DNA of 63,811 nucleotides, counting the filler, from Sluysia triapertura (lineage: Eukaryota), in NCBI GenBank assembly GCA_046118255.1. It is 5 parts of 5 records of this genome, joined end to end, with 100 filler letters (N's around TTAATTAATTAA, not from the genome) between each part and the next. Parts side by side here need not be neighbours in the genome. Positions count along the whole stretch, not along the records: positions 1 to 12,162 come from JBJNIA010133511.1; 4 more parts are not named here. One strand, given 5' to 3'. The first letter of the stretch is position 1, and each line of letters begins with the position of its first letter. The notes under the pieces are model-generated. The model did not search any database, was not told the origin of the DNA, and saw nothing but the letters and a program-made list of their open reading frames with translations. The position numbers and the translations under genes are program-made. Positions 1 through 63,811 of the stretch are shown here, piece after piece.

Positions 1-1189
1 AGAAAAAGTGTCGACATATAACAGTGATACGATTTTATGATGATTTTATGACTTTTTTTGAGTTAAGATGTAGTAATGAAAGTATGGGATTTGATGTGAT
101 GTTGTGTGATGGTATAAGTTTTCATGTTTGTAATTGCTGTTATTAGTATAATATGATCGTAATAATCGGTTGAACTATTTAACCGCTACTGTAGCATCAA
201 TAAATCTAATAAAGGAACAGTATGCTCTTTATAAATAGTAAAATTTATTTTTTTGGTTAATATAAATCTTAAGTGATCGTATGAACGTACTGCCGAAGAG
301 GAGAATATATCTAGCAAGAAAGCATTTTTAATAACATTTATTTGATTTACCTTGAAGTAAAACTTCACACAATTATTGATATGAAGCATAAATTTGAAAA
401 TATTTTGAAAGTAACGAGTTGTTTAGTACTCTTATGTTCTTTTATGCACTATATCCGCCCTTTGTGTTCATCTATTAAGTGTTTGCAATAGAGATTTCCA
501 AATATATTCGTGTTATTCCTTTGATTTTCATTTTAAAGCTTTTAATATGCCTTAAGCACAGTTATAATGAATATAAAACATGACCTCAACAAAAGTGCCT
601 CATTTTGTTTATCATTTGCATGTTATTCTCGACCAAAATTGTGCCTTTTCAATTATTTGAATATATGTTCGCTTTTAATTACTAAAAAGCAGATAAATGT
701 AAAAACGAATATTATATTTACTGTGGTTAGCGTCATTCAAGTTGAACATTATCGAAACTTAGAAAGAAAGCATCTGGACACATGTTCGATTTTTCAAAGA
801 ATTTAGGTTATTTCCAATGAAGAAAAGATAAAACGTCAATTTAGTGCTTTTCAATTAAACCGGATAGATTATCTATTTAATGTATTTTAGTGACGAAGGT
901 CAGTTGGAGTTGCAAATTTTGTTTTTATCTACAAAGATTGTAATAATGGATTTATTTGAGAGTCAAAAAATATGTAATAATAAAAGTATTACTAATGCGT
1001 GATTAGCCAATTTTAATTTTAGTTGATCTTTACTTCATAAAAGACTTTGCTTTTGTTGACGCTCGCCCTTCCAATGTCATTTGTGCAATGTTACAGCAAA
1101 ATAATGTTAAAAGTAATTCCTAAGAATTTAATAAAGAAACGTTTCCAAAATAGAAAAATTTACAAAACGCTTCATAATCAAATTAATAA

Positions 1190-1375
1190 AATATAAAGTT
1201 TTATTTTCACGAGAATAGTGTTGCGTCTTTATAAATCATTAGTTACGATAAATCAATATCTATTTTATTAACTTAAATAGAATCTCAATAATTTAAGTAT
1301 ACATAATATCAAGTATAAATTACCAGTAATTTTCTTATGTTGGTAATAATACTTATTCAACCCAATGATTAAGCT
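1190..1375. repeat. Dispersed repeat, inverted homolog of ~58770-58960
   Basis: acgagaatagtgttgcgtctttataaatc vs revcomp acgagacaatactgttacgtcttaaatc; ttttcttatgttggtaataatacttattcaacccaa vs ttttcttatcttaataatgatatttattcaacccaa. Confidence 0.7.
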
Positions 1376-2099
1376 TTTAAACCAAATTAATAGCAACAAC
1401 TCAATAATTTAATGATTACAAAAATCAAATACAAATTGATATCATAAGTTTCCGCTCTAGCAATAATAAAAATGACTAAATCACAAAGTTAACATTAATG
1501 CTTATAATAATATTATAAATACAACAATCTATCCCAAGAAAACAGAGGTGACGCAAGACTAAGAAAAATATTAATTATTATTCACTATTATTTCTTAATA
1601 ATAATCAAATATAAATTTCAAAAAACAACACAAAAACAAAAACTATTTTAATAAAATTCCCACAAAAAAATAAAATTTTTAATTATAAAATAATTTCAGA
1701 AATTACTTATAGTATGAATCTTCTCATTTTCATTATTAATTGTTGTTGATATTGTTTTGTTGTTGTGGGATAACATTTTTTGGTATTCCTTTTTAAATTT
1801 TCTCATCATTCAATCATTCCCAAATTTTTTGATTAAACATTCTCTCACATAAATCGCTTCAACATTCTTTGAGAATTAATCCGACAATAATAACTGTGAC
1901 AGTTACGTGGTACAGACTGTCAAACATTATTAGATGCAAAACCGAAAAAGTTTATTTACGATTATCTGCTATTTTCCTTTACTGTACTCGATCTACTTTT
2001 ACTTAAATTAATTCTCACATTAATATAACAATCATTATTATTATTAACATAAATAAAAATAATGAATTTAAATATTTCACACTCAATTTTCTTATGGAA

Positions 2100-2780
2100 A
2101 ATGTTTAAGCTTCTTATTCTCAAACAAACCATTCGGCAAATATTTCAAACTCATTTATAGATTCTCTTTTTTAGTATCAATCTTCTCATATTCAATTCAT
2201 TATATTTGCATCTTTCTAAGTATTAAAAATTCAACATTCCATAATTAAGAATTAATTAAAATTTGACTTTGCTCACTATTAAGGCTTTTCTTGCTGAACT
2301 CAGTCAAAGCATACCTTCATCGAAAGGTCTTTTTGAAACAAATACATACACAATTTCAAGTTTAACATAGCATCCGCATTCAAAATTTATTCACAAAAGC
2401 GTATTTTTCCTTAATTAAGTCAATTAATATTTTAATTATTCTATTTTTAGACCTAATCTTATTTTCTGTTTAAATAAACTACTAAAGTTATTTAGTAGTT
2501 TATAAAGCATTCATGAAGCTCTGGATGTTTTCACCTTCACCTCTTTGATTCCTTTTCAATTTCATCATGTTAATTATTATCATATTAAACTTATCTTTAT
2601 TATTTTGAACAATGATTTTATTTCTCAAATAGTTTAAAGATTTTAAATACTCTATAAGGTTACTCGAAGATCCAAAATGCCTATCAAGTTTTCAAGATTA
2701 CCTAAAAGTTAATAAGATCATAGATGATCTCAAGATTAACAAGCTCAAATGCCTTCAAAGGTTTTTAAAGTCCTTTTCAA
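2100..2780. repeat. Dispersed repeat, inverted homolog of ~54600-55180
   Basis: Shared blocks such as tttaacatagcat(cc/tc)..cattcaaaa.ttattcaca and gaagctct(g/a)gatgttttcac. Confidence 0.75.
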
Positions 2781-4774
2781 GGTCTCGCACCTTATATAAG
2801 TCTTTGGAATCGCAAGGTATTCTTTAACATTATAGATAATTTCATTTTCTTTTTCCAACATTGTTTAGAATTTCAATTTATCACTTCTTAACAACTCATC
2901 CTTCATTTTGTGGCTCTACATGTCTCTTTCTCATCTCCTAATCCACACCTGGACAATTCCAACAATGGCGCAATGTCGATCGTAAGAAAAGAGCCTATGA
3001 TGTTGAAATGGAATAATACTAATATTACGTAATTAGTTATAATATTAGTATAAATGTTTTTTGTGAAATTGTGTTGTCTGTATTGTGTGATTTGTGTTGA
3101 ATTTAGTAAAATGATGTATAAAATAGGTTTAATGCAAAGATGGTAATAAAATTACTATAGGCGACAGTGACACCACAGGATTTATTGAAATAATGGCGGA
3201 AATCTTGTACTTTGATGAAAATATTTTTAAGTAATTAAAATAATGGAAAATGATATAGTGGATTATTTTTAATGGAAATATTTTTGGAAAAAAGGAATTA
3301 ATTTTAATGGAAAAAAGAATTTTAGATTTGAGATTGTAGTATAAATACGAAACACAACAAAAAAAAATTTACGAATTTAAAACAAGGTTAACTAGGAAAG
3401 AGACATTAATAAATTTAAACGATTAAACGGCATTTGGATATTTAACGACAAGAAAGTTTAAATGAATTTTTGGATTTAATTATCAGTATCATTCTCGTCA
3501 TTTAAATGTAATCAAAATCGTTTGTTAATATATTAAATTTGTAATTTTATTTATATAGGATTTTACTTTTTTTACCTTAAAATTTTAAACTTTTTGAAGC
3601 TAGCATACGCTAGTTTAACATTCATATTATTTATTAAAGACAAATTCTTAATGAAATAACTATATATTTGTGTATGTATTTTTTGTATTTTAAATTAGCT
3701 ACTTTGTAACTGCTCTTATTTTGATTTGTTATTACATTTGATTTCACATAATATTAAAGTTTTTAACTGTGCATCTTTATTTAATTTCCTTTAATATAGA
3801 AGTTACTAACATTAGTAGTTTAACCGAAGAAAATATAAACAACACACATAGTGAAAATATTAACTATAAAGATTAAAGAAAAATTTGTAGATATAAATTA
3901 AACTTTTTTAATTTGTTATTATTTAGTATAGATATAATTTTAATGCCTTCAGCGCAAATTAAACTATAAAGAAAATAAAACAATCTTTGTAAGGGAAAAT
4001 TGTTAAAGAGTTATACCTTTAACGTTAGAGATAAATTAATATTGATAATTATTACATAAATAAATAAGTCACACTGTAGAGGGCTTACTAGAATTTTATG
4101 TTAATTTATTATTCTTATTAGCTCTCTTACAAGGTCTGTTAGTATATCTCAATGCTATTTTTTACTACTAGTCTCTTTGTCACTAGATATTAGATCTATT
4201 TGTTTTATAATTTAAGTGTAATATCTGATTTACAATCAAAATCTGTTATTGTTAACTTATTCGTATTTTAGGTAATTTTGATTAGTTGAAATCAAAGATG
4301 GCTTAAGGCCTGGCAAAGAAACTAATGACAAATTGAATGTGCAAGTTAATTTAATGAATAAAAACGAATAACAAAACATGAATGAATTAAACGAAAATTT
4401 ATAAATCGTACTTTTAACAATATAAATAAATAACATATATTGATTTGGAATTTCAACCAAGTTTATCGTTAACAATACCGGTGATTATGGTAATGAGAAA
4501 GATGATAGCATGATGTACAACTCGTTGTTTCCCATTGCATTTCGAAATGTATGCACTTTTTCTAATACTCAACAAACCAGGATATCCAGAATTTTTATCT
4601 TAGGATTCCGTTGATCATCTGGAATCGTTTGAACACAAGTGATCATGGAAACCTGAATAACCTGATGCGCTTTTCTTTAATTACAGAAAGTTCTGTTTCA
4701 AATTCGGTCAACTCGTTTTCTTATTCTTAATCTTTAAACACAATTGTTTTCAGTGTTTATTATGTTTATTAATA

Positions 4775-5045
4775 CTGTATTGTTGGTGTTGATATGAAAT
4801 TTATTGTAAAATTTATTATAAAAGTTATTATTTGTTAATCATATTATATAACAATAATGACTATAATTATTATATATAGTTTAATACGATTTGAATTGTA
4901 ATAATAATAGGTGTAGCTCGTGATAATTATGTGCGATGATTATGTTTGTTTTTTGAATGAGTTTAGTAGTTTGTTTAATAATCTGTGTACATGTGAAATG
5001 TTTTTATGTGATGAAGTGTGACGAATTTTGTGTGATTTCCCTACA
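4775..5045 (-). repeat. Dispersed repeat (possible LTR 5' end, TGTAGGGAAATCAC on - strand); second copy ~27455-27664
   Basis: Both copies share ttatgtttgttttt(t)gaatgagt(t/c)tagtagtttg and end in gtgatttcc(c)taca. Confidence 0.65.
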
Positions 5046-5210
5046 ATTATCTTTATTTAGCATTGTACATTAAATAGGAACATAAATTTTATTTAATTAA
5101 TGTCATAATAATTCATAAAATTATTTAATTAATATCATAATAATTCATAAAATTTTATTTAAGTATATCTTTATTTTCTTCTATTTTATTTTTCATTCAT
5201 ATTTTAGATA

Positions 5211-5744
5211 ATGTACTACATCAAATGTTCAATTTGTCAAAAGTCAATTCACAAACATTATGTAAAGACATCTTCATGCATTCATAAATTCCATTTTAAA
5301 TGCATTATAAATCTTTTTCATTTTACTTTAACAAAGCATATGAATTGTCCATTATGTAGAACAATAGTAAAGGAAATGCAGGTATTTTATAAGGGAAAAT
5401 TCCGTCACTCATATGTGCTTGAAAATATTTCATTAAATAGTAATATAGAAAATATTCAAATACAAGAAATAGAAATTATTAAACCCAGCTATTATAAGCA
5501 ATTTAATAATAAACAGGAAATAAGCATACCTAAACTAAATTTTCCTCCTGGACGGACACGTTCGCAAAAACACAACCGTCGCAGGAGAAAATTAAGACGT
5601 TTCTATAAAAAGATAGGATCATATAAAAACATAATCTATTCCTCAAAAAGAAATGTACTTAATATCTCATTTTCATTTTCATTTTTTCTTTTTATGCTTC
5701 CTAAAATCCATAGGTTAATTAATAATCAAATAAATGTAATATAA
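5211..5744 (+). CDS. RING-finger (C3H2C3-like) protein with Arg/Lys-rich motif, repeat-associated, probably internally deleted
   Basis: CSIC...CIHKFHFKC...CPLC followed by TRSQKHNRRRRKLRRFYK; intronless; paralog at 29901-30487. Confidence 0.8.
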   Translation: MYYIKCSICQKSIHKHYVKTSSCIHKFHFKCIINLFHFTLTKHMNCPLCRTIVKEMQVFYKGKFRHSYVLENISLNSNIENIQIQEIEIIKPSYYKQFNNKQEISIPKLNFPPGRTRSQKHNRRRRKLRRFYKKIGSYKNIIYSSKRNVLNISFSFSFFLFMLPKIHRLINNQINVI

Positions 5745-5964
5745 CAAGCTAAACAAACTAACGATTAAAATATCTAACTTTGTATTTACTTTTCCTTACC
5801 AAACATGTTCTTTCATTCAGATTTCTTCAACCACTCTTCCACACGCATACATCACAAACAATATTCCTTCTTTTTACAATGGCATAGATCGTTTTTGTGG
5901 TAAAAATGATACCCCTTATACATTTTTAAAATCAAACCTAACACCAAACATTTTAAAAAGTGAA

Positions 5965-6680
5965 TTGGACCAAAATTTTATCACACACTTATTTCATATT
6001 CAACAGATACAATCTCGTTTAATTATAAATACCTTGCAGGGATACCCTAAAGATAGCGGTCATGTGTTTATTGCCGCGGCTAGGGGTTCTCTCAAAATAT
6101 CATTATTTGTAAACAAAGTTCCTCTACATTTACGAATACAAGGCTATTCGTCCTTAGTGATAACAAACTTAACATCAAATTGCGATGTAAACATTGAAGC
6201 GGAAGAACTGCCCACCACCTTCGCTGTTCTTTTTTTTGAACGTCGATAAACCTTTAGATATAACTAAACACCCTTTATTATACGCTGAAGACAAGGATAA
6301 TCTCTATAAGTGGGAAGAAAGAATAACATTTACCCATACCCCACATATATCCATGTTAGACAAAAACAAACTTGTCTTCGTAGCAGCACAACTGGCACTA
6401 AATTTTAAGGAGAATTACCAGCCAGTAAGAGTTTGTTTAATGCCGTATCACAAACTCTCCCATTCGGATGAATTACTAAGACCGCGTATAAGAATTAGGA
6501 ACTTTCTAGCGGCAAGCATGGATTAAGGGAGGATGATCTTATCAACGCAAAATACATAGTTGATATTCGCCAATATTGGCTTACATTATTATATGATAAA
6601 ATATTAGTCGCATTCTTCCCCGACAAAATTATTAATACATTTAAAATTCAATATGGCTCACATGCACAAATTTAGTATCG
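5965..6680 (+). pseudogene. Frameshifted ORF of unknown family downstream of the RING ORF
   Basis: Overlapping ORFs 5965-6249 and 6194-6526 join by a frameshift in a T run; GC higher than background. Confidence 0.45.
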
Positions 6681-7099
6681 CATGAGTCATTTAATCCAAT
6701 TTTAAGGTCGCGGAAGGTTTTGAAATTGTTGTCCCTTCCCACCGCGTGTTTCATGTTTACAGTATTTTTCAAGTTTAGACAGCGTGGTAATTTTCTTTGG
6801 AAATAGTTTTCAAGAACGCACCGAAACATGAATCAAATTTGTTTACTTGGAACTTTAATCTCTCTGAAAGTATAAACGTTAGCTTGTTATTTGTAAGTTT
6901 TTTTATCATTTTTAATAGATAGAAAAATCACCAGAATAATTCTTTTCTACCCCATTTTTAAGAGGAGGTAATTAATTAACTTAAGATTATTTATTAAATA
7001 TAATATATAAATAAAATATATATAGTTATTATATATTAAAATATTTGCTTATCATTTTTGTATAAAAATCACTTTTATAATAGATTTTATTTCTTATAA

Positions 7100-7933
7100 A
7101 ATTTTCATTTGCTGATTAGCATAAGGTCACCGATTTTAATCGGTTGTAAAATCAACTACTATATTCGTATCGATTATATTGTAAATGCATGCTTATGATT
7201 GGATGAAATTTTTTGTGCTTTGTGTGTTTCTAAGTTTGTGTTACTCCTGAAATCATATCACTGTCAGTAATTGACAGTTAATACAGTCATACAGTTTTAT
7301 TTAAATTAAAACTGTCAATTACTGGCAGTTACTAATATAGAATGTCTTGAATAATAGTAATGATAATAATGATGATTAAAATCATGATAATTATAATAAA
7401 CTCATTAAATAAAATGAAATAATAATAATAATAAATAATACTTAATAATAATATAATTAAAAATGGATTAATAATAATAATAGAATTATAAAATTATAAA
7501 ATGCATAAATCTTGGAAATTCTTTTTACACGATCTTAATTCTTTTTTTTAATTTCTTACATATAACTAAATAACTTACTCAAGTGAAGTTTTGTTGACCT
7601 AAAATGTTTAAAATGATTAAGAAGTGTGAATTTAAAGTTTTTCCAAGGTGTAAATAGTTTTTGTGAACGGATTGAGAACTTGAAATGTTTTAGGTTAATT
7701 TTAAAATATATGTTTGATAATTTAAGGTGTAAATTGTGATTCTAACGTTGTAGAATATTGAGGTAGAAATGTTTTAAATGAGATTTGAAATGTTCATTAA
7801 TGGTTTGAATGAATTTAAAATATTTTGAAATGTGAAAAAATATTCTGAAAAATTAAAATGTAAGATTTTCATAAATGTGATATTACAATTAACATTATTA
7901 TTTTGAATTTTAAGTCAGAAGTTGGCCACCACA
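7100..7933 (-). mobile_element. Family A repeat (putative LTR), copy 1
   Basis: Starts TGTGGTGGCCAAC at 7933; AAT tract ~7350-7500; 20-bp-stem hairpin 7260-7329; CCAAT at ~7196-7203. Confidence 0.65.
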
Positions 7934-8162
7934 GTTCGCACTCATGTACAATTAGCAGTAGTTTAAATATGAAAAAATAAGAAAGGTTTTTTAATACAAC
8001 AGAAGAGAAACTCAATAAATAGTCATGAAAGCAAGTAAGATTGCTGAAGTATTCGAATGCAGTTTCAGCTAAAATTGAAAGTTGGATAATTTAAGAAATG
8101 TTTATTTTTTGACCTTAAAATATTCGGTAAAGAAATTAATTAATTTTAAATCAGAATAACAA

Positions 8163-8257
8163 AATATCGATCCAGGTGAAAGTTTTGAAGGATTAAAAAC
8201 AATAACCGAATAACCGAATATCGATCCAGATGAAAGTTTTGAAGGATTAAAAACAAT
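8163..8257 (+). repeat. Tandem duplication of ~41 bp
   Basis: aatatcgatccag(g/a)tgaaagttttgaaggattaaaaacaat twice. Confidence 0.9.
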
Positions 8258-8569
8258 TTACTTAATTTTCAGATATTTTATAGAAGAAACGTTTTGAATT
8301 TTTTCATTTTTTAGATAATTCACATTAAATGCCTAATATGAGTTTTATTTGTTCAAAATATATCATTTTACTGTATAATTTGTGGCCTATCAACTGAACT
8401 TCAGAATACTAAATTATTAGCATTGTGGATATTTTTAATAGATTATCTAAAATAATAAATCGTTTAAATGTTAAAAAGATTGTACCTTTTTAAAAAAATT
8501 TTAGTCTTTATGTGATTTAAAGTATTGGAATTAAAAAATAAATAATCAACTGGATTGATATGATTAAAA

Positions 8570-9300
8570 TTAAAGATAGTTCATGCAAAGATTTTTACAG
8601 ATGATACTTCGAGTAAAATTGGCAGATTTTCAAATTAGCAAATTTACATAAGCAAATTAGTCGACAAAAACGGGAACCTCTCACGGTTTGTGTCAGATTT
8701 TAATCGTAGTTCATTGCCTCTAAAACTTTGTGCCAAAATACCTGTATTTGAAGTGCCATTTAAAGATAAAAAATCTGATAATTCTACTCTCCCAAAAGAA
8801 GTTAGTGTAAAGTCATTTTACAATTCAAATGATCGCATGACTTCTGAAAATAAAGCTACTTCTTGACTAGCAAGAGGTCAAGCGGCTATTATAAGGTATT
8901 TAAAGAAGAGATAGAAAAAAGAGGAGAAAAATGCATGGGAGAGAACTAAACCTATTGAATTGTTTATAACCTGCCAATATATGATGGACTAGTGATTTTA
9001 AGTTGATTGACAAATGTAGTGAATATTCAAATTCGACATATTACAACACGTGATTCTTCTCGTTTGCTAGCAACTTTTACGAAAGTTGAAGAATTTGAAT
9101 CTAGAGATATGAAATTTTTTAAAATAGAATCGTATATATTTAAAATAAGTAGTGTCAAAGACAATGATATACTTGTTTTAAACGTAAATGATAATAAACT
9201 TTTATATGAATTTGAAATATCAAAAGACAGACATCCTTACATTTCGGGTATGACCGAAAGTGGATTGAATTTCAATCAAATTTAGAACAGTTAGAATATC
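8570..9300 (+). pseudogene. Decayed ORF of unknown family
   Basis: Long frame with sparse stops (..SKLVDKNGNLSRFVSDFNRSSLPLKLCAKIPVFEVPF..), then ORF 9007-9285. Confidence 0.4.
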
Positions 9301-11859
9301 CTTTTGGATATTTTGGTTTTGATTATACTCGAAACTGCACTTTTGAAATTAAAGAAACAGTCGTAATAAAAATGATTTCTCATAGTTTGTCTTCTATACA
9401 TTATCTATTTGATAATGTAGTATCTATTCATTATTAATTAATGTTAAAATTATGCGACAGAGATACTTCATTACTTCTGTATAATTTTGAAATTTTTAAA
9501 GAAAGCAAACTTATCAACCAATTGAGCAAATTGACAATGCTCGGTGAAGCTATTCAGAAATTTTAATTTTCTTAAAAGTATTGGTAGATCTAATAATCAT
9601 TTATGTATTATAATAATTTCTAATGCTAATAACGATTTTGAAGTTCGTTAAATGTTAATAAATTTTAAAGCCTATTATGTACATCACCGATCTTTAAAAG
9701 AGATACTCTTACGTTTTCAAAATCGTACATTTTTATTATAAAAATTTTGTGATTTTGAACAATTAGACCGAAACGATTAATATTTTAATGTTTCGAGTTA
9801 TCCGGATATATTGGCTAGATTGATATAATTTGTGATCGCATATGTTTCCTTGGAACACTATTATAAGCATTTTATTTGTGTTTTGGGCCATGAATGTAGT
9901 AAAACTTATTCTTGATATTTTATTTTAATAGACAAAAAATGAAAATTATAAAGATGTATGATTAGTATTTAATTATATAATTAATAATGAAATTCAATTT
10001 CAACGTAAAGTTTTAAGATTCTTTTAATCAATAAAAAACTAACTTAAACATTAACAGCCCAACTTTCCTTCCCCATCTCTTCCTCTCCTGATTGTTCCAG
10101 TTCTTCGTCTTCTGTCCTTCAACCAACAAACAGCTCTCCAGCAGCACCAGATCCTCTTTCCAGCGACGATATCCAGATAGCTTATCCTGGCCAGTTCAAC
10201 AGGTACTACAACAGGTAGCAGTTATGGGTAGTACAAGTTACGTGATAGTTTATGCATGGTTGATTTGGAAGAGCTTCGTAGAACTGTAGTCAAATAAGGA
10301 TTTAAAGCAATCATACTGACGAAGACTGTCTTGCAGTGTGTTAATAAAATGATTAATAAAAGAGAATCTTAAATATTGACTCCATGTATAGTTTTATAAC
10401 ATTTATGTGCACAATGAAAACAGTATCGCTCAGATGGAGTATGCAGAAGAATAATACAGGATTGACGAGATATTGTGTATATATGTATATGTTAAGTCTC
10501 GTTAACAAATAGAGACTTATTTGTTTATGGGTACACATCTACTTTTATTTGCACTTGAATTTATTTTCATCATTATTAAAAGAAATATTTATAATAAAAT
10601 TAAGTTCTTGAACATAAAATAAAATTAACTTTTGGTAAAAAAAATTAATTTATTACATTTTTTTAAATTAGCATAAAGCGCAAAGTTATTATTGTTGGGT
10701 TGAACTATCCTAAAAAAATAAAAAACAAAACTACTCAAACATTTATAAGACTGAATAAAAACAGTAATAACAACTAGCAATCGATGTAACCTTCGAGCTT
10801 ATATAGTCTAAGTTGATGCGCACTGGGTAACTTTATGTTCTTACTTCGTTTAAGCATTGATCCTTTGTTTCATTAATGTTTTCGTCACGATGCATTCAAG
10901 ATCGATGTGAATTTGAAAACACTGTTCTACTAGCTCAGCTATCTTATATCTTTATCATTTTAAGAACTAATGGGAATTAGGTAATATTGCTCATTTATTT
11001 TCTTTATGTTTAGTGACAGAATATATAAAATTGTCTTGTCAATTGATCTAATTTACTAATTTTAACATAATTGGAAATAATGATAATCTGGTATCATAGC
11101 TCTTGCATTCCTCCACTAATTTCTATTTCGATGCTTTGACAAAGTTCGTATTCTTTATGATCATTTATTTATACTTTCATTAAGTAGCTCTGTATTTCAT
11201 TTCTCTGACATAGTTTATATCCTTCGTTCATTAGTTTATCATTTAATTCATCGTGGAGTAGCTCTTTTATTTCATTGCTTTGACTTAATTCATCATCTTT
11301 TCAGTACGCAGACATCTTGCATCTACTTAGGCCCTTCACTAAAATTTTGACCATCTTTCTTAAAACCAATTCTTATTAACACTTAAATTTTTAAGTTCTT
11401 TATTTTTTTCTATTGTTATTCTAAATTATTTTTAAGTCTAGTTTTTAATTGTTTTCCTAATTTTAATGTTATTGCCAATTTTTTGTGTACTCCTTTTTTT
11501 TATTTCAGTTATTTTTATTTATGAATCACACCGATTTTTAACTGCACACACAAATTGTCTACACCAATATCTTTCTAGCGAATATTTTTATCATTTTATT
11601 GGCTTTTATTTTTAAATGATAACCATCTGTTTACAAATTTATTTTCGTTTGCATCACATATATTGGCATTAAGGAGCCAATTCACATTTGATTGGGTTTC
11701 GAGATTAATTACTTAGTGATTAATTACTTCTTTGTCAGTCGTATTGGCTACTTAATTATGAGATAGATAATTATTACTATTATTATTTCATAAATACCAT
11801 ATAACAATATATATGTTGGGATTGCCCAACTGTAGATACATAGAATTATTAGATGAAAG

Positions 11860-12162
11860 AAAAAACGGATACAAAGTGATGGATTGAACATGGATTCCTT
11901 GTTCGCATGTTCCATCTATCATTACGTTTCCAGCGGTTCTTATATTATAAATTATCTTTTCATTATTTCCAATTCTTAATTTATCTCCCTTAGTTAAACT
12001 TATATAGCCTGTTTCGAATGCATCTCTACACTGTTTAGGCAATATCTTAAATGGTTTAGGTACATTAGATAATTCTATTATTGACGAATGGCTATGGTGA
12101 CCGCAATACCAAATTGCCACTGATCGTTTTACCATGCATTCTCTTATTAGAGTTGTTATTAA
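11860..12162 (-). pseudogene. env: N-terminal fragment of a chuvirus-type envelope glycoprotein (retroelement env), cut by the gap
   Basis: LIRECMVKRSVAIWYCGHHSHSS...KQCRDAFETG...AGNVMIDGTC matches the recalled C-x9-CGxxSH...C...GxC pattern of chuvirus-related glycoproteins. Confidence 0.7.
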
Positions 12163-12262
12163 NNNNNNNNNNNNNNNNNNNNNNNNNNNNNNNNNNNNNN
12201 NNNNNNTTAATTAATTAANNNNNNNNNNNNNNNNNNNNNNNNNNNNNNNNNNNNNNNNNNNN
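12163..12262. other. Assembly linker (N44-TTAATTAATTAA-N44), contig junction 1
   Basis: 100 bp of N with a central six-frame stop linker; identical at four sites. Confidence 0.98.
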
Positions 12263-15200
12263 ATGTTACTTTTTTTTTTTCTTAGGACTTACAAAATTAA
12301 ATTGACGCATTTTTTGTTACTTTTTTGAAATTTATATCTTTTGTGTGATTATGAAATTACAATAACAAAATTTATAAAGTTACAATGAAATAAAAATATA
12401 ATTTCACCTAATCTAACAAAATCATAGTAACTTCAAAATAAACATCTCAAAATTACCTAAATCAAAAATGAATTAGAAACATTAGAAATGAGAGATATGA
12501 ACTTCCCATACTTAATTATTAAGTCAATAAACTTACAAAATAAATGATAGCATCGGAAAAACGAAAAAATCTATAATTTTAATAAAACAGAAATAAAGAC
12601 ATGAATACTAATAAGCATAAACTAATAAAAACCTGCATAAAACTAAAAATTGAAAATATATGAATTATTATAATATAGCCAGTCATTTAATCTAACAAAA
12701 AATTACATAATTTTAATAAAACTAGTCGTAGAATAAAATAAACTAGAGGGGGAAGTTAATTATAGAATAGTTACCCTAAAATCTTGTATAAATAAGTCAT
12801 ACAAATCAAATAAAAAGAAAAATCAAAGAAACTTATGATGCGGCTTACACTCAAGTAGTTGAAAAAAATAAGGAATAAAACTTTATTCAAAACCTTCACG
12901 TCCTTAAATACTTCAACATTAGTGAGGCTTATATACAAGATTTTATGATACTAAAAAAAAGAACTAAAAAAATTAATTAGCTACAATCGCACGTTGACAA
13001 AATAATTTGGGCTTTATTACATTAAGGTTCACTCTAACCCTTACATACATACATTGACATACATTCATTACAATTGCATTTCTTTTCCATTTAATCAAAC
13101 TGACTTATTTCGTTCTAAAAATTAACCTGGACCTAGCTACCGGAATTCTACTGAACGCAATGGACAGCGAATGGTTTACAAGATCATTTTATTTACTTGA
13201 AATTATCGAAAAGATACTCGCTTGACATAATTTATATAATGAAACTCTGTTTCTATCTAATGAAACAAAATTAAATATCTGAAAATTTATATGAAGAAAT
13301 AAATGTTTATAAATCTTCGATCCTTAAATATCGTCAAATAATTAAAGTGATAATTTCTCAAACCGTTGAAGTGATTTCAAAAAATTAAATATTCATTCAA
13401 ATTTTGTTATATGTAATAAAACTTATGTTGTTTTATGTTAAATTAAATGGACTTGCACAAATTTAAATAAAATTATTCGCAAACTTCATGAAATTCTAAA
13501 CTTTATAAAACTTTTCTTTACTGCTAATTCTTTAAATTTAACTTTCTAATATGAGGCTCATATTTATTTAAATTTTTACAATATTTTTCAAACCTTATTA
13601 CAAATTTATAGATGAAGTTGTGATTGCTACTCGTTTCTGATTTTCAAAGTCTCAATAAAAAATAACAAAAAACCAGTTGTTACACCATTATAATTTAAAA
13701 TCAATTATATTTAAAACAATACATAATTTGAGCAAAAAAATAAGTAACTTATACTTTTTTATTTTAAAGTAATTTAAAAAGAATTTTGGATATAGGATAA
13801 GGTGTATTTACTTTAGTCTCGCAATATTTTTCCAAATAAATTTATAAGTATTCTCCAGCAAAGATCTTCTAATTACTTTTGAACTATATCAAATATCTTC
13901 CCTAAATTATCGTGTTTTGCTTTCTGTAGTATTTTTCACTAACAGCCAAAAATTTTCTCAATTCTATTCTATAATTTTTTCATAAACTATTTTACCTCAT
14001 AGCCAATTTTATCAAATATACTTATAACCTTATATGTATTTTATTATATATTATTATATGTATTTTTCTATATGATAAATTATATCTTATATTATATTCT
14101 ATATTATAATTCTGGCCACCTTTATGTCCGCTTTGTTGATTTGTAATTATTACTGCTATTTAGTTATTTTTATTCTATTTTATAGTTACATAATCATCCG
14201 TCTTGATTCTATTCCATAATGTAGCTATATTATTTGTAGCTTTGTTATTTTCGTGGTGTTTTTGCTTAATTTGTCTTCTTTCTAGCTAATTAAGTATGGT
14301 AGACTCCATTCGTCATTCTTATTTTCCAGATTTGACGCAGTTCATTTTGCGTAAAAGATTATTTAAATTACAATTATTATTATAATTTTATAAACACATC
14401 TTAATCTCAAAATTAAAGAAATCAAGAAAATATTTCATTACGTTCTTAAATTAAGAAAACAAAATTGGCCATATAATGGAAATTTACTATAGAAAAATTA
14501 TTGTAAAATGAAAGTGAATAATTTCTGGAGCATAATTTAATTTTGAATAGAAGACAACATTACAGAGTGACATTTGTAGATATTTGATAGTACGTACAAT
14601 TTAATAATAAATAAATGTTGAAATAATAATTTCTTGATTATCTAGTGCAGCAAGTGATGTAGCCAAATATTTTCACAAATTTTTCATACAAAATTAATAA
14701 AATTAAGATTGATTCGTTTCCGTATATAATGCATTGAGACTGACTTAATTACTCCAAGAATTTTACACAGTGGTTTATAGCCAACTTCAAAAATATTTTG
14801 TTAACTTGAAGTGATTAAAAAAGACGCTGCATACGTTTTATGCGGAAGTTTTATTTCTAAGAATATTTATAAATTCTGAGTAAGTACCACAGAGGAGTAT
14901 AAAAAAGTAGAACGATGGCTTAATCTAAGCAATATTGCTGCTGGTTGGAATGATATATATCTACCAGAGTTATTTTCAGAACTAACCTTCAGATTATAGA
15001 GACTGATTATAAACCAACATATAATTACTCATCGTATTTAGCATAAAACAATTAATAAACTAATTAGATTACATTTTATCAATTTTAAACTTACAAAATT
15101 ATTTATTTCTGCTTTAATTCCATGGCTAAAACAAACTTATTAACAATTAAATTTTTTGAAACCTATTTCACAAATATTTAACAAAGTATAGTTTATTGTT

Positions 15201-16573
15201 AACGTAATCAATAATTATCGTACCTTTATAAATAATTATCGTAACTTTTATAAATAATTTTTCATTGTATTTGAAAATGACTAATCATTGTTATAATCTT
15301 CAGACATAAGAAGTAATTATCTTAATTATACTATAACTAAAACATTAAAAATTAGTTTATTCAATGTGATTATTTATTTTAAGAAACGTACATGAATTAT
15401 AAGCTTAAGAAACACTTTTATTCAAGTGTAAAAGACCAGGAGAAACATTCTAAAATGCGATTTAAATATGGGAACAAGATAGAAAATGTTTACAGACTTC
15501 CATGACACTTGTGAAATTTTAATACACGAATTTTTGTCCCAAGAATTTTTTTCACTTTTTCACATTTTACATCAAATTAAGATCAAACAAACTTAAAAGG
15601 AAAAATTTCCTTAGTATTTTGTAATTTCTGAAAAATTAACAAGTATAATGAAAAAATGTTATTTTTCTTATTCTCTTATTTTTCACTTTGATTCATTAAA
15701 ATACAACAATACGAAATACTAAAGATAACTGCAACAATTAAGAAACAAGTACACAAAAGCGCTTAAAATATTTCATTCATCATCTCTTATTTTTAAATAC
15801 TCTAATTATTTGCCAATTTTCCGATAACTGGTTGTAGATTTTTGAAACAACAATTTATAACCTATCACTTATCTTAATATCCTGCATGTTGTGTATAAAT
15901 TGTTATAACTTAAAGACATTCAAAACTATTGTGATTCTATTTTCTATTCTTGGTTTTTTAAATAAAATTACTTGTCAAAAATTTCTTACTAAACTGCAAC
16001 TTAATCGGAGGTAAAAACAAAAATATATCTGTGTATCATATTGATAAATTGATTTATCGAAGATTTAATTATGTCCACAGTTACTCGAAATTTAGCAAGT
16101 TATTTGATAAAGGTTGTAATGGGCATTTATTACCTTAACCAGTTAATTTTATAAAATTTATAACTTGATTTTTAGGATAAAAAATAATTAATAAAGTTGT
16201 TTGTGAATTCATAATGAATATTCTTAATACTAAATTTTATTTAAATATATTTCCTAATAATTAAATATCATTTAAACCTTCCATAGTAACAAATAATATT
16301 TAAAGATAGCTCTTATAATTTATAAAGCAAAATACTGTTAATGTGATCTAAAAGTCTTGATTATAATCTAAAAGTATATAATGAAATAAATAAAGGAAAC
16401 TGATTTAAAATGATAAATCTTATTAATAGCTTAAAAATTTCATATTGTTTACAAATTTAAATGATGTGAAAGCTTAACAAAAGCATTTATTTATTGCTGT
16501 AAATATGTAAAGCTTAGAAAAAGCATTTTAAAATTAAAAACTTCAAGATTATTTATTTATAAAACTATTTAAC

Positions 16574-17353
16574 CTTGCATCCTTCGCAAGCCATAACACG
16601 ATAATGGAATCCTGAAGCGTTATGTTTACAAACAACACATAAATGTGGTCCAGTTGTTGGATCCATGTAACTCGGTATAAACGGATGTCTTGCTAATGCT
16701 TTTCCATGCTTTCCTTTCCTTTGAATAATAGAAGAACTTGAATTTGAATTATTCGTGTCTTGATTAATGGATCCTGTTGACTGACGCTTTCGCGATACAC
16801 CGATAGTATTCGTTTGATTTAAATTTTTCGAATTATTTCTCCCAGCTCGCCCTCTTCAAACAACAGAAACACCGGTTAATTCTTTAGTGTCATTCATTAG
16901 ACAAAAATTCTGAGACATCTGCAAACTCTCTGTACTATATAATTCCGAATTTTCATTTAATTGCAAATAATTATTATTGACTGTATTTGTGCTATGATTT
17001 CCCTGAGTAATAAGCATTGATGATAATGGAGTTTGTTCCTGAGCTGTAGAATTAAATGAAAATTTTGTATTTCCAGATTCAGATGAAGCGATACTTCCAT
17101 CACCGGAGGAGACACATTGAATATAATCGACAGTTGGTGTAAAGCGTGGATAAATATCAGTGGAGTTGCTAAAACTAGCTGAGGTAGGAGCACTTTGAGA
17201 ACTGGATAAACCACCACTTTTAAAATCCGTATTCAAATCAACATTAATATTTGATGTATTGGCACTATGGGGATTACTTATATTTAAATTAAAATTCGTA
17301 TCAATATAATACGGTCCGTTGTGATTGTTCAATGAAGTTTTGTCTCCATTCAT
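16574..17353 (-). CDS. TR: Exon of a thyroid hormone receptor-like nuclear receptor (NR1A): A/B domain and first zinc finger; one in-frame TGA at 16856-16858
   Basis: Frame continues past the TGA to [38 protein letters not shown], followed by a GT donor at the phase-0 intron position known for TR/RAR genes. Confidence 0.88.
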
Positions 17354-19399
17354 TGTACAAAATTGGATAATTTAATTCCTTGTAAATCATGAATAAAATG
17401 AAATGCACCGGTTAATATAAACTAAACTCATTAGTAAAATAATAAACACAAAAAATATTTTTAAAAAATAACTCAATAAGAATTTTATTTTGATTATTTG
17501 CATATGATTTTAAATTTTCATTCACATTAAAACATTTACTGAAATCCAATCAATGTACTGTATACTTCACCTCTTAAACAGCCAATTACATTTGAATTTT
17601 TAAGCTAACTATTCATTATGTAATAAAAGAGAGAGAAAAATCTACACAACACAGTTCTTATATTCATAAACGTGATTGTATGTGTGGTAAAATGACATTT
17701 TGTAGCTTTTGCTATGATGAGTAACCTTGATTGTGTGTTTATTTTTACATATTTATGCACACTGTTACAAATGCATTGTAACAATTGATTGATTGAGATT
17801 TACTATGTTTATTAGAAAGTAAAAAATAATAAATATTTTACTTAATATATTAATCACTATATTCATTTTAAAATATCGCAATGACAATTTTAAATAAATA
17901 TTATTTAAACAATTTTTAAATTTTCTATAAATAAGAATAATTTCAAATGTTTTTAAAGGACAATAAATATCAAATTTGAAGATTTAAATTAATCAGTTTA
18001 CAAAAGTATGAAAATGCGAAGAGATTATTAATATTTTATTTTTTGAGATAATTATCTGTTTAAAATTTTTTACTTCAGTTATATGGAAAAGACAAATAAC
18101 TTAATAATAATAATATTAATTTATATTGCGCTAATATCTAAAAAAGGTAAGTACTCAAAAGAGCTTAAACTAAATCATTCACAGTAATTTTTCTGAAACA
18201 GAAATTACTTTGACATTTTCTTAAATATTTCATAATCTTCCAGTAATTTGACATTTTATGGTAGCTGGTTGTATATTTTTGAAACATAAACACTATATAA
18301 CTTATCACCTAGCTTATTGTTACTGTGGATTCTGTATAAATTATTATGTCTCAATGAAATATTCCTTTTCCAAATTTTTTATTATTCAAGACTTCTGTAA
18401 TATAAACATGATTTTGAATTATATTCTTGCTTTCATAGGCAACCAATGTTATTCCTTAAGAAAAAGTGTTACATGAGATTTCTTCCCACTTAGAAAATTA
18501 GTCATGCCTTTTGATTAATTATTAATTGTAATTTTTTCACTTTTCTATATGAAATTGAGTGAAATATATCATTGTTAAAATCTATGTTATTAGTTATCAA
18601 TAAATGAACAATTTGTTTGATATTTTATACAACTGATATTTACACTTTTTAACAATACATTTAATATTTTTTTCCATATTCATTTTTGAATCCATATAAG
18701 AGTTTAAATTTCGTACTTTTAATTTCGCATCTAGTGTCTTACCAGGTACAATTAATTTTATTTCGTTTATTTGGGCATTGTTATTATTGCCAGTATTTTC
18801 TTATACTTTTGCAAATTTTTATAATTGTTGGATCGCCAGGATCGCTAACCGATGAAATATTTTCAATTATTGATTGTTGAAAATGATAGTGTTCAAAATT
18901 ACATTATTTATTTTAACAATATTTTGTTAATTTTATTTATCATATTTATTCACACTGATACAATTTTATTTATTATTTTATTATTAACAATTTCATTTTA
19001 TTATTAACAATTATTAAATATTAACAAATATAGTTAATTATTAACAAATTAAATTAATAAATATTATAAACCAAAATAAATTTCAATTATAAGAAGAAAA
19101 TTTAAAAAATATTTATTTAAATAAATCAATTATTAAGATTTGTTTAACTAATATCACGTAGGCAAATATGGGGAATAAAAAAGACATAAATACATTAGAA
19201 ATTTAGCTAATTTACACAAGAACAACAACTGCGGCAACAAAAATTAATAAGTACGGCGTAACATTTTTAAAGAAAATAATATTCGTCAGCAAAAAGATAT
19301 TCCTTTTCAATCCATGCAGAAGTAATATTCTTTTTAAGTTTAAATTAAACCCTAATTGTAATAAAATAGGGTATTTAAAATCACTACGTAAAATCATTA

Positions 19400-19825
19400 T
19401 ATTTAATCCTAGACCGTAACTGGCTTTATCAAAATCTTTATATAATCAAATTTTCCTTGGCTAAGCACTAGGCTTAAGTCGATAAAATAACTATATTATA
19501 TCAATTTGATTACTCCTTTGTAATACTATTTGCTATATCTTGTGGTTAATAAAAGTATTATTCATCGAATCTTCTAATATTATTATTTAAAATATTTCAT
19601 ATTTGGCCAGACCGTAAAAAGGCTGGTTCAACGCTTAAACTATTGCATATTTTGTCAAACCGTAACAAGGCTGACGTAACCGACTCATATAGTCGTAACC
19701 CATATAAACGTAAACTTAGATATTTTTTTGGTATAAGACACCTAAGTAAGTGAAGTGACTCTCTTTTGTCTCCAAATCTAATTAGGACGTCTTCGTTCAG
19801 ATTTGAAGCGCGCCTAATTAGTCGA
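19400..19825 (+). other. Structured region upstream of the env-Gypsy remnant (three related mini-hairpins and one long hairpin)
   Basis: A(G/A)ACCGTAA..GGCT at ~19411, ~19609, ~19657; ctaattagg...cctaattag stem at 19778-19821. Confidence 0.5.
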
Positions 19826-20309
19826 GCTAACCTTCAGAAATATTTTGCTAGTAAGGTTACTTTTAGGTTACTCATCAGCTTAGTTGTTATTACTCGAGTT
19901 GAGAAATAATTAACAATATTACATGTATTTTACGATCAATAAATGTACATACCTTATTGTTAATAATAATAATAATAATCTGCTATTAGATTTGATGTAT
20001 TGGAGTAAAATTACATTTGCACTATTAACTCAATATACATAGCAGGCAGACATATACAAGAAATTAGAACAAAATTTTAGTAAAATATATTAAAAATCGA
20101 ATTGGAAGAATTTTAAATAAGACGACTCGATTGATTCAAAGAAAGAATAAATTTTGGAATTTATTATTACAGAAAATATTAATTGTCAACGTAATCAGTA
20201 ACTGTAACATCGAGCTGTGGAAAATACTAAGATTGATATAAATAAAGTAAGCGATACTTATTGATCTTGGTTTAAGGTTAATAAAATATATTTTATCTAA
20301 CAATACATT

Positions 20310-21022
20310 AAATTAGAAACATATTTAGAACCGGTAACCAGAGTAACTATCCAAATAATATAATGCAACCAAAATTAATGCAATGTTCTAATGTCATGGC
20401 TCCGGAATATAGAATAGATGATAATTTGTGGATAGCACTACCACACAGTGAGCCAAGTGAAAACTCCAGAAATTATATGATTGACTGAATTAAAAGGAAA
20501 ATTAAAATTCTTAGCTACAAAAAATATACCTAATTCCGGTATTTATACAAATAATGATATTCAAGCGGTTTGGCGGGAAATATTATTAACTGAAATAGTA
20601 GATAAAGCAACAGTAGAGAAAAACGGACAAGTGAATTATGAATAACTATTGGGACTCGATCACTTGAAAAGAGCCGCACAAGACACGCTGAAGCATATAT
20701 GGGGAAAATTTTTAATATTAGGACAAGCGTCTTCAGGATTAATATGAATTTACATAATATTTAAGTAAGTGCACTAATAATATCTCAGGCATTTTCAGTA
20801 ATTGGAATTTATAAAATATCAGGATTTACATGGAGACTAATAATCGGATGTTTCCCATTTTTAGCAAAATATCTATTGCATCACCACACCAACGCACAAA
20901 TAAATACACTGAGAAAGGAAAGGCATCAAACAGAAGAGAGACAAAACAATGAAAATGAGGAAATTATAGAAAACCAGAAACTTTTTGAAGATCAAACAAT
21001 TAACGAAATTCAGAAGAAATGA
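20310..21022 (+). pseudogene. env: C-terminal part of a chuvirus-type envelope glycoprotein (env), decayed
   Basis: Manual translation: YLEPVTRV..MQCSNVMAPEYRIDDNLW..NSGIYTNNDI..LKHIWGKFLILGQASSGLI*IYIIFK..IYKISGFTWRLIIGCFPFLAKYLLH; ectodomain end and hydrophobic segments in the order recalled for this family. Confidence 0.75.
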
Positions 21023-22846
21023 ATTTATCCCATCACTCCAATATCACCGCCACACGTAATGTACATGATCTGTGCAAACAATAATTACAATGGTTCAAAA
21101 AGACCAATGGTAAATATAAGAATAAATGGAAGAATGGTCTTAGCATTAATAGATACTGGAGCCGTGGCTTCTTTGATTAATGAAAGTTTCTTAACTAAAG
21201 ACGAATTAAAAAGCCTTGCCTACCACACTTCTCATCTATCAGGAGTTACAGGAGATGAAATTAATATAGTTGGTGTAATGAAAGCTATTTGTGAAGTAGG
21301 ACAAAATGAATTAGAAATTAAGTTACGAGTTATGTAAAAATGTCCTGAAGAAATGATAATGTGAATGGACATATTATCTCAATTAAAAGGAATCACCTTA
21401 GATTTCGATCAAGTAAGACTGATGGATAGTATATCAAGAAGAGTTATTGGTGATGATGATGTGTACATAGATGAACCACTTTGGTTATTAAAAAGAAGTG
21501 AATATATAATGCCAGCTATTAACAGGCAGTATTATGTTTATTGCATCAGAATTTAATCAAGAAAAGTTAGACATAGGAATAGCAAGTGCAGTATGCAATA
21601 ATTGTGAAGGAAGAATACCTGTTCGTATTATAAATTATACAAATGATATCAAATGGCTTTATACCGGTACTAAGTTAGGAAGAATTATAAGTATACAATA
21701 CCTGCACATATTAATATGATAATGGAATCCAAAAATAAGTTGGAAAATAAAACTGAGAATAATATAAAATTACAACGCGAAATACAAGAGGATTACAATG
21801 AAATCGAAATCACTAATAAAAACACTAACAAATAAACAAATAGATCAGCTATACGATGTTATTTATCCGAATAAATACCATTAATAGATAAAGTAATTCG
21901 AAAAGCCATAGAGAATACCCATATGTAATCAAAAAGAGATGCAAGATGAAATAGTGGAGGATAAGGCCAAATTTCTCTCCATTTTCATCTCCTGTTTTAC
22001 TATTCAAAAAGGATGGCACAATGAGATTCTGTTTAGATTTCATGGAATTAAATAAAATAACATGAAAATATGAAATGTCAGATATGCGACATATTTTACA
22101 ACTCTAGATCTTCAAAGTGGTTACTGGTAGATAGAGATTGCCGAGAAAGATAAACACAAAACTGCATTTACTTGTGGTGATGAATTGAATGAATGCGAAA
22201 AAATGCCTTTTGGATTGACTAGTGCATCTACGACTTTCCAGCGGTGCATGGATTTCGTATTATCTGGCTGTAAAACTGTTATAGTATGTATTGACGACAT
22301 AATAATATTCTCTAAAGATTTTGACACGCATGTAAAGGATATTGATAATATTTTAAATAGACTGGAGATAGCTAGATTAAAAATCAAACCTACCAAATGT
22401 GTCTGGGCTGAAGAGAAAGTCGAATTTCTAGGACATATAGTGTCGAAAGAGGGAATAAAACCCAATCCGAGAAATATTGAAGTGGTTAAATTTCCACAGC
22501 CAGACTACCTAAAAAAGATAGAAAGCTTTTTGGGTTTAACTAATTACAAACTAACTATATAAGATTTGTTAAGTATTTCGTTAAAATAGCACAATCACTC
22601 AGAAAACTGACAAAGAAAGATGTTGAATTTAGATGGACAGATGAACAAACAAAAGCCTTCAAAGAATTAAAAGAACGGCTAACTACAACACTCATATTAA
22701 TATTTCCAGACGTTAACAAACCATTCATACTCACTACGGATGCTAGCAATTATGCTATCGGAGCAATTCTGGGACAAAAGGATAAGAATAACTTAGAAGC
22801 GGTAATTGCATACACTAGTCAACGATTAAACGAAGCCGAAATGAAA
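21023..22846 (+). mobile_element. pol: Ty3/Gypsy pol pseudogene: aspartic protease, RT and 5' RNase H
   Basis: ALIDTGA; [19 protein letters not shown]; LDLQSGYW; KTAF..MPFGL; VCIDDIII; FLGHIVS; FLGLTNY; TTDASNYAIGAILGQ; multiple stops and frameshifts. Confidence 0.95.
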
Positions 22847-23499
22847 GGGAGTGTTTAGCAATATTATATTTTGTTTTATATTATTCAGTTGAAGTATGTT
22901 AAAAAAAATTATGTCTTTTTAAATAATTTATTAACAAAATTAATTTAAATCTATCAAAATCTATTATCCAATAACGAAAGTTATAACGATTGATATATTT
23001 ATTAAATAACATTTTATAAAATTTTAATTTCTTTATAAATCGTTGTAATTTTCCTAGTTTTTCTAAAGATGCCAGTGAATCTTGCACAATTGATCTAGAT
23101 AATATTCAAGATGTGTGCAGTTGCCATAACGTATTACATTGTAAAATGATGCTTTTCAATATGGGTACCTTTTAATATATCTGATTCTTCTTTTGAAATC
23201 AGAGGTAAATTTGAATCCATTTTGCATCTTAAATAACCATAGTATAACGAGTACAAAAACTTCATTCATAATTCATAAAATACTTTTAAACAATTTTATA
23301 TCAAACTGGTAAATAAAAATTTTAATTGGTTTCTATTTTAATTGATTTCTATTTTAAATTCTAATTTAAATTCAATTGTTGTGCCAATTTTTATGAGTCT
23401 GATTATTTTACTTAAAAATAGACTGTTATGATTGACGAATTGTTGCATTGTACTAGTTATACTATTTATACACATCTTTGAAACAAAACTTTACACTAC

Positions 23500-24504
23500 A
23501 TGCGTTTGTATGTCTGATAATTTAAAAGTATAGATACTTCATTATATTGGGTTGTGAATGTATAATTTTTTTTGTTTACTTTTCAACTACAAATTGTTTT
23601 GTGTTATTACGTATGATTAGGCATCCAATGAGAGAACTGTAAATATAACAAAAATAGCAATGATTGGATGTCCAATCAAAGTATGGTGTGATAAAGCAAC
23701 ATGTGAATGTATACCTGTCACCATAAAGTTTACAAAATTCATCAATTAAAATGGTGACAGGCAAATCTATTTTAAATATAGTTAAATGGTTACCATACAT
23801 GTAACTAAATGATAAAATAATGATAATGGTATTTATAATAAAATGAAATGTTAATTATAATAATAATAAAATTAAATTTAATAATAAAATATCCTAATAG
23901 GGTAATAATAACGTTTGTAATACTAATAATAATGAAAGATAAAAATAATACATGAAATTCTTTTATTGTCTTTTAATTCCTGCATAATCTTTTTAATATG
24001 CCAGAAATAAAAATGATAATGATAATAATAGTGACAATTGATAGTTATACTAAAATACATAAATCTTTCTTATAAATCAAATTCCTTTCTTTCTAATAAA
24101 ATTTTTTTAACTAGCATTCTTTTAATTATGTCCGATTACTATTTTTTTAAAAGCCAAAGAGGAAGAAAAAGAATAATAACACGCACTTCTAGGTATTAGA
24201 AGAAATTCCGTTTTGATTAAAATGTTTAAAATGATCTTGAAGTGTGAATTTACTGTTTTTCAACGATATTAATGATTGGGTGTGGAAAAATTGTGAACTT
24301 GAATTGTTTTGGATTAAGTAAAATTTGTACGTTTGATGATTTTCTATGTTGAATAAGATTTTAATGTAATGAACTTTGAATTTAAAAAGATCAAAGTATT
24401 TAAAATTTTAAAGAATCATAAAATTTGAATTATTAAATATTCTGAAGAATGGTTTTATGTGTAATGTTAGACTAAAATGTTAAGATATTAGGTTGGCCAC
24501 CACA
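23500..24504 (-). mobile_element. Family A repeat (putative LTR), copy 2, inserted in the Gypsy RNase H
   Basis: Starts TGTGGTGGCCAACC at 24504; AAT tract; hairpin 23714-23761; palindrome TGATTGGATGTCCAATCA at 23661-23678. Confidence 0.7.
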
Positions 24505-24780
24505 ATATATGCAGACTACAAACCAGTGATGTATCTGTATAATCATAGGGACGAAGTTAGTAGATTAAATAGATAGTTTAATAAACTATCAGAGTTCGAT
24601 GTAGAAGTTATTTACAAACCAGGTTCGCAAAATAACGGCACTGATTGTATCTCATGATTGACAAATGCAGACTATAAAGAAAATATTAACTTGATACAAA
24701 TTATGTCAATATCGGGTAAGGTTCAAGATACTAAAGAAATTATCAAACACTAAAGGGAAGATAAGGATAATCATCCACTA
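24505..24780 (+). mobile_element. pol: Resumed Gypsy RNase H C-terminus
   Basis: IYADYKPVMYL..SRLNR*FNKLSEFDVEVIYKPGSQNNGTDCIS*L matches the TDHKPL..RW..L.EFD..I.YKPG..N..AD.LSR consensus. Confidence 0.85.
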
Positions 24781-26493
24781 ATCAATCCCAATCATTTTGT
24801 CGGAGCGCTAATAACAAATCACAAATATTACGATGATTGTTTTGATGATAATACAGATTAGGAAGATTTGAAGTGTATCTACCAGAAATCTCAAGTGACC
24901 AATTCCTCTTATGAGATTCATCGATCTAATAATTTTTATCTTTTACTAAAGGACTCGATCAACAGATATTCAAGAATCACTTAACAATATTGTCGTAGCG
25001 TTATGTTATGAAGTTTATAAAGTTTGCAAAGCAACCACATAAAATTTACAAGCTACTTTCAACCTTGCATCTTCTTAAACTAAAACTAATTTTTTGAATA
25101 TTGAATTTATTTACAAATTAATAAAATATGCTTAGCAAAAGAAATTATTATTTGTATTATTTTAAAAATTATTTTTGTTTCAAAAAATGTACTCTTTTAT
25201 TATTTTGTTTTTAAAGAAATGCTTAAATTATTGTGGCTTGCATTATTTTGTATTACATGTCATCATTATGATGAAACTTCGAATTCAACGCATTATTAAT
25301 ACAAATTTGATGTTAATTTTCAGAAATACTGTTCAATTATGCTGAAGTAATAACAAGAAATTTAAAAACAAAATGACAAATGTAGTTGTACAAAAAATAC
25401 ATCAATGCATTTTAAAACTGTAAAACAACATGCATTTAACGTATATGTCAATTCATCAGTGTACCAGTTATAATTTGATATTCAGCTAATGAATCAATAT
25501 CCATATACGATTATGCATCATTAAAGATGCACAAAACGATAAAAATCGTACGATAAATTCATTTAATGGCTTAATTAGTTTGGACAATAGTAATACGAAT
25601 GCTACTTTATGCGAAAATAACATCCGTAAACATTTCTTAATAAATCAACCGCATTTAATAAAAGATTATATTATATTATAAACGATGTTTATGTAATTCT
25701 TAATAAATTAAATAAAATATTTTAATAGTTCTTGTATTGTTGATATATTTTATTTTAATTTATCTATCGTACATACTGATCAATGTTTGCCAAATGGAAC
25801 TCCAAATTAATTATTATACCTATATGAATAACAGTAAATAACAATAGATAATCAGAATATGACAAAATGTAATCAAGATTGAAAATGCAATAAAAACAAT
25901 CGTTACTAAAACATTACTAACAAAATTGCAAACATTTTTTGTAAATACAGCGATACAACCAACAAAATCAAAATACCTTATGGCATAATAAATTGAATTC
26001 CTGTGTTGTACAAATTTGTGTAATCAAAATAATGATAGTGTTAATATCCGAGTTGTCATTAAAAATTATGAAAAAAAATCACTAAAAGCTTTATATGGTA
26101 TTTTCCATTGAGATAATTTCAATTCTCTCCTGTAGTAAATTTTAATTATATGTCCAGTTTCTTTTTACAGTTGAAATCATATTCTATTCATAAGTTGTTG
26201 TGTTATGTTTATTATTTAACAGAATGTACTCTACGAAAATTGAAAAGGCCTTATAAAAATTACAAAATTTATCATTATATTTAAAATTTTTATTAATAAT
26301 TGTATTGTTCAGCTCATTCATAAATCTCTAACACAGGCAATTTCAAACATCCAATACATATTACACTAATATATCATAACTTAAATAGATTATAATATTT
26401 TTTAATTCGAATAATATATAATATACTTAAATTACAATAATTTATTATATAATATTACTTTTAATTCGCTGTGATCACCTTTTCCAACTCCAT

Positions 26494-26593
26494 NNNNNNN
26501 NNNNNNNNNNNNNNNNNNNNNNNNNNNNNNNNNNNNNTTAATTAATTAANNNNNNNNNNNNNNNNNNNNNNNNNNNNNNNNNNNNNNNNNNNN
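26494..26593. other. Assembly linker, contig junction 2
   Basis: Same N/TTAATTAATTAA/N layout. Confidence 0.98.
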
Positions 26594-27454
26594 TGTATGA
26601 TTCAAAATAAGTTTGTATTTTTCTTGAAAAGGTATTTCCATTACACACATTGTTAAATAGAACACAACAAAAGAATTTTTGAATCTTTTTATACGTGCTC
26701 ACATTCAAATTATCACTAAGCTTTGTATTTAACTTAAATTATTTCTTCGACTATGAAATATTCAATTGTAATAATCAGAAAACAATTATTTTAATTAGAA
26801 GTCTGAAATAAATAATGATTCTTCTCCCGTAAATAAAATTTATCAATCTGTCATGTTGACTGGCTACAATTCATAAATTCATAATTTTTCAATGCTTCTA
26901 AAGATAAATCACAATGAATCGTTCCAAACAGACTGTTCTTCCTCGAATAATTTGTGCAATCTTATATAAGTAATTCCAGTACTAGATCCATAAAGAATAG
27001 TTTCAAATAACAATTTGCCACGTAGTATATTTGCTGCTTTGATAATTTGTGATGGAGGTACACAAATTAATATAAGAAAACATTCTCTACTATCAATGAC
27101 TCATCTTTATCGATTACAATTGGGGTGTAACCTGAATGTTAAGATAAATAGTTTCGCGTACGTACATAAATATTTTCCGTAGAATTTATTTTACAATCTA
27201 ATAAATCACTAATTACACCATTTCTATTTTTCCATAACCAATAACACCTAACTTAAGTACTTCAGAAAGATTAATTTCAACATTTAAAGGAAATTTTGTA
27301 AAATAATAGCTTCACCTCTATTTAAAATTATTAGAATCACGCATACATAAAGTTATACATGTTCAGAAGAACAGAAGAATAAGAAGAAAAATTGAAGATA
27401 AAGATAAAAGAAATAATAATAATAACAATAACATAATTATATATTTTAAAATAA

Positions 27455-27664
27455 TGATATTGTTGATGTTAACATGAAAGTTATTATGTGACAATCGTGT
27501 CAATCATATTAAACGACGATAATCCTAATAATTATTATATATTTTAATACGACTGGAATTATAATAACAATAGCTATAGTTCATGATAACTATGTACAAT
27601 AGTTATGTTTGTTTTTGAATGAGTCTAGTAGTTTGCTTAATGTGTAAGTAAGTGATTTCCTACA
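27455..27664 (-). repeat. Second copy of the 4775-5045 repeat
   Basis: Visible alignment and same terminus gtgatttcctaca. Confidence 0.65.
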
Positions 27665-29089
27665 ATATTAATCAATAATTCAATCATTTGTTAATTAATA
27701 ATATTTTGATACTTCTCTTATTGAGCCCCAAATAACTATTAAAACTAAGTTAAATGAAATAATTTTCAATAAATTACAAATTGATGGTGATATTTTTAAA
27801 GTACATTTTAATTGATATTTATGGCTACAGGGAGATGTAAATCGATCTACTTCAGTAATAATTTGAATCGTTTATTCTTAGGCGTAATGTGGGATCTCAG
27901 TTTTCATTTAGGAGTTTAAATGTGAAAAATGATGATTCTGTTAGTGTGCAATTGATTAAAGTTTTATCAAATCAGCTTTACCAATTATTTCACATATTAA
28001 GAAGTTGTTATCATAATTGGTTTGGCCAAGTTTAATTATAAAAATAATATTAATTTTTTTGTTCAACGGCAAATTAGGAAGATGAATTTCATCACAAAAG
28101 GAAAAAAAATTAGACATAAAAATTTTATATGTACAACACTTAAAAGAAGAATAAAGAGGATCTCATAAAAAGCAAATGAATTTATATTTCTTATTTTGAT
28201 TTGATGGTTAGTATTGTGATTTTATTATGATTAATTCGAAGATTATAATGTTTATATTTGGTAATTATTGAATTAACATTATCAATTACTCTACATTTAA
28301 TTTTATCGTTAGATCTGTTATTAAATTTCTTACAAGTTTTCAAATATTTATAATTAAAAAATTGGTGCTTAAGGCACGGATCAGTTTCATTATTAAACGA
28401 AGATAAAGCATCAACAAAATTCTACACGGAGTTGCTATTATAATGTAGATATCTAAAATACTAAGTTGCGTTAGTTGATCTATCATATTTATACCATTAG
28501 CTGAACGCATTAATCTGACTTTTAATCCTTTGCTCATTCTTATTAACTGAAAGTACTTTCGAATTGCTAATTCAACAGTAGGAATCAAAATCTTTACACA
28601 TATTGATCGTGGAATACATATTTTTGAATGACTGGAATACCATAAGGAAAAATTTTTTGCTGTCGGTTTTAGATAAACTCATGCTTACAGTGAAGTAATA
28701 GTGGTATAACATGTTGTTGAGCTTGAACCGATTTAGAATATTTTAATTTAGAAACATCTAGAATTGTAGACAATTTAACTGCCATTCTTATCATTATTGA
28801 ACTAAATTGTTAAGAGTGAATTTCGCTTTAGAAAAATTTTGATTTTTATTGTCAGGTTATAATTAAAACATTAATATTGGCACAGAAACCCAAAATTCGG
28901 ATCAAATTGTAATAATGAAACTTCGTCTATTTTTTATGCACCTTCTTTCTATCATTACATATTAATAATCATATTAATAATCAGTTATCTTCGTTGTAGA
29001 CAAAAATTATATTAAAATCGTATTCTAACTTTAATCTCTTGTATTTCAAATAAATATGTGTGCCAACTCTTTCACTTTTTATTATTTTC

Positions 29090-30032
29090 TCTGTGAATGG
29101 ACGTCTAATACGATGTGAGCTAGTATGTAAATAATTATGATTAACTGGGCGTCCAATCAGGCCACAGTCTGGAAATGATTTCGATTAGTATCTGTCATCG
29201 GTAGACAGCAAATGTGAAATGTTGATTTAGGTTTAATCGATCTGTCTACTGATGACAGAAAATAAATTAAAATTAGTTGTTAAGTGATAAAATGATTATC
29301 ATAATAATTATAATAAAGTAATAACAATAGTAAAAGTAATGCTACAAGAATTAAATACATGAACCTTTTACCTTTACCACACAATCTTTCTGTTATTTTA
29401 TATTTATTTCTTAACATATAATTGGAATACTTTAAATGGTTGATGAAATGTAGATCTGCTGTTAAGGGTGAATATATGGTTTACAGGATGGCTTTAATGT
29501 TTTCTTTTGTGATGTGCATGGTTAAATATTAAAGAATTGTGAACCTGAAGTATTTTGAATTTCTTTTACGACGTATAATGTAATTCTTGAGTTATGAGAT
29601 TGTGAATAAAATGTTATGGTTAACTTTTATTGTACGTTAATGAATTTGAATGAAGAAGTTATTTTAATGTTGTAACTTTATAAATAAGAAATGTTTGAGA
29701 TGAACTTGACTTGTAGATTAATGTTTTTGAACATAATTTTGGTTCTGATGTTATGAATTATAGGTTAAAATGTTTTAAGTAAAATTTAATGTGTGTTAAT
29801 GGTCTGGACTTGGATGAAATTTTGATGTTATACAGTATGAGATAGGAATGTTTGAGAAATCTGTACTATTGGGAGTAAAGGAGATGAAATATGAAAAGAT
29901 TTAGATGTAGGAGAATTTAAAATGATATGTAATTTTGTGTTTAACATGTTTAATGGTAAAATGTTGTGGAGAGTGATTTTGTTGTGTCAATAAAAAATTA
30001 ATTTTGTTAAAAGTTATAGGTTGGCCACCATA
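29090..30032 (-). mobile_element. Family A repeat (putative 3' LTR), copy 3
   Basis: Starts TATGGTGGCCAACC at 30032; AAT tract; 18-bp-stem hairpin 29191-29259; CCAAT palindrome variant 29142-29160. Confidence 0.65.
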
Positions 30033-30487
30033 GTTGGCTCTAAGCTTGTCGTTTAACTTATAAAAGTGTTTTAATTGCCTACGGCGTCTGTTTCGCTTTT
30101 GTGATTTAGTTAAGCCTGGCAGTAAGATAGGAGCGCATCTTTGATTATTTGTGTTCAATGAAGTTATTCGTATTTTTATCGATGGCTGTGTGATATCTAC
30201 AGAGCAATTTCGATTTAATGTATTGGATGTAGGACTTTGTGATCGTATGGTGTCAGTGATGTTCGTGACTTCGAAATTTTAAAATGTCAAAATTTCTTTC
30301 TATAATAAATATCGCAACTCTTAACTGTGTGTGCGACACATAGGACAAGAAGGGAAAGGCGTAAGAGAAGAGTCAAAAAGAAAGAAAAGGCAGTGGAAAT
30401 GAAAAGGATGTGTACATGGTTTGGTGACAGCTCGATATTTTTTGAGTGTTCGAGGCAAACTGAAAAACGTGTAGTGGTAGATGTCAT
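29901..30487 (-). pseudogene. Frameshifted RING-finger/Arg-rich ORF, paralog of 5211-5744
   Basis: Across frameshifts: FSVCLE..TKPCTHPFHFHCLFFLF..CPMCRT..DIYYRKKF, then PGLTKSQKRNRRRRQLKHFYK. Confidence 0.8.
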
Positions 30488-31309
30488 TGTTGAACATACA
30501 AATTTATAATAAGATAATAAATAATTTTAGTTATTATTAACGAAATTTGTCCTACCTAATCATATATATTTCTGGATAAAAAAATTACAGAATTTTGAAA
30601 AAATGTAAAGCAACGTTATTTAAAACGCTATGAAAATAATGAGACTGGCTGGTTTTAGAATATGACCCTTAGTGGGTGGGGATCAGCCATCTCACAAGGT
30701 CAATTATTACGTAACCAACTCGTCTAATTTAACTTAATCCTTGATGAATAAATGGGCTCTATAAAGAAGAAAAGAATAAAATTACGAACCTGCACCAAAA
30801 GGTTGGTTGCAAGTGCAGCGAAAAGAGTTATCATATGTAATGATAGAAAGAAGATGCATAAAAAATAGACGAAGTTTCATTATTATAATTATTATCCTTT
30901 TGAATATTTTAATGTAAATTCAGATAAAAATTATGTTTAATGGAAACATGATTTAACGATTTTTGATGAGTCTTATTACTTACAATTGGTACACTTAATG
31001 ATTTTGTCATTTTTATCCCTAGTAGTTGACTTACTTAATTATATTTCCTGAAATTTATCTATAATCGGAATCCTTAAATCGTACATTAAGCCAGAAGTTT
31101 AATGTATCTTCCGCTTAGATTTTTCGTAAAATCTTTATTTGAATAAATAGCATTCGGTAAGCTGGAAAATGAAATAATTTGATATTTGAATGTGGCGCAA
31201 TCAGTCCATAATGCAACCCATTGTATAGTTCGTAGGCAATAATAATGGTATAACTTATTAATGGATTTTCAATATGTACAATACCAGCATCGTAACAATA
31301 AATAGTCAG

Positions 31310-33350
31310 TGGAAATTCAACAATTATTCATGTTTTGAGAGTTATAGAAAATCCTTGAAAAGTGAATGGTTTGATCCGAATTTTGGGTTTCTGTGCCAAT
31401 ATTAATTTTGAGGTATGTGTCAGTTCATATTCAAATTCCAAAATGAGTTTAACTTGAAATAACTGATACTCAAATAAGTCTTCACATGATATTATCCAAT
31501 AAAAACGTGTCGGTTAATGTGAAAGTCAGTTCTATATCAACTTTGAAGACCACATTTCATAGTAATATTTACTATATTTGCATTACTTAGATTGATAGTA
31601 GCATTAATATCTTTCGAGGTTGTTTATGCTTTGATATTAATCCTATCATATGAATATTTTGTGGCAACGCTTGTATATCCGAAAAACATGTTAATCAGAT
31701 ACAAGCCACTAAAGTAGATCGTAAAATTGTCAGTGGAATTCCATTAAACGTAAATGGATAATATCCTTCTATATCATTTTCATATATAAGAGAAGGTGAT
31801 GATAATATGTCTGGTGGTGGGTTAAAGTCAAAGTGATGTGGTGAGTATAATGATCATCATCGTCCTTATGAGATGGTACATTCGAATAAGAACATTTATT
31901 CATGATAAATATTGTAATTAAAACAGATATAAAAATTAATGCAGTTATAAGAATTATCGCAATTACGATCATTATCTTTAATATGTTATCATTTCTCAAC
32001 ATGTCAAATATTGTCTGGGTGTTTTTGTACCTCTTAAAACGAAATGTAAACGTCAGATTTTCTTAGATAACAAATAGATTCGTGCTATTATGTGACGTTC
32101 CTCATTAGCTAGGAAATCCGAGCATGTTGTGCATGGATATACTAATGTATTCATGTGATATTCGGAAATAATCCAAGTGCTAAAATTAATTCGAGCCGGA
32201 CGTTGGCAAGTAAACTGAATTTGAATATTACTATATAATAACTTAACTTTCACCTCTGTACCGAGTTATAAAATTCGAAATACACAGATTTGTAACGTTG
32301 ACTGTTACAGTGTGCAACTGAAATTATTGTTAATAGTATCATGGGTAGTAGATTATGTTTAACCTTATGAGTTCTCGAAAGATTGCTATATGCAATAACA
32401 TATTTTACATCGAATAATGTCAGCATAATAAATAGTCGGTATACTGGCTTTTCATTCTGTTTTTCGAGTGATTCTTTCCTTAATGCAGCTGTTTTAAACG
32501 TTGAATTACAATCCTTTTTTAAGTCTAATTTCCCCATATTATTTTGTTTTGTGGCATCCATATATAACCCATTATTATAGTGTTGTAATTTGTATATAAA
32601 ATTTTGTACTACTTGCGTGTTTTCCGCATTATCTAATGTGAAAGCTATCAATATGGTGTGGTTTTCCTAGAAGTAATGGATTGAAGTAAATACAATATAT
32701 TTCAAACGTATGTCATAAAATATTTCTCTTAGAAACGAATTCCATTTTCCAATCATGATTATAAGTATTTGTAATTTCTATCTTTTGTTTTCGTCCGTCA
32801 TTAAACGCAATATTCATATTTCTAAATTCGTCGTTTGCAGCTAAAACAGGTAGTAATATAGATGTACTTAGAAAAAATAATATTATTTTTATCCAATAAA
32901 ATGTATTTTAGTACCTTTAAGTATCATAACACTATGTTGGTCGGAATCTATTCCTGATGAATCTGAATTTCCATCCATCGATGTCGCAGAATCACTGGAA
33001 CTCTAGAATGCAGCCCTTATTTCTTGAATGGTAGGTAAAGTTGGAGTTAATACTAAGGAATCAGACAGTTGAGTTAAACCTTGTGAACCAATATTCATGA
33101 CAGGCGTTTGCCAAACTGTCAAATCTTCTTCAGATTTTAACTCAAAAAATGGGTTATATATAACAAACTTACTAATTTAATCAATAATATAAGGATCGGT
33201 TTCCAAAAATGTTTCTCGAAGTGGGTTGATAGGTTGGAGCATTGATGATTGGAAATTGTTATTCCTCTAATCGAAGACGCGGGATTTATACTGATAACTT
33301 GAAGAATAAATTTAATAATTTTTGGAGTACTGAACTTGCTGACGAATTCA
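31310..33350 (-). pseudogene. Array of co-oriented decayed ORFs of unknown family, including a single-TM ORF (31769-32002)
   Basis: Closely packed - strand ORFs 32250-32651, 32053-32253, 31769-32002 plus interrupted frames on both sides. Confidence 0.4.
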
Positions 33351-33646
33351 TTTTTGTTGATGTAAAAATGTTAATTTCGAATTGATGGCAATCTAATTTG
33401 TTATACCAAAATGGCGTGTCATCAACAATGACGTCTTTCTTTGTCTTTTCTTATATCGTTTTTTGCATACAAAACACATATTTAAAATTTTGATTTAATA
33501 AAACAATTTTATTTTTGGAAATTTCTTTTTGTATTATTTTATAAAGTAATTGAATAATAATTTTAATTTTAATATAATTAGAATAATTTTTTACAATAAA
33601 ATAAAATGAAAAAATTTTTGTACACCTTTACATAACGTTTTTCATT

Positions 33647-33700
33647 AAAACACAATGGCTAGCAATAACTGGTAACCTTAGTGCGTTGGTGGATTCACCG
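33647..33700 (+). other. Conserved hairpin plus PBS-like motif, copy 1
   Basis: aaaacacaatggctagcaataactggtaaccttagtgcgttggtggattcac aligns with the revcomp of 52878-52931 and 61066-61117. Confidence 0.6.
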
Positions 33701-33869
33701 TAAGAAATCGTTTGATTTATTCTGTTCTCATCTTAAGAAAACCCCAGCAATATCTATGTATCTAGCAAACGTCAACGGACATTAATTCACTCCGATTGTT
33801 AGATAATATCAGCATTTTTTGACCTTCTAAAGTCATAGTAACAATATAAATATCCGGTTGCATGATAAA

Positions 33870-34085
33870 AATATTGGTCATGTGTTAAGAAATTTGGTTG
33901 GAATATCAATCTTTTCTTGAACACAAATTCTCTTCTGGCAGAAGAGAACCATTCGAAATCTATACATATACAACATCAGACTATCACTAAAATGAAAAGA
34001 TTCCTTGAATTGATCAGTTACTATCGACGTCTATTGTCATACTGATGGAAATTCCGGCTGAACTTACAGCTTTATCCTTCAGAAA
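33870..34085 (+). mobile_element. pol: Highly decayed Gypsy RT C-terminal fragment
   Basis: SFLEHKFSS (~FLGHxIS) and MKRFLELISYYRRLL (~RRFLGLxNYYRRFI). Confidence 0.5.
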
Positions 34086-37000
34086 GGATAACCTAGATAT
34101 ATACTATTCAATTCACCATCTTTACACCCGGTTTCGGTTCTACCTCTTCATTCCTGTAGCGACGCAATATTATCTCAATCATTACCATTTCATAGGTCTT
34201 TTACAGAAATTCACCCAACAGTGACTTCTTCTCCTCGTGGTAGGCACTGGTTCCAGATAACGATCAATGTAATAAACACTATAAAATAGGAGCAAGCATA
34301 AATTAATAAGAATAATTTTCTTTGATAGAAATAAAGATTTATTTTATTTAGATTAAAAGAATCAGAGCAATAAATTAAACTCCCGGTATTAGGGTAACAG
34401 AAGCAAAAAATAATTTTCCTCTAGAAAAGACACGTATACATTTAAATAAAATAAATTCTTATAAATACGTCTCTGACCAGGTGTAAAATGCATGGCATAG
34501 GTGAATCCTAAGAAAACCATTTTTTTGCAAGTAATTTATCAGTTACTAATAAAGAAGAAATATTGCAACTACATGACTTTACGTATGCATATCTTATTGC
34601 TAGTCGCATTACATACTTAACATAATCTTCTATTTCACGAACAATTAGTTCTCTCAAAATATCTAGCTAGTTCACTATTATAATTTTCAAGAAACTTATT
34701 CAATAAACTCATGAAGTGAATTTAATTAATTATTTATCATTTTCAAACTAGTAAAATAATGGATTAATAGATTAACTTAAGCCACATGTTAAGCCACACG
34801 CTATGGATTTTTAAGCACAAACAAATTAACAAAAGCAATTCATAAACTTCCATTGTATCTAAATATCTGTTGTAAAATTTAAATTTAAATCTAATAAGCT
34901 GTCTCTAAACAATTAAATGAAAATATTTTCCATTAACTGTTGCTCTTTTTAATCATTTGTTTTTCTATTTTTACATTTTTAGTTTATTGAGATATACTTC
35001 ATGGCCTTAGAGATAATAATGAAGGCACTAAGGCTGTATTTCTTTAATTTCATTTTGAATTCCTTCTGTTACTTCATCTGTTTCTTGATCTGATATTGAC
35101 ATTGAAAGATTAGCACAAATCTAAGACGTTATACAAAAGTTTGAATAAAATAAGTGACTCCACTAAAATATAAAAATAAAATTATACAAAAACTTTTAAA
35201 ATGTTAATATTTTATGTTCTGCTTTAAATTAATAACAAAGGAATTTAAAATATGTAAAAATGCAAAATATGTATTCATGATGAAATATAAAAATCTATAT
35301 GTAAGACAAAATTTAGAGAACATATTATTCATAGAGGTTGAAACGTAAATTATGATAAAACAATGTTAAAATAAAATTTAAAAGTTTAAATGTTTTGTTA
35401 TTGTAAATGTGGTATTTTTGTTGTTAGTGTGATGTTTTGTTAAGATAATTGATAAAATTTTAGTCAAATGTTGAATCAACGCAGTTATTAAGAAGGTCAA
35501 ATGTGGAATGGAGTAACTCGGAGTTTCATTAATGTTTTAAGGTGATTAGAATCAACAAGATCTCAAGGTAAACCAGTCATGTTGTGTTTTATTGAAGCCT
35601 ATTGATAACAATGAATTAAATGGCATTATTAGACGTCAAACAATAGTTCACAAAAAATTAATTACAATAAGTGTTCGCAATTGCTATGTTTATTTTAATT
35701 ACCAAAATTAAATTAGTTATAATAGTTTCGCCAAAACATTACTCTGGACTTAAATTTATTAATAAAATTTTATTATATATCTAAAACGATACGTAACAAA
35801 AGGAGAAACAAATCGAAAAAAAATTAAAGAATACAATTAAATTACGATAAAAAGCATATAAGATAAAGAACCAAAAGTACAGAAGCAATTTCAAAACAAC
35901 TAAATTATTCAAACTTAATTTCTGCCCGCGAAAATGAAATCCTTAGATTTCTAAAAGACGGACATCACCAGTATGGTGCGACAGCGCAACAAATTACATA
36001 TTGAATCATCCTTTAATACCTATAGATCACATACTTCTACATTTAGGGTACGGTTTTAATGCACACTCACATTTTTAAGGAATTTAATCTAATTTAAATT
36101 TTTCCTTCCCTAAATGAATAAAAAAGTTACTAAATGAATAGATAATATGTTAATCCTTTTTCTTCTAATTCTACCTTTTTTTCTTTTTCGTAGTCTATCA
36201 TCAAATTCAAAACAATTATGGCTACACATTCGGTGGCAGCAGTAGCAACAACAAATATTTACATAAATATTAACTGTGATATACTTATTATATAAATACC
36301 TCTTCTTGTAAAAGATTCGCATTGATTAACATGGAATTTTTACAAGTAATTTAATAAAAATAAAAGTAAAAAAAACAAGATGCACATGAATTTCCACTGT
36401 ATTTATTAAATGCTTTAAGATACATTGATATCTAAGTCGATTAAGTGATAGATTTTTCTTTGAACTTTCTATCAGATTTATTCCTCTTAATATCCTTTCC
36501 ATTTCTACAAATATTCTGGTACATAACTTTTTTTACGTAAATTCCTTATTTCTTTAGATAAATAAATAATTTAAACATTTTATTTAAACACTAATAAATA
36601 ACAATTATTAATATGCATGTACAAATACAACTAAAGAAACCACTTGGAATGGCAGTAACTTATTTAACACATTCGCTACTGGAGCATGAGAATATCTTAT
36701 ACCACAGCCTATGAAAATTTTTCTCATTAAATGACTTTAAATGGCATTAACATTATATTTGTAACATTTAATTTATATTTATATATTTATAGTGTAAAAC
36801 TTTATTTAAAACGAATAAGGTAGTCACGCCACACATTTACAACGTTGTATACATGTTGTAAATTACATGTGTAGTGTCACACTACAACATATATCACATA
36901 TTTCATTCACTATCACCATCAATTACACCAACTCATTACAAACAAATCACATCAAAATAAAACAAGTCTAAACATCCGCAGTATTACACCTTATCTCAGA

Positions 37001-39130
37001 CAGATTACAAACACATAATAAAATCTTCTCATTAAAATCATTTTAGTAATATTTTGTAAATACAACGCCTGTTGCAACTTCATCAACACTACTGCACTAT
37101 CTTTTTATTCGTGTATATTATTATTATTTTTATCATAATTATTATTACATCGTACAGTTAAAATGCATTATTGATCTCCTTATATACACTCATTCTCACT
37201 TTACCAAGCATGATGCACTTTTATACCATTTAGAATAAATCAACGCAAGAAAACATCTCCTAAACACATTGTTTATTCTGACTGTGATTTAATGCGTATT
37301 TGATTTTAATGGTTTAAAAAACGTACTGATAATTTTGACGTGTTTCAAGAAAAATATTTCTATTTAGATATTAAGTAAGGCTTGGTGTATTGTCCACATA
37401 TATATAGATATAGAAATGAAATGAAAAATATAATTTGATTACTCTGTGTAATTATTTAGTTTCTGATATACAATTTTTAATATAGCAATGAAAACTTTTG
37501 GTTTTCATTTCAACCACTTTTCTGTGCACGTTACTTTACGTCATATCTATACTTCCATGTCAAAATGCATGTTCTCGGATGCATGATATTCAAATTTTCT
37601 TTGGACGTACAAGCTCTCCAAATTTTCTTGGATTCGTATTTTGTGAAATTTGTTCTCGAGTTTTTATATTATTATTATTATTATAATTATTATAATTATA
37701 AATTATTTTGTATTTGTGAATGTGTAAAAATAATTTATTAGATTACTTTTTTATTCCTGCATATGCATGTGTTGTTGGACTTGTACAAAATACTGTGTGG
37801 AGTTGATGCACGCAGATTTTCTTCCAATTTATCAGGTACTTCTTCCGGTGTTTATTCTTCCGGTAAGTTTCTAGTTATAAATTAAATCATTTATCACTGT
37901 TTAGTTTTAAACAGAACATTAAAAGGGATTGTAATTACTTGGAAGAATAAATTAAGCGATTTTAGTACCAAATTAACATTTTCTTTAATCTCACTATCTC
38001 TTCTGTAAATAGATTTTTACCAATATATAACATGCTTATTTGAGTTTTTAATCATGGGTTTGAGAATTTAATTGGTTAATTGATTAATTATTGATTTACA
38101 CATTTCCCCACCGTATTATTTATTGCAGGAAAAATTAGATCAATGAAACATGAAATTAATAGAATGCTTTGCTTGTTTTTGTTGAAAGTTAAATAATTTA
38201 AAGTATAACTTTTTGTCATACACAAATAATAGTTGGTTGCAGTACGTGATCACTGGTGATGCCAATCCTACAAATCCCACATTAGAAGGCTACTTAATAT
38301 ATCCTAGGCTTGGATATGTCAATGTCCTTGTTAACATAAGTCAGTTTTTGATGTAACGAAGTGATTTTATATGGAAATCTTTTGGAGGTTTATGAGGAAA
38401 ATCATTTTTTAAGTCATCACTAAAACCTATTTAACAAATTTTATAGTACAAGTTAGTCTATAGTACAAGACTTATTCAGTTAAGGACTTTTACTACAAGA
38501 ATTAATGAAGTCCTCAATTCGATTTTATTAATATAAGCACTTTCTACAAAATTGGAGTTTATCTATTATTTATATTTAAGTCATTTAAAAATTTATTCTA
38601 AACTCTTTTTTAAAATATTCTTAGAAAACTTTATTATAAAATATTTTAAAATTATCTAAATTACCAATTAAAAATAACTGATGTTTACCAATTGATTACA
38701 CTGTTGTCAAAAATAAAAGTAATAAATAATACCATTTTTACAATATCAAGGTTGTATAGAACTTAAATGAGTTTTTATTGATTTAAAAAGTTAATTTACG
38801 GACCTGTTTAAAAAGGTCCTCGAAAAATGTTAATAGATTTTACTGTGGAATTTTAATACCGCTTAAGAGTATATAAACTTATTACATAAATCTAACGTGA
38901 TTCTAAATCAATATTGCGGTTGAAATTATCTTCGGTATCCAATAAATTATCTTTATTGTCTTCTAATTATCTTGCACGATTTGTTTTCAAAATTTCTTCA
39001 TATTTTTATAAATTTCTGATTGGAAATTTATTCTAACATGTTCTAACAGTTCGATGCTCTATCACTGAGCTAGCAGTCCCGCCTAACAATTTTTAGATTA
39101 CTATATTCAATTATCCAAATGGCACCTTAG

Positions 39131-39230
39131 NNNNNNNNNNNNNNNNNNNNNNNNNNNNNNNNNNNNNNNNNNNNTTAATTAATTAANNNNNNNNNNNNNN
39201 NNNNNNNNNNNNNNNNNNNNNNNNNNNNNN
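39131..39230. other. Assembly linker, contig junction 3
   Basis: Same N/TTAATTAATTAA/N layout. Confidence 0.98.
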
Positions 39231-40129
39231 CATATTACTGTAATATTAAAATTAGAAAATGCCATTATTATGGAAAAAGTCAAGTATAAATAGGTGGGTT
39301 TCAGTCTTCAATTTGCAATTATTATTTAAAGAATATTTGTTGAAGAAGAAAACGAAGCTATTCATTGAAGATATCCAACTGCTGTTCGAGATAAAGATAT
39401 ATTATATTCAGGTCAGGGTATTTGAATAATTGACATTTTACAATTTAAAATACAATTTACAATTTTACAATTTAACTGAAAATTTCATCAGAATAACATT
39501 TAAAATAAATTTAAATTTAATTTTCAAAGAAGTGTTTAAGCACCCATAAAATAGCTACGTGCGGTACATCTAATATTGTGAATAATTTCCGAATTATTTT
39601 TGTAGACTTTGATTTGTTACTTACATTTATAATATAAACTTTTAGTTAGTATAGTTTATATTATTTGATTTTAGGGAGAAGAGCTTGAATTTAACGTTAA
39701 TCAAATAAAATTGCATTTCCATCTCTTACACCAGAGACGAGTGAACATTAACCTCCAGAAGTTATTACAAGTGTTATAAAATAATTTAGGTAAAAAAGTG
39801 AAGTCAAGGCCAAGTCATAAACTTAATAAACCCTATAAACTTATAATTGTTCTAACAATTACATAAAAATATATAAGGGATAAAAGTAAATGTAAATAGA
39901 AATGTTGGTCCAGGATCACAAATTTATTGACTGTTGTTGCTGGTACTGCTGTTTCTGTTGATTGAAGTATGTTCAAGATTATTTATTTATGTGAGAATTT
40001 GGGTTTTAAACTTTTATTTTTACTTATGTGAAATCGGTAAAGGTTAGCGGCAGTGTGATTGCCAATTGTTTCGGTCTAGCCGCTTTGACCGATGGCAAAT
40101 TTAGTTTTTTGGTGTTTGGTTGAGAGTTC

Positions 40130-40960
40130 TTAAATGAATGCAGCCATCCATGCATCTTTTAGAACTTTTTTGAAAATGTGCGTGATACACGCATAAGTTT
40201 TTGATTGTTAGTGTTGTAGATTTTTTAGGGAATTTGTATCTCAATAAACAAGATTTAGCCTGTTGTTGTAATCGGTTATGATTCCATTGAAGGGTTTTTT
40301 CATTGTTTTCCTTGTTGGTGAGTTCTCTTTTGACTTTGTAAATAATATTTTGGTTAAATCCGCAACTTGTTTATTTAAATTTTGAACTTGTAACAGAAGA
40401 TTTTGTGTTTCTGTGTTTGTTGTTGTTGTGGTGGGTTTTTGATTATTGGAAGAAGAATCATTCATTGAATAGAAGGGTTGTTGGTGATTCTTGTTCCATA
40501 CTGCGATGATGTTATCGGCGATCTTAGGCAGTTCATCGATCTTACTATATTGGGTTTCAACGAGTGTGCCTTGAACTGTGAGAGGCATAGCATCGAGGAA
40601 TAATCTTTTTAACACATCGCGATTCTCATCGATGTTACAACCGAAAGGTGCTAAATCTGTTTTTATTTTAGCCAAACATTCAGAAGGTTTGAATTTTAAA
40701 GTAGTCTTGGAAGACTTTTTCAGAATTATGGCGGTATTGCTGTATGATGATTTATCTGAGTTCGTCATACAGAGATTTTGAAGCAATACATGTTTGAATT
40801 TTTGGGCTTATTTTACTTAGAAGTGCTTGCAGTAGCAATGTTAGGGTATGGTTAAACTTTGTGGTTTGGTGTTTAATCGCACTGGTTTGAACATGGCTTC
40901 AACAACCAAAACCAAGAAAAATTGAGACGACGGAGTATTGATATTTGTTAATTGATCTTG
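40130..40960 (-). mobile_element. gag: Ty3/Gypsy gag pseudogene
   Basis: VEAMF/..IKHQTTKFNHTL..YDELR; KPSECL..LKRLFLDAMPLTVQGTL..IDELPKIADNI; Cys/His knuckle LCVYHAHF/..KRCMDGC across a frameshift. Confidence 0.8.
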
Positions 40961-43375
40961 ATCATTACGTGATGGAATTTCAGGTTCGTCGTGAGTACCG
41001 CCGTGTAATTGGTGATTTATTGAAATTATTGCCCCCAAGCTAAATCTTAGATGGGGACGTAATGGTTGCGCCTGGTACGTAAACAATGCCTTAGAATGTT
41101 TGGTTAATTTATGAAGTATATTGGTGAGATTGGAATTTTTAATTTTAAGGCGCAGGTTTAGATTACATATTATGCATTTTATTTTTATGGGTATAATTTG
41201 ATTTGTTTGGGTTTTCTTGTTGATATATGTGTTCACTATGCACATGCAGTTCGAATTCCATGGTGGAGTGAATTACTGTTCCTGGTAGAATTTCTTTTTG
41301 TCTCAGGATTGACCGGGGTGTTAATGCATTTTTAAGATAACTGTTATAATTTGGTTGATTATTTGAAAATGTAGGTCCTGTTTTATTAGATTTATTGATT
41401 TGGATAGTATGAAGTTGATTATTGTAGTCTATTTTTGACTGTTTGTTTAGAATAACTGGTTGTTTTCGATTTTCAACGTTCTTTATATTGATTGCTTTAT
41501 TCGGCAGTCGTTTTGACATATCTTTAGACATATTCAATTGTTTAGAATCGGAATTGATAATCCTTTGGTTTGAATTGGCCATAATGGCACGTTTAAAAAT
41601 TGGGGACCTTCTTTAAAAATTTTTGCGAAGGCTTTATTACTATTAGTTTTACACAAATTTTAGTTTACTCTCGTGGGTAGATTGTAATGGATTAGACCCT
41701 TTTGTTATATTATTTTCGCCTTGACGTACATTTGTAGAGCGGTTCAAATATGTGGGTGGTGTGGTAGCAAACCCGTAACCCAAAATTTTATTAGACTTAT
41801 GGACTGCGGTTGTCCAGATAAAAGGTGTTGTCTTTGACTGTTCGGAGTATTTGTGTATTAAAGGTTTTTGAATTTTATTTTCGTGAAAAGGTTTATTATG
41901 TGACGTTGTGTCATTTGTTAACTGCTTAGTGATATTATTGTATGTGTGAATATTTGTCGTTTTTACAAAGTTTTGTGGCAATTTGTTATTATAAGATAGG
42001 TTGATGAGGTGATTCTGTGTTTGGTATTTGTAAAGCGATTTATTATTTATTTTGGGTGGTAAAAATTGTATTGTGTTATCTTTTAATTGTTTAAGATTGT
42101 AATTATGTGAGTATGTATCATTGTTTTTATTTTTTGGAATATTTTGTGAAAGTTTAATGCCATTAGATGAATTGTTTTGTATTTTGTATCTGTAGGGTAG
42201 TTTGTTATTTGTTTTGAATGATACAGGTTGTAATACTTTATATTTGTGGTGTCACAAACACATACAACGATCTTGTTATACACAAACCTACAAGCGATTC
42301 ACAAACAAAACATTTTGATACTTTTCATACATTTTAAAACATTCACATACGGTCAATATATATTTGAAATCTCACAGTAAATTATACGCAAATTCCACCA
42401 ACAATTTCTATTACTAACACATCGTCATAAGCCAAATTCAGCTCACTGATTATTAATTTGCCATTTTTAACATAAATACAAAGCATAAAACTACGAACCA
42501 TAAAATTTTACAGCAAAATTAATGTAATCACCCTAAAATCATAATAACCAAATACGTTTTCTTTTTTGATTTAATATGATCTAATACTTTTTTTACGGTA
42601 TCGTTCCCATATCCACAACACCACTATGGGTCACATTGTTGCTGTATTACTGTGATTATCATTTTAATTTTTTTGTTGTACTATATATTTGTCATGCAGC
42701 ACGAAACATTGTAGTATTTCTGAAAGATCCACGGAACCTATGAAAATAAATGTTTTCAATATTTGGATATGACATAAAAACTAAAATAATATTTAAATAA
42801 AATAACCAAAACAAGATTTAAATATAAAGTTTAAAAGAAATTTCATAAATTTAATTTTGTTTTAATATTAAAATTTAAATGTAATTTGTAAAACTAAATT
42901 CGTATTCTTTAAAACTAAAAGTATTGTCAATTAGAGTCCACATAAAGCGCTTCAGAAGAAATATTTTTATGCTTACCAAAAGTTCACATGAACATTTAAG
43001 AAAAATATAAATGTTACAAAGTAGAGCCAAAAATAAGTCACACAAAAACGTCAATGCACGCGTTGTAGACTTTTAACAAGTAAATAATTTAGATAATGTA
43101 AATGAAGTTACTTTTAATTTAAATATTCAAAAAAACGGGACTTTGTGCGATGATGATTTTCCAAATAAATTGCCTTTAAGTTATGCTACACTAAAGGCGA
43201 AACTGAAGGAATGGAAGGCGGCTAAACTAGTTCAAAAAATCAAAATTCTCACTACAGTTTTACTCGAGCATGTATTGCTAATCTTTTTGTTCATGTTTAA
43301 GTCAAAATGCCGTGGATTTACAAGAATTTTACTTTGCTTACGGAAATGCAATCACTTCTTGCGATCAAGGTTTTA

Positions 43376-44680
43376 TGTAGTGGTGAACCTCAACACTTAC
43401 TAAAATTTTATTAAAAACCAATATCCCTTTTTATTTTTCCTTTTTCTTATTACTCCAACAATCACACATCCATCTATTACATATTTTTTTAAAACCAATA
43501 TATATCCTCAATCTTACAACATCCAAATCACGAATACACCTAACATTATTAAATTACATTAACTATTTCACCAGAAACAATACTCGACGTTTACAATAAT
43601 TCAACAATAAACACATCTAATACTTTCGAACCTTCATTTTAAATGCCCAATATTTAATAATATTTATTCAATAGTTTATTGGCTTAAATCAAATCACAAT
43701 CATAACTTACAAGATATAAACCACAAGTACATTTAATACTATTTCACAACATCAATAAATATGCCCGAAAGATAAAGTACCTACTTCACACCTTCGTATC
43801 AAGTACAACATTATTCATCTATGCATAATCATCATTAACACAGAACAACAACACTAAAAGCATCAAACAAAATAATCACATAAAACATAGCATAATAACA
43901 TCTTAAAATCCCCTTTTAAATTCAATAAATTACAACCTTCTCAATAAGCCTTTTATCCACAATATTTCAATGCATAAATCCTGTTTTCAAGTATAAACCT
44001 CAATTAAATTCCAAGAACTTATATTAACATTCTTCATTTCATTTCAAGACTCAAATCATTATTATATCTCCAAAAAGGTTAATTATACTTAACAATTCTT
44101 TCAAAATAATTCTTACTCAGAAACTTAGTCTCAAATACGTTTTAATTTATTTCAACATATTAAAATCCTTCAAGAAGATTAGCAAAATCCAATACAGTTT
44201 TAGAGAATTCAATTTTATACAGTGAAATAACAACGATAACTCGAGCATAGCGCATCCTGTTATCGTTGCTATTTCATCCAAAGTCAGCAATTTTTATTTC
44301 ATTTTCTTTCATATGTAAGAAGTAAAAGATTAAAGAAAGAAAAGATCATGTATCGTTTTGTAAGGAAGATTTATGCGTTGTTTTATAATTCTTATTTCAG
44401 TAATAATAATAATGACAATATTATTATTGTTATTGCTATTATTATTAATGTTATTATTATTGTTATCAACTACTAAAATGATTAAAACTTTTAGTATTAA
44501 TAGTTGCTGCCATCACCACTATTGACAAAGCTCGTCAAAATTTTCATTATTTTGTCAATACTCATGATGGTCAGTTGTTGACAATAGGCCTTGTATGCCT
44601 GAATATCAGTCGTATTGTTGTCAGGTATAATCTTATGAATTTCACATTACAGTTTCTGATTGGATGACCAATAAAAGTAC
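43376..44680 (+). mobile_element. Family A repeat (putative LTR), copy 4
   Basis: Starts TGTAGTGGTGAACC; basic end block ~44310-44390; AAT/ATT tract; hairpin 44507-44574; TGATTGGATGACCAAT at ~44657-44672. Confidence 0.6.
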
Positions 44681-44802
44681 CTCACCTAAAAAATAAAAAT
44701 TAAAAACGAATTAGAAATAAAAAAATTAAACATGGATTTTAAAATTAAACATTTCAATCTTTTCTGTAATTTCTCAAATATACCTCCGAAAATTGATACA
44801 GA

Positions 44803-46030
44803 ATGAATTATATTAAATCAAGAGCTCATCCTATAACTAGTTTACAAAAAAATGATTTTGTAGATTCTATTACTCTCGATAAATCTGATCCAAAATTATC
44901 TAACATTCGAAATAATGAAGAATTAACTTTACTAACAGATTTGACTCCGAGGTATTGCTTATTTTGTCGTGGATCCGGAAACATTGAAACGTTATCAACA
45001 AGTATTGTAAGTAACGGTGATAGTAGTGACTATTCTGATTATCATCTTATAAGTGCATTTTGGAAACATGACCCATTTTCAGATAAAGTAACAGTATGGT
45101 TAAACGAGAACCAAGAATTTACACGAATTGTACAAAATGCAAGTCGCAGTCGGGTTGAAAGTTGGAAGTCGTATCATAATAAAATACCAAATTCAAGTTT
45201 TAGAATGATATTACCATTAGATACACAACTTAAGCAAGGTGGAAGTTCAATTATTAACATTTTTACGACTAGTACTATTGGTAGATTATGCTCAGAAAGA
45301 CAATCAGCTAGATTTTGATCAAATACACCAGTCTGTAAAACAAGTAGTCAAGAATTCAATATCCTAGTGTTTAAACACATGATTTCGACGAATAGTGATG
45401 GTTTCGTTACAATTTTATTATCATAAGCTTCGGATTTAAATAATTCTTCAACAACAAGACGTACTAAAAGACGTCGAAGTATATATAAAAATAATTTAGA
45501 TGAACATGAATTTATGCAATATTTAAGAAAAGATTTATGTGATGATTTGGATGTCACAACACTTGGCTTCAAAATTCTTCAAAATGTTTGTTAGTCTACT
45601 ACTAGAAGCAGATCGCTGTTCATTATTCTTGATAGAAGATCGGGTAACTCATCAATCTATGTTTGTTAGTAAACCGTTTGATGCAACCACATATAGTATT
45701 TTGGAAGGGTTTGTAGAGCATTGTCATGACAATACTACTCGAATTCCACTTAGTCAAAGTATAATGGGTATGTGGCTAAACCATTTAAACATGTAAATAT
45801 TGAAGATGTATGTAAAGACAAACGATCAAATCTAGTAATTGATAAATTGACCAGTAATGTTACAAAGTGTGTCCTATGCATGACTCTAAAAGATAATACT
45901 GTTATCGTAAGCGGAATAGCACAAGCAGCTAATAAAGTCGACCAACATCAACATTCAATTAGTCAAAGAGATGTTAAAGTTTTTCGAAGTTATCTAAACT
46001 TTAGTACAATTAGTATTAAAAAAAGGCACA
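44803..46030 (+). pseudogene. Intronless fragment of a GAF-domain cyclic nucleotide phosphodiesterase (PDE5/6/11 group): N-terminus and GAF-A only
   Basis: VTVWLNENQEF; LDEHEFMQYLRKDLCDDLDVTTLGFKILQNV/SLLLEADRCSLFL..SKPFD..VNIEDVCKDKR..IDKLT..VLCMTLKD..GIAQAANK..DVKVFRSYLNF; stops and frameshifts. Confidence 0.85.
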
Positions 46031-47219
46031 AGTTTATCGTCAATTTCGATTACAGACTCGATGAAATCAATACAAAACAACAATCAAACAAAACGAAATT
46101 ACAGACTCAGTTACTGTTGAAGATAGAGATGGAGATATTTATTACAAGAAAATAATTTTAATCATGCATCCAGGAACATGGTTCATTACATGCGGTGAGA
46201 CGCGGTAATGAAATTTATCCATCCAAATACAAAAACTTAGAAATTGATTGTCTAACATGTAGTATAAATCATAAGTTAATAAATCTTTTCTTTTATATGA
46301 TTTTCAATTGTTTATTTGAATATGAATACAAAAGTAAAATTAAAGTAAAAATAAATGTGTTTAAATTAAGGATAGTAGGAAAGAGTTATGAATTAACATA
46401 TAAACGATATACCAATAACAATTTTATTGAACATAATTTCGTTAGTATACTTTGCTATCACATCTCAACAAGTCTTAAATGTGTATTGAATAAATTTGCA
46501 AATGTTAATATAATTCAACCGTTTAGTCATAAAGTTATGATCATAGAGTTGTATACGGCCATCAAATTTATAATAACAAATTTAAAGAAAACCCAAACAC
46601 TTAACACCCCAAATTGATGTCCAGAATCTAAACTAAATGCCCCAAACATTGATGCATTTTCGTTTGACTTGTAATTAACACATAAATCGAGGTTGATTTT
46701 TAAATTAGTTTAAAGTTGTGACACTGCATGCTCTTGGGGAATTAAATTTGTAAAATATCCAACTAAAAATTGTTAATTTAAAATATTTTCTTCAGCATAA
46801 AAGTAATAAGTCTCACTAATATAATAAAAAAATTTTTCATTTTATAAGAAACTGCGCCACAAAACATAACATAACATAAGTAACACTTTTATCGCATCTA
46901 TCAAAAGCTCCTAGTGTCAGGCAGGTTAATTTCGGCCAACAAAACACAAAACTAAAAAATTTACTAAATTTAAAGCAACTTCTCATGCCCGAAATGTTCG
47001 GGTTTTAAAACATCGATTTTGAATGAAATATTCATTCTTCATAAATTTTTCAACATATATAAAATATAAAATATTTAAAAATAGAATTAATAAACACATT
47101 TACATCATATTTTAATTCTTGTTTAAATAAAATCTAGAGTGTTTCTTTTGAAAATTCTGCGGTACAACTTCTTTGCGTGATCAGGACATACAAGAATTAG
47201 CACAAAATCATTAAAAATT

Positions 47220-47780
47220 GAAATAATAATAATTATTATTATTATTTATCGTTATTATACTTATAACATTTATTATTTAAAATTAAAATCTGCATTTATT
47301 ACATATATAAATACTTTACATATTTAAGCTTTAAATTCTTAAATTTCTCTATTTCTTGATCTTGCTTAGGTTAATTTGACATTATAGTTACCATCATTCG
47401 GTTTTCTTTTTCTAGTCCAACATTTGTTTGTTGTGAATCTTTAATTTCCTAGCTTCAGTTCTTTTGAAGGTTCTATTCTATCGTCATTTTCTTTATTCGA
47501 TTACAAACGCAAATAACATAATTACATTGCGATCTTTCCTTTGGTATATGTTTCTATTATTTAGGTTCGAGAGTCTACTTGTGAATACAAATTAACAAGG
47601 ACATAAAAAGAAAAATGTTACGAAATTTTCATCATAATTTTATTTATGTTAAGTTTTTGTTGGGATTATAATAAAATGTTTAGGTTAAAAATTTGTGTTT
47701 AGCGTTTAAAGTTTATTTTGTAGATTTTTGTTGTGAATTGGTTGTCAGTAAAGCTTGAAGTATAAGGTTGAACCACCATA
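47220..47780 (-). mobile_element. Family A repeat, short copy 5
   Basis: Starts TATGGTGGTTCAACC at 47780; ends in AAT tract. Confidence 0.45.
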
Positions 47781-47967
47781 AAAAGTTGGATCATTACAAG
47801 TTTTATTTAATTATGCTTGATACGTGTTCATATCCTTGTTTAAGTTGAATTTTGTACATATGAAGTTGTTTATATATCTTATTTTTTTACATTTTGAAGT
47901 GAATCTTCTTGATTATAAAGAATATGGATTATGCACGACCTTCTAATATAAATATCATATGCTTTAG

Positions 47968-48374
47968 ACAACAAGTTCGTGAAGGTTTGCGACAATTAGT
48001 TAATAGTCGAACGGCTGCATTAGGACATAATACACCAAATTCATTAGCAGTTACTCGATCTCTTCCTAATACGAATGCAAAGCAATCCAAGACGTCTAAT
48101 TACAGTAATTTGATGATATGTTCGAATAGTGGATTAACTGCAACCTCTGAAATAAATAAAATATCAACTAACTCTACTTCAACAATGTCTCCGAATGGAA
48201 CTTGTGGAAATCGAACAAAGCAACTGCCTCAAATACCTCAAGGTCAGCAACGTGTAAACAATCAACAAACCAAAACTCCAGTAAAATCGGCATGTTCTGC
48301 CTCTTCAACATCTGTAAATTCTGCCTCTGTGTCAAATCTTTTGGAAGATTCTCTTGTAAATGATGTGTTTGGAT
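47968..48374 (+). CDS. Internal exon of an unidentified host protein (Ser/Thr/Asn-rich)
   Basis: Acceptor ctttAG at 47966-67, open frame, donor GTtagt at 48375 (phase 1). Confidence 0.7.
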
Positions 48375-49121
48375 GTTAGTTTATTGTTTTAATATTATTG
48401 TATTAAATATTTGATAAAATTAACTGGAAACTAATTCACAAACTTATAACATGAAATCAAATATTTATTTTATTCTCTAAAAAACAAACAAAAATTTATT
48501 TATCTTTAATTAAATTTGGTTTATTTTTAATCCAAGCATTCTCGAATTAATTAATTAATTAGTAGTATTCATATTGTTTGATAATAATAATAATGTAATA
48601 TATAATAGGCAATATTATCTAACTCTTAACACTAGAAGGCTCATGTGCTTGCAATTGGCTGATACTTTCTCAGAAGTGTGTCATTACTCAAATATGTCAT
48701 TTATGTCAATTGACGCACTTGGTCCTTCTAGTGTTAAATTCAAGATTTTCGCTGTTTTTTCTTAATTATGTTCCAGAAATTTGGCTCTTTACAAAGTCTG
48801 ACATAGTAAAATAGCTAGTAATTAATGTTTAAAGAAAATCCTAATTAATCGAAATTTGTAAAATTATTATAAGATTCAATGATAATTAACCTTCATTTAA
48901 ATGGTTATTTCGAAACCAATGTGTAGATCACTTTAAAATATTAGTTCGACTTTTTTCTAGTATAGGAAAGTAATGTTCGAATGAAAAAATGTTTTTTTTG
49001 GGAAATTGTGTTTATGATTAAAGTATTTAAATTTTGAGTTCACCATAACTATATTTTCTTCTTAATATACGATCAATAATTATGTTACAAGGTTTTTATT
49101 CTAATTGATGTAAATAAAATA

Positions 49122-49153
<32 letters not shown>

Positions 49154-49678
49154 TATTTTAAAGTTGAATTAATATGTTTTAATGTAGAAACGCATCAGCA
49201 CTTTAATCTATCTCGCATGACAATATTTACATTATAGTTAAATACAATACACTACTGTTAAATTTTAAAATCCAAACAAAGTGAATAACAATTGTTTTAA
49301 GCATGTCAAAACTAAGTAGTCTAATTTTGATGAAATGTTCGAAAATTGCATTAATTTATATTTATGATTAATATATAAAAACTTTTGACACATTTCATGA
49401 CAAATTTAATGAATCATTAATTGATTGTACTTTGATCTGAGATTATTATCACTTTTGATTTATTATTTTTGTAAAGAATATATTTTTTATTATATATTTA
49501 CTTAATCATTTAATCATTTACTTATATTTAGAAACTAAAATTAATCCTAAACAACGAAAAATTTATTTATCTTTAAATTTTAATTAAATATGGTTTATTT
49601 TTAATACAGACATTTTCGTAATTAATTAATTAATAGTTAGTATTTGTATTGTTTAATAATAATATTATTATTATTCAG

Positions 49679-50121
49679 TGGAAGAACTAGTCAATAAACA
49701 AAATCATCAATATCCTTATGATTTCAAGATCTCCCCCGAATTAGAATCAAAATTACGTAAAAAAAGTAATATTAAAGTATCTCCATTGTCAGATAAAGAT
49801 TTACCATCATCATCATCATCATCATCGTCAGTCTCAAAGCAACCACATCATCATCACATGCACCAACATCATCATCATCATCATTTACAAAATCAAGACC
49901 CTGATCCTCCTCCATACCCACATCATCACCACCATCATCATCATATACATTATATACATCAGTATAATCCTTCAACTCTATCCCCGAAAATGTCCGAATC
50001 TGACAAAGTAACAAATAAAACCTGTAGTAGTGCCCCGTTAAGTAGAAACAACTCGAAATCAGATAATCAAGACACCTCTGAGAAATCTTCTCTTAATTTA
50101 CTAGAAAATTTACTTTCCTAG
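49679..50121 (+). CDS. Terminal exon of the same gene (poly-Ser/poly-His)
   Basis: Acceptor ttcAG at 49677-78; T+TG restores frame (..DVFG-L-EELVNK..); stop TAG at 50119-50121. Confidence 0.7.
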
Positions 50122-50243
50122 CTAGTATGTTTATGTAATATTTTTCAAATAATTATCAGTAAATTATCAGTAATTTACCTTTATTATTATAGCTTTATCA
50201 TTAAACTTTTTGTGCACAATAAAGATTAAAGATAATAGTAGTA

Positions 50244-50244
<1 letters not shown>

Positions 50245-50310
<66 letters not shown>
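50245..50310. repeat. (AAT)n microsatellite
   Basis: About 21 perfect units. Confidence 0.95.
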
Positions 50311-50312
<2 letters not shown>

Positions 50313-52670
50313 TAGTAAACTCAAATTTCATCAAATCTATAATCTATTAAATCTAATTAAACCCATCTTCATCGCTGAATTAGATTCTAAATTTATTTTG
50401 TAAAAATATTAGAGTTCAATTTGATGGTTTATATTGCCAAAAAATTTGAAATATTAAATTGATGTTATGTTCTCCAGCTAAACTGGCAATGGTAATGGCA
50501 ACTGTCAAATGTATACAATCCCTTAAGACTAATCAACAGAGTAAGTGTTCAATATTGAATTACTTTTTTATAATTATTCGTAGTTTTCCCTCCCTTTATA
50601 TATATATATATATGCAGATGCATTCAGAAATAATTTGAATTTAGATTGAGTCATGTGTTGATAAAAATGGAACAATTAAACAAATGAAGCATTGAATTAT
50701 GACATTTCTTAATTATAAATTAGTATAGTTTAATAGTGAATTAACATATTGAAATTTTCCTCTTGTTTGGTTTTATTTTTATATTATTTTTATATTATTT
50801 ACAGTTAAAATTAATTACAAATTTATTATGTTTTAAGCCCCAAAATTTAACTTAGTTTTACTTTTAAAATTTAATCAGAATTTTTTTCCTGTTTATGTAG
50901 TAATTTTTTACCAAGCATAGCTTAGCTTTTTAGTGCTTGTATTTATTTTTATTTAACTAATTTTTGGTTTGTTTTGATTAGAAATATTTTGTATTTTACT
51001 TTCTATATTAGAAAGTAAATATTATTTTACGTTAGTTTATTTACTCTTAATGTACTATCTTTAAATTAAATACTTTAAACATTGTTGTAATTCGTTACGT
51101 GATACGATTCAGATAATTTCTTTGAAATTAGAAAAGAAATAAGCTCGCTTATATTTCTAAAATTATTCCTTCGTCTTATCAAATTGCCAATATTCTAAAA
51201 ATGATAAGTTTGACTAATTAATTTTATATAACTCATAACTTTATATCTTTCAATGAAACATTTCAATTTAATATAACATTTTCTAACATATTTCTTCAGA
51301 TAACCATTAACTTAAGTTTTGATATGATTTTCTCTCATTTTAACAACTTCTAACATAAGTAAATCACTCTCAAAACGCAGTACGTCAACTCTACATTTTT
51401 TGATTAAATAAATATCAGAATCATTTCTTCTGCTAGTGTTTTTTAACTTAACTACTAACAAATTAAATTTTACTTATTAAGTTCGCCAACAATTAACGAT
51501 TTAACAAGGGTCTGTAAACTTCATTTCTAATTGAAATTATTATTATGTCTCTATTGGTTCCCTTGATTGGGTTGACAACTTATTGAGAGAGTTTGTAATC
51601 CTTATCCTTTTCAAACTATCAGCGAGTTAGTTTTATCTTTTACAATTCTTCACTTAAGTTTATATTCCTAGGTTAATTTTAAATGATCTTGTTCTATTCT
51701 TATTTTTTAAGTACTGTAAATACTTCAGTTCCTATTATGGAAAACTTAAGCTTCTTAGTACATCAATTACAACAACTCGATATATTATCAAATGTTAATG
51801 AACAGATTATATTAAGCCTTTAAAAAAATTTATATTCTTTGTTTTATTTTTAATTATGGGGATTCTCAATATGATAATTATATTTTTCTTTCTCTTAATT
51901 CAATCGATACTTCTCTTTCCTTATACTAAAATTTTAAATTGCTTTATTAATACTCTATGAGGTTATTTATCTTTTCTTTCTTATTCTGATCTCACTAATT
52001 TCAAGACAATGTTTAGCCACAAAGATATATTTATTATTCAAAGAACCAAAAAAAGGACTAAATGATATTATATATATATATATATATATTAGAACGATAG
52101 TTTCAGTAATTTTAACAATTAAATTATTTTTTAAAAAATTAGAAATGTTATTATTCACTATTTTGAGTCGAACTTTTATGTCTTAGACAAAAAAACGTAC
52201 AAAATCTTTTTATTTTACAAGTGGATTGATATCTAGTTTAAGACACTATCCACCCCCCCCCACTCTGAGAATTATCTCCAATTTAACTGAACCAAATTTG
52301 AAATCAAGTACTAAATTATCGTACCGAATTATCGAATTACAAATAATGTACCAAATTGTCGAATTACAAATTGCGTGTCAAATTATCGAAAACTCGAACA
52401 AATTATTAAACTAGTTAAATCGTAAACCAATTATTGTGTGTGTGCTCTTCTTATATCAACTCAAAATTCAGACGTTGTTAGATTTATTTTCTTAATTATA
52501 ACTTTTAGATTTTATTTATTCAATAATTCAGATCTGGAGTTAATGGTAATTTAACATTTTTAATTTAGGACAATTTTTATTTGATCAAGTAATTTCTTTA
52601 CTTATTTAGTTAAATGTTTTTTATTTCCATAAAACGGTTTGTTAGTTTTATTATTATTTAATTATTATTA

Positions 52671-52705
<35 letters not shown>

Positions 52706-52877
52706 CATTAATTGCAGATCTGGATGCTGAATTCTTAAACTTCACAAGAAATTTTGACATTTAGGTACATAAACTAAATTAAATCAGTTGACATGTCGTG
52801 TACATGAGATGTAATGATCAAGTCAACTTTTAATGATGCAAGAAAAGTACGTGAGAATAAAACTTAAAATAAAAGTA

Positions 52878-52931
52878 GTGAGTTCACCAACGTATTGGAC
52901 TTACTAACTGAATGGCCAACCGTTGGATTTT
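52878..52931 (-). other. Conserved hairpin plus PBS-like motif, copy 2
   Basis: CCAACG-TA-TTGGAC...GGCCAA-C-CGTTGG next to gtgagttcacca. Confidence 0.65.
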
Positions 52932-52952
52932 CTTAACGTAAAAAGTAAAATG

Positions 52953-53052
52953 NNNNNNNNNNNNNNNNNNNNNNNNNNNNNNNNNNNNNNNNNNNNTTAA
53001 TTAATTAANNNNNNNNNNNNNNNNNNNNNNNNNNNNNNNNNNNNNNNNNNNN
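52953..53052. other. Assembly linker, contig junction 4
   Basis: Same N/TTAATTAATTAA/N layout. Confidence 0.98.
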
Positions 53053-55181
53053 AAAAACAAAATTATTATTGTTTAAAAAAATATTATTATTATTATGTAA
53101 AAAACTTACATCATTGTTTGTCATTTGTTTACAATAATACATAGTAACGAGAAATACTATAAAAACAATGAGATTTCGTTTAAGACTTCACAACTATAAC
53201 AACGACAATAGAATAAAGTTTATATTTTGATTGAAGAATACTTGGTTTTAAATTTACTAGCTGCATCAATTTTTCCAGAAGTCATACTTTGTCTTAAAAT
53301 TATTAACCGTATCAATTTTTCAAGAAGTTATTTTGACACAGATAGATATTTTGATTCGATATACTGAATTTTACTAGAAGTTATTGATTTGAGTTTCGTT
53401 GGAATCAAATAAATATTTTGAAGTTTTAAACTAATCGTTAGTTTTTATTTTGTTAAGTTGACTTAAATAAATAATATAAACTATACTTAAAATCAAATTA
53501 AAATTCCGTAAAGTTTATCTACCATATAAATTGAGTTTGTAAAATTTGATAACAAAATCTTAATTATAAATTAATATTATTAAATATTTATCCTGATTAC
53601 AATAGTATAAATATTGAACGACTACTTAATTTCTGTGTAATATTTTGTGTGATTATAATAAATATTTAACAAATATAACATTGAGATTTTTGTATTAAAT
53701 TTAATATTTTGTGTAACAAGTAATATATAATTTTTGTGTATTTGATTTAACGTTTTATATGCACTAACACTTTTATACACTTGATTATTAAGTTTGACAT
53801 TTTTTGTATAAACCAATACTAAAATATTTTTGTGTATTCGATTTGACATTTTTTGTTTTTAGTAAATAATTATATTACACTTATTCTTCTTATTATTGCA
53901 ATAAAACAAGTTAGGAAACTACGAATATTATAAGGATTTAAGTAAAACGTAGAACCGACAATATATACCTCCAATTCTACATTCTTTTGTTGACGCTGCA
54001 AATTTATGTGCTGGCTCTTTGGTGAGTAAGTTCAGTATCATAGAGAACTCACATAAAACATATAAAAAGCAAAAAAACAAAAAAAATTAAAATTTCACAC
54101 ATATATATGTGCTCACTGTCATACGTAGAATTTTAACTTTACAGTAAAGAAAATTAATTAAAATTGATGAATTTTACGTTATCTATGATGACGTGCTCAC
54201 AACATTGTTAAATTTCTGAATTATATTGTATTGTGTGATAGCCGTTCCTATGTAAATATCATACGGAAATTTATTGAAAAAAAATGACTTTCAAATAATT
54301 GTAATTAAATTAATTAATAACTTCAGAAAATATTGATCCATTTGCCTTCAAGTTGCAATAACTTACAATCAACATCATCTTTTATATATTCAAATTTTGA
54401 AAACTTTAGTTTCTCTGAAGTCGAGAGACTTTTATTACTCTCGAAAAAAATAATTTGACTGATTATTGCCCAATTAATGCAGAGAAAATAGATTAATAGG
54501 TAAGAGAATTAAAAATATATAAGAAAAAGTGGTTTAAAATAACTGAAATATCATAATATAAATATAATTAAATATTTCTAGAGCAAGAATAATGAACAGT
54601 AAAATGTTTATAATCATTTTGAAACCGAAAAACGCCAAAGGAATTCCAAAGACTTTTGTAGAGTATTGAGACCCTTATAGACTTTTGAAACCTTTGAGTA
54701 ACATTGTAAAATATTTAGAACATTTGAAATGTTCAAGAATTAAAATTATGATTCATAATATTAAAGTTAAATTTGATAAATTAAAAATTAAAATAAAAAA
54801 GTAAAATAGTAATCAAAGTAGCGAAAGTGAAAACATCTAGAGCTTCCTGAGTACCTTATAAAGTATGTAAGAAATTTATAACCATAATAAAACCTTTAAA
54901 CTCGGAATAAAATAATTAATTAATTAAAATAGCTTTATTATGAAAAATTAAGTTTGTGTGAATAATTTTTGAATGAGGAATGCTATGTTAAAATTGTAAT
55001 TGTGCATGTATGTAGGATAAGCTAGGAAAGTCGGATTTTAATTAGTTTTAATTAATTAATGCTGAAATTTTCATATTTAGAATTATGAAAAGATGATGAT
55101 AAGGTATGGAGTGATTGTTATGAAATAGGAGAATCTGAAAATGAGGTTGAAATGTTTGTGAAATTGTTTGTTGGGAATGAG

Positions 55182-56075
55182 TGTGGTGGCTAACTTATAT
55201 TAAATTTTATTTTAAACACAACATACATTTTCATAAATTCATTAAAAACATTTTTTTACACAATCCTAAGTCAGTGTAACATTCACCCTCAAAATCTACA
55301 ACTCACATTTTAAATTTACAATTAATACAAAAATAATTAAAATCATATTCTTTTCAACATCACACAACAACCTTGTAAAATTCGTCACAGCCGTTTTTAT
55401 ATCTTATTTCTTTTCAGATCCACCAAAATTATCTACCATTTTCAAAACACTTCAAATTTACAACCTTATAACATACAAACCACAATTACATTCAATACCA
55501 TCAATTTACATTAAGAGATTCATCAAAATATCTTACCTGACATTTCATAACAATTTAACTAAAACCACATTCGGAATTAACTACCAGACACCTCAAATTA
55601 ATTCAAACATTCTAAATGCACGGAAGACTAGTAAACTAATAAGACTAGTAAATTACATTTAAAACGTTTTAAGTATTATCTTACAACGTCAGAACGACAA
55701 ATTATATCTCGAACCGCTAGTCCTGCAGTAAATTCATCTAGAAAAAGAAATTTCCTTTTTAAGAATTTCAAGTTTTTAACTTTTAAATATGTTGAGAAAT
55801 TTAAAAGGACCAAAAGAAAGGTCATGTTAAGCTAAGAAATAAGAAATTTGTGTGTTTATTTTTCATTTTTATCATTCATAATAATTGACGCTGTTGATTA
55901 ATTTAGTAACTACCACTACCAGTGGTGACTGAATTAAATTATGTGTACAGTCATTGTCACAACTGATAATGGTTCATATTTCAATCAATTTGTGCAATGA
56001 TTATTACTGGTTGTCCAACTAGATTGAACCCCATTACTATTCTTACATATCTCTGGTTGGACAGCCAGTCAAAGT
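55182..56075 (+). mobile_element. Family A repeat (putative LTR), copy 6
   Basis: Starts TGTGGTGGCTAAC; clear inverted similarity to 58200-58660; hairpin 55912-55973; CCAAT-palindrome variants ~56006 and ~56053. Confidence 0.7.
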
Positions 56076-56636
56076 TTCAATGTACAGTAATGTTACAACA
56101 ACAACAAAGAAAAGAACAAGAATTAGTATAATAATTGGCACCAATTTTATAATAGTTTCGCCAGTACGATTCGAGTTCCGTTTTTGTAACACTCTAAAAA
56201 CAAAAAGAAGTAAATGAACATTGATGTTACAGATACTGTTATAAGAGTTATTACAATTAAAAATTACTTTAAAGCAATTCTTGAAAGCCATATTGCCTCG
56301 AACCATCAAAGAGAGCAACATTAGGGAAATCATTTCTATTGGACAAGAATTGATCAAGATAGAGTTTGTACTCGTAAGTAGTTGTTGTCTAGTGTCATAT
56401 CGAAATATAGAATTGATCAGCAGATGACATTTGATTGAATATTCTTCAAATAACATTGGCGATTCTGCTTCGAATGGTCGCTGTGTTCGAGTTAACGTTT
56501 TGGACTCGTTCTTTATTTTTTCTATGAAGGAACATATGACTTGAGATGTTTTGTCTTTTCTAACGTTGTGATTCCAACGTCTAGTTAATTTTATATGTAA
56601 TATACGATTTCCTTTAATTTGCACAATGAAAATCAA
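56043..56636 (-). CDS. 197-aa ORF of unknown family between two inverted family A copies
   Basis: Longest ORF in the window, but no recognisable motif and no ATG start. Confidence 0.25.
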   Translation of the reverse strand: MIFIVQIKGNRILHIKLTRRWNHNVRKDKTSQVICSFIEKIKNESKTLTRTQRPFEAESPMLFEEYSIKCHLLINSIFRYDTRQQLLTSTNSILINSCPIEMISLMLLSLMVRGNMAFKNCFKVIFNCNNSYNSICNINVHLLLFVFRVLQKRNSNRTGETIIKLVPIIILILVLFFVVVVTLLYIETLTGCPTRDM

Positions 56637-57409
56637 CTTTCTTTTATATGGTTCAAAGTAGTCATAGATTATAATAATAAATATTGGCGTGAGCTTAAAA
56701 TTCTGATTTAGATCATTCTCGTTAGTATAAATCGTTATATATTTTTTTCATTGGAAAACTAAGCGTATTTTGAGTCATTAAATTTATCTTTACTAATTTT
56801 GATTAATTCAGTAGAAATAAATTTGTAAAATATATTATCTTTTACATTATCTTTTGATTTCTGAAACCAAATGATATTGAGAGAATATTTCTACATGGTT
56901 GTTAATGCATAGTCTGGTTTGGTTACTAATACTTGTAATGATAGTTTTGAAATCACAAATCTGACTTCTATTTATAATGAGCGTATATTCATTGCCGTCT
57001 AATCACCTTCTATAAATTTTGATGAATAAATTGTTTTAGAACATTAATAACGAGTCTATGATCAAGAAACTGCAATCAAACATTATAAATGACAATTTGA
57101 TGGTTTTGTTCCAAAATACTGATACGTAAGCATTTCCATCGTTTACGACTATTATCATTACTAGCTTTATTGATTTTAAGTCATTTGGACTGAAGATCTT
57201 CTCGTATATAATTAAATGAATTATTTGATTATTGCAGTATCTTTATTATAAAGCGAATGAATATTATCTTTATATTTGTTATTCATTTTTAATCTCCTAT
57301 TGTAGTATTTATCACCTCTTATAAAATCCATAATATCATTTTTTACTTGCAATTTTTACTACCACTACTGTATCCTATTATTAGCCACTCGAGGTAATTT
57401 TTTGCAATT

Positions 57410-58718
57410 GAGGTTATGATTTGATATCCAATCAATTGTTATTCGAAAGAATTTAAATGTAATTAACTGTCGTCACAACCATCACCAATAGTGGCATTAA
57501 ACCAAACATGTGAACTAAAAGTGTCACTATTGATGATGGCAGCTACCAAATAATTTTTATAAAAATGATAAGAATAATAATAATTTTAATGTTATTATTA
57601 TTATTTTAATATAAATTACATAAATCTTTTAAACTTAAAGAACATGAGCTTTCTTTTCTTAATGTGACAGTATTTCTTAACATATTTAAAAATCAATTTC
57701 TTATTTTACAGAAGTTAATTGTCTAAGGTTGAATGTTACGATTTTATGAACGTATGGTGTTACAAACTGTTGTTACGTGTTTACAATGAAATTTTAGTGA
57801 TTCTAATGTTATACGACAATGCGTAAAACGTTTTAATATAATTTTAAATGCTGTTTACTAGTTTTAAGTGAATTTTTAAATGCTATTTAATGTTTCTTAC
57901 TGAAGATGTATTTGAGTGTAGAAGGTTATAACTTAAGTATTTTGAAATAATATAAATGTTAAAAATGGATGATAAATGTACCTTGGTGTTTTGAACGAAG
58001 GTAGTGTTTGGACGTTAAAGGACTGTGAATTATGCATACGTTGAAAAAGAATAGTTTAGCGGATGTGAATAAGATAGATCGTAGGCTATGTTTTGGTAAG
58101 TTGAAAAGATGCTTGTACAATGTTGAAAATGTGATTTATTTTCTTGATAATTTTAAGTAATATTGTCATTCTGTAATGTCAGGGATTAAATGATAATAGA
58201 TCATGAATTTTGAATGTTTGAATTGATTTGAAGATGTCTGGTAGTTAATTTCGAATGTGGTTGTAATGAGATTGTTATGAAATGATTAATAGAATATTTA
58301 AGATGAACTTTTTCATGTAAATTAATGATCTTGAATATGATTGTTTTTGAATGTTATAAGAAAGTGAATTTAAAATTTTTTGGTAAAAGGAAATTGATTC
58401 TAATGGATCTGAAAAGAGAAAAGATATAGAAACGCTTTTGACGATTTCTAAAAGGTTGTTGTTTGATGTTGAAAAGGATATGATTTTAGTTATGTTATTA
58501 TTAAACTCTTAATTTAGGAATGTGAGTTGTAGATTTTGAGGGTGAGTGTGATATTGAAACATATGGTTTTGATTGTGTTGACATAGGATTATGTAAAAAA
58601 ACGTTTTTAATGAATTTTAAAATGTATATTGTATATTTTGAAAGTTTATATGGTTTTGAAATGTTTAGTTTAAAATTTTTAATAAAATTTGTTAAAAGTA
58701 ATGGGTTAGGGCTCCGCA
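57410..58718 (-). mobile_element. Family A repeat (putative LTR), copy 7
   Basis: Starts TGCGGAGCCCTAACCCATTACTTTTAACAAA with a 15-bp tandem duplication at 58709-58738; hairpin 57479-57539; TGATTTGATATCCAATCA at 57417-57434. Confidence 0.7.
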
Positions 58719-60239
58719 ATAATGGGCTCCGCAATAATATTGAGTTGTTATTAATTTGAAAATAATAATAAAATTTTGGGTTGAATAAATATCATTATTA
58801 AGATAAGAAAACTTGTGATAAGTTATAATTGATCTAGTGAATATTGAAATCATTTGAGATTTTATTTAAGTAAATTAAATTATTGATTATTGTTATAATC
58901 ATTAATTATTGTTATTATTGATTTAAGACGTAACAGTATTGTCTCGTTAATTGAATTTGTAGACTTAAATTTTGCATTTATTCTGTGAACACTGAGAGTT
59001 TATTGCAATTAAATAATCAATAATTTGTACCTATTTTACTATTACTGAATATATATATCGAAATTTAAAACTAATTTAATTATTGAGTCATTGTTAATTT
59101 TAAATAAAGTTGCAACAATAAACCATAACGTTTGATGTAAAAATGTATGTTTAAATACTTATGTTCTGTCAATGATATTAAAATAATGTAATAATCTTTA
59201 GTATTAATAATAATATTAAATAATAAAATAATAATAATAATTATAGCAATAAGAATATTAATAAAACGTTAATAAAAATAATAATTCCTTTATAATAATA
59301 ATAATGATAATAATAGTAATAGTAATTATAGCAATAACAATAATGAATTAATTACATAAAGTACTTTAATACCTTAAATGTTTAAGACCGTTTAAGGTCA
59401 TCAAAATGAAAACAGCATAAATTGTTAATAGGCGAGCAAAAACCCACACAAAGTAGATTATAAATTAAGTGTTAGATTATAAGCGCAGTTTATAATAATG
59501 TCAAGATTTTGCCAGGATTCTAGGACTATTATCGATACCGCAAGTATACATTATGAAATACTGACATTTATCTTTTAAGCTGTCAGAATTTCTTGAACGT
59601 TATTCCTCCAAAGACAATATAAAGTTTTTCATTGGTTTATTTTACACGGATTTCAAGCACATTTAATATGTGCGATAAAATATACTCAAAATCATTAATC
59701 ATTATTTTAAACCTATTTTAAAAGAGGCTAGCAAATTAATATTAAAGTTAAGTCTTGAGAATTTTTTATTAATTCTTTTTAAAGCAATTTTGAAAATTTC
59801 CTGACAGTACTTTTGGTTTTTAATAGTTTTACGTAATGAATTCAATGTTAATACTGCTGGATGCTACATTGATACAGTTAGTGGGAATGAAATATTGTTA
59901 GGTCAAGTGGATTTGATTAAGTTTGAATGTGACTAGCTTATTTTAAGTAGAACTTTCGAAGAGAGTCTAATATATTTGTGACTAATCTAGTAATCAATTA
60001 TGTTTTTCATTACTATAAGGTATTTATGAAAGTGTTCTTGATATCGACAAAAGTAACTTTCCATAAATTTTAGACAGAATATTTAAACGAACATCACGAA
60101 AGAATCTTGGTCTTATCTTTTCATTATCAGACGTTTTAGGGGATTTGATTTGGATCGTTTACACCTATTTGAGGTATTATTATTATTTTGAATTGTATCG
60201 TAGTTTGACATGATAAGTTTAATTTCCGAATACATCCGT

Positions 60240-61000
60240 AACTTTCCGATTTTATACACTACGTCTTCAAAGTTTGTTGAGAAGTTATAGTAAAATATAT
60301 TGACAAGATTATATTCAATGAAATCGTTTCTCTGTTGATTCATAATTTTAACTAATATCTTTAATTTAAAAACATTTACTTTAAATCTATTCGTATTTTT
60401 TTATACAAAGCTAAACAAATAATTACAAGTCAAGTAAGAGAAAAATTTTATTGAACTAAAATTTATATTAAGTATTAAACATTTAAATTTTAATGCTTCA
60501 TCAATTAAAACTTTCACACGTGTCGGGTTTGTTACCACGTCTTGCCACATGAATTGAAACCTTCTCCGGAGATTATCTAAATTAAATGATGTCAACGAAT
60601 TAAAAATAAAAAAATAAAATTTTACTAAGAATACCTTGTTGAAGTAACTATCTTCATCTCCTTCTCCATCTTCAACTGTGACTAAATTGGTAGTTTCGTC
60701 TTGTTTATTTATTGTTCCGTATTGATTTCTCCAAGAATGTGACTAGAATTGGTAATGAACTTGTGCCTTTTTATACTCACTATGCTAAAGCTTAGACAAC
60801 TTTGGAAAACGTTGACGTCTTTTTGACTAACTAAGTACTGATATTGATTGACTTTATTAACTGTTTGTATTATTTTGCTTACGATGACAGTAGTATCTTT
60901 TAGAATCATGTACAAAACACATTTTGCAATATTACTAGTCGGTTTATCTATTTCTACATTTAATCGTTTAACTCTGTATACATCTTCGACATTTAATCGT
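60240..61000 (-). pseudogene. Second, 5'-truncated copy of the PDE GAF fragment plus shared downstream ORF remnant
   Basis: LNVEDVY..IDKPTSNIAKCVLYMILKDTTVIVSKIIQTVNKV..DVNVFQSCLSF; downstream NDFIEYNLVNIFYYNFST resembles NNFIEHNFVSILCYHIST at ~46420. Confidence 0.85.
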
Positions 61001-61065
61001 TCAACTCTATGTGAGAGAAACATAAGTTAAAGAAGTGATAGAATAAAAGTTAAAGCTGTGATATC

Positions 61066-61117
61066 GTGAGTTCACCAACATACTGGTCTTACCAGCGAGG
61101 GCCAGCCGTTGGATTTT
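61066..61117 (-). other. Conserved hairpin plus PBS-like motif, copy 3
   Basis: CCAACA-TA-CTGGTC...GGCCAG-C-CGTTGG next to gtgagttcacca. Confidence 0.65.
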
Positions 61118-62620
61118 ACGCAAAGAAAAAGGTATCTAAAGTCTTGAAAATTTAACGATTCTTTAACTATATATATCTTAACGTCTGGAGCTTAATTTTA
61201 CTGTTTCTTGTCTTATCAATTTAAAAGTTATTTTGCAAAAATCCTATAATAAGGATTCTTTATAATTTACACAAATCCTACAACAAGCATTTCTTTAAAT
61301 TATTTTTCAATTAACGATTTTATCCTTTTTAATTATATCAAGTCGATGCTACTTTCAAGAAGATTTATTACATACAAAAGAAAAACTATGAAATATGATG
61401 GTTAGAATAAAATAATAATAATATATTTTACAGGAATTACTGATTGTAATCCTGATTTATTAAGATTTAAAAAGTGATTTTACAGTGATCCATTACAAGA
61501 TCACAAAAGTTAATTAATAAAAGAATTTAAGTCTATTTTACACTGATATTTTAAAAAATATCCTGTCTTAAATAAAACAAACTAACGTTTACGAATGACA
61601 ATTAATTGAGTCAATAAGCGAAAACATTGTTTATCCAAAAACTGTGAGAAAATTGAATTTAAAAATTGTGGAAAAAAAGAGTTTACAAAATTGTGTAAAT
61701 TATGTTAAATGTGGTGCTATTTATATTTTTTCGCCTATTGACCTTGGATGTTAATTTAAACAAATTAAAATAAAAGTTTAAACAAAAATTTAAGAAGTTT
61801 GAACAAAAATTAATAATTTTTAAAATTAAAACGTACTATAATTTAATTATTATAATTCAAAATATCCAAAATAAAATATTCCAAATTTTCAAAAATAATA
61901 AAATTTGAAATTCACAAATAAAAATAGATTCAAATATACAAAATACATTTAAAATAATCAATAATTGTTATTTACTTTAAAACGACACACATATAGCAAA
62001 CTAACGAGACAATCATTTTTGAACAAAAAATTCTCAACAAAACGGACGATCATTTCTGAACGGAGGTAGTAATTATTATTACATGTATATCAACAAAACA
62101 GACAGTTGAAGAGCAATCCTCACAGTATAAATAACGATAATTATCCAAATGCGATGTTTTTCAAGTTTTATTTTGTCAACAAACTCGTAAGACTTGCAAA
62201 AGGTTTTTTTTTGTGATTTCTGTTTTATCAACTAAATTGATTGGAGAATCCCAACACTGCTGTTATTTTGAAAAGACGTACTGTTTTATTCTGCAAGAAA
62301 CATATTAGTATCGGATTTTTAAGAATGGGATTGCGGAAAATTTGTATTGTGTGAAAGGACGTATAGGCATTAACAAGGAGTTTTATTTGTACTGAGGTGC
62401 TGCCTCTGTTACGGAGATATAAAATATACTTAAATTCATCAACTTATTATCTAGTTTTAGTTAGAAAAAATATAATTTTTAAAGTTCTTATAAAGTTGAT
62501 CTAGAAAATAACAGAACAACAATGGTATTATTTTTATTATAATACAACTTGTGTATTTAGTTTTGGGCGATTTTATATAATAAAATTTTCATTGTTGATA
62601 GTGCCATTTAGTATACATGA

Positions 62621-63200
62621 CTATAACATTCTAAAATTGTTAGACGGGGTTGATAGCTCAGTGGTTGTCTTCATACTCAAACACTGAGTAGGGCGCATGC
62701 GAAGCAATCCAAGAATCTCCCTCAAACTGTAGATTATGATGAAAATGTTCGTCTTAGTCTTATCTCCTCCTACGATGAATATATGTGCCAAAATATAGTA
62801 TGTGCCTTTCGACCCTTCAATAGTCGTACCTTTTTTTATCCACACCCTTGCGTTGAATGAACTGTCGCTTGAGCACGACCTAACAAAGTTGATGTGGTTA
62901 AATGGATGTTAGTTGGCAAATATGCGCACCTTCAAACATGATGGTCCAAAATTCGCACTGACCTTATTAACTTTCAGCGAAAATACAAGATTTCTGTCGT
63001 TTTCCTTTGTTCCAATGATGACAATTAGATTAAATTATCCATTAGTTGCGAATTCTTTCGTGGCATCAAAAATAGCATCATTTTTAATCGGTTTCATAAA
63101 GATAAAATCGGAAAATACCTTCACGAACTAATTAACATTTTCAATAGTAATACATGGAAATCTCTCAAATTTCAGCGTCTTTTTGTTGACTGTCTCATGA
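62621..63200 (-). pseudogene. Decayed ORF of unknown family (~190 codons, three in-frame stops)
   Basis: Single frame KTLKFERFPCITIENVN*FVKVFSDFIFMKP...RVWIKKGTTIEG...; elevated GC. Confidence 0.45.
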
Positions 63201-63490
63201 AAAGTCCATTCTTGGGTAGACTGCTCTCACTTCGACCTACAACTTGAGGAACTGGCAACCGTCACGTCATATTGGTCCAATTCTATCACCATAGAGAACA
63301 ATTCAGACTAGTTCAACCAATTCAACCAAGATCCAATTGCAAGATATACTTTTAATTTTTGTCATTAACTTTGACTTGTATAGAATAACATTGTATTGAT
63401 CCCATTTTTTATCCTTGATGATTTATACACTTTTATACTTTGTACCATGTGCTAAAAGTAAAAGTTTTCAATTCATTTCAATTCATCGAA

Positions 63491-63532
63491 CTGCTCAGCG
63501 AGATGTCCTGGGTTCGATTCCCAGTCAGTCCA
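63491..63532 (+). pseudogene. 3' half of a tRNA or tRNA-derived SINE head (T-arm/B box)
   Basis: Perfect T arm CTGGG-TTCGATT-CCCAG at 63508-63524, then TCAGTCCA; no D arm or 5' acceptor strand seen. Confidence 0.6.
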
Positions 63533-63811
63533 ATTTATTTTATTTGTTGTTGTTTAAAGAAAGATTAAAATTTAAATTACAAATTTAAAATATAAAGCAA
63601 CTGGCAATATGAATTGTAAATCGACTAATGTTTTCTTTATGATTATCTGTGGGTACTTATATAAATCCATATCCAATCAAAAACGAGTAGAATTGTAGAA
63701 TGTGTTAGGAAATGTTTATTATTTTGATTACTTAGTAGATTATATTGTAAAAAAATTGACATGATTTTACAAAAACTACAAAATTTATCATTATATTTAA
63801 TTTTCATAAAT

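Follow-up and report, generated by a model that had tools for sequence, protein, structure and literature searches.

The first contig of a 63,811-nucleotide stretch of the Sluysia triapertura genome (hereafter the window) ends inside a reading frame resembling a viral envelope (env) glycoprotein, which raises the question of what this frame encodes and whether it arrived by a single viral insertion or was amplified by a mobile element. The window consists of five AT-rich contigs (~26% GC) joined by artificial linkers of 100 bases (Table 1). The first linker, whose central 12 bases carry stops in all frames, adjoins the frame, and so the frame lies on a different contig from a second env piece at 20.3 kb, as an earlier note on this DNA had proposed. 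The source is an animal, since the window contains a nuclear-receptor zinc-finger (zf-C4) exon; the receptor piece was too short to be assigned to a particular receptor by PDB matches. Upstream of this exon, in the same frame and with one TGA between (16856–16858), is a 171-codon open frame, and the sequence ahead of the finger has what we take to be a resemblance to invertebrate thyroid-hormone receptors.

Table 1. Coordinates of the features discussed, numbered along the whole window.
Feature	Position	Strand	Evidence or description
Read-through part of the open frame, not env	11788–11893	−	No homology by tblastn or with the relatives' profile
High-copy DNA adjoining the env piece	11857–11893		Contig ends in run X1
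Imperfect inverted repeat across the junction	11867–11931		Arms 11867–11892 and 11906–11931; 20/26 complementary
N-terminal env ectodomain piece, ~89 codons, no stop	11894–12162	−	PF24664 profile and tblastn
YCGHHSHSS motif	12082–12108	−	P0125 model puts the equivalent residues at a long beta-hairpin's tip (strands 194–212 and 218–222)
Artificial contig linkers	12163–12262, 26494–26593, 39131–39230, 52953–53052
Structure of the first linker	12163–12262		N44-TTAATTAATTAA-N44
Nuclear-receptor zinc-finger exon	16568–17371	−	zf-C4, E 1e-7; ends at a GT donor
C-terminal env piece (ectodomain end and membrane anchor region), decayed	20304–20920	+	PF24664, E 5.8e-12, profile 408–564
Retroviral-type aspartic protease	21023–21337	+	RVP, E 1.2e-7
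Reverse transcriptase, broken	21961–22547	+	RVT_1, E 1.1e-17
Connection/RNase H, first part	22556–22933	+	RT_RNaseH_2, E 8.7e-24
RNase H, remainder	24502–24783	+	Follows ~1.6 kb of intervening DNA

Read on the minus strand from the end of contig 1 (12162) as far as 11788, the frame has 124 codons without a stop. Residues 6–88 of its N-terminal piece aligned to positions 72–155 of the 653-position PF24664 profile (Monjiviricetes_fusion; E 5.3e-12, 44.9 bits against a curated cut-off of 27). Homology to env stopped at about 11894: tblastn HSPs of full-length relatives ended between 11887 and 11905, and the match to a profile built from nine relatives ended at 11884. Thus, while the earlier note had assigned 11860–12162 to env, the assignment held by homology for 11894–12162, and 11860–11893 proved to be read-through, as did the remainder of the open frame, ~35 codons altogether. 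The three motifs it had listed were all found (CGHHSHSS at residues 20–27, CRDAFETG at 45–52 and DGTC at 83–86), but with four cysteines at residues 9, 20, 45 and 86 the first spacing is C-x10-C and not C-x9-C. In an alignment of 20 sequences C20 and C45 were invariant and G21, G78 and C86 nearly so. No start codon, signal or membrane anchor was present in 11894–12162, and env is cut at both ends, since the contig end lies upstream and the junction downstream.

An exhaustive phmmer search with the piece gave 23 matches, 22 of which were PF24664 proteins, the other (P0145) being a noise match to EGF repeats; a word-seeded search found no match among longer proteins, and the ESM Atlas gave no usable match. 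Judged from its sequence, the piece is N-terminal ectodomain of a class III (herpes gB-like or chuvirus-like) fusion glycoprotein and not a chance frame. The absence of stops up to the contig end, which the earlier note had stressed, is real but counts for little. When the contig was shuffled 100 times, 52 of the shuffles contained an open frame of at least 89 codons, so length alone is uninformative; given how densely the second copy is lesioned, a run of 89 intact codons would be expected with P ~0.11–0.24, the true value being higher because stops in that copy were over-counted. For this reason the lack of a stop codon within env lends little to the idea of a cellular or domesticated gene, or of a chance frame, which we regard as extremely unlikely: the frame is cut at residue 89, its sequencing depth is hundreds-fold (see below) and, the EGF noise match apart, no cellular protein was found among the matches. 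The copy itself is an inert, dead fragment.

The predicted structure of the relative P0125 (mean pLDDT 67), which shares 37% identity with the piece over 81 residues, pointed to the same class of protein. Foldseek matched the model to herpesvirus gB with E 3.7e-14 (VIA Z 9.7 over 385 residues, rmsd 10.6), and to chuvirus-type glycoproteins in BFVD with E 2.2e-39, the top hit being Tacheng Tick Virus 4 G (P0142). A hairpin at the CGHHSHSS region was present in the predicted models, and its tip, as modelled, presumably corresponds to fusion loop 1 of class III fusogens. The model of the piece itself was poor (pLDDT 62); it matched nothing at Z ≥ 2 in one fold search and nothing at E 0.001 in another, where the top, non-significant match was P0142 (E 0.54). 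When the env alignment was searched against PDB sequences, 0 matches were returned. Residues 9–70 of P0125, ahead of env, showed a weak Bcl-2-like match below the cut-off (E 1e-3) and were helical in the model.

The piece at 20.3–20.9 kb belongs to the same glycoprotein family, as the earlier note had supposed: both pieces match PF24664 and the same full-length proteins. It carries stops and frame switches, and the protease follows it directly, in the frame of the env tail and with no gag between. Env directly ahead of protease, reverse transcriptase (RT) and RNase H, as in gag–env–pol errantiviruses, was found both in this copy (20.3–24.8 kb) and in the relatives. Neither an integrase nor, using a two-sequence profile, a gag was found within the window. 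The RNase H of this copy is split by the ~1.6 kb of DNA at 22934–24501.

On the profile of the relatives, which has 637 positions, the N-terminal piece covers 69–162 and the C-terminal piece 423–635. The two are therefore separate parts of env, N then C, and complement each other as claimed; the stretch between them (163–422, ~260 env codons) is absent from the window. Because they cover non-overlapping parts, no alignment between them is possible, and two such loci alone are no proof of multiple copies. Their order on the protein, without overlap, is what would be expected if a single insertion had broken apart and left both its ends, but each is flanked in its own contig by 8–12 kb of unrelated DNA, including the nuclear-receptor exon, some 260 codons are missing, and the N-terminal piece is highly repeated in any case, which makes a single broken insertion very improbable.

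The domain order of the relatives bears on the carrier. Env was followed by pol domains within one protein in 5 of the 22 PF24664 matches (P0124, P0131, P0132, P0134 and P0140): a protease came after env in P0124, P0132 and P0134, the last also having a zinc knuckle ahead of env, and protease, RT, RNase H and integrase came after it in P0131 and P0140. The cluster members P0147 and P0151 had the same env-then-pol layout. Along P0140, P0131, P0147 and P0151, the matches to the N-terminal piece, the C-terminal piece and then the window's protease, RT and RNase H were collinear, and so the two env fragments do occur together in full-length elements, a check that the earlier note had suggested. 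An independent search with the RT of the window placed P0008 (env–protease–RT–RNase H–integrase) fifth among 492 matches. The env match P0125 and the RT match P0006 were both on contigs 20,084 long, and the env match P0134 and the RT match P0009 both on contigs 21,743 long, which suggests that the members of each pair share one contig. Scanning viral contigs with P0140 and metagenomes with the RT of the window found no related locus; a scan with P0008 found two loci (L001 and L002), both distant gypsy pol without an env match.

Several other properties of these proteins were seen. P0140 (HBK71150.1), an animal-type env–pol protein of 2627 residues, has a database record that assigns it, as a hypothetical protein, to a Flavobacteriaceae metagenome bin, a label that most likely reflects bin contamination. 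P0131, P0132, P0134 and P0147 (4844 residues) have two or more aspartic-protease-like domains per chain. Several relatives have a hydrophobic-ended tail after the integrase, and that of P0151 has an Ig domain.

In a quick RT tree of 61 rows, made up of P0004–P0059 among the 120 matches listed plus four env-bearing proteins, the RT of the window fell in a 15-row clade (SH-aLRT 98) that held all five rows with env in the same ORF. Integrase follows RNase H in the env-bearing relatives of this clade. An 89-column env tree, from which P0145 was left out, set the N-terminal piece apart on a long branch, with four chuvirus-like rows (94/89) on one side and the remaining rows (65/72) on the other; a grouping with its best errantiviral matches was neither shown nor rejected on those columns (AU p 0.44). 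The score ranks of the two env pieces agreed weakly (rho 0.51, p 0.13, n=10).

This placement bears on a rival origin, in which the piece has no kinship with the gypsy copy at 20.3 kb. Its source would then be the glycoprotein of an RNA virus of jingchuvirus/chuvirus type, or a BEL/Pao element resembling Anakin, and the same or some other carrier would have multiplied it. PF24664 is a fusion protein family of negative-strand RNA viruses, P0142 is both among the sequence matches and the top, though non-significant, fold match, the env tree leaves the piece between the chuvirus-like rows and the rest, and such captures have been published (PMC7642597, PMC10084718). However, the best pairwise scores were to gypsy env–pol polyproteins, though the lead over P0142 is modest (66.6 bits for the best, against 54.7) and one env–pol protein, P0151, scored below P0142 (32.7); with the C-terminal piece P0142 scored 38 bits against 55–84 for gypsy-linked env. 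No BEL/Pao-type Pfam domain was found in any of the 23 matches or in the window, though the piece itself has no pol attached. The earlier note would have been refuted by a match to a cellular protein or to an unrelated, for instance BEL/Pao-borne, env family, and neither turned up among these matches. The same env family stands beside a gypsy pol 8 kb away in the window, the RT of the window groups with those of the relatives of the piece, and a one-off viral insertion would show single-copy depth. Taken together, a chuvirus or BEL/Pao origin is distinctly improbable.

The copy number was estimated from run X1, the one sequencing run found to contain the stretch (77% of words); no RNA run was among those listed, which has no bearing on expression. 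As X1 is probably the source of the stretch, its depth is not independent evidence. X1 contigs were aligned at 80% likeness to 7963–12162 (4.2 kb), the span to which the depths refer. Single-copy contigs with a depth of 16.7–22 tiled 7963–11837. Summed depth, which is no copy number, was 17–362 in the 27 bins left of 11743, 22,596 in 11743–11882, and 356,045 and 329,119 in the two env bins. A total of 2236 contigs aligned, 241 of them at 99% identity or more, 487 at 95–99%, 860 at 90–95% and 648 under 90%. At five sites the mean depth per variant-bearing contig was 157–223 times that of a single copy, and dividing total depth by the largest overlap inflation (31) gave 339–927. From these contigs of one run we infer at least ~150 related copies of the N-terminal piece, and there are probably several hundred to thousands. 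Contig 1 ends ~300 bases into the repeat, presumably because the short-read assembly met a high-copy element there. A one-off viral insertion is excluded, since the depth is far above that of the single-copy contigs. The multi-copy nature of env put forward in the earlier note is therefore upheld by depth and by the spread of identities, while its argument from two loci does not carry the claim. Amplification by a mobile element, which it had also proposed, is the most likely cause, as the second piece is linked to a Ty3/gypsy pol and the relatives are env–pol proteins.

The junction at ~11894 bears on what is being amplified. The region 11780–11893 had no clear match elsewhere in the window, the best being 18 bases, and none to the env, pol, gag or tail profiles of the relatives. 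Only six of the 486 loose ends were listed; among these, 55 contigs exit leftward of 11857, the largest pile, and 20 exit rightward of 11893, and no leftward pile of env contigs was seen at 11894. The score of the inverted repeat across the junction was reached by 3 of 524 window tiles and by none of 200 shuffles, and this repeat may have templated the rearrangement. Should the lack of a pile at 11894 be real, the truncation would be common to many copies, and what is amplified would be a non-autonomous derivative.

On this reading the origin is unchanged, but most copies would be rearranged: env would already stop at ~11894, and the inverted repeat would bridge it to other sequence. In keeping with this, the biggest listed pile lies at 11857, no listed contigs exit at 11894 as intact env copies should, the inverted repeat is rare by chance, and the bin at 11743–11882 is already deep, though only ~26 of its 140 bases lie in 11857–11882. 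On the other hand, the loose ends listed are a small fraction of the total, the 20 contigs leaving rightward at 11893 put the left segment in another context too, and short contigs together with the 80% likeness filter can mask or spread loose ends. We therefore hold this reading only tentatively, as rather less probable than its absence. More doubtful still is the fuller version, a high-copy non-autonomous repeat built on a truncated gB-type env and a fold-back junction, present in hundreds or thousands of copies, amplified apart from its parent gag–env–pol element and possibly in a host group for which no such elements are listed.

The origin that we consider highly probable is that the N-terminal piece is a truncated env relic of a gag–env–pol Ty3/gypsy LTR retrotransposon, an HSV/gB-type errantivirus, belonging to a multi-copy family. 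Neither gag, LTR nor pol is attached to the piece within its contig, so its carrier is inferred from the relatives and the neighbouring copy. In intact relatives Gag, Env and Pol would often be read as a single long frame. The ectodomain would enter the secretory pathway by way of a hydrophobic segment preceding Env, the chain would come back to the cytosol at the membrane anchor, and the protease could then free Pol. Passage of particles from cell to cell would be made possible by a trimeric class III fusogen, and copies would spread by retrotransposition. The present copy is inert: its env breaks off after ~89 codons, where an inverted repeat spans the junction.

Other features of the window were recorded alongside. 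A RING-finger ORF (zf-RING_2, E 4.5e-6) followed by two further ORFs occupies 5208–6523 (+); a basic motif of the RING ORF recurs at 29904–30278 (−) with 15/21 residues identical, and the region together with this recurrence looks like a repeated element. ORF 5740–6246 gave no usable match in the ESM Atlas. The segments 4833–4979 and 27498–27641 match at 82%. Inverted repeat copies that are 69–76% alike, with ORFs of 100–150 codons and no Pfam match, lie at 45794–46507 and 60239–60995, and further inverted repeat pairs of 71–76% identity, between and within contigs, lie at 55218–55620/58204–58632 and 2113–2695/54666–55181. A weak match to the GAF region of the cGMP phosphodiesterase PDE5 (E 0.014) at 45527–45793 (+) is probably a host exon; searches with ORF 44797–45315 found no match. 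Four overlapping ORFs of 143–200 codons with raised GC and no significant Pfam match were found at 40244–42251 (−), one of which, 40244–40807, may resemble a gypsy gag. A DEAD-box helicase-like piece at 28343–28678 (−) was below the cut-off (E 4e-4).

Set against known systems, the N-terminal piece is largely ordinary and most likely comes from an already described group of envelope-carrying retrotransposons. At ~35–39% identity to its nearest database relatives, it represents a distinct lineage. Animal genomes in which a gB-type envelope retroelement has been heavily amplified thereby gain a further example, which is also a data point on the age and spread of gB-type fusogens; it would carry more weight if it were true that the amplified unit is a truncated-env derivative, or that the host belongs to a phylum not yet listed. 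The likeness to herpesvirus glycoprotein B, itself a class III fusogen, is in the fold of the relative P0125 at ~10% identity, and is structural only. Jingchuvirus and chuvirus glycoproteins belong to this Pfam family too, that of Tacheng Tick Virus 4 sharing 31% identity with the piece over 84 residues, but each is a stand-alone gene of an RNA virus and they score below gypsy-linked env. Chuvirus-type glycoproteins on BEL/Pao and gypsy elements of arthropods are reported in PMC7642597 and PMC10084718. Anakin, a mosquito BEL/Pao element with a chuvirus glycoprotein (PMC7642597), is likewise a retrotransposon amplifying this class of glycoprotein, but on a BEL/Pao backbone, whereas the window and the relatives have a Ty3/gypsy-type pol.

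The nearest systems are the GAG-ENV-POL errantiviruses, which share a gB-like env ahead of a Ty3/gypsy pol and for which the gag–env–pol order with a gB-type env has been published in flatworms, nematodes and bryozoans (Chary and Hayashi, PMC13524379). A metavirus with env ahead of pol and an RNA-virus-type glycoprotein had been reported among non-canonical endogenous retroviruses of nematodes (Sacco et al., 2022, PMID 35550022, as cited in PMC13524379). Compared with the errantiviruses of PMC13524379, the window holds broken pieces without gag, LTR, primer site or integrase. The main text of that paper makes no mention of env and pol as one reading frame, and their occurrence in a single frame in several relatives is a lesser new point beyond it. 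Among the env rows of PMC13524379 that were examined, those of Nematoda and Bryozoa lacked the motif pattern of the N-terminal piece, and the closest by eye were the Platyhelminthes_C1a rows, Schmidtea Smed_errantivirus_1–6. With the env of Smed_errantivirus_2, as given in those rows, residues 7–86 of the piece could be aligned without gaps, 30 of 80 residues being identical by hand count and all four cysteines in register. In PMC13524379 Smed_errantivirus_2 is credited with 215 intact copies, and it is thus multi-copy like the family to which the N-terminal piece belongs.
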